Shown here piece after piece: positions 1 through 64,000 of a stretch of DNA of 64,000 nt; within the stretch, counting starts at the first letter, position 1; each line of letters opens with the position of its first letter. The stretch lies in the IMG/VR virus record IMGVR_UViG_3300025450_001231. One strand, given 5' to 3'. Both the position numbers and the translations under genes were made by a program. The stretch comes from a virus. Its lineage: Duplodnaviria; Caudoviricetes. The notes beneath the pieces were generated by a model. The model saw only the letters and a list, made by a program, of their open reading frames with translations. It was not told the DNA's origin and made no database searches.

Positions 1-516
1 GGATTAGAACTAGCAGATTTGCGTGGTGATCCTTATATAACTAAGCCTATTACCATTAAAGGTCCTAAAAAACGTATCGGGCTAAGATGGCAAGGTCAAA
101 GTAAATTTGAAGACGATCACAACAAAAAATTCCCTTACCAATTGATGTTTGATGCGGTAAAAAATGACGAATACGAGTTTATAAGCCTGCAAAGAGACGA
201 AGGTGCAGATGCTTGTCCGACGTGGGTTAAGCAAGTTCCGCTAAATACATGGGAAGATACTAGAGTCGCTGCCGCAAGCTGCGACCTAGTTATTAGTTCT
301 TGCACATCAGTCAGCCATTTGAGTGCGGCTATGGGCATAGAAACATGGGTTGTGATACCCGTAATGGGGTATTACTTATATGCGTTAGAAGGTGAAAAAA
401 ATCCATATTATGACTCAATGACGTTATTCCGTCAGGAAGTATTTGGGGATTGGACAGCACCGTTTAACAATATTAAACAAAGATTGAAACAGACTAAATT
501 AAGGAGAGTCGCATGA
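1..516 (+). CDS. C-terminal part of TPR/glycosyltransferase (GT9-like) protein, 5-prime truncated
   Basis: Frame open from base 1; DLVISSCTSVSHLSAAMG and PYYDSMTLFRQ motifs parallel the full-length paralog at 46982-48760. Confidence 0.75.
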   Translation, partial: GLELADLRGDPYITKPITIKGPKKRIGLRWQGQSKFEDDHNKKFPYQLMFDAVKNDEYEFISLQRDEGADACPTWVKQVPLNTWEDTRVAAASCDLVISSCTSVSHLSAAMGIETWVVIPVMGYYLYALEGEKNPYYDSMTLFRQEVFGDWTAPFNNIKQRLKQTKLRRVA

Positions 517-908
517 GCACACATTATGTAAGAGTAGTTGATGGTAACGTAACTGATGTATGGGATACACCCCCAGCAGAGGGTGTTGGTAACAACGGTT
601 GGAGAAACGCAGTAGAAGTCAGACCAGACATTATTCCAAATCGTCAAGGTTATACTGCACACACATTTGATTTGACAACAGATCCTGTACAAATCGTTTG
701 GGGAACATTTGATATTTCTGTCGATGATCGCAAATCATCAATGGTTACCCAAGCAAAATTTGCAGTTCAACAGGCAATTCGTGAAAGCGCATTGAATCCA
801 GAATCATTTGATCCATCTACAATTACTTCTGCACAAGCAACAATGACTGCTAGAATCGCAGCTATTAATGCTTGTAATACACACGACGAATTGGATGCAT
901 TGAATTGA
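513..908 (+). CDS. hypothetical protein (tail-fibre-associated-like)
   Basis: 131 aa ORF coupled by ATGA overlap; no clear motif. Confidence 0.6.
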   Translation: MSTHYVRVVDGNVTDVWDTPPAEGVGNNGWRNAVEVRPDIIPNRQGYTAHTFDLTTDPVQIVWGTFDISVDDRKSSMVTQAKFAVQQAIRESALNPESFDPSTITSAQATMTARIAAINACNTHDELDALN

Positions 909-1471
909 AGTTAAACCTGGGCTGTGGGTACAATAAGCTTGAAGGGTATGTTAACGTTGATAACGACCCTTCTTGCAATCCAGATAAAATTGTAGATCTA
1001 GAAAAAAAACTGCCCTGGAAAGACAATTCTGTGGACGAGATAATTATAAGCCATGTCTTAGAACATCTCGGTCAAGATACTAAAAGTTATTTTGCCATAT
1101 GGAAAGAATTCTATAGAATTCTTAAAGACGGTGCAGAAATTTATATTACTGTACCTCATCATAGGCACGATAATTTTGTTCACGACCCTACACACGTAAG
1201 GGCAATTACTCCGGTTGGTATTGATATGTTTAATCAACGTAAAAATACCGAAACTATTGAAAACCACGGGCAAGAAACTACCTTAGGTCTACAATTAGGA
1301 ATAGATATAGCAGTGATCGACATAAAGCATGATCCCACACCTTGGTTCGAAGCATACGCAAAAACTTTGCCCCCAGAAGCTGTTAATATAGAATTTAACA
1401 AATATAACAACACTTGCTACCAAGTACACATTAAAGCAAAAGCCTACAAACCTGCTCGGAGTTTGCGTTGA
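905..1471 (+). CDS. class I SAM-dependent methyltransferase (type 11-like)
   Basis: LNLGCG motif I, SHVLEH motif, TTG start overlapping the upstream stop. Confidence 0.8.
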   Translation: MKLNLGCGYNKLEGYVNVDNDPSCNPDKIVDLEKKLPWKDNSVDEIIISHVLEHLGQDTKSYFAIWKEFYRILKDGAEIYITVPHHRHDNFVHDPTHVRAITPVGIDMFNQRKNTETIENHGQETTLGLQLGIDIAVIDIKHDPTPWFEAYAKTLPPEAVNIEFNKYNNTCYQVHIKAKAYKPARSLR

Positions 1472-2085
1472 AGATATTGGTAATGGGTTTGCCAGGATCT
1501 GGTAAAACTACATTTAGTCAAGAACTAGTTAAACGACTAATGCTTACCCATTCAGTAAGTTGGTTCAATGCTGACACAGTAAGAGAACAATTTAACGATT
1601 GGGATTTTTCTCCTGAAGGTCGCGAACGCCAAATGCAACGTATGATTGACCTGAGCAACAACTCGGGTAGTGATTTTTCAGTTTGCGATTTTGTTTGCCC
1701 TACTGAAAAACTACGTGATGCATTTAATGCTGATATAGTTATTTGGATGGATACCATTGAAGAAGGTAGATTTGCAGATACCAATAAATTATTCGAAAAC
1801 CCAACTTCAGTAACATATCATATTACAGATTGGTCAGACTCTTGGGTAAAGTCCATAGCTAGTGATTTAACGCAAGCACCCAGTGACTCCAATGTTAGAA
1901 GTTTAGTAAAAGCAATATCTTGGCGTATCATTGGCACAGTGGAAACATTTTTAATAAGTTTATTAATGACTGGCAAATTGACTACTGCTGGTAGTATTGC
2001 TGGCATACAAGCAGTATTATCAACATTATTATATTGGTACCACGAAAGAGTTTGGAACAAACTTAAATGGGGCAAGACTCGATAG
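1468..2085 (+). CDS. adenylylsulfate-kinase-like P-loop kinase fused to DUF2061-like membrane domain
   Basis: GLPGSGKT Walker A, NADTVR, DFVCPT; C-terminal SLVKAISWRIIGT and YWYHERVW. Confidence 0.7.
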   Translation: MKILVMGLPGSGKTTFSQELVKRLMLTHSVSWFNADTVREQFNDWDFSPEGRERQMQRMIDLSNNSGSDFSVCDFVCPTEKLRDAFNADIVIWMDTIEEGRFADTNKLFENPTSVTYHITDWSDSWVKSIASDLTQAPSDSNVRSLVKAISWRIIGTVETFLISLLMTGKLTTAGSIAGIQAVLSTLLYWYHERVWNKLKWGKTR

Positions 2086-2106
2086 ATCTGATTTTGTAGA
2101 TACCTG

Positions 2107-2135
2107 TTGACGCACAGTTAAATATACTGTATAAT
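2107..2135 (+). promoter_or_regulatory. sigma70-type promoter
   Basis: TTGACG-17-TATAAT. Confidence 0.75.
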
Positions 2136-2143
2136 CAACAATT

Positions 2144-3199
2144 ATGAATCCTACATTACACATTCTATCCAATCCCTACGGAATAACACACACCAAATAT
2201 CGAATTGAACCTTTTAACGTAGCTGTACTTAAATTTATAGCTAATATGAAAGACAGGGGTTTCAATTTATTACACTACGGACACGAAAGCGCAGAAGTAG
2301 ACTGCGAAAATGTTGCAGTAATTACCAACGAAGATCATCCGCCTCCCGAAAAAGATCAAATATTTTCAGAAAAAGGTGACTTGGGAGCCAAGTTCACTGA
2401 ACGTGCAGATAAAGAAATCTCCCGCAGAAAACGTCCAGGTGATATGATTCTATGCTTTTATGGCATAGCACATAAAGAACTGGCACTACGACATCAGGAT
2501 CTTTTTATAGTTGAACCTAGCATCGGTTATTGGCCCGACACAGTATTTGCACCTTATCGTGCATTTACTAGTTATAGTCAAATGCATTACTACTATGGCC
2601 TGCATCAAAGATTACTAACTCCCAGTTGGTTTGATACAGTTATTGCTAATGCATTTACTCCTAGTGAATTTGAGTTCAATGATAAAAAAGATGATTATTT
2701 TGTATTCCTTGGGCGTGTTAATACCGACAAAGGAGTTGACCTTTGTATCCAGGTTACAGAACATTTAGGTAAAAAATTGATAGTAGCCGGACCGGGTAAC
2801 TTACAAAGTCTGGGCTATGCAACAACTCCCAGTCACGTGACTCACATTGGGCCAGTTAATATGGAAGAACGCAAACAACTGTTATCTAAAGCAGCTTGTT
2901 TAATGGCACCCACACACTATTTAGAGCCCTTTGGTAATATTGTAGTAGAAGCTGCAATGAGTGGTACTCCAGTACTGACTCCAGACTGGGGCGGATTCGT
3001 TGATAGTGTAGTACACGGGGTAACAGGATTTAGATGCGGAGACTTCAAAACATTTGTTGAATCCGCGGCAGTCGTAGATCAGTTAGATCCTGCTAATTGC
3101 AGAACCTGGGCAATGGATAACTTCAGTGATGATGTAATTCACGCAAAATTTGAAAACTGGTTCAAGAAAATATCAAGGCAAAATTTTTATTATGTATAA
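2144..3199 (+). CDS. glycosyltransferase family 4 (GT-B)
   Basis: FLGRVNTDKG and EPFGNIVVEAAMSGTPV motifs. Confidence 0.85.
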   Translation: MNPTLHILSNPYGITHTKYRIEPFNVAVLKFIANMKDRGFNLLHYGHESAEVDCENVAVITNEDHPPPEKDQIFSEKGDLGAKFTERADKEISRRKRPGDMILCFYGIAHKELALRHQDLFIVEPSIGYWPDTVFAPYRAFTSYSQMHYYYGLHQRLLTPSWFDTVIANAFTPSEFEFNDKKDDYFVFLGRVNTDKGVDLCIQVTEHLGKKLIVAGPGNLQSLGYATTPSHVTHIGPVNMEERKQLLSKAACLMAPTHYLEPFGNIVVEAAMSGTPVLTPDWGGFVDSVVHGVTGFRCGDFKTFVESAAVVDQLDPANCRTWAMDNFSDDVIHAKFENWFKKISRQNFYYV

Positions 3200-3602
3200 C
3201 ATTTATAGCAAAGTTGCACCCGAGTTGTTGTTGCACAGAATCAATAGATTTGACGAAATAACCGAGCGTACAGATATCAGTGAAAATGAACAGTTTTTGC
3301 AATTGGCTACATTGCGTATGCCCAAAGACAAAACATTCAGACCGCACAAACATATTTGGAAACAACCAGTAGTTGATTTGGTAATTGCACAAGAGTCTTG
3401 GGTAGTAATTCAAGGTAGTGTGGAGGTTAGTTTTTTTGATATTGACGACACACTGATTGAAAAACAAATTATCCGCCGCGGCGATTGTAGTTTGACTTAT
3501 CAAGGCGGGCATACTTATACTATCTTAGAAGATGATACAGTGGTTTATGAATATAAAACAGGACCTTATCAAGGCCAAGAGTTAGATAAAGTATTTCTAT
3601 GA
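3192..3602 (+). CDS. WbuC-like cupin (sugar isomerase)
   Basis: PHKH...QESWVVIQG...GGH...EYKTGPY cupin pattern; ATG at 3192 preferred. Confidence 0.7.
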   Translation: MYNIYSKVAPELLLHRINRFDEITERTDISENEQFLQLATLRMPKDKTFRPHKHIWKQPVVDLVIAQESWVVIQGSVEVSFFDIDDTLIEKQIIRRGDCSLTYQGGHTYTILEDDTVVYEYKTGPYQGQELDKVFL

Positions 3603-4171
3603 GCAATTTGTTTTTTGATACTGCAACATTAAAATCCTGTGGTACTAATGTTATCATTGGGAAGACTGTGCGTATCAGAAATCCTGAATTGGTAAGTATT
3701 GGCAACAATGTAATTATTGACGACTACACCTACATATCAGGAACAGTCAACATCGGCGACTATGTACACATAGCTGCTGGCTGTGTGTTAAGTGCAAGTG
3801 CTGGTATCATTACTATGCGAGCATTCAGCGGTTTAAGTGCTGGATGTAAGGTCTATGCTGGTAGTAGTAATTATGTTAAATGTGGGTTGGATTTACCTAC
3901 AATACCCAAACAGTATCAATACAATGTGATAATTGACAATGTAGTGCTAGATAGTTTTGTGTTAGTTGGGGCAAACAGTATAGTACTACCCGGCAGTAAC
4001 TTACCTCAAGGGCTTGCAGTAGCAGCCAATACTGTAGTTAACAAATCATTAAATTTAGAAAAATGGAATTTATTGGTTGATAGGTCTGGCAAACAAATTC
4101 CCCGCAGAGGAGTCAAAGAACTTGCTCAACGAGTAAATGAATTTTATAATATAGAGATCGATTATGAGTGA
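3599..4171 (+). CDS. hexapeptide-repeat (LbH) acetyltransferase
   Basis: SIGNNVIIDDYTYISG and IGDYVHIAAG repeats. Confidence 0.8.
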   Translation: MSNLFFDTATLKSCGTNVIIGKTVRIRNPELVSIGNNVIIDDYTYISGTVNIGDYVHIAAGCVLSASAGIITMRAFSGLSAGCKVYAGSSNYVKCGLDLPTIPKQYQYNVIIDNVVLDSFVLVGANSIVLPGSNLPQGLAVAANTVVNKSLNLEKWNLLVDRSGKQIPRRGVKELAQRVNEFYNIEIDYE

Positions 4172-4856
4172 AAAATATACCAGCTGGCCTTTGGGGCAAT
4201 TACCAAAACATCTACAACGCCCAGAATTAGATCAATTGAAAACTTTGGGATATGATTGGCAAGATCCAAGAGATGTAGTAGATATGTTTGAAAAGAAAGT
4301 TGCAGCATTTGCTGGTAGCCGTTATGCGGTGGCAGTAGATTGTTGCAGTCACGCAGTATTTTTAAGTTTGAAATACTGTAATGCTATGGGCACAGTTACT
4401 ATGCCTACTAGATCCTATGTGAGTATTGCACAACAGATTGTGCACGCTGGCTGTCGTGTGGCATTTGAAGATATTGCGTGGAGTGGAAGGTATCAACTTA
4501 AACCTTATCCTGTATGGGATGCCGCAGTACGATGGGCTCCCGGAATGTATACAGGTGGGCTACATTGCGTAAGTTTTCAACTTAAAAAGCGTGTACCAAT
4601 TGGCCGCGGCGGTATGGTACTAACAGATGATCTCGAAGCATACAAATGGCTTAAATTGGCCAGTTATGATGGCAGAGATTTAGCGGTTCCCCAGTGGGAA
4701 GATGATTATGCAGTAATGGGATGGCACTACTATATGACCCCTGAAGATGCTGCACGTGGAATTATACTAATGGATAGTGTGGATCCCAGTACATATGGTG
4801 ATTCAGCAACAGAACAAAACTATCCAGATTTAACAACTAAACGACTATTCAAATGA
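4164..4856 (+). CDS. short DegT/DnrJ-family PLP sugar aminotransferase
   Basis: FEKKVAAFAGSRYAVAVDCCS; SFQLKKRVPIGRGGM with the PLP lysine. Confidence 0.75.
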   Translation: MSEKYTSWPLGQLPKHLQRPELDQLKTLGYDWQDPRDVVDMFEKKVAAFAGSRYAVAVDCCSHAVFLSLKYCNAMGTVTMPTRSYVSIAQQIVHAGCRVAFEDIAWSGRYQLKPYPVWDAAVRWAPGMYTGGLHCVSFQLKKRVPIGRGGMVLTDDLEAYKWLKLASYDGRDLAVPQWEDDYAVMGWHYYMTPEDAARGIILMDSVDPSTYGDSATEQNYPDLTTKRLFK

Positions 4857-5821
4857 CAAAAAGAGCACTAATAACAGGTATAACAGGGCAAGACGGCAGT
4901 TATCTTAGCGAATATCTACTGAGTCTTGGCTACGAAGTCTACGGCGTTGTTCGTAGGCATAGTGTGGCAGAAAATCAAAGCAGTAGACTCAGCCATATAG
5001 ACACACGTATAACTCGTATCTATGGTGACTTGACTGATGAGTGGAGCATTACTAAAACTATTACTGATATCCAACCGGACGAGATTTACAATCTCGCAGC
5101 TATGAGTCACGTAAGAATCAGTTTTGAAATGCCAGCATTTACAATTAAAACCAATGGACTTGGTGTACTAACAATGCTAGAAGCTTATCGTCAATTTTGT
5201 CCCACTGCTAAGTTTTATCAAGCCAGCAGTAGTGAAATGTTTGGCAATAGCATCGACGAAGACCATACTCAAAGATTAACCACACCAATGGTACCAGTAA
5301 GTCCTTACGGTGTTAGTAAAGTAATGGGCTACAATCTTGTACGTCATTATAGAGATGCTTATAAACTACACGCCTGTAACGGCATATTGTTTAATCATGA
5401 AAGCCCACGTAGGGGAACTAACTTTGTTACTAATAAGATTGTTAAAACTGCAGTGGAAATTAAAAAAGGGCTAGCAGACAAATTGGAATTAGGTAACTTA
5501 GACAGTTGCAGAGATTGGGGGCATAGTTATGATTATGTACGTGCTATGCATTTGATCATAAACAATGATTTACCTAGAGACTGGGTAGTCGCCACTGGCG
5601 AAAGTCATAGTGTACGAGACTTATGCGAGTATGTGTTTTCTAAATTAGATATGGACTATAATCAATATGTAGTACAGAATCAAAAGTTTTTACGTCCCGA
5701 AGAGCTACGCTATCTCAAAGGCGATAGTAGCAAGATTAGAGCTGAGTTAGGTTGGAAACCTACCTATACTTTTGAATCTATGTTAGACGAAATGATTGCA
5801 CATTGGATGGAGCAGGTTTGA
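4853..5821 (+). CDS. gmd: GDP-mannose 4,6-dehydratase
   Basis: ALITGITGQDGSYL, FYQASSSEMFG, PYGVSK, NGILFNHESPRRG. Confidence 0.95.
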   Translation: MTKRALITGITGQDGSYLSEYLLSLGYEVYGVVRRHSVAENQSSRLSHIDTRITRIYGDLTDEWSITKTITDIQPDEIYNLAAMSHVRISFEMPAFTIKTNGLGVLTMLEAYRQFCPTAKFYQASSSEMFGNSIDEDHTQRLTTPMVPVSPYGVSKVMGYNLVRHYRDAYKLHACNGILFNHESPRRGTNFVTNKIVKTAVEIKKGLADKLELGNLDSCRDWGHSYDYVRAMHLIINNDLPRDWVVATGESHSVRDLCEYVFSKLDMDYNQYVVQNQKFLRPEELRYLKGDSSKIRAELGWKPTYTFESMLDEMIAHWMEQV

Positions 5822-6618
5822 TGCAGGCAGTTCAGTACGGGTATATGCCAGGTTACAGTGGTAACCCTGCTTTTCAATTTACAAAAGACTTTGATCGACG
5901 AGTTGCAGTAAGCTTTGATACGATAGAAACAGACTTAACCGCCGACTATCGAGTGTTGGTACAATGCGAACCTCCAGTGTTGTACAGAGATTTTGTAAAG
6001 ATGGTGTATGACAATGCCGATAAATTTGATCTCATACTTGCGTATAATCCTGAATTATTAAAATTACCTAACGCCAAATTATTTGTGCCTGCCGGTAGTT
6101 GGATACAAACTCCCGACATTGTAAAACACAATCAAATTACCTATATGATGAGCAGTAAAATATATACTCCTGACCATAGACTGCGTTTTATGATATTGCG
6201 GAGAATGGAAAAACGCACTATTGTAGGCGACTTTGAATTCAAAATGTATCGAAGTCCTCCTAGAATTCCTACCAAGGACCCTTACTTCCAAAATGCCAAG
6301 TTCAATATAGCTTGCGAAAACCAAGTTATGCACAATATGTTTAGTGAGAAAATATTGGATTGTTTTATAACTAAAACTGTTCCTATATACTATGGTTGTA
6401 TTAATATAGGCGAGTTTTTTAATCCTGCAGGAGTTGTGCCATTTTTTAACATAGAACAGTTAGAAAACATACTAAAAAATATTACTCCTGCACACTATGA
6501 CGCAATGGCAGATGCTATAGAAGAAAACTACCAACGAGCGTTGCCTTATTGGGAAAAAAGTATCTATCAACGATTAGAAGAATTTATTGCAGCTGAGATA
6601 GCACAACTAAGTAATTAA
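5821..6618 (+). CDS. glycosyltransferase family 10-like (fucosyltransferase-like)
   Basis: KFNIACEN...SEKILDCF...VPIYYG motif; follows gmd. Confidence 0.75.
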   Translation: MQAVQYGYMPGYSGNPAFQFTKDFDRRVAVSFDTIETDLTADYRVLVQCEPPVLYRDFVKMVYDNADKFDLILAYNPELLKLPNAKLFVPAGSWIQTPDIVKHNQITYMMSSKIYTPDHRLRFMILRRMEKRTIVGDFEFKMYRSPPRIPTKDPYFQNAKFNIACENQVMHNMFSEKILDCFITKTVPIYYGCINIGEFFNPAGVVPFFNIEQLENILKNITPAHYDAMADAIEENYQRALPYWEKSIYQRLEEFIAAEIAQLSN

Positions 6619-6632
6619 TACTCGATAATATT

Positions 6633-7187
6633 ATGATAACAAATGTAATTATAACTGATAACTTTTACAGTAATCCTGATGGGGTTAGAAATTTTGCACT
6701 GAGTCAACCATTTTCAGTGACTGGAAATTTTCCAGGAAAAAGAACAATCAGCCATCTTACTCCCGATGTAAAAGAAACTATTCAAAGCATAGTATGGAAC
6801 GCCGGCGGTGCAGTAACAGATTGGTTTGAGAACGACGGCTACACAGGTGCATTTCAATTGACTACGGCAGCAGATCGCAGCTGGGTTCATAGTGATCATT
6901 TTAACACTTGGGCAGGAGTTTGTTATCTTAACCCTGACGCTCCTTACACAGGCGGTACTGGTTTATTTAGGCATCGTGCAACTGGTGCAGTTCGTGCAGG
7001 CGAATTAACCACTGGATACGAAGCACAAGATATGACCAAATGGGATTTATATGATACACTGGGTAACATATATAATCGTTTGGTATTATACCGGGGAGAT
7101 CTTTTTCACAGCAGTTTAGACTACTTTGGATCTGACCTATACACAGGAAGACTTTTCCAAGTTTTCTTTTTCAGCACACAATATTGA
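6633..7187 (+). CDS. 2OG-Fe(II) oxygenase-like (DUF6445-like)
   Basis: DNFYSNPD, WVHSD, YNRLVLY...FH, RLFQVFF. Confidence 0.7.
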   Translation: MITNVIITDNFYSNPDGVRNFALSQPFSVTGNFPGKRTISHLTPDVKETIQSIVWNAGGAVTDWFENDGYTGAFQLTTAADRSWVHSDHFNTWAGVCYLNPDAPYTGGTGLFRHRATGAVRAGELTTGYEAQDMTKWDLYDTLGNIYNRLVLYRGDLFHSSLDYFGSDLYTGRLFQVFFFSTQY

Positions 7188-7196
7188 AAGACACTT

Positions 7197-7724
7197 ATGG
7201 TTAACCAAGTACCCAACTTTTTAGAACAACACATACTCGACGAAATTACACAAAAATTTGAAGACAGCAAAGGCAAAGCTGCATTTGAAATTAACAATAT
7301 GGGACGTTGGGGGCAGGGATTAGACCGCGGCAGTTTTGCTCCTGTGTTTATTATACCTCTTAGTGAGTACGAAGAATACTTTGTTAACAAATACAAGTCT
7401 GTTGATCCTGCATTTGCTGACTATAATCATGCCACAGTATTTTTACACATTTGGCCTCCTGGCAGTCAAATCAACTTCCACCACGATGACGTAAGTGAAG
7501 GTCAAGACAAACGGTTAACCAGTACAATTTATATTAATCCCAATTGGAATTGGAATTGGGGCGGATTATTTTTATACGATGATCCTGAGCAAGGACAACG
7601 TTGGATATTTCCTCATTACAATCTAATGACTTGGTTTGTACCACCGATTTATCACGGTACCAGTATGCTTACATTGGCTGCAGAATATCCAAGACTTAGC
7701 ATACAGTTATTCTTTACAAAATAA
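7197..7724 (+). CDS. 2OG-Fe(II) oxygenase (prolyl-4-hydroxylase-like)
   Basis: FHHDD, WNWNWGGLFLY, YHG, RLSIQ. Confidence 0.75.
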   Translation: MVNQVPNFLEQHILDEITQKFEDSKGKAAFEINNMGRWGQGLDRGSFAPVFIIPLSEYEEYFVNKYKSVDPAFADYNHATVFLHIWPPGSQINFHHDDVSEGQDKRLTSTIYINPNWNWNWGGLFLYDDPEQGQRWIFPHYNLMTWFVPPIYHGTSMLTLAAEYPRLSIQLFFTK

Positions 7725-7725
7725 T

Positions 7726-8310
7726 ATGAATCTAGATCATTGGTTTCCTAGTGTAATCGGTAGAGACTATCACCCCGAGTGGATTGAACCAATGAATCTG
7801 CAGATGGATAAATTATTTGAATCCCCTGATAGAAATATCAACACTGATTTTTACTACAACGGTGAAACAACCTACGGCACACAAAATTTAACTCACAACG
7901 AAGATTTCAAACCTTTTATGGATTTTATACAAGCCCAGGCCTGTGCATTTCTAGAACAAATGGGTTATGATAGTAGTCGTGTGCCTTGGAAGCCATTTTT
8001 ATTTGCCAACAGATTTTTAGAGGGTAGTGCACATCCTAAACATCTGCACAGTCAATGTACTATAAGCGGAATTTACTATCTTAAAACTCCGCCTGGCAGT
8101 GCCAACATAAGATTCTATCCTAATCAGCCATTTAAGGATTTCTTTGATTATATGTTTATGATTAAAGATCCTACAAATTGGTATAGTTTACCGCATACTG
8201 ATTATGTTCCTAGCCCAGGATTATTGTTGATGTGGCCCAGCTGGTTGTATCACGAAGTTCCTCCTAATCACAGTATAGAACCTAGAACCAGTCTAGTGTT
8301 TAATCTCTGA
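7726..8310 (+). CDS. 2OG-Fe(II) oxygenase, TIGR02466-like
   Basis: HPKHLH...ISGIYY...WPSWLYHEV...RTSLVFN; start moved to ATG 7726. Confidence 0.8.
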   Translation: MNLDHWFPSVIGRDYHPEWIEPMNLQMDKLFESPDRNINTDFYYNGETTYGTQNLTHNEDFKPFMDFIQAQACAFLEQMGYDSSRVPWKPFLFANRFLEGSAHPKHLHSQCTISGIYYLKTPPGSANIRFYPNQPFKDFFDYMFMIKDPTNWYSLPHTDYVPSPGLLLMWPSWLYHEVPPNHSIEPRTSLVFNL

Positions 8311-8734
8311 TCTTTTCTAAAACCTGTATTTTATCTTTATTGGCTTTGAACTTGAATGTTCTCCAAACTCCTGGATGCAACGGTCTAGGCATATGGTCCA
8401 ATGTAACCCAACAATATCCGTGATGTTCATGATTTAACGCAGGTAAAAATTCATCTTCTACTTTGATTAAAAAAGTATGATAGATAAATGTACCTTTGTT
8501 ACTGGTGTATTGTTCGATGGGTAGTATCTTGGCTCCTTTAATTTCCCCGCCAAGTTCTTCTCGTATTTCTCTTTGAAGTCCGTCAAGTATAGATTCTCCC
8601 GATTCTATTTTTCCGCCCACTATTCCCCACGTGTCAGGGAATCTCCCACCATTTCTTAATAGGAATAGATATCTGTTGGTGCTTGTTGAATATATAAGTG
8701 CACCACAACTTTGTTTTAGATTATTAGTTGCCAT
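8300..8734 (-). CDS. NUDIX hydrolase
   Basis: GGKIESGESILDGLQREIREELG Nudix box. Confidence 0.9.
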   Translation of the reverse strand: MATNNLKQSCGALIYSTSTNRYLFLLRNGGRFPDTWGIVGGKIESGESILDGLQREIREELGGEIKGAKILPIEQYTSNKGTFIYHTFLIKVEDEFLPALNHEHHGYCWVTLDHMPRPLHPGVWRTFKFKANKDKIQVLEKIRD

Positions 8735-10326
8735 TGTCCTGCTGGGTAATACCCTTCATAACTCTTGGTCCATTGTGCACCGTCCCATTTATACTGTACA
8801 CTGGTAGTTAAGTTAGTAACATAGTTTACTGCAGAAGTGGCTCTACTGTCAAATGCTACTTGCCAGTGTTGCCCATTAAATTGTATAATATCGTTAGCAA
8901 CTGCATATAATGGTGTATTATCTCTGCCCATCCAATTGTATTGTGGTTGTGCACCTGGAGTAGTTATATAATCGTTGACCAACAAATAGCGTGTGCCGTC
9001 GGCTAGGTCTTGAAGATCTTTATTTGGTCTGCTGTTCTGCGGATCGATTATAGCATTGACAGGAACTAATGTATTTGCTGGTATAGTATCTATATCCGGA
9101 GTCCACATTAGTACAGTATCGTCAACAGGATTATATGCTACAGTACCGATTACTTCGTTACGATCCGGAAGTGTAAATCTAATTTGGCTACCACCATTGA
9201 CCAAGTTACCGTAGATATTGACAACAGTTCTCCAAGGTAAGTTCGTTCCAATTTTATGTGTAACAGCATTAAATGTAATCAAGTCACCGTCAAATCCTGT
9301 AACAATATTACTGGTTGTAACAGTTGTACCGTTGATGCTCACCACTACACTATTATTGCTTACAGTTGCAACAGGTGTTGCACCGTCGGTTACAGCTAGT
9401 GTACCGACTATCATTCCAGGTTCTATACCGTCTGTGTTATCAACTACAACAGTTGTGCCATTTCTGACAGACGAAGTCAATTGTTTAATAACTTGTTGTG
9501 CAGTAGGATCGATTACCGGATCGTGTTCTTGCACTAATTTTACAGTATTGTCTATTAATATTACTCCGTACTGTAATGGTGTAATATATTGTCGACTCAT
9601 CAAATTGGCATCACTATAAATGGCTTCGTCTATGTTGCCGTCTGAGTCAAAAATACTGGCAATAATTTTTTGAACAACTCCCAATTTCTTAACCAGCGCA
9701 GGTGCACTTAGGAATATTGGTAATTCAAAAGTTAGTGTAGCAACGTCAATGGGATTTTCAGTACCAATTGGCACAGTTCTTGAACTCCAGGTAGTATCAG
9801 TCAGTGTTATGTAAGTAATACTGGTCCAATCAACATAGTTGTCTGTGCTTTGAATTTCCATAGACGGATTAAACAAGGTTGAAATTTGCTCAATCAGTTG
9901 TAATTTTTGTTCAGTATTACTGGTCCAAATATCTACCTTGAGAGTTAATCGATAAGGCACAGGCATTAGTCTTTCGACAGTTAATAAATCGCCTTGGGTA
10001 GTACTAAAATCCCCAGTGCTAGGATCAAAGAATCTTTCACGTAAATTTAGTTTACCTACATACGTTGGATTCTGCACTCTTTCCCTGTCGTATTTTAGTT
10101 CACTAATATAAACAGCCATAGCAGGAACACTATTCAAATAGTTTTCACTGTTTTGTTTTAGAATAGCCATACCTTGACGACTGCTATCGCCATAAATCAC
10201 AGGGACTCTTTGAAGTGCAATACTGTTGTTTCGGTCAAATCCGAATTCAACTTGAAAGTTACTGAGTATACGAATAAACTGAGTAAGGTATCTTCGGATT
10301 TGCCCTGAATAGAAAAATTGTTGCAT
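8716..10326 (-). CDS. tail terminator / sheath stabiliser (T4 gp15-like) with C-terminal extension
   Basis: FFYSGQIRRYLTQF, VPVIYGD, MPVPY...DIWTSNTEQKLQLIEQI...FNP pattern; structural gene neighbourhood. Confidence 0.7.
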   Translation of the reverse strand: MQQFFYSGQIRRYLTQFIRILSNFQVEFGFDRNNSIALQRVPVIYGDSSRQGMAILKQNSENYLNSVPAMAVYISELKYDRERVQNPTYVGKLNLRERFFDPSTGDFSTTQGDLLTVERLMPVPYRLTLKVDIWTSNTEQKLQLIEQISTLFNPSMEIQSTDNYVDWTSITYITLTDTTWSSRTVPIGTENPIDVATLTFELPIFLSAPALVKKLGVVQKIIASIFDSDGNIDEAIYSDANLMSRQYITPLQYGVILIDNTVKLVQEHDPVIDPTAQQVIKQLTSSVRNGTTVVVDNTDGIEPGMIVGTLAVTDGATPVATVSNNSVVVSINGTTVTTSNIVTGFDGDLITFNAVTHKIGTNLPWRTVVNIYGNLVNGGSQIRFTLPDRNEVIGTVAYNPVDDTVLMWTPDIDTIPANTLVPVNAIIDPQNSRPNKDLQDLADGTRYLLVNDYITTPGAQPQYNWMGRDNTPLYAVANDIIQFNGQHWQVAFDSRATSAVNYVTNLTTSVQYKWDGAQWTKSYEGYYPAGQWQLII

Positions 10327-10334
10327 AGTGTTGT

Positions 10335-11807
10335 TTAGTTATCTGCACGTGGTGTTAGTGCTTGGTTGAGATTTTGTCTTGTTGGCAAAGTCTGACCTTC
10401 TTTATTTGTATATGTACTGGTATCATTGATAAATGTACTGGTTAAAGTCTTATTATCTGCACCCGGTGTTAAATTGGCTCTGACTACATCTTGCACAACA
10501 ACCCATCTAGCGCCGTCCCATCGAAATAATCTATTAGGTAAAAAATCTACTCTTAATATATAGTCGCCAATTTGTGGCAAAGGTGGAAATTGGGTGTTAC
10601 TGATAATAGCCAAATCCTCGGGACTAAATTTAGTGTACTGCCCAATGCTGGTATTTGCTGCTGGAAAACTAGGATCAGTTGGGAAACTAGTACTAACATT
10701 AGCAACAAATCCATTTGGTGGTTGGCTATCGGTGGTCAAATACCCTGGTGTGTTTTGAGCAGGTCTATAGGGTAAAGTATTAACGTAATCGACATTACTG
10801 TCTACATATAAATTAGTAAAATCAACAGTTTGTCCAGTGGGATCTCCGGGACTACCATCCGGTAAAGTTGGTTCCACATAAAGTGTATCAGTATTGTATC
10901 CACTTAACGGAACATCAATTTGTGCTTGAGCTAGTACTGCATCGTTAATTTCATTGAGCTTGTTATAGTTAGACAGTATTTGCCCAATCGGGGTATTTGC
11001 TGCATCGCCTGCAGTAACATTGTTCAAAATATCTTTGTATTCTTGTGCATCCACTAGCGGTGTCATTTTGACTCTGACTAAATGCGGCCACCAAGTAGCA
11101 CTGAATCCTTCGGCGGCAAATGTTACATCTTGAATAACATAGTAACGTTTTAGTACTGCTGGAATAGCTGCATCCAACGGGTAGTAATCCTTTTTATGCA
11201 ACAATTCTAATACATCTCCTGACATTAGTTTTCTGCCAACAGTAGTAACAACATCGTTTAGATGGAAAGTCATCATAACAGTATCTGCACTTAAAAAGAT
11301 TCCAAATTGTTGCAAGTCAAAGTCATTATCATTTACTGTGTAAATTCCTCTGAGACTGTATATGCTAGTATCGTATTTTCTATCACGATTTTCAACAAAC
11401 AGTAAATCTTGTATATTAGTTGCAGATTGATTTTGATAAGCAGGTTTTTCTGGATTGTTCCAATATATGCTAACTGGACTATTACTGCTAATAGTAGATG
11501 TAATTGGATTATTAATGGTTACTGTGTTTGCACCAAAATTAACATTTGTAACAACAGTGCCACTTGCAATTCCAATTCCGCTAACAGTTTGCCCGACAGC
11601 CATTGCACTGACATTACCAAAAGGTAATACATTTGAATTGGCAGTTACAGTTGCAGTAGTATTGTATGCCTGTACTTGACTAGTAGGGCCAAGATATTTG
11701 TGCAAGTACACACCGGTACCGCCAATAGTAAACTCTTCGGAGATTCTACGATCGAAAAATTTGTAATCATTGCTGTGGTTTTCTCGCCACAAAGATAGTC
11801 TTGGCAT
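10335..11807 (-). CDS. neck / head-closure protein (T4 gp14-like)
   Basis: DLLFVENRDRKYD, DLQQFGIFL, GRKLMSGDVLEL; adjacent to the gp15-like gene. Confidence 0.6.
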   Translation of the reverse strand: MPRLSLWRENHSNDYKFFDRRISEEFTIGGTGVYLHKYLGPTSQVQAYNTTATVTANSNVLPFGNVSAMAVGQTVSGIGIASGTVVTNVNFGANTVTINNPITSTISSNSPVSIYWNNPEKPAYQNQSATNIQDLLFVENRDRKYDTSIYSLRGIYTVNDNDFDLQQFGIFLSADTVMMTFHLNDVVTTVGRKLMSGDVLELLHKKDYYPLDAAIPAVLKRYYVIQDVTFAAEGFSATWWPHLVRVKMTPLVDAQEYKDILNNVTAGDAANTPIGQILSNYNKLNEINDAVLAQAQIDVPLSGYNTDTLYVEPTLPDGSPGDPTGQTVDFTNLYVDSNVDYVNTLPYRPAQNTPGYLTTDSQPPNGFVANVSTSFPTDPSFPAANTSIGQYTKFSPEDLAIISNTQFPPLPQIGDYILRVDFLPNRLFRWDGARWVVVQDVVRANLTPGADNKTLTSTFINDTSTYTNKEGQTLPTRQNLNQALTPRADN

Positions 11808-11841
11808 TATTTGTCCCGTTTATAGTGTATTTATTGCAACA

Positions 11842-11870
11842 TTGACATTAAATTTCAATTACCGTATAAT
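11842..11870 (+). promoter_or_regulatory. sigma70-type promoter, leaderless transcript
   Basis: TTGACA-17-TATAAT; ATG 7 nt downstream of the -10 box. Confidence 0.85.
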
Positions 11871-11876
11871 TGTGGG

Positions 11877-12137
11877 ATGACACAAATTATAGACTACGAG
11901 CCAAAATTTAGTGAAATGTTAGCCTGTATCAGTGCGGTTAACGATATGCGGGCCCGTAGTCAACTGTATAAAATGTATACAAACTGTCGTAAAATCCACA
12001 CAGAAATGAGCCAAGAATTGGTAGAGTGCAGACGTAGGAAAAAGTTAACACAAAAGTATACAGAATTAGAAACTAACTTAAACCTAAGTATTAGTGAATT
12101 TGAACAGTGGACAACCTTTGCGAATTTGATTTATTGA
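11877..12137 (+). CDS. hypothetical protein
   Basis: 86 aa ORF directly after a consensus promoter. Confidence 0.65.
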   Translation: MTQIIDYEPKFSEMLACISAVNDMRARSQLYKMYTNCRKIHTEMSQELVECRRRKKLTQKYTELETNLNLSISEFEQWTTFANLIY

Positions 12138-12162
12138 CATTAATACTGATCTGCAGTATAAT
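12134..12162 (+). promoter_or_regulatory. sigma70-type promoter
   Basis: TTGACA-17-TATAAT. Confidence 0.85.
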
Positions 12163-12192
12163 GTATTTTTACAACACAAAACGTAGGCTACT

Positions 12193-12621
12193 ATGGAAAT
12201 TACAGTAAAATGTCGAGGACAGGGCAGAGCCGAGTTAGTTAAAGCCTGCGCAGGTTTTATTGCAAAAGAACTAAGAATCAGCAACAGCACTTGGAAACTG
12301 CAAATCCAGCTCAAACGTTTCCCCAAAGAAGAAGGCATTCGTGGTAGCGTAATCGATGCTGGACCTAAACAGTTAGTGATGTTTTTAGAGTCGTCTATGG
12401 AGTTTGAACGTTTTACAGAAGTGTTGAGTCACGAAATGGTACACGTTAAGCAATTTGTGCGTGGCCAGTATAAACAAGAAATCAAACGTGGTCTTCCAGT
12501 ACATTACTGGATGGGCAAGCAGGTAAAGGCTAAGTATTACGACCAACCTTGGGAACAAGATGCTTGGAGTCGTGAGCGAATTTTATCAAACAAATTATTT
12601 GCTGTTATTAATCAGGAGTAA
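12193..12621 (+). CDS. HEXXH zinc metallopeptidase-like protein (SprT-like)
   Basis: VLSHEMVHVKQ and QPWEQDA. Confidence 0.7.
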   Translation: MEITVKCRGQGRAELVKACAGFIAKELRISNSTWKLQIQLKRFPKEEGIRGSVIDAGPKQLVMFLESSMEFERFTEVLSHEMVHVKQFVRGQYKQEIKRGLPVHYWMGKQVKAKYYDQPWEQDAWSRERILSNKLFAVINQE

Positions 12622-12624
12622 ACA

Positions 12625-13800
12625 ATGGCGACAGTAGCAGGAATTAAAATCAAAACCAAAGTGGCTAAGCCACGTGGCGGCCAGTTTATGGATGAAAAGT
12701 ACACAGGTGGGGAGCCAACTTGGGATACAGAAGCAGCAGAAAAGTTTGATAACGAAACTTTTGATCATTATCTGCGCAAGAGTTTCTATTACTACAATTA
12801 TTACTATACTCAAAAAGACTGTAAAAAATACATTGTAGAATGGATGCAAGCACAACCTAGTACATTTTCCAAACAAGAAGTAAGTGCGTTTATTCGCAGT
12901 AGTGACCGTAATATGTCAATGACAGCCTGTAGCCTCATTATGGCACATCGTGCAGGTATGCCATTCCGTGGACGTCACATTGAGTTTATTACAGAAGCTA
13001 TTAACAAATCTATCGGTTTAGCCGAACCTGAAGATACTGTGGTTGAGACTGCTGAGGAAAAACCTAAAGCATACGTGCCCACTATCCAGGATCGCCTTAA
13101 TGAAAAAACTGCTGAAATTATCGGCGAGTTAGAAGGTCATTATGACGAAGCCACAAAAGCAACAAAGACTACATTTAAGCCCTACGAGTATCTTGTGTCA
13201 AACAATGTAGTACAAAGTCAATTAAGCAAATATGAATTGGTTTATACCAAACGCAAACTAGAGCTTGAATCGGCATTGGCCAAGCAAGACGAAGACCTTA
13301 AAGAAGGGTATCGTCATTATAAAGCCGCAGACTTCAAACGTTTGATTGCTTGGATTGATGATCTTTTGGTAGCGATTGATCAATATAGAAGTGTGAAAAA
13401 AGCAGTTAAAAAAGCTCGTGTGAAAAAAGCACCTTCGAAAGAGAAATTGATCAGCAAGTTAAAGTACAGTAAAGAGTTCAAAGAACTTAAAATTGTCAGT
13501 ATTAATCCTGCCGATATTATTGGTGCTACAGAATTATGGGTTTACAATACCAAATATCGTAAATTGGGTAGATATACTGCAGATGCATACAAGACGTTGA
13601 CCATTAAAGGCACAACTATTGAAAACTTTGATTCTACCAAGAGTGTGCAAAAGACCTTGCGTAAGCCTGCAGAGCAATTAAAAGAATTTGCTAAAGCAGG
13701 TAAGGTACAGTTGCGTAAGTTTTTAGATGATATTCGTGCAACAGATACGCAACTAACAGGGCGTATTAGTACAGACATAGTACTGCTAAAAGCGGCATAA
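12625..13800 (+). CDS. conserved phage hypothetical protein
   Basis: 391 aa ORF; C-terminal INPADIIGATELWVYNTKYRKL typical of T4-like phage hypotheticals. Confidence 0.7.
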   Translation: MATVAGIKIKTKVAKPRGGQFMDEKYTGGEPTWDTEAAEKFDNETFDHYLRKSFYYYNYYYTQKDCKKYIVEWMQAQPSTFSKQEVSAFIRSSDRNMSMTACSLIMAHRAGMPFRGRHIEFITEAINKSIGLAEPEDTVVETAEEKPKAYVPTIQDRLNEKTAEIIGELEGHYDEATKATKTTFKPYEYLVSNNVVQSQLSKYELVYTKRKLELESALAKQDEDLKEGYRHYKAADFKRLIAWIDDLLVAIDQYRSVKKAVKKARVKKAPSKEKLISKLKYSKEFKELKIVSINPADIIGATELWVYNTKYRKLGRYTADAYKTLTIKGTTIENFDSTKSVQKTLRKPAEQLKEFAKAGKVQLRKFLDDIRATDTQLTGRISTDIVLLKAA

Positions 13801-13842
13801 TATAGTTTCCTATTAGCTAAATATGGTTAGTAGGACACAATT

Positions 13843-14997
13843 ATGCCAGTACAAATGACCCCAGGTCTGCAAAACGACCTAAGCCTTCAAACCCAGAATC
13901 TTGGTGGTCCTGGGCCAATTGACATCAATAGTGCAATTGATGCCGCCGGTAATATCCAAACACTAAATCAACTTCGTAATCAAATGACTGATTACATTAG
14001 ATTGCGTTTGGGCGACGGTATTGTTGATGTTGAATTAGACAAAGAACACTTTGAGCTTGCTATTAAGCAGTCACTTACTAAATATCGACAATTGGCCAGT
14101 AATGCACAAGAAGAAAGTTATGCGTTTTTGGACCTTTTGCCTGAAACACAGGAATACATACTGCCCAATAATATTATGGATGTGCGTACTATCTTCCGTC
14201 GTGGTATTGGAAGTGTGACAGGTACAACTGCAAGTCAATTTGAACCATTTGCCAGCGGTTATTTGAATACTTATATGTTGGTTGCAGGTCGAGTTGGGGG
14301 ATTAACCAATTACGAAATGTTTACACAATATCAAAAATTAGCTATGACTATGTTTGGCGGTTATATGAATTATACATTTAATCGTGTTACTAAGAAACTT
14401 ACTGTGGTTAGAAAGATCCCCCAGTACGGTCATACATTTTTACCTATTCAAAGTATTGTGGCCAGTAGTCAAAATGTTGGTGCCACTATTACTATTACAT
14501 TTAATGTGCCTTGGCCTTTACAAGCAGGCAACAGTATCTACATTATTAACCCTACAGTAGCAGGGTGGGCTGGCCAATACATTGTGCAAACAGTTGGGGC
14601 AGGCGGTAATGTTATTACAGTTACTGCACAACAACCTTTAGGTAGTTTAGAACTAACTGACTATGCAATGAGCCAAACTCAAATTTGGAGTCCAGAATTG
14701 GATAGCGTAGACAATACCGAAAGTGTGCTATTATGGGTCTATAATTACAAACCAGATAGCGTGTTGTTAAGTGACCAGTTTGTTTATCCTTGGTTGCAAG
14801 AATATGCACTCGCATTTTGTAAAACTATTTTAGGACAAGCTCGTGGCAAGTTTGCTCAAATTGCAGGACCACAAGGTGGTACACAACTAAATGGTGCTGC
14901 TCTTATGGCAGAAGGCCAAGCCGAAATGGAAAAGCTCGAATTAGATATAAGAAACTATGTAGATGGCTCACAACCGTTGACTTGGGTTACTGGTTAA
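13843..14997 (+). CDS. neck protein / head-tail adaptor (T4 gp13-like)
   Basis: RLGDGIVDVELD, YALAFCKTILGQARGKF...GGTQLNG; late TAAATA motif upstream. Confidence 0.8.
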   Translation: MPVQMTPGLQNDLSLQTQNLGGPGPIDINSAIDAAGNIQTLNQLRNQMTDYIRLRLGDGIVDVELDKEHFELAIKQSLTKYRQLASNAQEESYAFLDLLPETQEYILPNNIMDVRTIFRRGIGSVTGTTASQFEPFASGYLNTYMLVAGRVGGLTNYEMFTQYQKLAMTMFGGYMNYTFNRVTKKLTVVRKIPQYGHTFLPIQSIVASSQNVGATITITFNVPWPLQAGNSIYIINPTVAGWAGQYIVQTVGAGGNVITVTAQQPLGSLELTDYAMSQTQIWSPELDSVDNTESVLLWVYNYKPDSVLLSDQFVYPWLQEYALAFCKTILGQARGKFAQIAGPQGGTQLNGAALMAEGQAEMEKLELDIRNYVDGSQPLTWVTG

Positions 14998-15028
14998 TGT
15001 TATACTAGCAACTCACGCAGGAGTTGTT

Positions 15029-15640
15029 ATGATCATAGGATTTTGTGGATTAATTGGCAGTGGTAAAGATACTGCTGCAGACTATCTTGTTAACTTTCAC
15101 GAGTTTCGTAGGGACAGTTTTGCAAGCAGTCTTAAAGATGCAGTTAGCGCAGTATTTGGTTGGGACCGAGAACTATTAGAAGGCCGTACTAAAACTGCAA
15201 GGGCTTGGCGAGAAGAAATAGATCCATGGTGGAGCCAACGCTTGAATATGCCACATCTTACTCCCCGTTGGATACTACAATATTGGGGCACAGAAGTCTG
15301 CAGACAAGGATTCCACGATGATATGTGGATTGCCAGCTTAGAAAACAAACTTAGAAATACCAACGACAGCACAGTTATCACTGACTGTAGATTTCCTAAC
15401 GAAATAGCTGCCATAAGAGCACAAGGTGGTAGAATTGTGTGGATACAACGCGGTATAATTCCCCATTGGTACGATATTGCATCAAAAGCAAACAAAGGAG
15501 ATACCAAAGCTGCTGAATGGCTCAAAGCAAATAATATACACGCTAGTGAAACATCATGGGCTGGTACTGATTTTGATGTTGTCGTAGACAATAACGGCAC
15601 TATAGACGACTTATACTCGCAACTTAAAAATCTGGTTTAA
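15029..15640 (+). CDS. deoxynucleoside monophosphate kinase (T4 gp1-like)
   Basis: GLIGSGKDT, FASSLKD, PRWILQYWGTE, ITDCRFPNE, HASE. Confidence 0.9.
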   Translation: MIIGFCGLIGSGKDTAADYLVNFHEFRRDSFASSLKDAVSAVFGWDRELLEGRTKTARAWREEIDPWWSQRLNMPHLTPRWILQYWGTEVCRQGFHDDMWIASLENKLRNTNDSTVITDCRFPNEIAAIRAQGGRIVWIQRGIIPHWYDIASKANKGDTKAAEWLKANNIHASETSWAGTDFDVVVDNNGTIDDLYSQLKNLV

Positions 15641-15974
15641 CTTCAGCTTCTTGCCAAGGTAGCTTACTAAGGCCGATTTCTACTCTGCAATTCAAGCAAA
15701 TACTTTTTAAGTTAAATTGGCTATTGTTGCGTAAGTTGCCGTCTACATGGAATACTGTCATTTGTTTGTCAGGATATTTGGCCTTCCAACCGCAATGATC
15801 GCAAACTGTGCGTTTCCTGTACCCAGCCTTAAACCACGCGGGGGGTATAGGCTTTAATTTGTTGCCTTTTCGACTACAACTGCTACATAGTCTTCGATAG
15901 TGGTGTTTACCGTCTTTAACGTAGTTAACGGCCGACGGATTTTGTTTACAACTCTGACAAACGGGTCTAATCAT
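15624..15974 (-). CDS. zinc-finger HNH-like protein
   Basis: CQSC, CSSC, CDHC, HVDGNLRNN...CLNC. Confidence 0.65.
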   Translation of the reverse strand: MIRPVCQSCKQNPSAVNYVKDGKHHYRRLCSSCSRKGNKLKPIPPAWFKAGYRKRTVCDHCGWKAKYPDKQMTVFHVDGNLRNNSQFNLKSICLNCRVEIGLSKLPWQEAEVKPDF

Positions 15975-16099
15975 ACTAATATTTAATCAAACCTTTGGCA
16001 AAGGCACCTAAGCCACAGTTATTTCTCCAAATACGATAAATATCTTTATAAAGAATTTAAGGTTAATTTCTTATTTTTACACGTTAAAGGAAAAACACT

Positions 16100-19000
16100 A
16101 TGGCAACGCTAGTAAGTCCAGGCGTATCAGTTACAGTAACAGATGAAAGCAATTACAGTCCTAATAGTTTAGGGACTGTTGCTTATATTTTATTGGCAAC
16201 TGCACAAAACAAAACAGCTCCAGGCGGCACTTCAATTGCGGCCGGGACACTAAGTCAGAATGCAGACAAAGTATATACCATTACTAGTCAAAGAGATTTA
16301 GTTACCACATTTGGTAACCCATTCTTTGCAACTACTAATAGTGGTGCTGCTATTAATGCTGACGAGCAAAATGAATACGGCTTGATGGCTGCATATAGTT
16401 TGTTGGGAGTATCGAATACAGTATATGTACAACGTGCTAATGTAGACTTAGGCGGATTAACAGGTACGACTATTCGTCCTGTAGATAATCCAGCAACTGG
16501 TACTTACTGGTTAGATACATCTACTACCAATTGGGGAATTTATCAGTGGGACGCATTTACTCAGTCATTCACTGAACAATCTCCGATTGTAATCACCAAT
16601 CCTTCATTACTAGTAAGTAATACAACACCTAATGTAACACTTGGTGGAATTGGTAGTTATGCTGTCAATGCTTATCAAAGTAATAATGTTCTTTACTATA
16701 AAGGATTGAGCAATACTTGGAATATAGTTGGGTCAACACAATGGCAATACGATATTCCTACAATAACAGGTTCGGTATTGAATCCTGTCATTCCTAGCGG
16801 CGGCGGAACAATAGATGTTAACGGTACAAACATTACATTTACTTCTGGTGAAAATTTAGCCAGTATTATTGCAACAATCAACGGTGCTGGTCCAGATAGT
16901 AATAATGTTGTTGCTACTACCAATAGTGTTAATCAGCTGATTCTAACTGGCTCTGCTTTAAGCAGCGGACAACAAATAACAATTACAGGAGATACTAATG
17001 TAATGCAAGCATTAGGACTCCACTCAGGTACTTTTACTGTTCCCCAAGTTCAAATAGCACCGTACTACAATATTCCACAGTGGCAAGGTCCAGTGGGCGG
17101 CGGAGAAAGTCCCCCAACTGGTAGTGTTTGGCAAAAAACCACTACATTAGGCGGAGGTTTATCACCAGTTGTTAACAAATACAATGCTACTAATGTAGCT
17201 TGGGAAACACAAAAAGTAACCGAATATCCAGATGTACTTACTGCTACATTCTCGTTGGATCCTACTGCAGGTGGTTTGAACATTACGCAAAATTCTATTT
17301 TTGCACAGTACAATGTAAAACAAGACAATATTACACCTAGCGTTTATTTCTGGGTTCGTAATGCAAGTGGTCCAACAATTGGAACAGGAACTACAACAAC
17401 TCCTACATACAACAACGGACAGTTTAACATAACCGTTAGACCTACTGTTAATTCTCCATCCACTACTACATATACTGTAACAGTATCTCAGCCAAGCGCA
17501 TTTGGATTTATTAGCGCAGTTAGTGCTGCAGGAATTCCTAATGTTAGTGCAAAACTAGCAACTTCTGGAGCAATGACATTGGTTCATGCTACAGGTGGCG
17601 ACATAATCATATATGAAAATGATGGCTACAATGTATTAGGCGGAGTTGGATTAACTGCTGGCACACATAATAATATTACAGTGGATCCGTCCGGCAGTGG
17701 TAATTCAATTATTAGTAATTGGGTTCCATTGGCATATATCCCAAGCAGCACACAACCTTATATTGATCCAGCAGATGGTACATACTGGTATTATGATAGT
17801 CCTGCACACGTAGATATCATGATTAATGATGGAACCAATTGGAAAGGTTATAGAACTTTGGCCGCTGATATCAGAGGCTATAATTTACAACAAACCAATG
17901 TTAACGGTCCTATTGTTAGCTCAAGTGCTCCTACTGCACAAGACAACGGTAATTCATTGGTATACGGCGATTTGTGGTTAGACACAAGCGACTTGGAAAA
18001 CTATCCAAGTATATACAGATGGCAAAGTGTCAATGCAGCTAACCAATGGGTTAAGATTGATCTTACAGATGAAACAAGTCAAAATGGTATCATATTTGCA
18101 GATGCTCGTTGGTCAGTAAATGGCACAACAGATCCTTCAACTGATGCAATGCCTAGTGTTGCTTCGTTAGCACTAAGCAATTATTTAGATTTGGATGCAC
18201 CTGATCCTACCATTCACCCACGCGGTATGTTGTTGTTTAACACACGAGCCAGTGGATACAATGTAAAACAATTTAGATTTAACTATTTCAATGGTACTTC
18301 ATTCCCTGACCAATCATTACCTGCACAGAAAAATGCGTGGGTAAGCGTTAGCGGATATGATGCAGGAAATTCACCAAACTTTGGCCGTAAAGCACAACGT
18401 GGTGTTGTTGTTGCTGCATTGAAATCAGCAATCGACAGTAGCACAGTATTGCGTGAAGAACAACACGCATTTAACTTAATTGCTTGCCCAGGATATCCTG
18501 AGTTAATTCCTAATATGGTTACACTCAACGATGACCGTGGAGACACAGCCTTTATCGTAGGCGATACACCAATGCGTTTGCCTGCTACTGGTACTGCAAT
18601 TCAAGCCTGGGCGCAAAATTCAAATAATGCACCTACTACAGGCGAGGATGGCTTAACAATTACTAACCCATATGTTGGAATTTATTATCCATCTGCACAA
18701 ACAAATGATTTAAGCGGTAATGCAATTGTTGTACCTCCAAGTCACGTGGCATTAAGAGTTATTAGTTTAAGTGATAATATGAGTTATCAATGGTTTGCAC
18801 CAGCTGGATCTCGTAGAGGTTTAATTGATAATGCAAGTAGCATTGGATATGTTGACGCTGATTCAGGCGCATATTATCCAGTGGGTATTACTCAAGGATT
18901 AAGAGATGTTATGTATACTAACTCAATTAATCCATACACTAACTTACCAGGAACTGGTTTATTGGTATACGGACAGAAAACATTAAGCCCAACTCCAAGT

Positions 19001-19357
19001 GCATTGGATCGTATTAATGTAGCAAGACTTGTTAACTATCTAAGAAGACAGTTATCAATTATTACTCGTCCATACTTGTTTGAACCAAACGACAGTATTA
19101 CACGCAGTGGCGTTAAAGCAGTTGTAAGTTCTATGCTAAACGATTTGATTAGCAAGCGCGGTATCACTGATTATTTGGTTGTATGTGATAGTACAAACAA
19201 TACTCCAGACCGTGTTGACAGAAATGAACTATGGATTGATGTAGCGATTGAACCAACTAAAGCAGTTGAGTTTATCTACATACCGATTAGATTGATGGCT
19301 TCAGGAGCTATTACATCGGGACTAGCGGCCGCAGAAATAGCAGGAAAAGGGGCATAA
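16100..19357 (+). CDS. tail sheath protein (T4 gp18-like)
   Basis: LVSPGVSVTVTDES N-terminus; WFAPAGSRRG, LDRINVARL, FEPND, AVEFIYIPI. Confidence 0.95.
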   Translation: MATLVSPGVSVTVTDESNYSPNSLGTVAYILLATAQNKTAPGGTSIAAGTLSQNADKVYTITSQRDLVTTFGNPFFATTNSGAAINADEQNEYGLMAAYSLLGVSNTVYVQRANVDLGGLTGTTIRPVDNPATGTYWLDTSTTNWGIYQWDAFTQSFTEQSPIVITNPSLLVSNTTPNVTLGGIGSYAVNAYQSNNVLYYKGLSNTWNIVGSTQWQYDIPTITGSVLNPVIPSGGGTIDVNGTNITFTSGENLASIIATINGAGPDSNNVVATTNSVNQLILTGSALSSGQQITITGDTNVMQALGLHSGTFTVPQVQIAPYYNIPQWQGPVGGGESPPTGSVWQKTTTLGGGLSPVVNKYNATNVAWETQKVTEYPDVLTATFSLDPTAGGLNITQNSIFAQYNVKQDNITPSVYFWVRNASGPTIGTGTTTTPTYNNGQFNITVRPTVNSPSTTTYTVTVSQPSAFGFISAVSAAGIPNVSAKLATSGAMTLVHATGGDIIIYENDGYNVLGGVGLTAGTHNNITVDPSGSGNSIISNWVPLAYIPSSTQPYIDPADGTYWYYDSPAHVDIMINDGTNWKGYRTLAADIRGYNLQQTNVNGPIVSSSAPTAQDNGNSLVYGDLWLDTSDLENYPSIYRWQSVNAANQWVKIDLTDETSQNGIIFADARWSVNGTTDPSTDAMPSVASLALSNYLDLDAPDPTIHPRGMLLFNTRASGYNVKQFRFNYFNGTSFPDQSLPAQKNAWVSVSGYDAGNSPNFGRKAQRGVVVAALKSAIDSSTVLREEQHAFNLIACPGYPELIPNMVTLNDDRGDTAFIVGDTPMRLPATGTAIQAWAQNSNNAPTTGEDGLTITNPYVGIYYPSAQTNDLSGNAIVVPPSHVALRVISLSDNMSYQWFAPAGSRRGLIDNASSIGYVDADSGAYYPVGITQGLRDVMYTNSINPYTNLPGTGLLVYGQKTLSPTPSALDRINVARLVNYLRRQLSIITRPYLFEPNDSITRSGVKAVVSSMLNDLISKRGITDYLVVCDSTNNTPDRVDRNELWIDVAIEPTKAVEFIYIPIRLMASGAITSGLAAAEIAGKGA

Positions 19358-19358
19358 G

Positions 19359-19976
19359 ATGGCAGTTTCATCATTAACTAAATTTACAGTACCATTAGGT
19401 CCTGGACAAAGTAGCACAACACAAGGTATGTTGATGCCTAAACTCAAGTTTCGCTTTAGAGCGACATTTGATAATTTTGGTGTAAGCAATCCTACAACAG
19501 AGTTGACTAAACAAATTGTAACATTTGCAAGACCAAATTTAACATTTGATCCTGTTGAAGTTCCTGTTTACAACAGCAGAATTTATCTTGCTGGACGTCC
19601 AACTTGGGATCCTTGCCAAGTTACACTCAGAGATGATGCGGTAGGCAGTGTTACTACATTAATCGGCGAGCAATTGCAGAAGCAATTCGATTTTATGGAG
19701 CAGGCCAGTGCTAGCGCAGGCGGTGACTATAAGTTTATTACTACATTAGATATATTAGATGGCGGTAATGGACAGTACGAACCAGTTGTACTTGAAGAGT
19801 GGCAATTATATGGTTGTTTCTTAACTAATGTTAATTACAACGATGTTGATTATGGTTCCAATGATCCAGTTACTATCACTCTGAGCATCCGTTACGACAA
19901 CGCTATTCAAGTTGTTGGCGGTGGTGTTGGTACTAGTATTGGTAGAAACATTAGTTCTTCTTCAGCTACTTCCTAA
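19359..19976 (+). CDS. tail tube protein (T4 gp19-like)
   Basis: Follows the sheath gene; RPNLTFD...AGRPTW...LRDD, WQLYGCF, LSIRYDNA. Confidence 0.9.
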   Translation: MAVSSLTKFTVPLGPGQSSTTQGMLMPKLKFRFRATFDNFGVSNPTTELTKQIVTFARPNLTFDPVEVPVYNSRIYLAGRPTWDPCQVTLRDDAVGSVTTLIGEQLQKQFDFMEQASASAGGDYKFITTLDILDGGNGQYEPVVLEEWQLYGCFLTNVNYNDVDYGSNDPVTITLSIRYDNAIQVVGGGVGTSIGRNISSSSATS

Positions 19977-19995
19977 GCTGATATCAACTAAAAAC

Positions 19996-20022
19996 AAAAG
20001 CCCACTCGAGTGGGCTTTTTTA
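19996..20022 (+). terminator. intrinsic terminator
   Basis: AAAGCCCAC-TCGA-GTGGGCTTT followed by a T run. Confidence 0.85.
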
Positions 20023-20038
20023 TTGCATAAATATATGT

Positions 20039-21904
20039 ATGTCAAGTGATCTGTCTAACCAATATCTTAAACCTATACTCAGAGGCGAAGCAACTCACCC
20101 GTATGCTCACGCCACAAAACTATTTGTAGAAGATAATTATAGGTTAGCTCCCAAGCCAGCTCATCTTTATTATGTCTATTTTGATGTTAATCCAGGCGCA
20201 CTGTCATTGGTTAGTAGTGCACCCCAACAATACATCGAAGCAGGTATGTTGGCCAAACGTGTTGAACTTCCTAAATTCAATACAAATACAAAAACATTGA
20301 ATGCGTATAATAGAAAAAATATTATACAAACACATATCACATACGATCCTATTACTATTCAATTCCACGACGATGCAGCAGATGTTGTATTAAGTTTTTG
20401 GAATGACTATTATTCTTATTATTACAGAGACAGTGATTATACTCCTGAATCTTATACTTCACCTAGCAAATATCAACCTAGAGCAAATCAAGACTGGGGA
20501 TTTACTCCACGCTCTCAAAGTGTAGCACCATTCTTGAATAGTATTAAAATATACAGTATGCATAATAAAGAATTTACTGAATATATTTTAATTAATCCTT
20601 CGATAACAGCTTGGCGCCACGGCGAGCACAACAGCAGTGAAGGCGGTGGGTTGATGGAACACTCAATGACTATCGCTTTTGAAACTGTGCAGTATAGAGG
20701 TGGAGTAGTAGATTTAGAAAATGAACCAATTGGTTTAGGCTTGCATTATGATAATTATCTAAGTCCGATCAGCAGTGGGAATGAACCAGTAAACACATAT
20801 AGACGAGATTTTAGCAGCCCCGACAGTTACTATAATGTAAATTATGGCGCACCTCTGAATATACCGAGCCTAAGTGCAGTCAATGCTAGTATTAACAATT
20901 TGACTAATCGTTTGGTTGGTGGACTAGTAGGCGGTGTAGTAAATGGCATCAACGGTGGCAGTTTTTATCCTACTATGGGCGGAGTTCCTGGATACGGCGG
21001 AATCAGCAGTACTAATCAATTGTACGCCGGACTAGGTGTTGCAGGTCTTCCCAATCCGTATGCATTGAAAAATGTAGGCAAAAGCATTACTGCTACTATC
21101 GAAAATGCCGCAGTAGGAACAGTTGCCGGAGCCGCAACTGCAGCAATATTCAGTGCAGCTAACACATTTGATCAAGGTGTTAATACTTTACTAACTGGTA
21201 GCCCTGCCAATCCGGCTAGTAGTGGGATATACAATGTCAATCCAACAAATGGGTTAATTTCAATTGGGCCCGACGGTCAGCCAGTGGCCGGACAATCAAT
21301 GTATCTCACTCAAGGTAGTCAAAACGGATTGCCTTACGGAGGTATACAACAAACTAGTACAAGCAGTAGTGGCCAAGTTCAAAATGGTTTGTATATGACA
21401 AAGAATGGCTATTTACAAACACCTGGTTCAGGAATCGGCGCACAATTAACCAATACAATATCTGGTGCAGTTGGTGCAGTTGCCGGATTAGAAGCAGGTG
21501 CTTATGTTACGCAATCACTTAATTCTAGTGCATTAGGTAAAACAGTTGTAGGAAGAATTGTTAGTGGAGCAGTAGGAGTTGCAGTAACTAACAGTATCAG
21601 CAAAGCAGTGAATAACGGACTACAGTCATTGACCAATGGTGTAACTGGTTCAGTAAGTCAGGTGTGGAATTCTGCTACTGGTTCGATTAATAATGTTAAC
21701 AGCGATACTCCGCAGTCTCCGGCTCCTGTACAGGATCTCAGTACATATGGTGCAAGCTCTACTAATCCCGGAGTCAATCAAGCCAGTGTAACAAATCCAG
21801 ATCAATTTGGAACTTCTAGTGTAAGCATTCAACAAGGTAGTCCGTTATCTGGCGGAGATTTATTAAATGCTGGCAGTGAATCCGCCCCTCCTTTTGATGA
21901 CTAA
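20039..21904 (+). CDS. tail-tube-fold baseplate protein (tube initiator-like) with Gly/Ser-rich C-terminal region
   Basis: VELPKF...YNRK...YDPITIQFHDD resembles the gp19 fold; low-complexity tail. Confidence 0.55.
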   Translation: MSSDLSNQYLKPILRGEATHPYAHATKLFVEDNYRLAPKPAHLYYVYFDVNPGALSLVSSAPQQYIEAGMLAKRVELPKFNTNTKTLNAYNRKNIIQTHITYDPITIQFHDDAADVVLSFWNDYYSYYYRDSDYTPESYTSPSKYQPRANQDWGFTPRSQSVAPFLNSIKIYSMHNKEFTEYILINPSITAWRHGEHNSSEGGGLMEHSMTIAFETVQYRGGVVDLENEPIGLGLHYDNYLSPISSGNEPVNTYRRDFSSPDSYYNVNYGAPLNIPSLSAVNASINNLTNRLVGGLVGGVVNGINGGSFYPTMGGVPGYGGISSTNQLYAGLGVAGLPNPYALKNVGKSITATIENAAVGTVAGAATAAIFSAANTFDQGVNTLLTGSPANPASSGIYNVNPTNGLISIGPDGQPVAGQSMYLTQGSQNGLPYGGIQQTSTSSSGQVQNGLYMTKNGYLQTPGSGIGAQLTNTISGAVGAVAGLEAGAYVTQSLNSSALGKTVVGRIVSGAVGVAVTNSISKAVNNGLQSLTNGVTGSVSQVWNSATGSINNVNSDTPQSPAPVQDLSTYGASSTNPGVNQASVTNPDQFGTSSVSIQQGSPLSGGDLLNAGSESAPPFDD

Positions 21905-21912
21905 TAAAAATT

Positions 21913-22302
21913 ATGAGTAATCGAGTAACCCTAGTACCTCCCAGCAATATTGTTAGTACCAGTAACGGTTCTGCAGATGCTACTACAAAATATTTTAATA
22001 ACTATTTTACACCCAATTATAGTATTAGCAGTAATGCGAATAATGCTATAGTCAGTTTTTTTGAAACAATGACAGGCAGTACAGCTAGCGCGGTATTGTT
22101 AGCGCAAGCATTGATTAATAGTGCTAATGCACAAAGAGAAAATCCATTGGTATTATTGGACAGTTTTAAGAAAATGTCTCCTAGTGAGCTTACACCGTTA
22201 TTGACACTATATTTGAATTCGACAAGAGTACCCACTAGTTTATTGGGTATTAAAAATCCACAAACACCCAGTCAATTGATTGCTAGAAAAATCTTAGTAT
22301 AA
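21913..22302 (+). CDS. hypothetical virion protein
   Basis: 129 aa ORF in the structural operon. Confidence 0.6.
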   Translation: MSNRVTLVPPSNIVSTSNGSADATTKYFNNYFTPNYSISSNANNAIVSFFETMTGSTASAVLLAQALINSANAQRENPLVLLDSFKKMSPSELTPLLTLYLNSTRVPTSLLGIKNPQTPSQLIARKILV

Positions 22303-22730
22303 TGGCCAAGTATAGTCAAGGAAAATATCAAATACAAAACCCAGCAAAGTATATAGGCAAAAGTATGCCTACTTACCGTAGCAGTTGGGAGTTTGCTTTT
22401 ATGCAGTTTTGCGACAATAACCCAGCAGTTACACAATGGGCAAGTGAAGCGATTCGCATCAATTATAAAAATCCGTTTACAAACAAAAACACAATCTATG
22501 TACCAGACTTTTTAATTGTGTATATTGATAAAAATGGCAAGCAACACGGCGAAGTTATTGAAGTAAAACCCAGTACAGAAACCACTATGGAAGCGGCCCG
22601 TAGCGTAAGAGATAAGGCAATGGTGGCACTTAATATGTATAAATGGGAAGCTGCAAGAAAGTTTTGTGCAGCACAGGGATTGACATTCCGTGTAGTCAAC
22701 GAAAAAGACATTTTCCACGGCTCAAAATAA
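22302..22730 (+). CDS. head completion nuclease (T4 gp4-like, TnsA-type)
   Basis: NPAKYIG, YRSSWE, WASE, YVPDF, IEVKP. Confidence 0.9.
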   Translation: MAKYSQGKYQIQNPAKYIGKSMPTYRSSWEFAFMQFCDNNPAVTQWASEAIRINYKNPFTNKNTIYVPDFLIVYIDKNGKQHGEVIEVKPSTETTMEAARSVRDKAMVALNMYKWEAARKFCAAQGLTFRVVNEKDIFHGSK

Positions 22731-22746
22731 TAACGGTAAATACCGT

Positions 22747-23238
22747 ATGACCAAAAAACTTCAAGAACTTTTTAATCTGCCAGAACCTGTATCCGAGAAT
22801 ACAACTGCTGAAACTGCCGATGCTGCACTAGAAGAACATCGTGCAATATTTGCTGAAATTGACTCAACCATAGATAAAATTGACGAAGCATTGCCTGGAG
22901 TACGGGGGTTAGATGCTAGTGATCAAGAAATGGATGAACTTGCTACTATGGCCAAAGATAAATTCAATGATCTAATGGACCTTGGTATGAATATGGAAGC
23001 TAGATTTAGCGGAACTGTGTTCCAAACAGCAGGTGTATTATTGGGACACGCTATAACTGCTAAACAAGCTAAACTAGACAAGAAATTACGTATGGTTGAT
23101 CTACAACTTAAAAAAATGAGATTAGATCATCAGATTAAACAAGATAAAGGTACCCCAGATGCTGCAATCGAGGGTCAAGGAACAGTATTAGACCGTAATA
23201 GTCTACTAGCAGAAATACTGAACAAACCCAAGCAATAA
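22747..23238 (+). CDS. probable terminase small subunit
   Basis: Helical, acidic; ends DRNSLLAEIL; lies in the packaging region. Confidence 0.45.
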   Translation: MTKKLQELFNLPEPVSENTTAETADAALEEHRAIFAEIDSTIDKIDEALPGVRGLDASDQEMDELATMAKDKFNDLMDLGMNMEARFSGTVFQTAGVLLGHAITAKQAKLDKKLRMVDLQLKKMRLDHQIKQDKGTPDAAIEGQGTVLDRNSLLAEILNKPKQ

Positions 23239-23277
23239 TTTCCAAAACCTGCTAAATATCTAATAATAGGACAAATT

Positions 23278-23895
23278 ATGAAATCATTTCTCTCATATCT
23301 TACTGAAAGTACAAGAACTTATGATTTTAGAATTAGAATAGCTTGCGAGATGTCAGATGACATTATGGGCAAGTTAAAAACAATTCTAGAAATGTATAAG
23401 TTAGAAAGCATCAGTAAACCACGCAGACTACCAATCCAAGAAACTCCTGAGTTTCCTAATATGGGACCAGTGGAAGTTAATGTTATTGACATCGTATTAG
23501 GATATCCCACCAACGATGAAAAGATTCGTAGTTTGATTGCAGAGTGCGGATGTGTACCTGCTGCCTGTGTAAGAGTAACCCCGACAAATAGTCCGTATGA
23601 ATTGGTACGTGACGGTAAAGAAATCAGTAATCTTCACGGCAAACCTGGCGAAAGCGTGCTAATGCAAGCTGAGATGGTTGCAGAGAAAAAAGACGAAGAA
23701 TTAGTCGGCGACGCTCGAATCCCCAGCATCATGAAAGAATTACAAGATACACGAAAATACAAGTATCCAGATGCTGCAGGAGGCGAGCCTGCTGATGCTA
23801 AAACCAGTAACAGTTACCCACAAGGCCAAACTAGTCCAGTTGGCACACATAAAAATTCAATCCCTTCGGACGCCAAATTGAAAGCAGGAAAATAA
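23278..23895 (+). CDS. virion protein with capsid-targeting-like N-terminus
   Basis: MKSFLSYLTES resembles the T4 internal-protein signal MKTYQEFIAE; late motif upstream. Confidence 0.55.
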   Translation: MKSFLSYLTESTRTYDFRIRIACEMSDDIMGKLKTILEMYKLESISKPRRLPIQETPEFPNMGPVEVNVIDIVLGYPTNDEKIRSLIAECGCVPAACVRVTPTNSPYELVRDGKEISNLHGKPGESVLMQAEMVAEKKDEELVGDARIPSIMKELQDTRKYKYPDAAGGEPADAKTSNSYPQGQTSPVGTHKNSIPSDAKLKAGK

Positions 23896-23897
23896 TC

Positions 23898-26348
23898 ATG
23901 AGCAACAATAATTTATACGACATTCTAAACAACTTCAACAAAGTAGCTGTTACTGAAAACAAAAAGCCTGCGGCGACCACAGAAGCAAAACCTAAGACTA
24001 AACTTGAAGAAAGTATTCAGCAGGTTATTAGCGAAAAATATATGGGATTTAAGGCAGTTGAAAAAGCTGCTAAAGCAGGCGGAGCAGAAAATCCTGCTGC
24101 AGTTGCTGCCAGCATTGGTCGCAAAAAATACGGTAAGAAAAAATTTCAAGCCGCTGCCGCTAAAGGTAAGAAGTTAGGCGAAGGATGGGATCCATCACAA
24201 GAAGTAAAACAGTCTGCTATACAATATATGAAAAGTACTGGAATACGCAACATAAATGATTTGGATGCAGAAGCTATTCAATATATTGGTGATGAAAATC
24301 AAATTAATTATGCTGAGGTTTGTAAAATTCTTGGTTGTGACTTACCAAAAGAATTAGGTCCAGTTAAATCCTATGACCGTCACGGTGATATGGAAGAAGA
24401 CTATGCAAGCATGGGAATCGGGATGGCCGAAGAAAATGACGAATATGATGATAGCGATATGGTCAAAAACGAATTGCATACTATAATTCGTGCCGCAGAA
24501 GAACTTGAGCAACATATCACTGACGGAAAAGAAATACCAGCTTGGGTACAATCTAAAATTGCACAGGCCAAGGGTATGGTTGATAGTGCCAGTGAATATA
24601 TGATTAGCGATCAAGAACGCAATCATGAAGAAGAGTCTGGGGAAGAAAATTTCCACCCAGAGATAGCAGAAGGCTGTCATGCTTGTGAAATGGGCGAGTG
24701 CGAAACACACGGTGTTATGTCTGCAGTAAATGAAAAAGCAGTTAGTAAAGCTCAACAAAAGTTTATGGGTATGGTACACGCTGCACAAAAAGGCGAAAAA
24801 GCTGCTAGTCCAGAAGTTGCCAAAGTTGCAAAAGGCATGACTAAGAAAGCTGCCACAGATTATGCTAGTACAAAGCACAAAGGATTGCCTGCACACGTAG
24901 GCGAAAATGCTTTTGATTATAAAAATACTCCTCGTCAAACATCAGACGATGATACCAAGACACATCATACTAAGAAACACATTAGTACAGGCACCGTTTA
25001 TACTAAGAAGTTTGATAGTCATGGACACAGTATGGGCACCGCTGATACTGTAGACACAGTTAAAAAAGGACGTGGTCGTCCTAAGAAAAGCCAATTTGAA
25101 AATACAAGTCATAAAACTATCAACAAGATGGTCAACGGTATTTTCGAAAGCATTGACAGTTCAATGTATGTAGAAACTGCTCCAGATCAGTTGTCATATG
25201 AGCAAAGCCATTTGAAAGATCATTTAGGCAGTCACTTGTATAAGAAATTAAATTCAGCAATGAAAACAGGCGATGGATTCCCTGATGATTTGTATGATAA
25301 TTTGTTTACATATTTCCAAGACGAAATGCCCTACGGTATAGCTAAAGCTCGTACCGGCGATCCATACGAGTGGATTGAAAATAAATTAACTGAAATATTC
25401 CCTGAATTGCAAGAAAATCTTTTGCAAGGTATTGGTAATAAATTAGCTACAGGTGCAAAAGCAGTTGCTGGTGGAATCAACAAAGTAATTGGCCATCCTG
25501 ATGACCAAGCAATGTTGAAAGATTTGGAAAAGAAAACTCATCCACAAACTCCAGCACCCGCACAAAAAGATTCGCAAGACATCGAAGAAATGATTCGTCT
25601 TGCTGGTTTAAGCGAGTCTAAAAAAGTTAAAGAAGCTGATATGGAAGAAGGCAATGCATTCGGCAAAGCAGAGCAAGATGCAGTAAAAGCTGGTAAAGAT
25701 GAATTTGAAGTTGGCGGAAAAACTTACAAAGTTAAAGAAGACAAAACATCCAAGCCTGACTTTTTAGATATTGATAAAGATGGCGATAAAGAAGAGTCAT
25801 TCAAAAAAGCTGTTAAAGATAAAGAAAAAGTAAAAGAAGAATTTGCTGCTGAATGTGGTGAAATGAGCCCAATGAGTGGACAATCCGAGCAACAGGGAAA
25901 AATGAATATCAGTACTAATATGAGTACAGACGGCAATAAGAGTATTACTATTACTGCTGACGGGGATACTGCAGTCGAATTAATGCAAATGCTTAAACTA
26001 GCAGGTGTAGGCGGTGGGCAACAACCAACTGCCGAAGTTAAGCCAATTGAAGTAGTTGTTGGCTCTACTAACGGTGCAGAAGTTGCAGCAGAAGAAGAAA
26101 TGGCTGAAGCTAAAGACGGCCGTTACGAAGCTAATACAACTCCTGATGTACACGTTATGGATGTACAAACGTTAACCAAAGGCGGTAACGGTGAAATTGC
26201 TGGTAAAGAAAAACAAATGACCAAACACGGTTACAAGTTTGGTGACAACCCGATGGCTATGAAAGACATTGAGGAAGGTATCGACAAATTAGATACAATG
26301 GGCTTACGCTTAATGAAAGAATACGAAAGTATTAAAATTAAAAAATGA
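23898..26348 (+). CDS. large charged internal-head polyprotein-like protein
   Basis: Mosaic of modules (AVSKAQQKFMG, KKGRGRPKK, DIDKDGDKEES) separated by many hydrophobic-X-E sites. Confidence 0.55.
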   Translation: MSNNNLYDILNNFNKVAVTENKKPAATTEAKPKTKLEESIQQVISEKYMGFKAVEKAAKAGGAENPAAVAASIGRKKYGKKKFQAAAAKGKKLGEGWDPSQEVKQSAIQYMKSTGIRNINDLDAEAIQYIGDENQINYAEVCKILGCDLPKELGPVKSYDRHGDMEEDYASMGIGMAEENDEYDDSDMVKNELHTIIRAAEELEQHITDGKEIPAWVQSKIAQAKGMVDSASEYMISDQERNHEEESGEENFHPEIAEGCHACEMGECETHGVMSAVNEKAVSKAQQKFMGMVHAAQKGEKAASPEVAKVAKGMTKKAATDYASTKHKGLPAHVGENAFDYKNTPRQTSDDDTKTHHTKKHISTGTVYTKKFDSHGHSMGTADTVDTVKKGRGRPKKSQFENTSHKTINKMVNGIFESIDSSMYVETAPDQLSYEQSHLKDHLGSHLYKKLNSAMKTGDGFPDDLYDNLFTYFQDEMPYGIAKARTGDPYEWIENKLTEIFPELQENLLQGIGNKLATGAKAVAGGINKVIGHPDDQAMLKDLEKKTHPQTPAPAQKDSQDIEEMIRLAGLSESKKVKEADMEEGNAFGKAEQDAVKAGKDEFEVGGKTYKVKEDKTSKPDFLDIDKDGDKEESFKKAVKDKEKVKEEFAAECGEMSPMSGQSEQQGKMNISTNMSTDGNKSITITADGDTAVELMQMLKLAGVGGGQQPTAEVKPIEVVVGSTNGAEVAAEEEMAEAKDGRYEANTTPDVHVMDVQTLTKGGNGEIAGKEKQMTKHGYKFGDNPMAMKDIEEGIDKLDTMGLRLMKEYESIKIKK

Positions 26349-26755
26349 AAATAACCGAAATCATTAGCGAAGCTAAAGACATACCGGCCGATCCTAAAAA
26401 ATTAGACGGCGCTCAAGTTGCCAGTCTTAAGGGCGCAGTTAGTATTCCTGATATTAGCAATAACAAATCAAATGGTAGTGCTTACTTGCAATACAGATTT
26501 GGTATTGCATTAGGCGGTGCTGGAGCAGGTAGCACGCCAAGTGAGCATACTGATCCAGCTGGAGCATTTAGCGGTGATCCAGTAATGTTGACTTATACTG
26601 ATGAAGAAGGCGAAATGATTAATAACGCTGCCAAAATGGTCGGGGTTGGCCATGTAATACCATTGGGTAGTCGCAAAAGTCTAGAACGTGACGATGTACA
26701 TAAAGTTAGCCCAATGACACCACGTGGGCCTATTAAACCAAAACGCAGAAAATAA
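26345..26755 (+). CDS. hypothetical virion protein (MKITEIISE N-terminus)
   Basis: 136 aa ORF coupled by ATGA overlap. Confidence 0.6.
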   Translation: MKITEIISEAKDIPADPKKLDGAQVASLKGAVSIPDISNNKSNGSAYLQYRFGIALGGAGAGSTPSEHTDPAGAFSGDPVMLTYTDEEGEMINNAAKMVGVGHVIPLGSRKSLERDDVHKVSPMTPRGPIKPKRRK

Positions 26756-27043
26756 ATGCAACAATATAAATTCCGCAGCAATGATTTTGTACCTGAAGGT
26801 GAAACAGGTATAGACGATGCAGTATTGGATGTCAATGATCCAATCAACGAAATGCGGGTATTAGCTGGGTTGGGCAATCAACCACAGTGGACAGAGTACA
26901 AAGGTCAACCTGGCAGTAATATCAGTGCTACTGCTACTGCCAAAGCTGAACTAATGAAAGAAAACAACATCAAGCCTGGAACACCTGAATGGTTCCAGCT
27001 TTGGTTTTCTAGACCGTACTTGACGGGCGAACCGCCGGTTTAG
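26756..27043 (+). CDS. hypothetical protein
   Basis: 95 aa ORF; IKPGTPEWFQLWF motif. Confidence 0.6.
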   Translation: MQQYKFRSNDFVPEGETGIDDAVLDVNDPINEMRVLAGLGNQPQWTEYKGQPGSNISATATAKAELMKENNIKPGTPEWFQLWFSRPYLTGEPPV

Positions 27044-27557
27044 GATCAATTCCCAAATAACGATACCAACTTTCGTGCTGAACGTGCACTGGTCTTTCTT
27101 TCCAACGATTTAACAATTGAAAATGTGATGGGTGATAGGGTTCACGCAAAGGCTTAATACGTTTGTGTCCTTTTTCGCTATTACAACTTTTGCAGGCTGC
27201 AACAGTATTCTCCCAAGTAGTGCGTCCGCCGTCACAACGTGGAATCACGTGATCAATAGTCAGCTCTTTGTAATCAAATGTATCTGCACAGTATTGACAC
27301 TGAAACATATCTCTCAAAAACAAATTGCCTCTACTAAATTTAGCAGACTTTTTGAATTTGAAATATTCTTTACTAACAACTACTGCAGGCACATTCATTG
27401 AAAAATGCTCACTGCGTATTAGCCAATCATCGTACTCTTCAAGTACAGTTACTTTATCTAAAAAATATAATTTTATACAATGTTGCCACCCGATAACACT
27501 GAGAGGTAAGACAGAAACTGGGTTCCAGTCACTGTTTAATAATAGTACGTCAGACAA
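27009..27557 (-). CDS. HNH endonuclease
   Basis: CQYC, LTIDHVIPR, GGRTTWENTVAACKSCNSEKG. Confidence 0.9.
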   Translation of the reverse strand: MSDVLLLNSDWNPVSVLPLSVIGWQHCIKLYFLDKVTVLEEYDDWLIRSEHFSMNVPAVVVSKEYFKFKKSAKFSRGNLFLRDMFQCQYCADTFDYKELTIDHVIPRCDGGRTTWENTVAACKSCNSEKGHKRIKPLREPYHPSHFQLLNRWKERPVHVQHESWYRYLGIDPKPAVRPSSTV

Positions 27558-27627
27558 TTTGAAATCTCATTAGTTGTAGTTATAAATACACATATATGTA
27601 TACCTATTATACAGTATTTAACGAACG

Positions 27628-29193
27628 ATGTCAAAGCCTACCGAAAATGCTCTTGTTAAGAAACCCAATACCCGGGAAACTTATACTGAGCAAGAAATAA
27701 GAGAAATTGCAAAGTGTGCAGATCCAGTCACTGGACCGCATCACTTTTTGAACAATTACTTTTACATTCAGCATCCTACCAAAGGACGAATGAAATATCA
27801 GCCTTTTGAGTATCAAGAACGATTGGTGGACACTTATCACAACTATAGATACAGTATCAATTTGATGCCACGACAAACTGGTAAATCAACAACTGCGGCC
27901 GGTTACTTGTTATGGTATGCGATGTTTGTGCCCGACAGTACCATTTTGGTAGCTGCACACAAATACACAGGTTCACAAGAGATTATGCAACGTATTCGTT
28001 ATGCGTATGAAAGTGTACCAGATTTTATTCGTGCTGGTGTTACCAGTTACAACAAAGGTAGTATAGACTTTGACACAGGATCCCGCATAGTCAGTGCCAC
28101 AACAACAGAAAATACCGGTCGTGGTATGTCTATATCCTTATTGTACTGTGATGAGTTTGCGTTCGTTCGACCTACTATTGCTAGTGAATTTTGGACTTCA
28201 ATTTCGCCAACATTGGCGACTGGCGGTAAGTGTATTATTACAAGTACCCCAAACAGTGATGAAGATCAGTTTGCACAAATTTGGCGTCAGGCCAATAAAC
28301 GCATAGACGAGTACGGTAACGAAACAGAATTAGGTGTTAATGGATTCAAAGCATTCCGTAGCTATTGGCAAGAGCATCCAGACCGTGATGAAACTTGGGC
28401 TGCAGAAATGTTGGCACAGTTAGGTGAAGATCGTTTCCGCCGTGAAATGAACTGCGAATTTATTATTTTCGACGAAACACTTATTAGTCCAACAGTATTG
28501 GTTGAGATGTCAGGTATAGATCCTATACAAAAACAAGGACAAGTACGTTGGTACTCTAAACCACAACCCGGAAAAACTTACTTGGTTGGATTAGATCCCA
28601 GTTTAGGCACAGGCGGCGACCCTGCTGCTATACAGATACTGGAATTGCCTAGTATGCATCAAGTTGGTGAATGGCAACACAACCGTACGCCTATACCGCA
28701 ACAGGTAAAGATACTGACCGAAATAACTCGTTATATAAGTGAAGCAATTGACTCTAACAATGATGTTTACTATAGTGTAGAAAATAACACAATCGGCGAA
28801 GCAGCATTAATTGCTATCGCCGAAGCAGGAGAAGAAAATATTCGTGGTATCTTTTTAAGCGAACCCAATCGTGCCGGGACTGGCAGACGATATCGCAAGG
28901 GATTTAATACTACTGCCAATAGTAAATTATCAGCTTGTGCTAAACTAAAGAGTCTAGTAGAAACAAAACGTCTGCGTATAGCCAGTAAAGCTTTGGTATC
29001 AGAGTTAAAGACCTTTGTAGCATCGGGTAATAGTTATAAAGCAAAAATAGGCGAAACAGACGATCTAGTAATGGCCATGATACTAGTGGTTCGTATGGCT
29101 ATGTTCTTGCGTGAATTTGACGCAGATTTGGATAGTAAACTCAATGATTCAGTGGATGATGTAATTATGCCTATGCCCTTTATCATGATGTAA
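27628..29193 (+). CDS. terminase large subunit (T4 gp17-like)
   Basis: PRQTGKST Walker A, LLYCDEFAFV Walker B, ITSTPN, GLDPSLG, TDDLVMA. Confidence 0.95.
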   Translation: MSKPTENALVKKPNTRETYTEQEIREIAKCADPVTGPHHFLNNYFYIQHPTKGRMKYQPFEYQERLVDTYHNYRYSINLMPRQTGKSTTAAGYLLWYAMFVPDSTILVAAHKYTGSQEIMQRIRYAYESVPDFIRAGVTSYNKGSIDFDTGSRIVSATTTENTGRGMSISLLYCDEFAFVRPTIASEFWTSISPTLATGGKCIITSTPNSDEDQFAQIWRQANKRIDEYGNETELGVNGFKAFRSYWQEHPDRDETWAAEMLAQLGEDRFRREMNCEFIIFDETLISPTVLVEMSGIDPIQKQGQVRWYSKPQPGKTYLVGLDPSLGTGGDPAAIQILELPSMHQVGEWQHNRTPIPQQVKILTEITRYISEAIDSNNDVYYSVENNTIGEAALIAIAEAGEENIRGIFLSEPNRAGTGRRYRKGFNTTANSKLSACAKLKSLVETKRLRIASKALVSELKTFVASGNSYKAKIGETDDLVMAMILVVRMAMFLREFDADLDSKLNDSVDDVIMPMPFIMM

Positions 29194-29210
29194 TCGATAA
29201 ATACTTAACT

Positions 29211-30590
29211 ATGATAGAAATTGATAAAATTGCTGAAAACTTATTTGACAAAATAAGAACTCGTTTCCCCGCTATTAGAATTGGTGACGAAAACGCTAAA
29301 AGTACTCGCGATCCTAGCAAAGCTCGTTTCTTTAACTTTGACTTTACAATAGATGGCGAATCATTCGGTAATATTACTATCAGTTTAGTTGATTCACAAA
29401 ATCTTAAGATCTACTTTGACAAAGAAATAGATCAGAAAATGCCCGACGAAGTTAAAAATCAATGGTATGCTTTCTTGAAGAACATTAGATTCTTTGCTAA
29501 ATCAAATTTGTTGAGTTTTGATGTACGTGACATTGCTAAACCCAGATTAGGTATCGACGACTTAAAACACGCAAATAAAAATGCTGATGTTATTGACAAA
29601 GACGATATCGAAATTAACGAAAGCAAAATGTACGGTACAAGTCGTAGCAGTTACCAGAAAATGGAAAGTGTACGAATTATCGCTCGCCACAGTAAACAAG
29701 TGGACGAAGAACAACGAGGTGCAAGAAGCAGAAATATAAATGCCATCTACATCGAGAACCAATTGGGCGAGCGATTCAGATTGCCTGAAGGAACTACCTT
29801 ACCTACTGCAAGAGTATATGCTCGTCATATTAAAAATGGCGGACAACTAAACGATGATTTTGGACAACACATTGGCAAGATCATCAAAGAAATGGCAGAC
29901 TTAAAATTGTTTGTGCGTAATATGCGTGGCCGCGTATTTGAAGATGCAGAAACAAATGGTATGGTTCAGGCCGCGATAGATCATTACGGCAGCTTACACA
30001 GTGACTTGTTTAGTTTGCGTGGCCAAAAAGGCTACGAACAATATCGTGCACTTTGGCAACCAGAATTAAACGAAGACGAAGAATTTGATTTAGATGAATT
30101 AAAGGAACGTTTTGTTAAACGTGTATTTGATGATCGTATGATGGATGCATTGCCAGTTGTTCATCGTGCTTACAATAAACAAAAGAATTTGATTGGCGAA
30201 GAATTTGAATCTTGGGCCAACGAAATGACCAGCGATATCGACGGTGACGAAGATGAAGACCCGTTTGCTAATAGCTTAGATGGTAATGCCATTGACGATG
30301 ATGATGAAAATGATGCAATCAGTGAGTTGTTGCAAAATAATCAATTTGAGTTTAGCTTTATGGACGGTACTTATTGGTTCGAAAGCGGGGAAGAATTGGA
30401 GCGTGCCAAAGATATTATGGCTGCCGAAGATCCGCACATGAAATGGCCAAGTATGGGTGTGCAAGATCCTACCAAAGGTACAGAAGCTGTTTATGGTTCC
30501 AGTACATTTGATCGCGAATCCGGATCACACGGTGTTATGGAAACCACAGATGAACTCAGCTTGTTCAAAAGTCTTGCTGGTATAAAATAA
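29211..30590 (+). CDS. conserved jumbo-phage hypothetical (probable virion protein)
   Basis: 459 aa ORF after terminase, late motif upstream. Confidence 0.6.
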   Translation: MIEIDKIAENLFDKIRTRFPAIRIGDENAKSTRDPSKARFFNFDFTIDGESFGNITISLVDSQNLKIYFDKEIDQKMPDEVKNQWYAFLKNIRFFAKSNLLSFDVRDIAKPRLGIDDLKHANKNADVIDKDDIEINESKMYGTSRSSYQKMESVRIIARHSKQVDEEQRGARSRNINAIYIENQLGERFRLPEGTTLPTARVYARHIKNGGQLNDDFGQHIGKIIKEMADLKLFVRNMRGRVFEDAETNGMVQAAIDHYGSLHSDLFSLRGQKGYEQYRALWQPELNEDEEFDLDELKERFVKRVFDDRMMDALPVVHRAYNKQKNLIGEEFESWANEMTSDIDGDEDEDPFANSLDGNAIDDDDENDAISELLQNNQFEFSFMDGTYWFESGEELERAKDIMAAEDPHMKWPSMGVQDPTKGTEAVYGSSTFDRESGSHGVMETTDELSLFKSLAGIK

Positions 30591-30607
30591 ATTAAACTAA
30601 TTCAACC

Positions 30608-30633
30608 AAAGGACAGAAATTCTGTCCTTTTTT
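30608..30633 (+). terminator. intrinsic terminator
   Basis: AAAGGACAG-AAATT-CTGTCCTTT plus T run. Confidence 0.8.
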
Positions 30634-30723
30634 GTTGACTGCATAAATAAATGTGTTATACTATTCAAATGCGTAGTATATCTAAGCAAAAACAAAGACC
30701 ATCTTAAATTATAGGAGAACATT

Positions 30724-31725
30724 ATGGCAACATCTTTAGCAGAAATTCGTGCAAAATTACAAGCACAAGAGACACGTGGTAGTAACAACCAATCAGGTGG
30801 AGACAATGGCATTTACGCCCATTGGAACATTCCCGAAAATACAACAGCTCGTATTAGATTCCTTCCAGACGCAAACGCAAGTAACAGTTTTTTCTGGGTT
30901 GAAAGACTCATGATTAAATTGCCATTTGCTGGCATCAAAGGACAAGCGGATAGTAAACCAACTTTTGTACAAGTTCCTTGCGTTGAGATGTGGGGCGAAG
31001 CTTGCCCAATCTTGGCAGAAGTTCGTACTTGGTTTAAGGATTCTTCATTGGAAGAAATGGGTCGTAAGTATTGGAAGAAAAAATCTTATTTGTTCCAAGG
31101 CTTTGTAAGAGATAATCCTATCTCCGATGAAAAGGCTACAGACAATCCAATCCGTAGATTTGTTATCAGTCCACAAATTTTTAACATTGTTAAAAATGCG
31201 TTGATGGATCCAGAATTGGAAAACTTGCCAACAGACTACGAAGGCGGACTTGACTTTAACGTTAAGAAAACCAGCAAAGGCGGTTATGCTGATTATTCAA
31301 CTTCTAGTTGGGCACGTAGAGAAAGTGCATTGACTACTGATGAATTGAAAGCAGTTGAACAATTTGGTTTGTACAACTTGGCTGATTTCTTACCCAAGAA
31401 ACCCAGTGATGCTGAGCTTAAAATCATCAAAGAAATGTTTGAAGCAAGCGTTGATGGCGAAGCATATGATCCAGATCGTTGGGCCAACTATTACAAGCCA
31501 GCAGGTTTGAATAGTGCAGGTAATTCAGCTGCACCAGCAGCAACACCAGTTGCGGCACCTGCCCCAGTAGCAAAAGCTGCACCTGCTCCAGTAGCAGAGT
31601 CAGATGATGCTCCGTTTGATGCAGACGATGTAGTGGCAGAAGCAGTTGCTCCAGTAACAGCTGCCAAACCCAGTAGCCAACGTGCAGAAGACATTTTGGC
31701 AATGATCAGAAACCGTAAACAGTAA
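30724..31725 (+). CDS. single-stranded DNA-binding protein (T4 gp32-like)
   Basis: RIRFLPD, VPCVEMWG..CPI, DYSTSSW; Ala/Pro-rich linker. Confidence 0.9.
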   Translation: MATSLAEIRAKLQAQETRGSNNQSGGDNGIYAHWNIPENTTARIRFLPDANASNSFFWVERLMIKLPFAGIKGQADSKPTFVQVPCVEMWGEACPILAEVRTWFKDSSLEEMGRKYWKKKSYLFQGFVRDNPISDEKATDNPIRRFVISPQIFNIVKNALMDPELENLPTDYEGGLDFNVKKTSKGGYADYSTSSWARRESALTTDELKAVEQFGLYNLADFLPKKPSDAELKIIKEMFEASVDGEAYDPDRWANYYKPAGLNSAGNSAAPAATPVAAPAPVAKAAPAPVAESDDAPFDADDVVAEAVAPVTAAKPSSQRAEDILAMIRNRKQ

Positions 31726-31791
31726 TTAGCTGTGCTTGTGTCAGGACAGGGCTCACGGTCCCTGTCCAATTTTCAATGAAAGAACAATAAT

Positions 31792-32865
31792 ATGGCTAAG
31801 CCTTTCGACATTTCCAAATTTAGAAAAAATATCACAAAATCAATTGATGGTATTAGTATGGGATTTAATGATCCTACCGATTGGATCAGTACCAACAACT
31901 ATGCATTAAACTATCTTATCAGTGGAGACTTCCATAAAGGAATTCCAATGGGTAAGGTTACAGTTTTTGCAGGAGAATCCGGAGCAGGTAAAAGTTTTAT
32001 CTGTAGCGGTAATTTAATTAAAAATGCGCAAGAACAAGGAATTTATCCTATCTTGATTGATACAGAAAACGCATTAGATGAAAAATGGTTACACGCATTA
32101 GGCGTTGATACCAGCGAAGATAAGTTGCTTAAACTCAATATGGCAATGATTGATGATGTGGCTAAAATGATTACAGAGTTTGTTAAAGAGTATAAAACAC
32201 TTCCAGAAACAGATCGTCCAAAAGTTTTGATTGTGTTGGACAGTTTAGGTATGCTATTGACTCCAACTGATGTTAACCAGTTTGAAGCAGGTGACTTAAA
32301 AGGTGATATGGGCCGTAAGCCTAAAGCACTCACTGCATTGGTTCGTAACTGTGTTAATATGTTTGGTAGTTTGAATATCGGCCTAGTAGCAACTAACCAC
32401 ACTTATGCAAGTCAAGATATGTTTGACCCAGATGACAAGATTTCAGGTGGTCAAGGCTTTATCTATGCCAGCAGTATCGTAGTTGCTATGCGTAAGTTAA
32501 AGCTCAAAGAGGACGAAGATGGTAACAAAGTAAGTGAAGTAAAAGGTATTCGTGCTGCTTGTAAGATTATGAAAACCCGTTATGCCAAACCTTTTGAATC
32601 AGTACAAGTTAAAATCCCTTACGAAACAGGAATGAATCCTTACTCAGGATTGGTTGATATGTTTGAGGGTAAAGGTTTATTGGCAAAAGAAGGGAATAGT
32701 CTTAAATATACACTAGTAGATGGGACAGTTATTAAACAGTTTCGCAAGGCTTGGGAACGTAATGAAGATGGTAGTTTAGATCGTGTAATGGCCGACTTTA
32801 CTGCACATCCGCATCAAACACAAACTGAAGAAGCTGTACAACCTGAAGAGGAATCAGTAGAATGA
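31792..32865 (+). CDS. uvsX: RecA-like recombinase
   Basis: FAGESGAGKS, IDTENALD, VLDSLGML, GGQGFIYASS. Confidence 0.92.
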   Translation: MAKPFDISKFRKNITKSIDGISMGFNDPTDWISTNNYALNYLISGDFHKGIPMGKVTVFAGESGAGKSFICSGNLIKNAQEQGIYPILIDTENALDEKWLHALGVDTSEDKLLKLNMAMIDDVAKMITEFVKEYKTLPETDRPKVLIVLDSLGMLLTPTDVNQFEAGDLKGDMGRKPKALTALVRNCVNMFGSLNIGLVATNHTYASQDMFDPDDKISGGQGFIYASSIVVAMRKLKLKEDEDGNKVSEVKGIRAACKIMKTRYAKPFESVQVKIPYETGMNPYSGLVDMFEGKGLLAKEGNSLKYTLVDGTVIKQFRKAWERNEDGSLDRVMADFTAHPHQTQTEEAVQPEEESVE

Positions 32866-33086
32866 CAATCGAAGTAGATGTATTAGGCGAAGTATACAGC
32901 ACACTAAAGCAGTATATTCCACAAAAAGACCGTCAAGAGGCCAGTGATAATCTTATGAGTATTCTTGTTGACTTTTTAAGCGACAAGGATCTTAAAGATT
33001 TTGGTGGTACAGACTCGTATACTAAGAAAAGCTTTGAAGAATACGCCGATGGCGATGACGAAGATTACGAAGACTACGAAGAATAA
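32862..33086 (+). CDS. hypothetical acidic protein
   Basis: 74 aa ORF coupled to uvsX. Confidence 0.6.
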   Translation: MTIEVDVLGEVYSTLKQYIPQKDRQEASDNLMSILVDFLSDKDLKDFGGTDSYTKKSFEEYADGDDEDYEDYEE

Positions 33087-33088
33087 CC

Positions 33089-33541
33089 ATGTGGTACAAC
33101 AAAGTTGTTGCCGACTTGGGAAATATTCCCGCCTTCATTGACTATTACGAAAACGAGCTAATCGAAGCCAAATACGATTGCTCGGTTAAAGGTCACTTGG
33201 AAAAAAATATTGCAGCTTTGCCTGGTATAACTGAACAGAGATTTAATCAGCTTCAAGAAATTGAAGCTGTATTAAACTTTTTGAATATTCAATTACGAAA
33301 GATTCGTAAGAAACACTTTCAAAAATACCTTGAAGGCTATGCCCGAGCACTTACAAGTCGCGATGCTGAAAAGTATGTAGACGGCGAAGATGAAGTCATT
33401 GACTTTGAAACTATTATCAACGAAGTAGCACTGATTAGAAACAAATGGCTGGGCTTAATGAAGGGTCTTGAAAGCAAGAACTTTATGATAGGTCACGTTG
33501 CTCGACTCAGAACTGCAGGTATGGAAGATATTACACTATAA
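33089..33541 (+). CDS. uvsY: recombination mediator protein
   Basis: YLEGYARALTSRDAEKYVDGE and KGLESK; follows uvsX. Confidence 0.75.
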   Translation: MWYNKVVADLGNIPAFIDYYENELIEAKYDCSVKGHLEKNIAALPGITEQRFNQLQEIEAVLNFLNIQLRKIRKKHFQKYLEGYARALTSRDAEKYVDGEDEVIDFETIINEVALIRNKWLGLMKGLESKNFMIGHVARLRTAGMEDITL

Positions 33542-33549
33542 GTAATAAT

Positions 33550-34329
33550 ATGAAAATAGTATTATGCACCGGGGGGTTTGACCCAGTCCACAGTGGACAT
33601 ATCAAATTACTTAAAGCTTCAAAAACATTGGGCGATATGCTGATCGTAGGAATTAATTCCGATGCTTGGCTTGAGCGTAAAAAAGGTCGGGCATTTATGC
33701 CATTCCAAGAGCGAGCCTGTATAATTGATAATCTATCAATGGTTGATTATGTAATCAACTTTAGCGATGACGATAATACTGCTTGTGATGCTATTCGTAA
33801 AGTTCGTGCTGAATATCCCGACGCTGAAATTATTTTTGCAAACGGCGGAGACCGTACTAAAGAAAACATTCCTGAAATGATTTTCGACGATGTAGAATTT
33901 GTATTTGGAGTAGGTGGAGAAGACAAAGCCAACAGCAGTAGTTGGATATTACAAGAATGGAAAGCACCCAAAACAAATCGTACTTGGGGATACTATCGAG
34001 TACTGCACGAAAATGGCAAGCAAGTTAAACTTAAAGAATTAACTGTAGCTCCGGGAAAATATTTAAGTATGCAACGTCACAGTGACCGTGCGGAACATTG
34101 GTTCGTAGCAGAAGGTACTGCCACAGTATATACTGTCAATCGCAGTACAGATACAGAACTATTGGGAGTGTTTGATACATTTGAACACATACATATCAAT
34201 CGTACTGAATGGCACCAGTTGGCCAATGAGACCAGTGCACCATTAAAGATTATCGAGATTCAATACGGTGAGAATTGTGTTGAAGAAGATATCGAACGTA
34301 TATCAATGTCAGTGGCTACCGGGCATTAA
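33550..34329 (+). CDS. cytidylyltransferase (RfaE-like) fused to type II mannose-6-phosphate isomerase cupin
   Basis: TGGFDPVHSGH, ANGGDR; C-terminal RTWGYY...SMQRH...EHW...IEIQYG. Confidence 0.85.
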   Translation: MKIVLCTGGFDPVHSGHIKLLKASKTLGDMLIVGINSDAWLERKKGRAFMPFQERACIIDNLSMVDYVINFSDDDNTACDAIRKVRAEYPDAEIIFANGGDRTKENIPEMIFDDVEFVFGVGGEDKANSSSWILQEWKAPKTNRTWGYYRVLHENGKQVKLKELTVAPGKYLSMQRHSDRAEHWFVAEGTATVYTVNRSTDTELLGVFDTFEHIHINRTEWHQLANETSAPLKIIEIQYGENCVEEDIERISMSVATGH

Positions 34330-34881
34330 TAAGCCAAACATTTCTTCTTGACTCTGTAGGATTAATCTATATAAGTTGCGATGCTTAAATGCATACTCTT
34401 GTCCTACGCTAGTCAATGTTGCAGGAGGCAATTTGCAACGACTTTCAGTCTCAGTACCACTGGTAAAGTTCTTAACTTCGAGACTATGCTTTTCACATAA
34501 GTGGCGAATGGCCTTGTTCCAAGTCAAACAATGCATAAACAAATGACTGTAGCCTCTGTTACGTGCCCACACAATTGCTTCTTCCATCAATTGATCTGCA
34601 ATACCTTGTTTGCGATTGGCACCGTTAACAATAATACCAAATTCAACTTCTGTTTCGTTGACTACTGCAATATGTACTGCACCAATCCATACTTTATTTC
34701 TTTCGGCAACTAAAAAATAGTTTTGCTCGGGATTCTTTACAAATCCTTCTACCAAGTGATCAATAAAGTAATCAGTTACAGGCAAGCCAAAGAACATTCG
34801 AATGGTTTCTTCGTCTTGTTCTTTAAGCCAATCTGCGTATAAGTAATATTCAGTTTGTGACAGGAATCTGGTTGTTATCAT
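34309..34881 (-). CDS. GNAT family N-acetyltransferase
   Basis: EFGIIV...RKQGIADQLM and N..IRHLCEKH. Confidence 0.8.
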   Translation of the reverse strand: MITTRFLSQTEYYLYADWLKEQDEETIRMFFGLPVTDYFIDHLVEGFVKNPEQNYFLVAERNKVWIGAVHIAVVNETEVEFGIIVNGANRKQGIADQLMEEAIVWARNRGYSHLFMHCLTWNKAIRHLCEKHSLEVKNFTSGTETESRCKLPPATLTSVGQEYAFKHRNLYRLILQSQEEMFGLLMPGSH

Positions 34882-35203
34882 AAAAATATTTAGTTGAATC
34901 TGCAGTCTCTACAATAATACTGCCATAGTCTTTTACTATAGTTAAGTGGTTATCTTGTGCAAAATTTAGTACAAAATCAAACGCCAACGGTTCGATATCG
35001 TTGAGTTTAGTGTCTAAAATAACACATTTGATCTGATCTATTACCGTAGGCATAACATACACTGAATAACCTGGATTTTTAATGTTAGTGATCTTTTGTG
35101 CATTAGGGCGATAATGTGCTACAACCGAACACAGTCTATCACTCCAATCACTGGGCCTAAAAATTGCACCAGCAATAGTTATTCCTTTGATAAGATATTT
35201 CAT
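34850..35203 (-). CDS. DUF3579-like protein
   Basis: IKGIT..G.IFRPSDWSDRL motif; ATG at 35203 overlaps the upstream stop. Confidence 0.7.
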   Translation of the reverse strand: MKYLIKGITIAGAIFRPSDWSDRLCSVVAHYRPNAQKITNIKNPGYSVYVMPTVIDQIKCVILDTKLNDIEPLAFDFVLNFAQDNHLTIVKDYGSIIVETADSTKYFYDNNQIPVTN

Positions 35204-35304
35204 GCTGATGCTATAGTATATGCTAACACTAAAATAAGACAAGTGATTGCAAATTTAACACCAAATTCTTCAATTTGACTGATTTTGTTGATTGCTTGAA
35301 TCAT
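35200..35304 (-). CDS. small membrane peptide (34 aa)
   Basis: MIQAINKISQIEEFGVKFAITCLILVLAYTIASA; below the ORF-track cutoff. Confidence 0.5.
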   Translation of the reverse strand: MIQAINKISQIEEFGVKFAITCLILVLAYTIASA

Positions 35305-35307
35305 TGA

Positions 35308-35412
35308 TTACTTTCCGTTATGCAAACTACTTACCAACTGATCCGCACGAGCTTTACGAGCTTCGATAATAGATTCTAACATTGTTTTGAAAAAAGATTT
35401 AATTGTGTTCAT
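35308..35412 (-). CDS. small protein (34 aa)
   Basis: MNTIKSFFKTMLESIIEARKARADQLVSSLHNGK; AAGGA RBS upstream. Confidence 0.55.
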   Translation of the reverse strand: MNTIKSFFKTMLESIIEARKARADQLVSSLHNGK

Positions 35413-35423
35413 AATATTATTCC

Positions 35424-35519
35424 TTATTTTGATAAAACAGTTAATGTTAAACCAAGTGCTAACGCTAATAGTGTATAGGTCAGAACTTTCATGGTTGCAA
35501 CAAATAATTCATCATTCAT
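35424..35519 (-). CDS. small membrane peptide (31 aa)
   Basis: MNDELFVATMKVLTYTLLALALGLTLTVLSK; ATGA coupling. Confidence 0.5.
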   Translation of the reverse strand: MNDELFVATMKVLTYTLLALALGLTLTVLSK

Positions 35520-35665
35520 ACTAGACCGCCGTATCTTTGTTGATCATAATGACGTAACCAAAATTCAACTTCTGCAGGTGAACTTGGGTTTTTGCTGGCA
35601 ATATATGCTTCCATTGCCGTTGGAGTGTTTAATAGTTTTTTAAGTTTATTGATTAAGTGTAACAT
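35516..35665 (-). CDS. DUF3563-like small protein (49 aa)
   Basis: MEAYIASKNPSSPAEVEFWLRHYD; AAGGAAAA RBS. Confidence 0.55.
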   Translation of the reverse strand: MLHLINKLKKLLNTPTAMEAYIASKNPSSPAEVEFWLRHYDQQRYGGLV

Positions 35666-35817
35666 TGTGTGTTTTCCTTGTTATAGTAAAAACTAATGGT
35701 TTCTACTAATAGTATTTATACTGATGTTAGTATAACACAACGATTTATGCATAGCTATTGAATATGGCTAAATCTTTGTGCTATAATTTGTTTTTATTAA
35801 CTAAATAGGATATAACC

Positions 35818-37359
35818 GTGAAAAATATGAGAATTACCGACATCATTACAGAAGATTTGGCAGTGGATGCAAGATATGCAACCAGAGCAGAGATGAATAT
35901 TCTTTCCCAAAAGCTATCTGCCCAATTACCAGAGTATAGATTTAGTGTTGAAAAGAAATCTACTAGTGAAGTAATTTATATTCGTATTTTTAACGCAGAC
36001 AAGCAAGCTATCGTTGATTACTTTAGAGCACAAGGTCTTGACCAATTGCCGTTAGAGCCTGAACAAGCAGGCATTAGCGCAAAGTATCGCAATAATATTT
36101 TAAGTTATCAAACCAGTAGTAGACACATTGAGCCTATTGCTCAAAATAAACAACACAAAGTACCACAAACAAAAACCAATGCACAAACTGTTATCTATAC
36201 ATTGGTTGTAGCCAGTTCTGGTAAAGAAGAAGAAACTGGTGTTGGTGTTAGCATTAAAGAATTTACTCCTACTAGTTTGGGACTAGCAGGCCGTAAGTAT
36301 ACAAAAGACACATTGATCCAAGCTGCTCAACAAGCAGTAGCTGAAAAAACCAAAACTCGCAAAGATCTACAACAGATTTTGTTGGGGCTGATTGATGTTG
36401 CAGCCAACGGTGGCAAAGGTACACTACCTCCAGCAGTTAATCAAAATTTAAGCGGTAGAGCACGCAATCAACTTAGCGTGGACTTTGGTGAAATACTTGC
36501 TCCTATACTGATTGCAGAAAATGATCAAGAAATTGAATTCCCTGCAGATGGAAACTTCCCATTGATTGACGTGATTGTCAACAAGGTTAATTATAGTGTC
36601 AAGAGCTTAACAGGTTCGGGTACTAGTTTTCGCAGTATCAGTGATTTAATGGATAACTTTGAAAAGACTGTTGAGAAAGATACTAAACAAGAAAAATTGT
36701 TTGCGTTATTCAAAGGCTACCATCCTAAATCAGGCGGCTCCAACAAAGACAAAATTCTTCGTGCAGCCCAATTGATTCAGGTTCCAGAACTTAAAAAACT
36801 GACATCGTCTTTGGGCAAAAAAATTAGCGGTGACATTAATTTTGAAAATCTTAAAGCCATTTTGGCAAAAGTTGTAGACCCAACTGACAAAAGTACAGAT
36901 GCATACACAAAGTTTTTGAATTGGGTTTACCCCAGTATGACTGCCGGCGGTTGGGGAAAACCAGTTGGGCTACCACAAGACGGCAATCGCTATATGGGAA
37001 ACAAGACCAAGACCAAAAGCAAAGACGAAAAAGGTTCAGATGAACCAATCGAAAAAACCGCAGGCTATCCCAGTTTCCGTGCTGATCCTCTAGAAGCTGC
37101 GGCCAACATAGTAACTTATATGTTGGGAGTTGCAACACTTAACGCAGTCACTCGTGGCCCAGATGCCGACGATTATGCTCATATGATGACCAACGTGGTC
37201 AACCAAAGTTCAGCGTCTTTGGGAAGATTGGACATAACAGACAGCGGCGGTTTGGTTGTTTCTACCAAGCCATTCAGTGAATTGAAGTTCAAATTCCAAT
37301 ATCACGCACCAAGTCATTTACCAGGAAATAATTTACCTGGCTTTATGATAGTGTATTGA
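35818..37359 (+). CDS. putative PD-(D/E)XK nuclease with capsid-targeting-like N-terminus
   Basis: FGEIL...PLIDVIVNKVNYSVK motif; MRITDIITED N-terminus; adjacent to a DNA MTase. Confidence 0.5.
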   Translation: MKNMRITDIITEDLAVDARYATRAEMNILSQKLSAQLPEYRFSVEKKSTSEVIYIRIFNADKQAIVDYFRAQGLDQLPLEPEQAGISAKYRNNILSYQTSSRHIEPIAQNKQHKVPQTKTNAQTVIYTLVVASSGKEEETGVGVSIKEFTPTSLGLAGRKYTKDTLIQAAQQAVAEKTKTRKDLQQILLGLIDVAANGGKGTLPPAVNQNLSGRARNQLSVDFGEILAPILIAENDQEIEFPADGNFPLIDVIVNKVNYSVKSLTGSGTSFRSISDLMDNFEKTVEKDTKQEKLFALFKGYHPKSGGSNKDKILRAAQLIQVPELKKLTSSLGKKISGDINFENLKAILAKVVDPTDKSTDAYTKFLNWVYPSMTAGGWGKPVGLPQDGNRYMGNKTKTKSKDEKGSDEPIEKTAGYPSFRADPLEAAANIVTYMLGVATLNAVTRGPDADDYAHMMTNVVNQSSASLGRLDITDSGGLVVSTKPFSELKFKFQYHAPSHLPGNNLPGFMIVY

Positions 37360-37384
37360 CATTTAATACAATCTCTGCTATAAT
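37356..37384 (+). promoter_or_regulatory. sigma70-type promoter, leaderless MTase transcript
   Basis: TTGACA-17-TATAAT; ATG at 37391. Confidence 0.85.
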
Positions 37385-37390
37385 ACTCAT

Positions 37391-38305
37391 ATGATTACAC
37401 GCATTAACGGTGATTGCATAGAAGTCGCCTATGAAATTCCAGATCTTAGTATTGACTTACTGTTAACAGATCCTCCCTACAATATCAGTGGTGGTGGAGC
37501 TGAGCCTGTTTGGATTGACAAAGCCACTGGCCTAAACAAAACTACAATACACAATCAAAACTTCAGCAAAGACTTTGCTGAAAATTGGGATGATGTTGAG
37601 CACGATGAATTTCTAAGTCAACTTGACTCTTGGAGTGAAATGTGGTTCTCAAAGTTGCGTAAAGGTGCTAGCTTTGCTGTATTCATCAGTGACCAATATG
37701 TCAGTTACTTGTGGAAAAGTATGGAGCGTGCAGGGTTTGAACCTAAACGTGTTTGGACTTGGAAAAAGCCTGCAGCAGTTCCATTCAATCGACAGGTAAA
37801 TCCGGTAAGTGCTTGTGAGTATATCCTGTGGGGAATCAAACCCGGAGGTAAGCGTACATTTAATGCAGATGCAGCTCCTGGCACTATTGTTGAGCGTTAT
37901 GCGGCTGCTGATAAAATCAGTAGCATTGTCTACAAGTTAGCAAAAGAAACAGACGCTGAAGCCAACTTGGAACGAATCTTTGCACAAGCATTGGCAGAAG
38001 CAAAAACAATGTTACGTGATCGTAAGCGAGATAAAGGTAATGTACAATGTGTAATTCCCAACACTATCACTTATAGTGGCGGATTGGGAAAGAATAAGAT
38101 TCATCCAACTGAAAAGCCAGTGGAATTATTAGAGTACTTTATTGAACTGCTAAGTAATGAAAACGACACGGTATTGGATACATTTGCGGGCAGTGGCAGC
38201 ACAGGTGTTGCTGCTGAACGTAGAAATAGAAATTGCATCTTAATTGAACGTGACAGAGATATGTTTTTTAAGATGAGTAAAAAGTTTAATGCGCTGGTAA
38301 CTTAA
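37391..38305 (+). CDS. beta-class N4-cytosine/N6-adenine DNA methyltransferase
   Basis: DLLLTDPPY near the N-terminus, HPTEKP, VLDTFAGSGSTG near the C-terminus. Confidence 0.9.
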   Translation: MITRINGDCIEVAYEIPDLSIDLLLTDPPYNISGGGAEPVWIDKATGLNKTTIHNQNFSKDFAENWDDVEHDEFLSQLDSWSEMWFSKLRKGASFAVFISDQYVSYLWKSMERAGFEPKRVWTWKKPAAVPFNRQVNPVSACEYILWGIKPGGKRTFNADAAPGTIVERYAAADKISSIVYKLAKETDAEANLERIFAQALAEAKTMLRDRKRDKGNVQCVIPNTITYSGGLGKNKIHPTEKPVELLEYFIELLSNENDTVLDTFAGSGSTGVAAERRNRNCILIERDRDMFFKMSKKFNALVT

Positions 38306-38325
38306 ATCCGACAAGGATTATTTGT

Positions 38326-38397
38326 GCGACTTTAGCATAGCGGTAGTGCCGAGAACTCATAATTCTTACGGGACTGGTTCGAATCCAGTAGGTCGCA
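38326..38397 (+). tRNA. tRNA with CAT anticodon (Ile2 or elongator Met); 3-prime end CAA rather than CCA
   Basis: GCGACTT/AGGTCGC acceptor, GAGAA-CTCATAA-TTCTT, GGTTCGAATCC. Confidence 0.8.
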
Positions 38398-38438
38398 CAA
38401 ATAATCTTTTAATTCTTTCCACCATTTATCCAAAATCA

Positions 38439-38467
38439 TTGACAATCAAGACTAAATAAAATATAAT
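38439..38467 (+). promoter_or_regulatory. perfect sigma70 promoter of the attenuator leader
   Basis: TTGACA-17-TATAAT. Confidence 0.9.
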
Positions 38468-38474
38468 AGATACT

Positions 38475-38618
38475 ATGATGACTAACACTTTTAATCATTT
38501 GTGCAGACAAAACCAACAACCCAAACTAAGTCTGGGTGGCGTAGTAGCCTATTGGTCTATGACATCTGCAACAGAGATTAATAGTTCAGATCGTTTACCA
38601 AGCAGGGGTTTAAGTTAA
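38475..38618 (+). CDS. putative leaderless leader peptide (47 aa, all 20 amino acids)
   Basis: MMTNTFNHLCRQNQQPKLSLGGVVAYWSMTSATEINSSDRLPSRGLS; starts at the predicted +1 and stops inside the antiterminator arm. Confidence 0.65.
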   Translation: MMTNTFNHLCRQNQQPKLSLGGVVAYWSMTSATEINSSDRLPSRGLS

Positions 38619-38651
38619 CATATTCTATTAAAGTATTTTAACTTAAACCCC
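38605..38651 (+). promoter_or_regulatory. antiterminator hairpin
   Basis: GGGGTTTAAGTTAA (38605-18) is the perfect reverse complement of TTAACTTAAACCCC (38638-51). Confidence 0.7.
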
Positions 38652-38681
38652 AGGACTAAAAACCCTGGGGTTTTTGTTTTT
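38645..38681 (+). terminator. intrinsic (attenuator) terminator
   Basis: AAACCCCAGG/CCTGGGGTTT 10-bp stem plus TTGTTTTT tail; shares AAACCCC with the antiterminator. Confidence 0.85.
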
Positions 38682-38696
38682 GTAAAGGAGAAAACT

Positions 38697-38849
38697 GTGA
38701 ACAAAAATTTAATTAGACAACAAAAGTTTTTGCAAGAGCATACTTTGACTCCTGAAAAGAGAGCAAAGTTAATTGAAGAAAAGCTCAAACGAGCAGAAGC
38801 TTTATTAAAAGAGATTATGGAAAAAGATAAGAAATTATCAAAAGATTAA
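38697..38849 (+). CDS. small charged helical protein (50 aa)
   Basis: AAGGAG RBS, GTG start; MNKNLIRQQKFLQEHTLTPEKRAKLIEEKLKRAEALLKEIMEKDKKLSKD. Confidence 0.6.
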   Translation: MNKNLIRQQKFLQEHTLTPEKRAKLIEEKLKRAEALLKEIMEKDKKLSKD

Positions 38850-38859
38850 TCAAAGTGAA

Positions 38860-39042
38860 AAAAAGGAAACGAGGTCCTTAGCACACTATAAATAGCTAGA
38901 ACGGGCGGAGACAGGGATGGCTTATCTTCTTGTAGATAAAAAAATCTGTCATAGTAAAGTTCATTAGATGAATATGTAACGTGAAGACGTTGGCTCCCAT
39001 TGACCGGGACGTTCGAAACAAAATACTAGTGAACTTTACTAT
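38860..39042 (+). ncRNA. candidate structured ncRNA(s)
   Basis: No ORF; nested stems GACAG/CTGTC and TTATCT/AGATAA, and a 17-bp stem 38951-67 with 39026-42 enclosing hairpins and GTTCGAAAC. Confidence 0.4.
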
Positions 39043-39048
39043 AAACTC

Positions 39049-39077
39049 TTGACACATTCAATTTTTGTTGTTATAAT
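39049..39077 (+). promoter_or_regulatory. sigma70-type promoter
   Basis: TTGACA-17-TATAAT. Confidence 0.85.
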
Positions 39078-39100
39078 ATGTTTTTAAGGACACAATACCA

Positions 39101-45691: not shown

Positions 45692-46168
45692 ATGGAAAAA
45701 ATACAACCAAAACTTTATGTATTAATCGGAGTACCGGCTAGCGGTAAAAGCACGTGGGTCAACGCCCAAAATTGGTCAAATGATTGTGCTATTGTCAGCA
45801 CAGACTATTGGGTAGAGCGTGAAGCCAAGAGTCGAGGTGTTACTTATTCAGAAATTTTTGAAGAGTATATGCCTACTGCACTGGAGTTGATGCTTCATAT
45901 GGTAGAACTTGCCTACGAAGAAGGTCGTGATATTATATGGGATCAAACCAGTACTACAGTATCCAGTCGTCTAAGAAAAATAAAGTTACTGCCCGATTAC
46001 TATAAAATTGCGGTAGTGTGTAAAACCCCGCCGATGAGTGAAATAATGACCAGAGTGAACAACAGACCTGGTAAAAATATTCCACGCGATGTGATTGTGA
46101 AAATGATTAAAAATTGGGAAGATCCTACCCTTGAAGAAGGATTTGACGAAATTTGGAATATAAACTAA
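45692..46168 (+). CDS. AAA_33 / polynucleotide-kinase-like P-loop protein
   Basis: GVPASGKST, VSTD, DQTS...R, RPGKNIP. Confidence 0.8.
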   Translation: MEKIQPKLYVLIGVPASGKSTWVNAQNWSNDCAIVSTDYWVEREAKSRGVTYSEIFEEYMPTALELMLHMVELAYEEGRDIIWDQTSTTVSSRLRKIKLLPDYYKIAVVCKTPPMSEIMTRVNNRPGKNIPRDVIVKMIKNWEDPTLEEGFDEIWNIN

Positions 46169-46180
46169 AGGTGTAACATA

Positions 46181-46354
46181 ATGGCAGGCAAAGCGAAATC
46201 AGTTTACTTAACTGTAAACAAAAAAGGGTCCACAAAGACAGAGTTTACCAAAGTATTCTTTGATGCTAAAGCATACAACGAATTTGTTTCTACAGAAGAG
46301 TTTAAGGCTAAATGGCCCGTTGAAGAATATAACATAATAAAAGAAACCTATTAG
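46181..46354 (+). CDS. small hypothetical protein (57 aa)
   Basis: MAGKAKSVYLTV...KWPVEEYNIIKETY; AAGGTG RBS. Confidence 0.6.
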   Translation: MAGKAKSVYLTVNKKGSTKTEFTKVFFDAKAYNEFVSTEEFKAKWPVEEYNIIKETY

Positions 46355-46374
46355 TAAAATCAAAGGAGGCAACT

Positions 46375-46959
46375 ATGCCTGGCGTATTTTTAGTCAGTGA
46401 CACACACTTTGGTCACGCAGGAGTCTGTAGATTTATGCGAGATGACGGTATTACAAAATTGCGTCCTTGGGATAACACCGAGGAGATGGATGAAGCTATG
46501 GTCAAGGCTTGGAATGAACGGGTAAAGACCACTGACAAAGTCTACCATTTGGGAGATGTTGTTATCAATCGTAAGGCCTTGAACATTATGCATCGCTTGA
46601 ACGGAGACAAAGTCCTGATCCGAGGCAATCACGACATCTTCAAAGACGAAGACTATCGTGTGCATTTTCGTGAGTTACGTGCATACCACGTGATGAATGG
46701 ATTGATATTGAGTCACATTCCGGTGCATCCAGATAGTTTGGGCCGATTCGGAACCAATATTCACGGACATTTGCACAGTAACCGTGTAATGACCTCCGCC
46801 GGCACCAAAGCCAAGCCAGAAATTGATGTTAGATACCATTGTGTATGCGTAGAACAAACTCCAGACTTTGCGCCCATCTTGTTTGAAGATGTGTTAAAAA
46901 GAATCACAAACGAAGGCGGTACTATCGGATTTAAGAATGGCAACGGCCCTATAATGTAA
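46375..46959 (+). CDS. calcineurin-like metallophosphoesterase
   Basis: SDTHFGH, HLGD, RGNHD, SHIP, HGHLH. Confidence 0.9.
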   Translation: MPGVFLVSDTHFGHAGVCRFMRDDGITKLRPWDNTEEMDEAMVKAWNERVKTTDKVYHLGDVVINRKALNIMHRLNGDKVLIRGNHDIFKDEDYRVHFRELRAYHVMNGLILSHIPVHPDSLGRFGTNIHGHLHSNRVMTSAGTKAKPEIDVRYHCVCVEQTPDFAPILFEDVLKRITNEGGTIGFKNGNGPIM

Positions 46960-46981
46960 ATACTACACTAATCTATAAACT

Positions 46982-48760
46982 ATGAAATACGTAACACCCC
47001 CAAAACAACCATTACAAACAAACACACAAACGCTGATTCCAACCGGTGTTAATTTAGTTGAACTAAATGCAACTGCAATGGAATTACACAACAACCAACA
47101 ATACGATGCTGCCAGAGAAAAATATCAAGCAGTACTTGCAGTTGAGCCGAATTATTTTGATGCATTGCACCTATTAGGTCTAATGGAGGCTCAGGCTGGA
47201 AATGTAGAGTTGGGTTTGGAATTGTTAGCCAAAGCAGAAACAGTTAATCCCGATGTTGCTTTCTTGTACAACAATCGTGCAGGCATTTATAAACTAAACG
47301 GAGATCCGGCAGCTGCGTTAGAAGACTGCGATCGAGCACTAAAGCTCAACCCCAGATTTACTGAAGCACAATTGAATCGTAGTCTAATATTATTAGATTT
47401 ACGCAGACTTGACGAAGCATTGGCTGCTTCCGAAAAAGCATTAAAAATGTTGAACCATCCCAGTATCCACAATACTCGCGGAGCAATCTTGAAAGAGATG
47501 GACAAGATTAATGAAGCACAGGCCAGTTTTACTGCTGCAGTAAAGTTAGATAAAACATATCCCGATAGTTATAACAATCGTGGAGTTATCCTGATGGAAA
47601 TGGGAAAAACTGAAGATGCTATCAAAGATTTTCTGACGGCATTGGAACTTAACCCATCGCATAATGCTGCCCGTGCAAATTTAGCAGGTGCATATTCAGA
47701 CGCACATAAATTTGATTTAGCAATAGAAACCTACAATCAGGTATTAGAAGCAAATCCAACCGACAATCAAGTTAGAACACATAGAGCTATGTGTTTGTTA
47801 AATCTTGGAGATTTTGAAAATGGTTGGGCAGAATACGAAGCTCGTTGGTACGTGACTGAAGGTCCTATGTATAGAAGTTTACCAGAATACGAGCAACCTT
47901 TGTGGACAGGTGAACAACCATTAGAAGATCGTATACTTTTATTGTACTCAGAACAAGGACACGGCGACGGATTGCATTTTAGTAGATATGCAAAATATGC
48001 AGTTGAAGTATTAGGTGCAAAAAAGGTGTATCTACAAGTAGACGAATCTTTAGTTGAATTGATGGAAAGTCTATCTCCTAAAATAGAAGTAATTCCATTC
48101 CAACAGTCTGCAGTTATTCAATTTGATTATCATTGCAGTCTCATGAGTATGCCTTTGGCCTGTAAAACCAGTTTAGATAATATTCCTTATCCTGACAAGT
48201 ATTTGAAAGCCCCTACTAAAAAAGTAAATGCTTGGAAAAAGAAATTAGGCACTACTGATAAATTGCGTGTGGGTCTATGCTGGAATGGTGGATACAGAGC
48301 TGAGCCACAGTTTCAAATTTCCAATAATAGACGTAACATTTCTTTTGGCAGATACAAGAGTTTTGCCGACGACAATGTTGAGTTTTACAGTTTACAAAAA
48401 GGTGAAGCTGCAGAAGCTGAATTAGCAAAAACACTTAAAGATAAAAAGTGGAAAGGTCCAAGACCTATTAATTTTGTAGATGAATTCAAGTCTTATGCTG
48501 ATACTGCGGCCTTGATTATGAACCTAGATCTAGTTATTACTGTTGACACCAGCGTAGCACATTTGGCAGCTGCAATGGGCAAAAAAGTATGGATTTTAAG
48601 TAGATTTGATGGTTGCTGGAGATGGATGTTGGAAAGATCCGACTCTCCTTGGTATGACAGTATAACACTTTATAGACAAACTGAATTTGGCGTATGGGAT
48701 GATGTGATTGAGCGAGTTGCCAAAGACCTGCACTCATTGAGTGATAATTTTTCAAAGTAA
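46982..48760 (+). CDS. TPR-repeat protein fused to GT9-like glycosyltransferase domain
   Basis: N-terminal TPRs; EQGHGD, DLVITVDTSVAHLAAAMGK, SPWYDS. Confidence 0.85.
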   Translation: MKYVTPPKQPLQTNTQTLIPTGVNLVELNATAMELHNNQQYDAAREKYQAVLAVEPNYFDALHLLGLMEAQAGNVELGLELLAKAETVNPDVAFLYNNRAGIYKLNGDPAAALEDCDRALKLNPRFTEAQLNRSLILLDLRRLDEALAASEKALKMLNHPSIHNTRGAILKEMDKINEAQASFTAAVKLDKTYPDSYNNRGVILMEMGKTEDAIKDFLTALELNPSHNAARANLAGAYSDAHKFDLAIETYNQVLEANPTDNQVRTHRAMCLLNLGDFENGWAEYEARWYVTEGPMYRSLPEYEQPLWTGEQPLEDRILLLYSEQGHGDGLHFSRYAKYAVEVLGAKKVYLQVDESLVELMESLSPKIEVIPFQQSAVIQFDYHCSLMSMPLACKTSLDNIPYPDKYLKAPTKKVNAWKKKLGTTDKLRVGLCWNGGYRAEPQFQISNNRRNISFGRYKSFADDNVEFYSLQKGEAAEAELAKTLKDKKWKGPRPINFVDEFKSYADTAALIMNLDLVITVDTSVAHLAAAMGKKVWILSRFDGCWRWMLERSDSPWYDSITLYRQTEFGVWDDVIERVAKDLHSLSDNFSK

Positions 48761-48799
48761 CTTCTCTAACTTAAATATTATTTTAACCCTTCAACTATT

Positions 48800-49771
48800 A
48801 TGTCACTCAAACAAGAAATTCTCAAATATAGCCGCCAAGAAACTATGGCACCACTATCCAGCTGGTTCGAAGCCCAATTGGACGATCTAATTGCACAAAA
48901 TGTCTATGTAGATCAAAACACGCTGGAAGATACTGGCCGCAAATTGGTTAGCGGACTAATTGCCTATGCCAAAAAATACAACATTCAAACTGCCGCTATC
49001 GGTATGAGTGGTGGTGTAGACAGTGCACTGACTGCTGCGTTATTCAAAGCCGCAGGATGGCGAGTAATAGGTATCACTATGCCTATTCACCAAAAACAAG
49101 AAGAAACTGACCGTGGGGTTGAAGCTTGTAAAGCACTAGGCATTAGCCACAAACACGTGGATTTGACCAAATCATATGATACACTACTAAAAAGTATCGC
49201 AGAGCACGACCCTGCTATTAACAATGCTGACCAAGCATTACGCAGAGGCAATCTAAGAGTCAGATTGCGTATGATGACCGTCTACAACGAAGCCAGTGCT
49301 AACAAAGGTTTGGTTGCCAGTACTGATAACTTCAGCGAGTTGGCTGCTGGATTTTGGACACTACACGGCGATGTAGGTGATGTTGCTCCTATTCAAAGTC
49401 TGCTAAAAAGTTGGGAAGTTCCTAAGCTAGCAGAAATCTACGGTGTACCTGACAGCACAGTATTTGCTCGTCCCACAGACGGACTTGGTATTACTGATGG
49501 CGACGAAGATCAATTTGGATTCAGTTATCTTGAATTTGATCTAGTACTAATGAAACTGTGTCAAGCACCTAACTTGACTACACGTTTGGAAATGATCAAC
49601 TACTTGAATCTGCCAGATGACGAGCACGTGGTCAAAGTAAATCGTATCTTGGATCGTATCAAGGGCAGTACATTCAAGAGAGCCAATCCCTACAATTTAG
49701 ATCATCCACTACAACCAGATCGTTATCCTGGTCTAAAAAGTGTTGACACTAACTTGTGGACCGCTATCTAA
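48800..49771 (+). CDS. nadE: NH3-dependent NAD+ synthetase
   Basis: GMSGGVDS PP-loop, GNLRVRLRM, STDNFSE...GFWTLHGD, PTDGL. Confidence 0.85.
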   Translation: MSLKQEILKYSRQETMAPLSSWFEAQLDDLIAQNVYVDQNTLEDTGRKLVSGLIAYAKKYNIQTAAIGMSGGVDSALTAALFKAAGWRVIGITMPIHQKQEETDRGVEACKALGISHKHVDLTKSYDTLLKSIAEHDPAINNADQALRRGNLRVRLRMMTVYNEASANKGLVASTDNFSELAAGFWTLHGDVGDVAPIQSLLKSWEVPKLAEIYGVPDSTVFARPTDGLGITDGDEDQFGFSYLEFDLVLMKLCQAPNLTTRLEMINYLNLPDDEHVVKVNRILDRIKGSTFKRANPYNLDHPLQPDRYPGLKSVDTNLWTAI

Positions 49772-49830
49772 TCAATTAGACGAATTTGTAATCATGGTAT
49801 AAATACGGGTGCTACTAACCTGTTACTGCC

Positions 49831-50268
49831 ATGATTTACACCATCAAAAATATTTCTGACCCTCTGGCCACATATCTCAAAGACGATCCTGTGCGCCCAC
49901 ACATCCCCCATGACCAACGCTTCGGAGCCAATAGACAAGTATTTGCCTTGACCGACGAAGTCAACACAGTTAAGGCTGTTATTTGTGCTAGATTTTGCAC
50001 AGGTATTCCCAGTACCGAACAAGAGCTACTAGCCGATAATAGCACTGACCCTGACACAGTGGTATTCTATACCATATGGAGTTATCGACCTGGAGCCGGC
50101 CAACAGCTGATACGCGAAGGACTTCAATTGGTAAAAAAAGAGTTGCCCACTGTTAAAAGATTTGTTACACTTAGTCCTCAAACGGAATTAGCAAAACGCT
50201 TCCATTTGAAGAACGGTGCTAATGTATTCAGGATTAACACTGATACTGTTAATTACGAATATATATAG
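49831..50268 (+). CDS. GNAT-fold protein resembling the malonyl-CoA decarboxylase C-terminal domain
   Basis: VFYTIWS...GAGQQLI...RFVTLSP. Confidence 0.45.
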   Translation: MIYTIKNISDPLATYLKDDPVRPHIPHDQRFGANRQVFALTDEVNTVKAVICARFCTGIPSTEQELLADNSTDPDTVVFYTIWSYRPGAGQQLIREGLQLVKKELPTVKRFVTLSPQTELAKRFHLKNGANVFRINTDTVNYEYI

Positions 50269-50291
50269 TATCAACTATAACTTAACAATCA

Positions 50292-51065
50292 ATGAATTCT
50301 GTAAAAAACTATGTGGTGTGTGCTCACCGCCGAATAAAAAGTACCAAATGGATTTGGAAAGATACTAAAGACGAGGGCGATATCTACGAACTGTATCGAC
50401 AGATGTGTTTGAACAGTTTGGCCAGTGCAAGACATTTTCTCGAAGGTGATTGGGAATATGTTGTACTTGATGAAGAAATTGAACACATCAATGACGCAAT
50501 GCCATTGAATAATGATCGTGTGCACGACCTTTGGCACCGTGAACCCTGCAACATTCTATGGGTCGGACCTGACGTGCAGTTTGTTAAGCCTACAAAACTG
50601 TTTGGCGAGTTCAATGAATTCAGACTGTTTAACTGGACTGATCCCAAAGTCTGGTACGAACCTAACCAATATAATGCTCGATTCGATAACTTGTTTAACA
50701 ATGATCTACAGTATTATCCCAGCAATATGGATCCTAAGTTGTGGGAAATTGAACGTGAAATGCGTGCAGCTTGGGACACAACTGACGGAATGGGCAGCTA
50801 TAACAATCAACAGATCATCCATAATACCATGTTCTGGAGTCAGGGATTAGAGTGGGAAGATGCACATCGTCCTGACTTGTTTTATCAAGCACAGTGGATT
50901 CCCAATTGGGCCAGCATAGCTACTCAAGACGAGTGGAACGGTTGCAAATACGAAGATGCACAAGTGATCCATTGGCACAGCAGTCGCCACGCACCCACCA
51001 AGCTAGCTTGTATGCAACAGGTTAACGAAGCGTTGGGAATCGAACCTGCCACTGAACTAAAATGA
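50292..51065 (+). CDS. putative nucleotide-diphospho-sugar transferase
   Basis: Lies in the sugar cluster; VGPD and VIHWHSSR motifs. Confidence 0.5.
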   Translation: MNSVKNYVVCAHRRIKSTKWIWKDTKDEGDIYELYRQMCLNSLASARHFLEGDWEYVVLDEEIEHINDAMPLNNDRVHDLWHREPCNILWVGPDVQFVKPTKLFGEFNEFRLFNWTDPKVWYEPNQYNARFDNLFNNDLQYYPSNMDPKLWEIEREMRAAWDTTDGMGSYNNQQIIHNTMFWSQGLEWEDAHRPDLFYQAQWIPNWASIATQDEWNGCKYEDAQVIHWHSSRHAPTKLACMQQVNEALGIEPATELK

Positions 51066-51856
51066 AAATAGCAGTTTTAGGTGCAAGAGGATTCTTAGGA
51101 TCTTTTCTCTGTCGTTGGCTGAATAAAAAGCACATAGTCATAGAAGTCACAAGAAATATACTCGATCTCACTGACTACATTAGTGTTAGCCAATGGCTAA
51201 TGACCGTACAACCTGATGCAGTTATTAATTGTGCTATCAGTGGCGGTGGTCAGGGAATAGAAGATATTAGTTATTCGGATGTCCAGCGTGATCTACAGAT
51301 ATTTCTTAACTTTTACAACAATACCGGTGGTTTTAAGTACATAAATATTAGTAGTGGTGCTGAGTTTGATCGTCGTACAGATATTGACAAAAAACCAGAA
51401 TCTGCGATACTGCTTTCCCATCCACTGGAGTCATACGGCTTTACCAAAAACACCATTTCCCGTATGGTTCTCAACAGAGACAATTTTTATAATCTTAGAT
51501 TATTTGGTTGCTTTGACCGCACAGATCCCCCATTTAGACTATTCAAAAAGTTTAAGCTACAACAAGCAATTGCTGTAACTGATAGGTACTTTGACTATAT
51601 CAGTGCCAGCGATTTTGCACGAGTAGTTGATTACTATCTGCAGGATATTGTGTTGCCCAAAGATATCAATTGTGTATACGAAGACAAATTACTGTTAAGC
51701 GAACAACTAAAACTGTTTGCAAGATATCACATAACCAACGCTGAGATTAATGTAATTGGCACTGATAATAAAAACTACACAGGCAATGGTCAAGTGTTGG
51801 CAGATTTGGATATCCTACTAGAAGGATTAATAAAAGGAATTAAAAAATATGAGTAA
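51062..51856 (+). CDS. NAD-dependent epimerase/dehydratase/reductase
   Basis: GARGFLG, INCA, SSGAEF, YGFTK. Confidence 0.85.
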   Translation: MKIAVLGARGFLGSFLCRWLNKKHIVIEVTRNILDLTDYISVSQWLMTVQPDAVINCAISGGGQGIEDISYSDVQRDLQIFLNFYNNTGGFKYINISSGAEFDRRTDIDKKPESAILLSHPLESYGFTKNTISRMVLNRDNFYNLRLFGCFDRTDPPFRLFKKFKLQQAIAVTDRYFDYISASDFARVVDYYLQDIVLPKDINCVYEDKLLLSEQLKLFARYHITNAEINVIGTDNKNYTGNGQVLADLDILLEGLIKGIKKYE

Positions 51857-52793
51857 AAAAGTTGTTTATGTAACAGGTTGCTTGGGATTTATTGGAATCC
51901 ACGTGACCCGGGCTTGCCTTGAACAAGGATGGTATGTAACTGGTGTGGATAAAATTACCTACGCCAGTAATACAAAATTCCTAGATGAGTTCTTGGCAAA
52001 TCCCAATTTCCAGTTTATACAAAAAGACATTAACGATTTGGATAGACTGTATGAGTGTGATTATATCATTAATACTGCCGCAGAAACACACGTGGATAAC
52101 AGTATTATGAGCAGTGATGTGTTCTTAAAAAGCAATGTAAACGGAGTGCATCACTTGTTGAAGCTGATTACCGAAAAAGCCAAATACAAAATGCCCACAC
52201 TACTGCATTTTAGTACAGACGAAGTCTACGGTGATATCCTTGAAGGCAGTCACGTGGAAACAGATTTGTTAAAACCCAGTAATCCCTATAGTGCTACTAA
52301 AGCAGCCGCAGATATGTTGATTTTGGCTTGGGCAAGAACTTTTAACTTACCATACGTTATTGTTCGTCCTACCAACAACTATGGCATTGGCCAGTATGTG
52401 GAAAAACTTATTCCCAAAAGTTGTAAACATTTGACCATTGGCAAACAAATTGATCTACACGATCGTGGCCTTCCTGTTCGCACTTGGTTGCACGCAGAAG
52501 ATACTGCTCGTGCAGTATTAACCATTATCAACAGTGGGGTTCAAAACGAAATCTACAACATCAGTGGCAACGCTGAATTGCAAAACATTGTGGTAGTTCA
52601 AAAGATTATCGAATACTTTAACGGTGACAAGGACTATGCCAAATATCTTTTTGATATGGTGCGTGTGGGACAGGATCAAAGATACAGTATCGATGATACT
52701 AAACTCAAAACTTTGGGCTGGCAACCACAAGCAAAGTTTGACAAAGAGCTGAAGAAGATAGTACAATACTACAAGAACAACTTTATTTGGTGA
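51849..52793 (+). CDS. rfbB: NDP-glucose 4,6-dehydratase (RfbB-like)
   Basis: TGCLGFIG, AAETHVDNSI, STDEVYG, PSNPYSATKA. Confidence 0.88.
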   Translation: MSKKVVYVTGCLGFIGIHVTRACLEQGWYVTGVDKITYASNTKFLDEFLANPNFQFIQKDINDLDRLYECDYIINTAAETHVDNSIMSSDVFLKSNVNGVHHLLKLITEKAKYKMPTLLHFSTDEVYGDILEGSHVETDLLKPSNPYSATKAAADMLILAWARTFNLPYVIVRPTNNYGIGQYVEKLIPKSCKHLTIGKQIDLHDRGLPVRTWLHAEDTARAVLTIINSGVQNEIYNISGNAELQNIVVVQKIIEYFNGDKDYAKYLFDMVRVGQDQRYSIDDTKLKTLGWQPQAKFDKELKKIVQYYKNNFIW

Positions 52794-52796
52794 TCA

Positions 52797-54116
52797 ATGG
52801 AAGAAATATTAAAACTCGTGCGTGAATATGCAGAACAAAAATCTGCAAAGAAAACTTGGACTGCTGGTAAGGATTTTGTCAACTATGCAGGTGCTTACTA
52901 TGATGCGGAAGAATATGCCGCAGGTGTAGAAAGTCTATTAGGTGGCTGGCTGGCCATGGGAGATGCTGGATTAAAATTCGAGCGTAGATTCCCCAAGCAG
53001 TTTGGTAAACAGTTGGGCATTGTTACCAACAGTGGTAGTAGCAGTAACTTGTTAATGATGAGTGCACTAACCAGCAAGCGAGGACATAACCTGCCCAAAG
53101 GCACAAAAGTGCTGATGCCTATTGCAGGATTTCCCACTACACTAAACCCTACACTACAAGTGGGATTTACTCCAGTGTTTGTGGATATTGAATTGGATTC
53201 TCTGAATCTCGATCTTGATGCAGTTGAACAAGCATTGGCTGCAGATCCAGAAATTCGTGTTATTACTTTTGCCCACGTGTTGGGTAATCCTCCCAATATG
53301 GATCGATTGATGCAGTTGGTCGACAAGTATAATCTTATACTACTAGAAGATTGTTGTGATGCATTGGGCAGTACTTATGATGGCAAGCCCTTGGGTAGTT
53401 TTGGTCTAATGGCCAGTTGCAGTTTTTATCCTGCACACCATATGACCATGGGCGAAGGCGGATATGTTGCTACAGATGATGCCAATACAGATGTAATACT
53501 TCGCAGTTTCCGTGAATGGGGCAGAGGTTGTTACTGTGTTGGACCAGATGCCAACAAACTCAAATGCGGTACTTGCGGCAAGCGTTTTAACAATTGGATT
53601 GAAACACTACCTGATGAAATATTCGACCACAAGTATGTTTACGATGAGATCGGCTATAACCTAAAACCAATCGAACTACAATGTGCTATGGGTCTAAAAC
53701 AGTTGGATAAACTGCCAGAGATTCACGCACTGCGCCGTCGTAACTATCAATTGCTGTATGATATCTACAGCAAGTACGAAGAATTCTTTATTGTTCCCAA
53801 GCCCCAGGCCAAGAGTGATCCCAGCTGGTTTGCTTTCCCTATTACCATTAGGTCAAGCGAACACTTCAAACGCAGTGACATTGTGGACTATCTCGAAGAG
53901 AATCTAATTCAAACTCGTCCATACTTTGCTGGCAATATTATGCTACAACCCGCATACAGTCACTTGATGGATCCACAGTTGGCCAAGAACAACTTCCCCA
54001 ATGCTACCCACGCTATGACAAATACTTATTTCCACGGTACAAGTCCGGTGATTACACCCGAACAAATTGCTTACATTGGAGAAAAAGTAGATGGTTTTAT
54101 GAGTCTATTCACATGA
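52797..54116 (+). CDS. rfbH: CDP-4-keto-6-deoxyglucose 3-dehydrase (RfbH/DdhC)
   Basis: NSGSSSNLL, EDCCDALG, SFYPAHHMTMGEGG (His in place of Lys), DHKYVYDEIGYNLK. Confidence 0.92.
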   Translation: MEEILKLVREYAEQKSAKKTWTAGKDFVNYAGAYYDAEEYAAGVESLLGGWLAMGDAGLKFERRFPKQFGKQLGIVTNSGSSSNLLMMSALTSKRGHNLPKGTKVLMPIAGFPTTLNPTLQVGFTPVFVDIELDSLNLDLDAVEQALAADPEIRVITFAHVLGNPPNMDRLMQLVDKYNLILLEDCCDALGSTYDGKPLGSFGLMASCSFYPAHHMTMGEGGYVATDDANTDVILRSFREWGRGCYCVGPDANKLKCGTCGKRFNNWIETLPDEIFDHKYVYDEIGYNLKPIELQCAMGLKQLDKLPEIHALRRRNYQLLYDIYSKYEEFFIVPKPQAKSDPSWFAFPITIRSSEHFKRSDIVDYLEENLIQTRPYFAGNIMLQPAYSHLMDPQLAKNNFPNATHAMTNTYFHGTSPVITPEQIAYIGEKVDGFMSLFT

Positions 54117-55282
54117 AAAAATTAAGTACTGCCGCAATGAACATTGATGGACAACCAATGTTCAAATATTTAGATCGTGCCCGTAAGCTAGAAGCTGAAG
54201 GTCGTTCAATGATACATATGGAGATTGGTGATCCAGATTTCTGCACACCACCAAACATCACTATGGCGGCTGTTCGAGCGTTAGCTGAAGGACGTACACA
54301 CTATACCAGCAGTTGGGGCGACTTGGAGTTTAGAGAAACCATTAGAACTGCTACTTACAAAAGTAGAAAGTTTATGCCAGACTTGAATCAAGTATTGGTA
54401 GTACCCGGTGCTAACATTGGCATTTACTATGCGGTGTTTACACTTTGCGATCCCGGAGAGGAAGTATTGGTACCAGATCCTGGCTTTGCTACCTACTACA
54501 GTTCAATTAAAATGTGCGGAGTAAACGCAGTTCGTGTTCCTTTATTAGAGGAAAACGGATTTAGAATGCAGGCCACAGATGTACGTGCACGTATCACTGA
54601 CAAAACACGTTTACTGATTCTAAACAGTCCCAACAATCCCACTGGTGCAGTAATGACTCGGCAGGAGTTGAAAGACATCTACGATCTTTGTGTAGAAAAA
54701 GATATCTACTTATACAGTGATGAAATTTACAGTCGTATGATTTACGATGACTATGACTTTAGCAGTCCTGCACAGTATGATCAATGTCGCACACACGTTA
54801 TATTAAGTAATGGATTCAGCAAGGCCTTTGCTATGACTGGATGGCGATTAGGTGCACTAATCGGTCCCCCTGAAGTTATGGAACGTATGAGTCAGTTGTT
54901 ACAAACCACCAGTAGTTGCGTTAGTAGTTTTATTCAAAGTGCAGGTACCGAAGCCATACGTGGTCCACAGGATGCAGTATATTCAATGATGAAAACCTAT
55001 GAGCAACGCAGGGATCTATTGGTAGAGGGCCTAAACAATGTGCCTGGATTCTCTTGCCAAAAGCCTGGCGGAGCATTTTATGTGTTTCCCAATATTACAG
55101 GCACTGGACTTACTGATGTTGAAGTATGCGAACAACTAATGGATCAAGCTGGGGTAGTTACTGTTCCAGGCAGTTGTTTTGGAGAACACGGAGCCGGACA
55201 CATTAGACTATGCTATGCTACAGACAGAAATAGCATAATGTCGGCAATTGCAAGAATTAAACAATGGGCAGAAAAATTATGA
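54113..55282 (+). CDS. class I/II PLP aminotransferase (aspartate aminotransferase-like)
   Basis: NSPNNPTG, SDEIY, GFSKAFAMTGWRLG. Confidence 0.92.
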   Translation: MKKLSTAAMNIDGQPMFKYLDRARKLEAEGRSMIHMEIGDPDFCTPPNITMAAVRALAEGRTHYTSSWGDLEFRETIRTATYKSRKFMPDLNQVLVVPGANIGIYYAVFTLCDPGEEVLVPDPGFATYYSSIKMCGVNAVRVPLLEENGFRMQATDVRARITDKTRLLILNSPNNPTGAVMTRQELKDIYDLCVEKDIYLYSDEIYSRMIYDDYDFSSPAQYDQCRTHVILSNGFSKAFAMTGWRLGALIGPPEVMERMSQLLQTTSSCVSSFIQSAGTEAIRGPQDAVYSMMKTYEQRRDLLVEGLNNVPGFSCQKPGGAFYVFPNITGTGLTDVEVCEQLMDQAGVVTVPGSCFGEHGAGHIRLCYATDRNSIMSAIARIKQWAEKL

Positions 55283-56298
55283 GAGTATGCGATTGGATTG
55301 CGGAATATCTTTATAGTCAAGGAGTAGAACGTGTACACGGCCTTATGGGCGGTGGTGCAAGCGGTCTAAACGATGGCTTTATCAAACAAGGACAAATTGG
55401 TTATATTTGTTATCACCACGAACAGGGTGCAGGTCATGCTGCCATTGGAGAAGCAAAATACACGGGCCGTTTGTCAGTAGTCAATCCCACAACTGGTTGT
55501 GCTGGCACCAACTGTGCTACCAGTGTACTAGATGCTTGGCAAGACAGTACACCTGTGTTGTTTCTCAGCGGTAATGTCAGACTAAACACCTGTAGTGGTT
55601 ATATCAATCAAACACAAGGTATTAACATTCGCAAGTACGGTATTCAAGAACACCACGTGGTTGATACCTACAAGTCAATGACCAAATTCAGTTACTTTGT
55701 CACTGATGTAAAAGATGTTGCGTATGTTATGCAGTATGCGGTGTATATTGCACAGGCCGGAAGACCAGGTCCAGTTTGGGTTGATATTCCCGGAGACATA
55801 CAAACTGCAGAAATGCCCGCACGCTACAGAGAATACACTCCACCGACATTGCCCACAGTGGCAAAAAATGCGGTAGATTATTCTGCAATTAAAACTGCCA
55901 TAGCAAATAGTCAACGGCCTATTGTATTGGCAGGCTACGGCATCAGACAAGCCAATTGCGTAGATGAATTTGTTGAATTTATCGAACAGTATCAAATGCC
56001 TTTTGTTAGTACATATGGAGCGAGAGACTATATTACAGACTCGCACTCTTTAAGTATTGGTGCAGTGGGCATCAAAGGCAGTCGTGCCGGTAACTTTGCA
56101 CTAACCAATGCTGATTTGTTATTGGTGTTGGGCAGTAGTCTGGGTGGTAGTGTTATTGGCTACGATCCAAAACAGTTTAGTCCTGCAAGTTATAAAATTG
56201 TAGTGGATATTGATTCAAACGAATTAAAAAAGAATATTGTTAAAATTGATGCTGCTTACAACATCAGCTTAAAAGAATTTTTCGGAGCAATGCTATGA
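55279..56298 (+). CDS. ThDP-dependent enzyme, N-terminal Pyr and central domains (acetolactate-synthase-like)
   Basis: HHEQGAGHAA, GRPGPVWVDIP. Confidence 0.85.
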   Translation: MRVCDWIAEYLYSQGVERVHGLMGGGASGLNDGFIKQGQIGYICYHHEQGAGHAAIGEAKYTGRLSVVNPTTGCAGTNCATSVLDAWQDSTPVLFLSGNVRLNTCSGYINQTQGINIRKYGIQEHHVVDTYKSMTKFSYFVTDVKDVAYVMQYAVYIAQAGRPGPVWVDIPGDIQTAEMPARYREYTPPTLPTVAKNAVDYSAIKTAIANSQRPIVLAGYGIRQANCVDEFVEFIEQYQMPFVSTYGARDYITDSHSLSIGAVGIKGSRAGNFALTNADLLLVLGSSLGGSVIGYDPKQFSPASYKIVVDIDSNELKKNIVKIDAAYNISLKEFFGAML

Positions 56299-57029
56299 CA
56301 CGTGAAGAATGGATCAATAAATGTAATGATTGGAAATCTGCTTGGCCAGTTATTCAGCCCGAATACTTTGATGATGCCGATGGTACGGTGAATATCTACG
56401 CAGTATTAGATGCAATTAACCAACACAGCGGTGCATACCAAGTGTTAATGGGAGATGCTGGCAGTATCAGCTACGCAGGCCCAGTAGCATTGAAGGCCAA
56501 AGCAGGTCAAAGATTTGTGTTTAACCCTGCTCAAGCTGATATGGGATGGGCACTGCCTGCGGCCATTGGAGTGGCACTTGCTGGAGGCAATGTTATTAGT
56601 ATCATCGGTGACGGTAGTTTTATGAGTAACTTACAGGAGCTAGCAGTTGTTCGCCAACACAACCTAAATATCAAGTTTATTATTTTGAATAACAGTGGAT
56701 ACTTGAGTATTAGAAACACACAAACCAAATACTTTAACGGTCGAGTGTTTGGTACTAGTAACGAAACTGGACTTTGGTTCCCTAAATTCAAAGACATTGC
56801 AGATTCGTTTGAAATTGGTTATGCAGAAGTCAATGGTGTTGCGGGATTAGCTGACTTTGCCCAATTATTATCAGCACCAGGTCCTGCTATCATCAACTGT
56901 ATTTGCAAAGCCGAACAGGAAATTTTGCCAGCACAGGCATTGAAAAATGGCAAGCAAGCTGGGTTACACGATATGACACCATTCTTGACAGACGAAGAAT
57001 TATCTGCGGAAATGATAGTCAAAGTCTAA
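56295..57029 (+). CDS. ThDP-dependent enzyme, C-terminal PP domain
   Basis: MGWALPAAIG and GDGSFM...LNN ThDP-binding motif. Confidence 0.85.
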   Translation: MTREEWINKCNDWKSAWPVIQPEYFDDADGTVNIYAVLDAINQHSGAYQVLMGDAGSISYAGPVALKAKAGQRFVFNPAQADMGWALPAAIGVALAGGNVISIIGDGSFMSNLQELAVVRQHNLNIKFIILNNSGYLSIRNTQTKYFNGRVFGTSNETGLWFPKFKDIADSFEIGYAEVNGVAGLADFAQLLSAPGPAIINCICKAEQEILPAQALKNGKQAGLHDMTPFLTDEELSAEMIVKV

Positions 57030-57040
57030 TAAATATCAGT

Positions 57041-57433
57041 ATGAGTGCATACTGGCAAGACTATGTAAAAGCTGCTTATGATCTTATACTGGAAAGTGAA
57101 GGTCAAACTGCAGTTTACTTGGACAATGATGTAGAACAATATGTTGTACATCTTTTTGCAAAAAATTTCCAAAGAACTGATATCGGCGAACAACCAATTG
57201 CAATACAGATGTTGGAAGCGGTTAATGGTAAACAGTTTGATCGTTATCAAACCATAGCAGATGAATGTTTGCTAATTCACAGTTACCCATTAAAACGCAG
57301 ACGCTGGCCCACCGAAACTTACTATTTGGATATGGGCACCACTGCATACGGTATGGCCAATATTGAAATTATGGAGCATAATTTCCAAACGGCCAGTCAG
57401 GTATTACACACAGTTTTCAGCAAGATTGGTTAA
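57041..57433 (+). CDS. hypothetical protein
   Basis: ATG 57041 preceded by a TAAATA motif. Confidence 0.6.
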   Translation: MSAYWQDYVKAAYDLILESEGQTAVYLDNDVEQYVVHLFAKNFQRTDIGEQPIAIQMLEAVNGKQFDRYQTIADECLLIHSYPLKRRRWPTETYYLDMGTTAYGMANIEIMEHNFQTASQVLHTVFSKIG

Positions 57434-57441
57434 AATAACCG

Positions 57442-57470
57442 TTGACCTAAAATGCATAATATGCTATTAT
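57442..57470 (+). promoter_or_regulatory. sigma70-type promoter
   Basis: TTGACC-17-TATTAT. Confidence 0.6.
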
Positions 57471-57501
57471 TATGTATAACTTAACCACACAAAGGTCTAC
57501 T

Positions 57502-57657
57502 ATGTTTGAATCAATTGAAATCCGTAAAGCCGCAAATGGCTTCATCTTAGTCGTCAATACCGAAGACGAAAGCAAAGAATTTGTTTACGATACCAGTCGT
57601 AAGGCAATGAGAGTACTAAAGCAATATTTAGAAGCTGATAACAAAAGCGAAGAATAA
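57502..57657 (+). CDS. small hypothetical protein (51 aa)
   Basis: MFESIEIRKAANGFIL...; AAAGG RBS. Confidence 0.65.
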   Translation: MFESIEIRKAANGFILVVNTEDESKEFVYDTSRKAMRVLKQYLEADNKSEE

Positions 57658-57736
57658 CCCGCCAAATTGGCAAGGTATTGCAAATTAATCCCAATGGTGT
57701 TATACTAATGGTTCACTACAAATAAAGGAATTAATT

Positions 57737-57829
57737 ATGGAATGTACTTTCTGCAGAAAATGGCACTTCAAGGGCATCGAAACTTGCACCGAAGCACCTA
57801 AAAAACCCGCACCGCAAAAAGCTCAGTAA
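57737..57829 (+). CDS. tiny Cys-containing protein (30 aa)
   Basis: AAGGA RBS; MECTFCRKWHFKGIETCTEAPKKPAPQKAQ. Confidence 0.5.
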   Translation: MECTFCRKWHFKGIETCTEAPKKPAPQKAQ

Positions 57830-57908
57830 TTGTTGTAAAAAAGTAACAAGCAGTTTGCCCAAATTTGGGCATTCTGCTATAATTGTAACTTAACAACAAG
57901 GAGCTAGT

Positions 57909-58196
57909 ATGCAGTTTAACACATCACCTGTTAGTACTTTGTATGTAAAAGTTAATTTTAAGCGTAGTCCCTATAAACGGGACGTTACAGCTTTGCGTAT
58001 AGTTGCCCAAACTTACTCCAATTTTGTCAGCAACAATGCGTTATTTTTAGTAGATTTGCCCCCAAAAACGGCAAGTTTATTAACAGTAGAGGCAGCAGTA
58101 GAAGCACTAAAAACTCGTGCAAACGCCTTAAATGTTAGTGTTAAAATGCCCAATAATGTATACAAAACACTTGCACGTCGTGTAGCTGTTGCATAA
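57909..58196 (+). CDS. hypothetical early protein
   Basis: AAGGAG RBS; extended -10 promoter at 57875-83. Confidence 0.65.
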   Translation: MQFNTSPVSTLYVKVNFKRSPYKRDVTALRIVAQTYSNFVSNNALFLVDLPPKTASLLTVEAAVEALKTRANALNVSVKMPNNVYKTLARRVAVA

Positions 58197-58231
58197 AAAC
58201 AACACTAAAAGCCTGCCATTTTGGTGGGTTT

Positions 58232-58260
58232 TTGACACAAATTCTGTCTTTTGCTATAAT
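58232..58260 (+). promoter_or_regulatory. sigma70-type promoter
   Basis: TTGACA-17-TATAAT with an extended TG. Confidence 0.88.
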
Positions 58261-58292
58261 ACTTGTATAGTAATTAAAAAGGAGCTAACAAA

Positions 58293-59321
58293 ATGTCACA
58301 GTTTATTCAAATTACACAAGGCACTTATCGTAATCAGCCAGTTAACGGTATGGTGTTTGAGCTAGTAGAACAGTATAAATCAGGTGCAAATGGTGGTTTT
58401 GTTACTGTTAAAAATAACGGCACTTTCCCAGATTTTCCAGAAAAACTTCGCATTAGATGCGGCGGAATGGACAGTTACAATTTTACAACTTCGACGGAGA
58501 ATACAACAATGGTAAAAACAGTTACCGCACCAATGGCAGTAGTAGAAACAGATGAGCAAGCCATTGAGCGTATTAGAGAGCGTTTTGAAATCCTTACAGA
58601 AATGACCAAAGCTGCTACCAATGGCGACATTCGTGCTATGATTGTGTCAGGCCCCCCTGGAGTTGGTAAGAGTTTTGGCGTAGAGCAAGAAATAGAAAAG
58701 GCTTGCTTGTTCGACCAAATTGCAGGCAAGAAACTCCGCGCAGAAGTTGTAAAAGGTTCTGCAACTGCTCTTGGATTGTATAGTACACTCTACAAGTATT
58801 CGGACAGTAATTGTGTGTTGGTGTTTGACGACTGTGACAGTATTTTGCTAGATGATGTTGCACTCAACTTGCTTAAAGGTGCGCTTGACTCAGGTAAGAA
58901 ACGCAAAATCTCTTGGTTGTCAGACAGCAATTTGTTGCGTAGAGAAGGTATCCCAGATAGTTTTACATTCAGCGGTAGTGTTATCTTTATTACCAACTTG
59001 AAGTTTGACCAAATGAAATCTCAAAAGTTACGTGACCACTTGGATGCACTCCAGTCACGTTGCCACTATTTGGATTTGACATTGGATACACAGCGTGATA
59101 AATTGTTGCGTATTCAGCAGATTGCCAAAGATGGCGTATTGTTTTCGGACTATGATTTCGAGCAAGTTACACAAGACGAGATCATTGAGTTTATGAATGA
59201 GAACAAAGACCGTTTGCGTGAATTGAGTTTGCGTATGGCTCTTAAGATTGCAGATTTGCGCAAGAGTTTCCCTACTCGCTGGAAAGCAATGGCTACCACA
59301 ACTTGTATGAAAGCTGCTTAA
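58293..59321 (+). CDS. phage AAA+ ATPase
   Basis: SGPPGVGKS, VLVFDDCD, FITN, ALQSRC. Confidence 0.88.
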   Translation: MSQFIQITQGTYRNQPVNGMVFELVEQYKSGANGGFVTVKNNGTFPDFPEKLRIRCGGMDSYNFTTSTENTTMVKTVTAPMAVVETDEQAIERIRERFEILTEMTKAATNGDIRAMIVSGPPGVGKSFGVEQEIEKACLFDQIAGKKLRAEVVKGSATALGLYSTLYKYSDSNCVLVFDDCDSILLDDVALNLLKGALDSGKKRKISWLSDSNLLRREGIPDSFTFSGSVIFITNLKFDQMKSQKLRDHLDALQSRCHYLDLTLDTQRDKLLRIQQIAKDGVLFSDYDFEQVTQDEIIEFMNENKDRLRELSLRMALKIADLRKSFPTRWKAMATTTCMKAA

Positions 59322-59548
59322 TGTATACTGCTAAAGATAAAGCAGTGATGAAACTTTGCGAAGGGGAAAAAGGATTCGCCATCTTAGATAGTATGGTTAC
59401 TTATCCCCGTGCCAGTATAGAATTCAGTGTTGATTGTCCTGCAGAATACATACAGATGATTCGGCGAGCACATATGAAGGGTTGGTTAAAACTGGTTGCA
59501 TACGTTAAGGAAGAAGAATACATATGGAATCGATTGCAAAGTGAGTAA
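59321..59548 (+). CDS. hypothetical protein
   Basis: Coupled to the ATPase via TAATG. Confidence 0.6.
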   Translation: MYTAKDKAVMKLCEGEKGFAILDSMVTYPRASIEFSVDCPAEYIQMIRRAHMKGWLKLVAYVKEEEYIWNRLQSE

Positions 59549-59564
59549 GTTGTTTTTCTGTTTC

Positions 59565-59601
59565 GGTTGCCTACTTTTCTCAGTTAGCTCCTCGGGCAAC
59601 C
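59565..59601 (+). ncRNA. stem-loop with anti-RBS loop (candidate sRNA)
   Basis: GGTTGCC/GGCAACC stem; loop GTTAGCTCCT is the reverse complement of AGGAGCTAAC at 58280-89. Confidence 0.45.
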
Positions 59602-59607
59602 TTTTAT

Positions 59608-59634
59608 AAGCTCTACTTCGGTAGAGCTTTTTTT
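59608..59634 (+). terminator. intrinsic terminator
   Basis: AAGCTCTAC-TTCG-GTAGAGCTT plus T run. Confidence 0.9.
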
Positions 59635-59667
59635 GACTTTGTTTTACAAGTGTGTTAGAATTAACAA

Positions 59668-60705
59668 ATGATAAAATTCAATTACGTAGAAGATTACATA
59701 GAGTTTTTTGCTGGTGACAGAGATGCCGCCGGCACGCTCATTGGTTTGTTTGACAGTCACAAATCTCCCATTAGTCTTGCAAGATACGATATTGCTATTG
59801 TCAGCAGTTTAAGTTCGCAAGTGGTTCATCATAACAAAGCCTACACTGACAAACAAGCAGACTTGGCCAAAAGACTGGTTATCAAATACACAAGACAACT
59901 GTCTAGACTGTCTCCGCCTGTTGCAGTGCCCGATGACCTACAGTTTAGAATGGGCATTAGAGTTGTTGATAGGACCAAGAGCATAACAGAAACCGACGAA
60001 TATTATGTTATGCGATTCCCCTACGATAATGATTTTATCAATACAATCAAAAAGCAAATCAAAGAAGGCCAGGGCAAAATACTGTTCGACAAAGAACTAA
60101 GAGCTTGGTGCCTTGCTAAAACTGAATACAATTTGAATTGGCTAGTGACTATAGCTCCCACGTATGAATTCGAAATAGCACCCAGTATTCTCGCACAATA
60201 TGATCAATTGACCGAAGTAGAAGCCAAAGGGTATACAATTGAATTGATACAAACGGGCGATCACTACACTATTACCAACGCCGCCGATAGTCTAATAGAC
60301 TATGTTAACAGTAAATTGGGGGGCTTTGGTTTAGACAATTTACTCACATTAGTAGACAACAGCTCGGTATTAGGTTATAATGTAAACCAAGACCTACTGA
60401 ATACGTTATACAGTATGTACGATCCCGATACCGTAGATTATTTAACTGAAAGAGTTGTCAGTAAAGAAACTGACAAACTTGGTTCAATAGTCAAGTATGC
60501 TAAATTGGTAAATAGATTGCCCGTTTACATATATGACAATGCTGCTGATAGAGTTGTTGTTGACGATCCTGCAGTTGTGTATTTGGCAAGAACAAGCCCC
60601 AGTGATCTACAACCTAAATTGATAGTAACACATACTGCAATGATGATAGGTTCCAAAAAACAAAGTTGGTTAGCCAACAGTGAAAAAATAATTAAACTAG
60701 AATGA
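59668..60705 (+). CDS. hypothetical protein (helicase-associated)
   Basis: 345 aa ORF coupled to uvsW; promoter TTGACT-17-TAGAAT, leaderless. Confidence 0.65.
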   Translation: MIKFNYVEDYIEFFAGDRDAAGTLIGLFDSHKSPISLARYDIAIVSSLSSQVVHHNKAYTDKQADLAKRLVIKYTRQLSRLSPPVAVPDDLQFRMGIRVVDRTKSITETDEYYVMRFPYDNDFINTIKKQIKEGQGKILFDKELRAWCLAKTEYNLNWLVTIAPTYEFEIAPSILAQYDQLTEVEAKGYTIELIQTGDHYTITNAADSLIDYVNSKLGGFGLDNLLTLVDNSSVLGYNVNQDLLNTLYSMYDPDTVDYLTERVVSKETDKLGSIVKYAKLVNRLPVYIYDNAADRVVVDDPAVVYLARTSPSDLQPKLIVTHTAMMIGSKKQSWLANSEKIIKLE

Positions 60706-62159
60706 ACTGTACACTAATAATCAAAGACGAAGTCAACTTGAAAATCGAGGGGCTGGATCTTACCACAAGAAAAAATCTAGTTAACAAATTCAAATTTGAA
60801 ATACCTGGTGCCAGATATACTCCTGCAGTTAGGCTGGGACGATGGGATGGCAAAGTAGCATTTTTTGCACTGGGCGGTACTAGTTATATCAACTTACTGC
60901 CAGAAATTTTGCCTTACTTGGAAGAACAGGGCTACGATGTAGAAATTGTTGACCAACGTGAGTACAGCACTACATTCAGCTTTGATGAAATACGCGAAGA
61001 CAGTTTTAGTCATATCAAGTGGCCACCCAAACACGAACGTGCAGGTCAGCCTGTGATGTTGCGTGACTATCAAGTTGGTATTATCAACAAGTTTTTAGCC
61101 AACCCCCAATGCTTGCAAGAAGTAGCTACAGGTGCAGGTAAAACTATTATGACTGCCAGCCTGAGTGCGTGTGTTGAAAAGTATGGTCGCAGTATTGTTA
61201 TTGTTCCCAACAAAAGTTTGGTAACTCAAACTGAAGCTGACTATATCAATATGGGATTAGATGTTGGAGTTTACTTTGGTGACCGCAAAGAGTTTGGCCG
61301 TACACATACTATTTGTACTTGGCAAAGTCTAAACAATCTGCTTAAAAACACACAAGCAGGAACTGCAGAAGTAACTGTTGGTGAGTTTATTGAAGGTGTA
61401 GTGTGTGTAATGGTCGATGAAGCACATATGGCCAAAGCCGACGCATTGAAGACGATTCTCACAAGTGTGTTTGCCCGAGTACCTATTAGGTGGGGATTGA
61501 CCGGCACTATTCCCAAAGAGGATTTTGAGTTTATGTCCTTGCGTTGTAGTTTAGGCGAAGTATTGGGAAGACTCAGTGCCAGTGAACTACAGGAAGCAGG
61601 TCATTTGGCCAGTTGTCACGTTAAAGTACGTCAATTGGTAGACTATGTAGAGTACAAGGACTATCAACAAGAGCTCAAGTATCTTACTGAAAATGACGAG
61701 CGTATAGAATACATTGCTAATTTTATTGACAACATCAAAGAGTCAGGCAATACATTAATACTAGTTGATAGAGTTGCCAGCGGAAAACTTATTGTAAACA
61801 AATTAGGCGACCGTGCAGTATTTGTAAGTGGAGCCACTAAATCAAAGAATCGAAAAGAGGAATATGATGAGATTGCAACAAGTACTAATAAGATTTTGGT
61901 GGCGACTTATGGTGTGGCCGCTGTTGGTATTAATATCCCTAGGATTTTTAATTTGGTTCTTCTGGAGCCCGGAAAAAGCTTTGTTCGCGTTATACAATCA
62001 ATTGGGCGAGGCATTAGAAAAGCGGAGGACAAAGACTTTGTCCAAATCTGGGACATCACATCGACGTGTAAGTTTGCAAAAAGGCATCTCACTAAAAGAA
62101 AGGCTTTCTATAAAGAAGCGAACTATCCATTCGAAGTGGAAAAGATAACTTGGCATTGA
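60702..62159 (+). CDS. uvsW: SF2 DNA helicase (UvsW-like)
   Basis: LRDYQ, ATGAGKT, VDEAH, GLTGT, QSIGRGIR. Confidence 0.9.
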   Translation: MNCTLIIKDEVNLKIEGLDLTTRKNLVNKFKFEIPGARYTPAVRLGRWDGKVAFFALGGTSYINLLPEILPYLEEQGYDVEIVDQREYSTTFSFDEIREDSFSHIKWPPKHERAGQPVMLRDYQVGIINKFLANPQCLQEVATGAGKTIMTASLSACVEKYGRSIVIVPNKSLVTQTEADYINMGLDVGVYFGDRKEFGRTHTICTWQSLNNLLKNTQAGTAEVTVGEFIEGVVCVMVDEAHMAKADALKTILTSVFARVPIRWGLTGTIPKEDFEFMSLRCSLGEVLGRLSASELQEAGHLASCHVKVRQLVDYVEYKDYQQELKYLTENDERIEYIANFIDNIKESGNTLILVDRVASGKLIVNKLGDRAVFVSGATKSKNRKEEYDEIATSTNKILVATYGVAAVGINIPRIFNLVLLEPGKSFVRVIQSIGRGIRKAEDKDFVQIWDITSTCKFAKRHLTKRKAFYKEANYPFEVEKITWH

Positions 62160-62184
62160 CATTGCCAGGTCGTTAGTGTATACT
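62156..62184 (+). promoter_or_regulatory. sigma70-type promoter
   Basis: TTGACA-17-TATACT. Confidence 0.8.
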
Positions 62185-62210
62185 AACAACATATAACAAG
62201 GATACAGTAA

Positions 62211-62714
62211 GTGCGTTTATTAACATTAGAAAATACCAGCTACGAATTAAATGAAATACCCGAAGAAATAGATGATATCAGATTCTGTGTATTAGATAAT
62301 AGTGATCCCAAGGAACCTGATTACTTTTTTATACCTTTGATCTTTTTAGAAAGTTTTAATAGCCCAGCATTAGTATTGAACATAGGCGGTAATATAATTA
62401 AAATGCCCATAGACTGGCAACTGTTAATTGGAGAACCTGACTTAGGTGACTTAGAAGTTGTTCCTCTTACCAGTATCAATGACCGCGGATTCAGTGTATT
62501 TGCTTTTAATCCAATGGCAGGATTTAGGCCCGAGTTCTTCCCTGTGGAAGTAATCGACATTTACCAAGATGTCAAATGGTACTTTCCTAAACTAAAGCCC
62601 GGCCAGATGTTGGCAGTACCATTAGAGCACGGAGTAAAAAAGCCACTTTGCGTATTTTTTATCAAAGATATTAGTCGTCAAAGTGAGGTTGTTAACTATA
62701 CTAAATGTTGGTAA
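62211..62714 (+). CDS. conserved phage hypothetical protein
   Basis: 167 aa ORF with GTG start. Confidence 0.65.
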   Translation: MRLLTLENTSYELNEIPEEIDDIRFCVLDNSDPKEPDYFFIPLIFLESFNSPALVLNIGGNIIKMPIDWQLLIGEPDLGDLEVVPLTSINDRGFSVFAFNPMAGFRPEFFPVEVIDIYQDVKWYFPKLKPGQMLAVPLEHGVKKPLCVFFIKDISRQSEVVNYTKCW

Positions 62715-62718
62715 TGGT

Positions 62719-63054
62719 ATGGGACAACTAAAACCTGGTGCTACTTACATATACGAACGAGTGGGCAATACCACTTATGCTAGGGAAATGGGCTCTGAGC
62801 CCAGTACCAGATTCCCAATTGGTCACGATTGGGATCCAGTTAGCGGACATAAACTTCCACCTGATGCTAGACTTGTAGACGGAAAAACAGTACACGAGCA
62901 AATAAAAGAAGACCAGATGTGGGGCGAAATCCGTCGGATGGCTCGGACAAATGTTACCTTGCAGTCAGAGTTAGAACGTGTTATAATAGTCTATAACTTG
63001 ATTAAAGAAGAACAAGAAAGAGAAAACAATTCGGTTGCTTATCACAGGGTATAA
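62719..63054 (+). CDS. hypothetical protein
   Basis: LKPGATYIYER N-terminus; ATG 62719. Confidence 0.6.
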   Translation: MGQLKPGATYIYERVGNTTYAREMGSEPSTRFPIGHDWDPVSGHKLPPDARLVDGKTVHEQIKEDQMWGEIRRMARTNVTLQSELERVIIVYNLIKEEQERENNSVAYHRV

Positions 63055-63055
63055 A

Positions 63056-63520
63056 ATGGATAAATTAAGTCTTAACAATGAACTACGACAACTGGATACA
63101 CGTAATCGTGAATTTTATGATGAGTTAACTGACGAAGAAAAGAAAAAGTTCAGTACATATTTAATGTTGCGTTATAGTGCCAGCGTAGAGGGAGATCCTG
63201 ATTTCCAAGAATGGTATCTTAGAGCTACCAATGAACGTGCCAATATCAATTTCTTTGATTTGAATCATCATCCTAAATTACAATGGTTATTGTTAAGTTC
63301 TGTTAGTCCTGGTATGGGAGTCAAAAGACATTATTGGCAAGGTGCCAAAAAAGCCGAAGGCAATAACAACAAGGCCATTAAGTTTTTAACACGCCTAAAT
63401 CCAGAAATGAAAGCAGACGAAATTGAACTATTGGCAGAACTAAACACCACTGCAGATCTTAAAGCACACGCTCGTAGTATGGGAATGTCCGAAGCTGAAA
63501 TTAAAAAGGAATTAGGTTGA
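63056..63520 (+). CDS. probable clamp-loader small subunit (T4 gp62-like)
   Basis: FYDELTDEEKKKFSTYLMLRY...HPKLQWLLL; replication neighbourhood. Confidence 0.5.
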   Translation: MDKLSLNNELRQLDTRNREFYDELTDEEKKKFSTYLMLRYSASVEGDPDFQEWYLRATNERANINFFDLNHHPKLQWLLLSSVSPGMGVKRHYWQGAKKAEGNNNKAIKFLTRLNPEMKADEIELLAELNTTADLKAHARSMGMSEAEIKKELG

Positions 63521-64000
63521 GTTTTACTTGTCGTTACTGTAACAAAGACTTTAGAAAAGAAAGTAGTCTTCTTGCACATCTTTGCGAACCTAAACGACGT
63601 TGGCAACAGGAAAAAGAAACAGGTGTGCAGTTAGGATTAAAAGCCTATTTGAGATTCTATGAAATAACACAAGGTAGTGCAAAATTAAAATCCTACAAAG
63701 ATTTTGTTGCCAGTCCTTATTATAGTGCGTTTGTCAAGTACGGCAGATACTTGGTTGCTATTCGTGCGGTAAATACCACTAGCTTTACTGAATGGCTATT
63801 AAGAAACAATAAGAAATTAGACAATTGGTGCAAAGATACATTGTATACCGAATGGCTATTTGATTATATGAAAAAAGAATCAGTGCAAGACGCACTGGAA
63901 AGAGCATTCAAAGAAATGCAGGAATATGCAGACGATCAAACAAGTTCTACAGTTAATTTTAACGACTATTTCCGTGTTGCGGGCAATAGTCTTGTGTGTT
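63517..64000 (+). CDS. zinc-finger-containing hypothetical protein, 3-prime truncated
   Basis: TTG start; CRYC...HLC; open to the window end. Confidence 0.65.
   Translation, partial: MSFTCRYCNKDFRKESSLLAHLCEPKRRWQQEKETGVQLGLKAYLRFYEITQGSAKLKSYKDFVASPYYSAFVKYGRYLVAIRAVNTTSFTEWLLRNNKKLDNWCKDTLYTEWLFDYMKKESVQDALERAFKEMQEYADDQTSSTVNFNDYFRVAGNSLVC

What the first reader, a model, noticed from the sequence alone, without database searches (positions are those of the whole stretch)
35758..38305. Possibly virion-packaged nuclease paired with an early leaderless DNA methyltransferase
Seen: the 513-aa ORF has an E...D-x8-S-x-K PD-(D/E)XK-like motif and starts MRITDIITED, echoing MKITEIISE (26345) and MKSFLSYLTE (23278) in the head operon; a TAAATA late motif sits at 35802. 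The next gene is a beta-class MTase with its own consensus sigma70 promoter and a leaderless start. Established: T4 internal proteins use a short N-terminal capsid-targeting signal cleaved after Glu, and chloroviruses package restriction enzymes. Inference: a temporally split R-M pair in which the MTase protects progeny DNA early and the nuclease is made late and injected to attack host or competitor DNA. Caveat: a weak sigma70-like promoter (TTGAAT-18-TATAAT) also precedes the nuclease-like gene.
Basis: partly seen in the sequence, partly recalled or inferred. Interest (0 to 1): 0.75.

Follow-up and report, generated by a model that had tools for sequence, protein, structure and literature searches.

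The report
Phage restriction pair tied to CATG
A giant T4-like lake phage carries an unnamed restriction-enzyme-like nuclease next to a DNA methylase, and relatives that keep the nuclease but lack the methylase have removed every CATG from their genomes, which suggests a phage-borne CATG-cutting weapon with two alternative ways of sparing the phage's own DNA.

Summary
ORF 35827-37359 (510 aa from ATG) has an invariant E222...D248-x8-(S/A)257-x-K259 motif. Gene 37391-38305 is a beta-class N6/N4 DNA methyltransferase. Its start codon lies 6 nt after a perfect TTGACA-17-TATAAT promoter.

New evidence:
- The 510-aa protein founds a large family known only from uncultured phages, with no Pfam or PHROG match. 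Its core resembles Type II restriction enzymes, and its motif has the geometry of ThaI (E-D-x8-S-x-K).
- The methylase lies directly downstream in 41 of 69 related loci. The promoter and leaderless geometry are conserved there.
- Agrobacterium phage Atu_ph07 pairs a family member with an unrelated D12-class methylase that carries the label of the CATG-specific hpyIM.
- Relatives with the nuclease gene but no methylase contain zero CATG (0 against 363 expected in 130 kb; whole contigs of 43-88 kb). Relatives without the nuclease gene have normal CATG.

Best reading (about 0.55): a CATG-directed restriction-modification-like pair used by the phage. Self-immunity comes from methylation or from purging the site.

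Virion packaging stays unproven. A conserved late-promoter box and a T4 targeting-signal-like N-terminus favour it. The Atu_ph07 homologue was not found in the virion proteome.

The parts
35758..35787 (+). Weak sigma70-like promoter TTGAAT-18-TATAAT (TG-extended -10) upstream of the nuclease-like gene
   Evidence: 10 of 12 positions match. Many relatives also carry an extended -10 element upstream of the late box.
35800..35807 (+). T4-type late-promoter-like box ACTAAATA, 27 nt before the ATG
   Evidence: The same -27 geometry occurs at the gp14-like gene (13843) and at 23278. A (N)ATAAATA box is conserved 4-19 nt before the ATG in most orthologous loci.
35827..35856 (+). Conserved N-terminal peptide MRITDIITED (family consensus M-[RK]-hydrophobic-x-[ED]-hydrophobic, with a hydrophobic-x-Glu site)
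   Evidence: 142 of 166 distinct family N-termini have hydrophobic-x-E within 13 residues, against 131 of 742 background ORFs. pLDDT is below 50 for residues 1-12.
35827..37359 (+). 510-aa restriction-endonuclease-like protein (alternative GTG start at 35818). It has an N-domain (residues 16-136) and a core (residues 140-510) with a PD-(D/E)XK-like sheet split by a helical insertion of about 190 residues
   Evidence: No Pfam, PHROG or NCBIfam family matches.
36490..36603 (+). Predicted active site E222 ... D248-x8-S257-x-K259, followed by the invariant GSGTS loop
   Evidence: E, D and K are invariant across the superfamily. The geometry equals ThaI Glu54/Asp82/Ser91/Lys93 (PMC3025569).
37356..37384 (+). 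Consensus sigma70 promoter TTGACA-17-TATAAT. Its -35 hexamer overlaps the nuclease gene's TGA stop, and its -10 hexamer ends 6 nt before the methylase ATG (a leaderless design, with no Shine-Dalgarno sequence)
   Evidence: Conserved in nearly all loci that hold the pair.
37391..38305 (+). Beta-class N6/N4 DNA methyltransferase (304 aa), probably CATG-specific (inferred)
   Evidence: Orthologues are 62-74% identical.

Best explanation
The two genes form a phage-borne Type II restriction-modification-like module whose target is most likely CATG.

Gene 35827-37359 encodes a sequence-specific DNA endonuclease of a new family. Its PD-(D/E)XK-type core carries a ThaI-like E...D-x8-(S/A)-x-K active site. 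Gene 37391-38305 encodes the cognate adenine (or N4-cytosine) methyltransferase.

The methylase is made from its own host-type promoter as a leaderless mRNA, so it can modify replicating phage DNA early. The nuclease gene carries a T4-type late box. The enzyme then cuts unmethylated CATG in host DNA, or in the DNA of competing phages.

Lineages that lost the methylase stay immune because they have removed every CATG from their genomes.

Shown here: the fold neighbours, the motif, the gene linkage, the promoter geometry and the CATG statistics.

Inferred: nuclease activity, CATG specificity of either enzyme, expression timing, and the target (host or competitor DNA). Delivery inside the virion is possible but unproven; I put it at about 0.25.
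For: Fold and active site:
- The AlphaFold model of residues 140-510 has pLDDT 92.
- Its nearest solved folds are mostly PD-(D/E)XK nucleases: I-Ssp6803I (Z 5.6), NhoI, MspI, EcoRV, HhaI, NlaIV, SwaI, HinP1I, ThaI and HincII.
- The nearest named ESM Atlas folds are the SmaI and ThaI families, both at TM 0.43.
- The nearest clusters by language-model features are HinP1I/MspI/HaeIII-like enzymes, score 0.90.
- E222, D248 and K259 are invariant. S257 is replaced by A in 9 of 61 sequences.
- In ThaI the active site is Glu54, Asp82, Ser91-x-Lys93, and the Ser-to-Ala change is tolerated (PMC3025569).

Gene linkage:
- The methylase lies immediately next to the nuclease gene in 41 of 69 loci, even where the nuclease protein is only 28-35% identical. 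In three of these loci it lies upstream, divergently oriented, rather than downstream.
- From the methylase side, about 25 of 33 loci have a family ORF ending 0-60 nt upstream.
- Flanking genes differ between loci.

Second methylase family:
- Atu_ph07 CDS190, a family member (HMM E 3.6e-36), overlaps by 4 nt the end of a D12-class methylase labelled like hpyIM, the CATG-specific methylase.
- The same pair occurs in L224.

CATG statistics:
- Twelve methylase-less loci from six clades hold 0 CATG against 363 expected. The next-lowest tetramer has O/E 0.68.
- Four whole contigs hold 0 against 129-198 expected (checked independently).
- Methylase-bearing loci have O/E 0.40.
- The one methylase-less clade with normal CATG has the orthologous methylase 20 kb away, in the one contig long enough to test.
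- Among 79 UvsX-sampled relatives, nuclease-less loci have O/E 0.86-0.91 and none has zero CATG. The only two loci with the orthologue are the two poorest in CATG.
- The Atu-type member without a methylase (L223) has 0 against 10.3 expected.

Promoters.
Against: - No activity has been measured. Individual structural Z-scores (5.6 or less) are below what is convincing for one match alone. Foldseek against PDB found nothing.
- Complete purging of a tetramer also occurs in relatives where no family gene was found in the locus. AGCT is absent from L174 (and from contig G008, which does carry the gene). ACGT is 2 of 43 in L150, which has only a remote family member. A host restriction system could therefore cause the CATG purge.
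- Some methylase-bearing loci are still almost CATG-free (L110 1 of 74; L111 0 of 33).
- Remote family members have no adjacent methylase and near-normal CATG (O/E 0.54-0.88). These are the P0158 type, Phage C48C1 and S-PM2 p140.
- The methylase also occurs without the nuclease gene.
- The methylase's specificity is inferred only from genome statistics and from an annotation label on a non-homologous enzyme.
Confidence: 0.55

Rival explanations
1. Host-driven avoidance. The hosts of these phages carry NlaIII/HpyI-like CATG restriction systems. The phage methylase is an orphan anti-restriction enzyme, and phages without it escape by purging CATG. The 510-aa protein does something else with DNA (repair, recombination or non-specific host DNA breakdown) and is only syntenic with the methylase.
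For: Relatives purge other tetramers in a lineage-specific way, as expected from host restriction. Examples are AGCT in L174 and G008, ACGT in L150, and TTTAAA in this window (0 against 36.7 expected). The methylase occurs alone in some loci, with partial CATG depletion. Remote family members show no CATG effect.
Against: - CATG loss tracks the nuclease gene, not the phage clade. Nuclease-less relatives with 78-96% identical UvsX have normal CATG.
- The pattern repeats in a distant subfamily paired with a different methylase family.
- The -35 hexamer of the methylase promoter overlaps the nuclease stop codon and is conserved. Adjacency survives inversion and changes of flanking genes.
- Catalytic residues stay invariant in methylase-less lineages.
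Confidence: 0.2
2. The nuclease is made only late, is taken into the prohead through its N-terminal targeting peptide, is trimmed after Glu by the gp21-type protease, and is injected with the DNA to attack host DNA within minutes, as chlorovirus enzymes do.
For: - A late box is conserved in front of the gene.
- N-termini such as MRFFEI, MKFSFKNYLAE and MKTFLNE resemble the T4 targeting signal and are strongly enriched.
- The conserved peptide is followed by a variable, low-complexity linker in many homologues.
- The T4 targeting sequence and injected internal proteins are established (PMC3012670).
- Chloroviruses package restriction enzymes but not the methylases (PMC7019647).
Against: - Atu_ph07 CDS190 is absent from the 131 proteins found by mass spectrometry of virions.
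- S-PM2 p140 is not annotated as a virion protein, and its start overlaps the stop of the upstream cytidylyltransferase gene (ATGA) in the replication module.
- Sigma70-like promoters also precede the gene here and in relatives.
- No protease or head genes lie in this window, so the cleavage rule could not be checked.
Confidence: 0.25
3. The protein is a catalytically inert DNA-binding or structural protein that only keeps a nuclease-like fold.
For: The canonical acidic residue of (D/E)xK is missing (Ser or Ala). Fold matches are weak.
Against: ThaI and the NgoMIV group are active with Ser at this position. E, D and K are invariant across sequences that share only about 20-30% identity, which is typical of a working active site.
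Confidence: 0.08

Closest known systems
ThaI (PF15514) and other small Type IIP PD-(D/E)XK restriction endonucleases (SmaI, EcoRV/HincII/NlaIV group, MspI/HinP1I)
   Same: The active site is built from a Glu on the preceding helix, an Asp at a strand start, and Ser-x-Lys eight residues later, and the Ser tolerates Ala. These enzymes are the nearest fold neighbours. The gene sits next to a DNA methylase gene.
   Different: There is no detectable sequence similarity. The protein is twice as long, with an extra N-terminal domain, a helical insertion of about 190 residues inside the core, and an invariant C-terminal FQYHAPSHxPGNNLPGF strand region. It is encoded by lytic T4-like phages, not by cells. 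Its specificity is unknown (CATG is inferred, whereas ThaI cuts CGCG).
Chlorovirus restriction-modification pairs (for example CviAII of PBCV-1, which by my own knowledge cuts C/ATG)
   Same: The endonuclease and methylase genes are virus-encoded and adjacent. The enzyme is used against host DNA rather than for defence, and the methylase protects the viral genome (PMC7019647). The nearest clusters by language-model features are chlorovirus-type HinP1I/MspI-like enzymes.
   Different: This is a bacteriophage, not a eukaryotic virus. Packaging is not shown. Many relatives have dropped the methylase and rely on a CATG-free genome, which I do not know to have been described for chloroviruses.
NlaIII / HpyI (iceA1-hpyIM) CATG systems of Neisseria and Helicobacter
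   Same: The inferred target is CATG. The methylase next to the Atu_ph07 family member carries the hpyIM label and is D12 class.
   Different: NlaIII is classified in the HNH superfamily (PMC2441816), a different nuclease fold. The window's methylase is beta class (PF01555) and not homologous to hpyIM.
T4 internal proteins (IPI-III, Alt) with the capsid-targeting sequence
   Same: A short, conserved N-terminal peptide with a hydrophobic-x-Glu site sits on an otherwise fast-evolving protein, behind a late promoter.
   Different: No evidence of cleavage or of presence in virions. The Atu_ph07 homologue was not detected in virions.

Membership tests
[quoted passage not shown] | Alpha-beta-beta-beta-alpha-beta nuclease core fold | tested here: inconclusive
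   The model has pLDDT 92. The best VIA Z is 5.6 and PD-(D/E)XK nucleases dominate the top rows. Atlas TM is 0.43 to the SmaI and ThaI families. Foldseek against PDB found nothing.
[quoted passage not shown] | Conserved catalytic Glu / Asp / (D,E,S,Q)-x-Lys in the right order and spacing | tested here: met
   E222, D248 and K259 are invariant, with S/A at 257. The spacing is D-x8-S-x-K as in ThaI.
[quoted passage not shown] | Mg-dependent cleavage at a defined DNA sequence | not testable with these tools
   Needs biochemistry. CATG is inferred from genome statistics only.
Type II restriction-modification system | Endonuclease and methyltransferase genes adjacent and co-inherited | tested here: met
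   41 of 69 loci from the nuclease side and about 25 of 33 from the methylase side. A second methylase family is paired in Atu_ph07 and L224.
Type II restriction-modification system | Both enzymes recognise the same sequence, and methylation blocks cleavage | not testable with these tools
   Indirect only: CATG is absent where the methylase is absent and tolerated where it is present.
Beta-class N6/N4 DNA methyltransferase (PF01555) | Pfam match above the cut-off, with motif order DPPY before FxGxG | tested here: met
   129.4 bits against a cut-off of 26.7. TDPPYN lies at residues 26-31 and FAGSGS at 265-270. The nearest solved relatives are M1.HpyAVI, CcrM, MboIIA and RsrI.
T4-type capsid-targeted internal protein | N-terminal peptide of about 10 residues ending in (L/I)-x-Glu | tested here: met
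   MRITDIITE here. 86% of family N-termini carry the motif against 18% of background ORFs.
T4-type capsid-targeted internal protein | Protein present in the virion and cleaved by the prohead protease | not testable with these tools
   No proteome exists for this phage. In Atu_ph07 the homologue CDS190 is not among the 131 virion proteins.
Leaderless mRNA gene | Transcription start at or within a few nt of the start codon, with no Shine-Dalgarno sequence | tested here: inconclusive
   The -10 hexamer ends 6 nt before the ATG and no Shine-Dalgarno sequence is present. The geometry is conserved in relatives. The start site is not mapped, and no RNA runs hold the sequence.

The most novel reading that the evidence does not exclude
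A widespread, unnamed family of phage-encoded CATG restriction enzymes is loaded into the capsid through a T4-like targeting peptide. It is injected to shred host and rival-phage DNA. The phage protects itself either with an early, leaderless methylase or, in at least six lineages, by having no CATG at all ('restriction without modification').
Probability: 0.2. Interest if true: 0.92.

Novelty: new variant of a known kind. Interest (0 to 1): 0.8.

Why it matters
Restriction-modification is textbook host defence. Use of a restriction enzyme by a virus as a weapon is established, as far as I know, only for chloroviruses.

This work points to a large family in lytic T4-like phages of lakes and seas, and in a cultured jumbo phage. 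There are hundreds of homologues, and none is in Pfam or PHROGs.

Genome statistics link this family to one four-base site. The same statistics suggest two interchangeable ways of achieving self-immunity: methylation or complete loss of the site.

If confirmed, it would have four consequences:
- a new restriction enzyme fold variant;
- an explanation for CATG-free phage genomes;
- a simple sequence marker (CATG count) for predicting the state of the system;
- a handle on phage-versus-host and phage-versus-phage DNA warfare in natural waters.

The conserved leaderless promoter, embedded in the upstream stop codon, is a compact regulatory design worth testing.

Tried and rejected
- Pfam, PHROGs and NCBIfam gave no family for the 510-aa protein or for remote members. 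A weak LPD29 hit (E 0.034) was dropped because only 2 of 44 homologues show it.
- A profile search of PDB sequences found nothing.
- Foldseek against PDB with both models gave only noise. The whole-protein VIA hits of the N-domain to nucleotidyltransferase palms (Z 5.6 or less) were not pursued.
- blastn against cultured phages found no match. tblastn found only Phage C48C1.
- No whole genome is held for the window.
- The methylase was sought in five methylase-less contigs and not found. These are fragments, 5-25% complete.
- Genes next to the nuclease gene in methylase-less loci are not methylases.
- The superfamily profile did not detect S-PM2 p140 by sequence. That link rests on fold (BFVD E 1e-6), synteny and the motif.
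- A four-base pattern cannot be searched in whole records, so contigs were fetched and counted instead.
- NCBIfam and sequence searches gave no specificity for either methylase beyond 'adenine-specific'.
- The CviAII paper (PMC334341) is not held.
- No complex prediction was run, because the report does not claim that the two proteins bind each other.
Full report
**Setting.** The window comes from an uncultured freshwater T4-like phage.
- It encodes a gp32-like SSB (30724-31725), UvsX (31792-32865), UvsY (33089-33541), a tail sheath (16100-19357), a tail tube and TerL (27628-29193).
- It carries 23 tRNA genes at 38326-43872.
- No DNA match exists among cultured phages, and no whole genome is held.
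- Lake and freshwater metagenomes hold the stretch. No RNA run does.

**The observation.**
- The ORF is best started at ATG 35827, giving 510 aa that begin MRITDIITED. Homologues begin M-[RK]-hydrophobic-x-[ED]-hydrophobic.
- The motif is E222 ... D248-x8-S257-x-K259.
- The late-type box ACTAAATA is at 35800-35807.
- A weaker TTGAAT-18-TATAAT promoter is at 35758-35787.
- The next gene (37391-38305) is a PF01555 methyltransferase with DPPY before FxGxG, which is the beta order. It is closest to M1.HpyAVI and CcrM among solved structures.
- Its promoter TTGACA-17-TATAAT (37356-37384) matches 12 of 12 positions. The -35 hexamer contains the TGA stop of the upstream gene. The -10 hexamer ends 6 nt before the ATG, and there is no Shine-Dalgarno sequence.

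**The 510-aa protein is a conserved but unnamed family.**
- Pfam, PHROGs and NCBIfam give nothing.
- The big protein collections hold more than 230 homologues, all metagenomic and all 'hypothetical'.
- An exhaustive search of 50%-identity representatives finds 92, reaching distant relatives over residues about 115-340.
- E222, D248 and K259 are invariant in 61 sequences down to 28% identity. Position 257 is Ser in 52 and Ala in 9.
- In an alignment with distant members sharing about 20-30% identity, the invariants are K144, P148, G221-E222, D248, K259 and G263.

**Fold.**
- The full model has pLDDT 84. The core alone (residues 140-510) has pLDDT 92 and pTM 0.87.
- Foldseek against PDB finds nothing.
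- The exhaustive VIA search puts PD-(D/E)XK nucleases at the top: I-Ssp6803I (Z 5.6), NhoI, MspI, EcoRV, HhaI, NlaIV, Hjc, SwaI, HinP1I, ThaI and HincII. Each score is modest, but the enrichment is plain.
- The ESM Atlas fold search, after the family's own clusters, returns the SmaI and ThaI restriction enzyme families at TM 0.43.
- The language-model feature search returns HinP1I/MspI/HaeIII-like enzymes at 0.90.
- The ThaI structure paper states that ThaI's active site is Glu54, Asp82 and Lys93. [quoted passage not shown] That is E-x27-D-x8-S-x-K. This family has E-x25-D-x8-(S/A)-x-K.
- I therefore regard a working restriction-type active site as likely.

**Linkage to the methylase.**
- Among 69 IMG/VR loci with enough downstream sequence, 41 hold an orthologous methylase (62-74% identical). 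It lies directly downstream in all but three, even where the nuclease-like protein is only 28-35% identical. In those three loci (two contigs) it lies upstream and divergent.
- Searching from the methylase side, about 25 of 33 informative loci have a family ORF ending 0-60 nt upstream. These include more divergent members of about 420 aa.
- Flanking genes differ widely. Upstream may be a cupin/cytidylyltransferase gene, HSP70/HSP20/heme oxygenase genes, or others.
- The intergenic design TTGACA-17-TATAAT-(5 to 7)-ATG is conserved in nearly all pairs.

**A second, unrelated methylase family.**
- The BFVD fold search found homologues in cultured phages.
- In Agrobacterium jumbo phage Atu_ph07, CDS190 (AUZ94972.1) matches the superfamily profile at E 3.6e-36.
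- CDS190 keeps KQLTPTKLG, DYGEIL, FYDL, YNVKSGSGSG and NNFPGF.
[quoted passage not shown] CDS189 is a D12-class (PF02086) enzyme not homologous to the window's methylase.
- That label is the one used for H. pylori hpyIM, the CATG-specific methylase next to iceA (PMC13340068).
- The same D12-methylase plus nuclease pair occurs in metagenomic locus L224.
- One nuclease family paired with two unrelated methylase families is what restriction-modification systems look like.

**CATG.**
- The window has 41 CATG where 183 are expected (O/E 0.22).
- Across the related loci the pattern is sharp. Twelve loci from six separate clades of the nuclease tree lack the methylase, and they contain no CATG in 130 kb (363 expected). 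The next-lowest tetramer has O/E 0.68. Twenty-four methylase-bearing loci (278 kb) have O/E 0.40.
- An independent tool confirms zero sites.
- Four entire methylase-less contigs of 88, 50, 53 and 43 kb have zero CATG against 198, 157, 161 and 129 expected. No PF01555 gene was found in the three that were searched with the family model. The orthologue-level search found none in the 88-kb and 43-kb contigs.
- The single methylase-less clade with normal CATG includes a 143-kb contig that carries the orthologous methylase (73% identical) 20 kb away.
- As a control I sampled 79 loci through UvsX (78-96% identical). Loci without the nuclease gene have O/E 0.86-0.91 and none is CATG-free. The only two loci with an orthologous nuclease gene are the two poorest in CATG (0 of 17 and 2 of 26).
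- In the distant Atu-type subfamily, the member without a methylase (L223) has 0 of 10.3 expected. The member with the D12 methylase (L224) has 10 of 7.3.
- The Atu_ph07 locus has O/E 0.40.

**Reading.**
- The simplest account is that both methylase families modify CATG and that the nuclease family cuts unmethylated CATG.
- A phage then needs either the methylase or a CATG-free genome.
- This explains four things: the fold, the linkage, the intact catalytic residues in methylase-less lineages, and the fact that CATG loss follows the gene rather than the phage clade.

**Main rival.** Host CATG restriction systems could drive the avoidance, with the methylase acting as an orphan protector. This is not excluded.
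- Relatives purge other tetramers (AGCT, ACGT; TTTAAA is absent from this window) in a lineage-specific way.
- Some methylase-bearing loci are still nearly CATG-free.
- Remote family members show no CATG effect and have no adjacent methylase. These are the P0158 type, C48C1 and S-PM2 p140.

**Timing and packaging.**
- The late box is real. TAAATA is about ten-fold enriched just upstream of genes in the window, including neck and tail genes. A box precedes the orthologues in most loci.
- Many loci also have a sigma70-type or extended -10 element further upstream, as does the window. A strict early/late split is therefore not established.
- The N-terminal peptide is conserved at the amino-acid level. 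Arg is encoded by AGA, CGA or CGT.
- Hydrophobic-x-Glu occurs within 13 residues in 142 of 166 distinct family N-termini, against 131 of 742 background ORFs. This recalls the T4 capsid-targeting sequence (PMC3012670).
- Against packaging, Atu_ph07 virions were analysed by mass spectrometry. Neither CDS190 nor CDS189 is among the 131 proteins listed (PMC6102473 and its Table S5).
- Also against it, S-PM2 p140 is not annotated as a virion protein and sits in the replication module, with its start overlapping the stop of the upstream cytidylyltransferase gene.
- I put packaging at about one in four.

**Comparison with known systems.**
- It works like a Type II restriction-modification pair. In its likely offensive use it resembles the chlorovirus systems, where adjacent genes encode a packaged endonuclease and an unpackaged methylase (PMC7019647).
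- It is not a member of any named restriction enzyme family by sequence.
- NlaIII, the classical CATG enzyme, is classified as HNH (PMC2441816). If CATG is right, this is an independent solution.
- New here are the protein family, its home in lytic T4-like phages, the conserved leaderless promoter built into the upstream stop codon, and the apparent alternative of a site-free genome.

**Verdict.** The best explanation is a CATG-linked phage restriction-modification-like module (confidence about 0.55). Delivery inside the virion remains open.

Noticed in passing
window, whole 64 kb: TTTAAA is completely absent (0 against 36.7 expected) and GCGC is depleted (31 against 72). The related loci taken together do not share the TTTAAA loss, so it looks like avoidance of a host DraI/AhaIII-type enzyme specific to this lineage.
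   Followed up: partly
L174; contig G008 (L134-L136); L150: Relatives have purged other four-base palindromes. AGCT is 0 of 54 in L174 and 0 of 125 in the 53-kb contig G008. ACGT is 2 of 43 in L150. Which enzymes drive this is unknown.
   Followed up: no
window 34309-35665, minus strand: A GNAT acetyltransferase, a DUF3579 gene and small ORFs on the opposite strand sit between the cupin/cytidylyltransferase gene (33550-34329) and the nuclease gene. In several relatives, and in S-PM2, a cytidylyltransferase-type gene (cupin-fused in the relatives) directly precedes the family gene, so this looks like an insertion.
   Followed up: partly
window 45660-45700 and 38439-38477: Two more promoters lie almost against a start codon. 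TGTTATAAT ends 6 nt before the ATG at 45692 (a kinase-like gene). TTGACA-17-TATAAT ends 7 nt before the ATG at 38475. Leaderless starts may be a recurring device of this phage's early genes.
   Followed up: no
window 38305-38326: The methylase stop codon is followed after 20 nt by tRNA-Met (38326-38398), with no terminator found in between. The methylase transcript may therefore run into the tRNA array.
   Followed up: no
window 27009-27557, minus strand: An HNH endonuclease gene lies on the opposite strand just upstream of the large terminase gene.
   Followed up: no
L081 3319-5004; contig holding P0081: In distant relatives the family gene is overlapped at its start by a gene of 520-561 aa. 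That gene is DUF6267 in L081, which suggests another conserved partner in methylase-less branches.
   Followed up: no
L092 8281-9970: In one relative the orthologous methylase sits beside two other methylase-like genes (Eco57I-type and N6_Mtase) instead of the nuclease gene, forming a small methylase island.
   Followed up: no

What the first reader, a model, noticed from the sequence alone, without database searches (positions are those of the whole stretch)
38439..38690. Candidate all-codon translation-sensing attenuator at the head of the tRNA/rpoZ locus
Seen: perfect TTGACA-17-TATAAT promoter; ATG at the predicted +1 (leaderless); a 47-codon ORF containing all 20 amino acids and 33 distinct codons (4 Leu, 4 Ser, and 3 different codons for its 3 Arg). 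Its TAA (38616-18) lies in the 5-prime arm of a perfect 14-bp hairpin that shares AAACCCC with a 10-bp intrinsic terminator, so the two structures are mutually exclusive. Established: in trp/his-type attenuators a ribosome reaching the end of the leader blocks the antiterminator and transcription terminates, while stalling allows read-through. Inference: instead of repeating one codon, this leader samples nearly every isoacceptor, so shortage or cleavage of any tRNA would switch on downstream genes (50-aa ORF, ncRNA, rpoZ, tRNAs, ppiC). Caveat: internal promoters at 39049, 40564 and 42875 and a possible terminator at 40531 mean only part of the array may be gated.
Basis: partly seen in the sequence, partly recalled or inferred. 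Interest (0 to 1): 0.93.

Follow-up and report, generated by a model that had tools for sequence, protein, structure and literature searches.

The report
Twenty-amino-acid leader switch before phage tRNAs
A lake-water giant phage, like more than 100 uncultured relatives, carries a roughly 45-codon test gene kept by selection to contain every amino acid and wired to an on/off transcription stop ahead of its tRNA genes, so it probably switches on a downstream RNA/tRNA module whenever ribosomes cannot decode any one codon type.

Summary
That covers the consensus promoter, an ATG 7 nt after the -10, and a 47-codon ORF with all 20 amino acids and 33 distinct codons. The TAA closes the 5' arm of a perfect 14-bp hairpin, and the hairpin's 3' arm is the 5' arm of an intrinsic terminator.

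The element is one member of a large family in uncultured phage contigs. Among 125 unique leader peptides (mean about 45 aa), 91 hold all 20 amino acids, against 1.4-2.4% in controls. Cys, Trp, His and Tyr are each present exactly once in about 80-95% of the first 73 peptides. The single Cys sits at 26 different positions. The other five reading frames show no such enrichment.

The antiterminator covaries, and the stop codon always lies 23-34 nt before the terminator. A small ORF, a conserved unknown ncRNA and a tRNA array follow on the same strand.

The best reading is a ribosome-operated attenuator that senses any aminoacyl-tRNA shortage. It works like the mycobacterial whiB7 uORF, but here the full amino-acid set is itself the conserved trait. 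No experiment exists yet.

This scan has already noted the same design in other lake-phage genomes (e1-5363962, e1-5370042).

The parts
38439..38467 (+). Consensus sigma-70 promoter (TTGACA, 17 nt, TATAAT)
   Evidence: A promoter at the same distance is present in relatives.
38475..38618 (+). Leader ORF: 47 codons plus TAA, all 20 amino acids, effectively leaderless (ATG 7 and 10 nt after the -10)
   Evidence: It belongs to a family of 125 unique peptides, 91 of them with all 20 amino acids. The property is specific to this reading frame.
38477..38595 (+). Structured 5' domain inside the coding region. It is a long irregular hairpin that places the invariant Trp codon in a helix.
   Evidence: window z -3.2; family mean z -2.67. 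One search shows the recurrent CCAA..UUGG hairpin and its variants. The role of this domain is unknown.
38605..38651 (+). Antiterminator hairpin: 14 bp perfect plus an inner 5 bp, -20.2 kcal/mol. The stop codon 38616-38618 ends its 5' arm.
   Evidence: Every relative has an equivalent hairpin. Covariation is shown.
38645..38681 (+). Intrinsic terminator: 10-bp stem 38645-38654/38664-38673 with a 9-nt loop, then TTTTTGTTTTT. Its 5' arm overlaps the 3' arm of the antiterminator.
   Evidence: The same stem-loop with its conserved loop occurs in 120+ viral contigs and also after ordinary genes.
38685..38849 (+). First gene under the switch: Shine-Dalgarno AAGGAG (38685-38690) and a 50-aa ORF (GTG 38697 to stop 38849). 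The family motif is LTxEQxxKLIxxKxxRA.
   Evidence: alignment A3. There is no Pfam or PHROG family and no informative atlas hit.
38854..39045 (+). Conserved structured ncRNA of unknown function: hairpin with loop AACGAGG, a pseudoknot-forming loop CACUAUAAA, AACGGGCGG, and a long closing stem
   Evidence: nhmmer finds it behind 72 of 91 leader loci. Sequences are compared. No Rfam match.
39049..39077 (+). Second consensus promoter, between the ncRNA and the rpoZ/tRNA genes
   Evidence: Equivalent promoters are seen in L001, L006 and L120-type loci.
39101..39316 (+). RNA polymerase omega-like gene (71 aa)
   Evidence: Pfam RNA_pol_Rpb6, E 2.6e-13. It lies behind the leader only in close relatives such as L006.
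39325..43872 (+). tRNA array (22 tRNA genes on the + strand, interspersed with ppiC, DUF7448, HNH and other ORFs). A further tRNA-Met lies upstream at 38326-38398.
   Evidence: Same-strand tRNA arrays follow the leader in nearly all related loci.

Best explanation
This is a ribosome-operated transcription attenuator whose leader peptide is a 'pan-amino-acid' test frame.

Proposed sequence of events:
1. Host RNA polymerase starts at the consensus promoter, and a ribosome loads at once on the 5'-terminal AUG. In half of the relatives it loads at a short 5' UTR instead.
2. The ribosome follows the polymerase through about 45 codons that include every amino acid, the rare ones usually once.
3. If the ribosome gets through, it enters the last ~11 codons and the stop codon, which form the 5' strand and apex of the antiterminator hairpin. 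That strand is then held in the ribosome.
4. The shared segment (AAACCCC in the window, GGACCCC in most relatives) is left free to pair with the terminator's 3' arm. Transcription ends at the T-run, giving a ~200-nt RNA.
5. If any one aminoacyl-tRNA is scarce, or if translation fails altogether, the ribosome lags or stalls upstream. The antiterminator is made first and folds, the terminator cannot form, and polymerase reads on into the ~50-aa ORF, the conserved ncRNA and the tRNA array.

Shown here: the anatomy, its conservation and covariation, the frame-specific selection for all 20 amino acids, and the synteny.

Inferred: that the ORF is translated, that termination and read-through respond as described, and what the response module does.
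For: **Anatomy in the window.** It is exactly as described.

**Family.**
- 96 of 124 terminator copies are preceded by one small-ORF family.
- An independent sample anchored only on the downstream ncRNA gave 52 loci with tRNAs. Of these, 46 have a short ORF plus terminator upstream, many with other terminator sequences and with peptides the HMM does not recognise.

**Selection for the amino-acid set.**
- 60 of 73 unique peptides have all 20 amino acids, rising to 91 of 125 with the second sample. Controls give 2.4% (protein windows), 2.0% (random draws at the family's own composition) and 1.4% (random small ORFs).
- At 60% identity the peptides form 45 clusters, and 24 of these are mostly all-20.
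- Exactly one Cys is present in 58/73, one Trp in 70/73, one His in 59/73 and one Tyr in 58/73.
- The single Cys occupies 26 different offsets from the Trp.
- Close relatives show reciprocal swaps: Cys and Tyr between L054 and L127, His and Phe between L076 and L119.
- The other five frames of the same DNA give 16.3-17.4 amino-acid types, 0-2 of 73 with all 20, and 1.3-4.5 stop codons each.
- The peptide sequence itself is weakly constrained: pN/pS 0.63, against 0.82-0.91 off-frame.

**The switch.**
- Every member has an antiterminator (mean -23.5 kcal/mol, 18.5 bp) whose 3' outer arm is the terminator's 5' arm (terminator mean -14.9 kcal/mol).
- Cognate hairpin halves fold at -23.5 kcal/mol against -16.3 for swapped halves. 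Shuffling the interior gives z -3.8.
- On a covariance-model alignment of 76 copies, 86.5% of cells pair and 14 of 21 pairs show compensatory change. There are 165 double changes against 60.5 +/- 6.5 in shuffles (0/500). The covariation score is 0.311, against <=0.083 for slid partners.
- The stop codon lies 23-34 nt before the terminator in all members.
- 49 of 60 all-20 peptides complete the set before the 5' arm begins.
- In a masked-footprint fold, a ribosome 1-7 codons from the stop gives the terminator in 95-100% of leaders. A ribosome 13 or more codons upstream gives the terminator in only ~19-34%.

**Cargo.** The small ORF, the ncRNA (72/91 loci) and same-strand tRNA arrays follow.

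**Precedent.** The whiB7 uORF attenuator senses starvation only for amino acids that its uORF encodes (PMC10274678).
Against: - There is no experimental or expression evidence. The metatranscriptome contigs that touch the region cover only tRNAs and the terminator of relatives, and may be DNA carry-over.
- Only the outer ~7-10 bp of the antiterminator exclude the terminator. At equilibrium the full leader has the terminator in 19 of 73 members, and the antiterminator in 45, even without a ribosome. The switch would therefore have to be kinetic.
- A consensus promoter usually lies between the ncRNA and the tRNA genes. The tRNA array is thus not dependent on read-through, and the certain cargo is only the small ORF and the ncRNA, both of unknown function.
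- Thirteen of the first 73 peptides lack 1-3 amino acids.
- The often single Glu sits within ~4 codons of the 5' arm, probably outside the zone where a stall would be sensed.
- The coding region is itself a conserved structure with an invariant Trp codon and an N-D-R block. The simple model does not explain this.
- Codon or isoacceptor coverage is only slightly above expectation.
- A later check of a related 'phage tRNA attenuator' note in this scan put its bold reading at 30/100.
Confidence: 0.68

Rival explanations
1. The attenuator is real, but it measures overall translation capacity or transcription-translation coupling: ribosome availability, leaderless initiation, ribosome-targeting toxins or antibiotics. 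It would not be sensing individual aminoacyl-tRNAs. On this view the broad composition only makes the transit time representative of average decoding.
For: The same anatomy applies. Without any ribosome the antiterminator is the predicted state in most members (45/73), so any block of translation would give read-through. whiB7-type uORFs also respond to many ribosome inhibitors.
Against: A speed gauge does not need each rare amino acid exactly once. Nor would it need a lost residue to be regained elsewhere. The under-dispersion of Cys, Trp, His and Tyr points to selection on the presence of every type.
Confidence: 0.15
2. The ORF encodes a functional micro-protein, or the ~200-nt RNA is a stable dual-function sRNA. 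It would have its own promoter and terminator, and the upstream hairpin would serve RNA stability or processing rather than regulation.
For: Trp and the N-D-R-x-P block are conserved. The coding region is significantly structured (mean z -2.67). The promoter and terminator are both strong.
Against: - pN/pS is 0.63, so the peptide is weakly constrained.
- No protein family or atlas relative was found.
- A stand-alone gene has no reason to keep a covarying hairpin that competes with its own terminator and holds its stop codon at a fixed place.
- A functional fold does not explain rare residues that move position while the full set of 20 is kept, or the strict linkage to tRNA arrays.
Confidence: 0.1
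3. A nascent-chain arrest peptide. The conserved Trp ... Asp-Arg-x-Pro residues would stall the ribosome in response to a small molecule or factor, as in TnaC or SecM, and the stall position would set the terminator/antiterminator choice.
For: The Trp is invariant and the D-R-x-P block lies 4-6 codons before the 5' arm. Synonymous variation occurs inside the block (CGT/CGC, CCA/CCT/CCG).
Against: The motif is absent from the diverged leaders that still keep all 20 amino acids. The Trp codon and the N-D-R codons lie in conserved RNA helices, which can account for their conservation. Spacing to the stop codon varies. The resemblance to TnaC or SecM is from memory only and was not tested.
Confidence: 0.05

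Closest known systems
whiB7 (wblC) uORF transcription attenuator of mycobacteria/actinobacteria (PMC10274678, read)
   Same: A short uORF is followed by mutually exclusive antiterminator and rho-independent terminator structures. Efficient uORF translation gives termination, and stalling gives read-through. It acts as a general translation-stress sensor, and it senses starvation only for amino acids encoded in the uORF (shown by removing Trp or His codons). The M. smegmatis uORF has 19 of the 20 amino acids.
   Different: - whiB7 uORFs are Ala-rich (25-40%) and their amino-acid set is not conserved; M. tuberculosis lacks several.
- In the phage family the complete set is the conserved trait, with rare residues held at one copy (Ala 5.9%).
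- The phage element has no sequence relation to whiB7.
- Its cargo is a small ORF, an ncRNA and tRNA genes, not a transcription factor.
- Half of the phage leaders are leaderless.
Leader-peptide attenuators of enterobacterial amino-acid operons (trpL, hisL, leuL, thrL, pheL, ilvL; established knowledge)
   Same: There is a promoter-proximal leader ORF. Ribosome position decides between an antiterminator and an intrinsic terminator. A ribosome reaching the end of the leader favours termination. The leader RNA is heavily structured.
   Different: Those leaders repeat the codons of one to three cognate amino acids and control biosynthetic genes. They also have a 1:2 anti-antiterminator, so that no translation gives termination. 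Here no codon is repeated for sensing, all 20 amino acids are sampled, no anti-antiterminator was found (no translation predicts read-through), and the element lies in a virus in front of tRNA genes.
Leader-peptide attenuators in front of tRNA blocks of other giant phages, noted earlier in this scan (e1-3264018, e1-5326844, e1-5368892 and others; AI notes)
   Same: These are phage elements with a short translated frame plus a switchable terminator ahead of tRNA genes. Two notes (e1-5363962, e1-5370042) describe the same pan-amino-acid design in lake-water giant phages.
   Different: In most of those notes each leader spells only the amino acids of the tRNA block behind it. Here a single leader holds all 20, including Val, His and Phe, for which ARAGORN finds no tRNA in this window. 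None of these notes is published or experimentally tested.
T-box riboswitches (established knowledge)
   Same: The functional theme is shared: a cis-acting RNA switch between terminator and antiterminator that reports tRNA charging.
   Different: A T-box binds one specific uncharged tRNA directly and needs no translation. No T-box or other Rfam family matches here.

Membership tests
Ribosome-mediated (leader-peptide) transcription attenuator | Short ORF directly behind a promoter and upstream of the regulated genes | tested here: met
   The ORF 38475-38618 begins 7 nt after the -10. The same holds in 34 of 73 unique relatives, and 34 others have a 32-65 nt 5' UTR.
Ribosome-mediated (leader-peptide) transcription attenuator | Intrinsic terminator between the leader ORF and the downstream genes | tested here: met
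   A 10-bp GC-rich stem plus T-run at 38645-38681. It is conserved in all members.
Ribosome-mediated (leader-peptide) transcription attenuator | Alternative antiterminator structure mutually exclusive with the terminator, supported by covariation | tested here: met
   The segment AAACCCC/GGACCCC is shared by both structures. Covariation score 0.311 against 0.157 in shuffles and <=0.083 for slid partners; 14 of 21 pairs show compensatory change. The swap test gives -23.5 against -16.3 kcal/mol.
Ribosome-mediated (leader-peptide) transcription attenuator | The end of the leader ORF overlaps the antiterminator, so that ribosome position selects the structure | tested here: met
   The stop codon lies in the 5' arm or apex of the antiterminator in all members, 23-34 nt before the terminator. 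The masked-footprint folds switch state ~11-12 codons before the stop.
Ribosome-mediated (leader-peptide) transcription attenuator | Regulatory codons: enrichment of the sensed amino acid(s) in the leader | tested here: inconclusive
   No amino acid is repeated as in trpL or hisL. Instead all 20 are present far above chance and in this frame only. This is a different form of the feature.
Ribosome-mediated (leader-peptide) transcription attenuator | Read-through rises when translation of the leader stalls (functional proof) | not testable with these tools
   Only metagenomic DNA and uninformative RNA contigs are available.
whiB7-type uORF attenuator | Ala-rich uORF upstream of a WhiB-family regulator in Actinobacteria | tested here: not met
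   Ala makes up 5.9% of the family's composition. The element is in a phage and the downstream genes are a small ORF, an ncRNA and tRNAs. It works like whiB7 but is not a member.
T-box riboswitch / any Rfam family | Match to the family covariance model | tested here: not met
   No Rfam hit on 38439-39045 at E<=1 apart from a spurious miRNA-like palindrome match. None in seven related loci.

The most novel reading that the evidence does not exclude
A family of uncultured giant phages has evolved a single ~45-codon reading frame that samples all 20 aminoacyl-tRNA species, mostly one codon each. It uses this frame as a tRNA-pool alarm. Depletion or cleavage of any tRNA would flip an RNA switch that turns on a dedicated rescue module: a small protein, an ornate unknown ncRNA and the phage's own tRNA array. 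The trigger could be host anticodon nucleases, starvation, or the phage's own host shut-off. The element would thus be a viral tRNA homeostat and counter-defence sensor.
Probability: 0.5. Interest if true: 0.95.

Novelty: new variant of a known kind. Interest (0 to 1): 0.88.

Why it matters
Leader-peptide attenuation has been known for fifty years as a sensor of one or a few amino acids. Here the evidence shows selection on the completeness of the amino-acid set, across more than 100 diverged viral leaders, with rare residues held at one copy and free to move.

If the mechanism holds, three things follow.
- Phages would be shown to monitor the whole translational supply of the cell with one tiny gene.
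- Phage tRNA arrays, whose regulation is essentially unknown, would be linked to a concrete control logic.
- The small protein and the ncRNA would be marked as a translation-stress response worth solving.

It would also provide a compact, portable 'any-tRNA' biosensor. The prediction can be tested directly with a cell-free transcription-translation assay on a 260-bp fragment.

Tried and rejected
**Alternative identities for the element**
- Known RNA family or hidden tRNA/tmRNA: ARAGORN and Rfam find nothing in 38439-39045, nor in seven homologous loci.
- Known protein family for the leader peptide or the 50-aa ORF: there are no credible Pfam or PHROG hits. The atlas gave only weak unnamed clusters. 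The 5.8-billion-protein search returned only the window's own peptide cluster.
- By-product of base composition or RNA structure: rejected, because the other five frames have 16.3-17.4 amino-acid types and 0-2 of 73 with all 20.
- Shared ancestry alone: unlikely, given the moving single Cys/His/Tyr/Phe, the reciprocal swaps, and all-20 leaders among HMM-negative diverged peptides. A tree-based simulation was not run.

**Relatives and hosts**
- Cultured relatives: no isolate in the phage collection carries the element.
- The nearest cultured sheath relative tested, PA5oct, has neither the ncRNA motif nor the antiterminator model.
- The genome-contig scan with the ncRNA pattern returned 120 hits. 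None contained the real ncRNA or the leader, so they are chance matches.

**Expression**
- Four RNA-labelled runs gave only contigs on tRNAs and on the terminators of relatives. No starts or ends could be read.

**Technical dead ends**
- MAFFT plus RNAalifold recovered only the outer stem, because the interior stems were misaligned. This was solved with a covariance model, which does not capture the window's own single-stem variant.
Full report
**1. What is in the window.**

- Promoter: TTGACA (38439-38444), a 17-nt spacer, TATAAT (38462-38467).
- Start: ATG seven bases later (38475), with a second in-frame ATG at 38478.
- ORF: 47 sense codons ending in TAA (38616-38618). It encodes all 20 amino acids with 33 distinct codons.
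- Antiterminator candidate: the TAA closes the 5' arm of a perfect 14-bp hairpin (38605-38651, -20.2 kcal/mol).
- Terminator: the hairpin's 3' arm shares AAACCCC with the 5' arm of a 10-bp terminator stem (38645-38673, -16.0 kcal/mol), followed by TTTTTGTTTTT.

ARAGORN, Rfam, Pfam and PHROGs recognise nothing in 38439-39045.

The window is a myovirus-type giant phage: it has a 1085-aa tail sheath, 45-48% identical to PA5oct-like and Phosso jumbo phages. Near-identical DNA is held in freshwater and lake metagenomes. No whole genome is held for the window.

**2. It is one member of a large family.**

Neighbouring genes led to three related contigs: L001, L004 and L006. Each carries the same unit of promoter, small ORF, hairpin and terminator.

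The terminator stem-loop has a conserved loop, so I scanned the viral contigs for it. Of 124 copies found, 96 are preceded by the same small-ORF family. The rest end ordinary genes, so the terminator type is general to this phage clade.

I then drew a second sample that depends on neither the terminator nor the peptide, anchored on a motif of the downstream ncRNA. It gave 52 loci with at least two tRNAs behind them. In 46 of these, a generic search finds a short ORF ending just before an intrinsic terminator. Many of these have different terminator sequences, and many have peptides that the family HMM cannot recognise.

No isolate in the phage collection carries the element, and neither does PA5oct. 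Cellular genome hits to the motif were chance matches.

**3. The full set of 20 amino acids is the conserved trait.**

The first sample has 73 unique peptides with a mean length of 45.5 aa. Sixty of them contain all 20 amino acids and 65 contain at least 19. Adding the second sample gives 91 of 125.

Controls from the same loci:
- 2.4% of 45-aa windows of real proteins have all 20.
- 2.0% of random draws at the family's own composition have all 20.
- 1.4% of 2,215 random small ORFs have all 20, with a mean of 16.1 types.

Shared ancestry cannot easily explain this.
- At 60% identity there are 45 clusters, 24 of which are mostly all-20.
- Fourteen of 28 HMM-negative leaders still have all 20.
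- Copy numbers are strongly under-dispersed: exactly one Cys in 58/73, one Trp in 70/73, one His in 59/73 and one Tyr in 58/73. A Poisson model with the same means predicts ~23-27 peptides lacking each residue.
- The single Cys occupies 26 different offsets from the Trp. His, Tyr and Phe each occupy 21-22 offsets.
- Close relatives show reciprocal swaps: Tyr22/Cys36 in L054 becomes Cys22/Tyr36 in L127, and His7/Phe10 in L076 becomes Phe7/His10 in L119.

The property belongs to the reading frame, not to the DNA. The other five frames give 16.3-17.4 types, 0-2 of 73 with all 20, and 1.3-4.5 stops each.

The peptide sequence itself is only weakly constrained, with pN/pS 0.63 against 0.82-0.91 off-frame. 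That profile suits a test frame more than a folded protein.

Codon diversity is only modestly raised: 34.6 versus 32.4 distinct codons. Both Arg codon families are used in 56 versus 33.6 expected leaders. T-ending codons are preferred for Asp, His, Tyr, Phe and Asn. The trait is therefore 'all amino acids' rather than 'all codons'.

**4. The switch is conserved and covaries.**

Every member folds a hairpin that begins inside the last 4-11 codons and carries the stop codon on its 5' strand or at its apex. It ends with the bases that form the 5' arm of the terminator.

Most relatives have a three-tier hairpin. The outer stem is GGGGUCC/GGACCCC, and the middle and inner stems vary. The window and about a dozen others have one continuous 13-14-bp stem whose sequence differs between members (for example GGGGUUUAAGUUAA here and GGGUCUUAAUUAA in L004).

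Measurements:
- Mean stability is -23.5 kcal/mol (18.5 bp), against -14.9 for the terminator.
- Pairing each 5' half with a foreign 3' half drops the energy to -16.3.
- Shuffling the interior gives z -3.8.
- A covariance model built on 28 copies and realigned on 76 gave 86.5% paired cells. Compensatory change appears in 14 of 21 pairs. There are 165 double changes against 60.5 +/- 6.5 in shuffles (0 of 500 reach it). The covariation score is 0.311, against at most 0.083 when partners are slid.
- The distance from the stop codon to the terminator is 23-34 nt in every member.

I also folded each leader with a 27-nt ribosome footprint masked at successive A-site positions. With the ribosome 1-7 codons from the stop, the terminator is predicted in 95-100% of leaders. 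With the ribosome 13 or more codons upstream, it is predicted in only ~19-34%. Forty-nine of the 60 all-20 peptides complete their set before the 5' arm begins. In the window the last new type, Asp, lies 16 nt before the arm.

**5. What lies behind it.**

On the same strand, almost every locus continues in the same order.
- A ~50-60-aa ORF with a good Shine-Dalgarno sequence (window 38685-38849; motif LTxEQxxKLIxxKxxRA; no known family). It is absent in about one locus in seven.
- A conserved structured ncRNA (window ~38854-39045; present in 72 of 91 loci; no Rfam match).
- A tRNA array.

rpoZ and ppiC follow only in close relatives.

A consensus promoter usually separates the ncRNA from the tRNAs (39049 in the window). 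The certain cargo of the switch is therefore the small ORF and the ncRNA. Read-through adds to tRNA transcription but is not required for it.

The leader is not always the first element of the tRNA region. A tRNA-Met lies just upstream in the window.

**6. Mechanism proposed, and its weak points.**

The most economical reading is ribosome-mediated attenuation, with termination as the 'all is well' state. A ribosome that decodes all 20 kinds of codon in step with RNA polymerase occupies the antiterminator's 5' strand, so the terminator forms. If the ribosome stalls earlier, or never loads, the antiterminator forms and transcription continues.

Weak points:
- There are no experimental data.
- Only the outer stem competes with the terminator, so at equilibrium 19 of 73 leaders show the terminator without any ribosome. 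The decision must be kinetic.
- The coding region is itself structured (mean z -2.67). One helix contains the invariant Trp codon, and another pairs codons ~4-8 with the N-D-R codons. This may be a pause or timing element. It probably explains the apparent 'peptide motif', but its role is open.
- Glu often lies too close to the arm to be sensed.
- Thirteen of the first 73 leaders lack 1-3 amino acids.

**7. Comparison with known systems.**

The nearest described system is the whiB7 uORF attenuator. It has the same logic and the same dependence of sensing on which amino acids the uORF encodes. The M. smegmatis uORF has 19 of the 20 amino acids (PMC10274678). However, whiB7 uORFs are Ala-rich, their amino-acid set is not conserved, and they control a transcription factor in Actinobacteria.

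Classical trp/his-type leaders repeat one to three amino acids and terminate when untranslated.

Four literature searches found no description of such a leader in phages or before tRNA genes.

Within this scan the same design has been noted in other lake-phage genomes (e1-5363962, e1-5370042). Leaders matched to their tRNA block have been noted in other giant phages. These are unchecked AI notes and do not count as independent support.

**8. Verdict.**

The novelty is a new variant of leader-peptide attenuation: a pan-amino-acid sensor, viral, and placed ahead of tRNA genes. Interest is high because the central claim, selection for completeness of the amino-acid set, is already shown by sequence statistics. 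The mechanism can be tested on a 260-bp fragment.

Noticed in passing
window 38854-39045; also L006:3679-3960, L001:9119-9355: Conserved ornate ncRNA between the attenuator and the tRNA array. Its features:
- a hairpin with conserved loop AACGAGG;
- a second hairpin whose loop CACU pairs with a 5' AGUG, a pseudoknot that covaries (AUGUG/CACAU in L054, AAUG/CAUU in L060);
- invariant AAACGGGCGG and GGAUG;
- a long closing stem.

It is present behind 72 of 91 leaders and has no Rfam match. Its function is unknown.
   Followed up: partly
window 38685-38849: A small-protein family of 46-62 aa with the motif LTxEQxxKLIxxKxxRA and a strong Shine-Dalgarno sequence. It is the first gene after the terminator in most related loci. 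It has no Pfam family and is probably helical. It would be the first product made on read-through.
   Followed up: partly
L047, L049, L050, L052, L064 (terminator hits after ordinary genes): The terminator stem-loop CCWGG-AYUAAAMAC-CCWGG, with its nearly invariant loop, also ends unrelated protein genes in many contigs. It is therefore a clade-wide terminator type. The conserved loop is unusual for a simple intrinsic terminator.
   Followed up: no
window 38477-38595 and homologous leader coding regions: The leader's coding region forms a conserved long hairpin (family mean z -2.67). The invariant Trp codon lies in a CCAA..UUGG helix, which covaries to CCAG/CUGG and CCACA/UGUGG. The N-D-R codons pair with codons 4-8. 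This could be a pause or timing element.
   Followed up: partly
window 42168-42359: Rfam group I intron hit (58.9 bits, above the gathering score) inside the tRNA array, between tRNA-Leu(UAG) and tRNA-Arg(UCU).
   Followed up: no
window 39101-39316: Phage-encoded RNA polymerase omega-like protein (Pfam RNA_pol_Rpb6, E 2.6e-13). Homologs occur in 33 viral contigs, and only the closest (L006, 77% identity) shares the leader context.
   Followed up: partly
window 37356-38305: N6/N4 DNA methyltransferase (PF01555, E 2.5e-37) with its own perfect consensus promoter at 37356-37384. It ends 20 nt before tRNA-Met (38326-38398).
   Followed up: no
window 43270-43731: HNH endonuclease-like ORF (153 aa) embedded in the tRNA array between tRNA-Gly and tRNA-Trp.
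   Followed up: no
L006:7064-7131: Weak Y RNA-like (YrlA) Rfam match (33.4 bits, below the gathering score of 69) within the tRNA array of a related giant phage.
   Followed up: no
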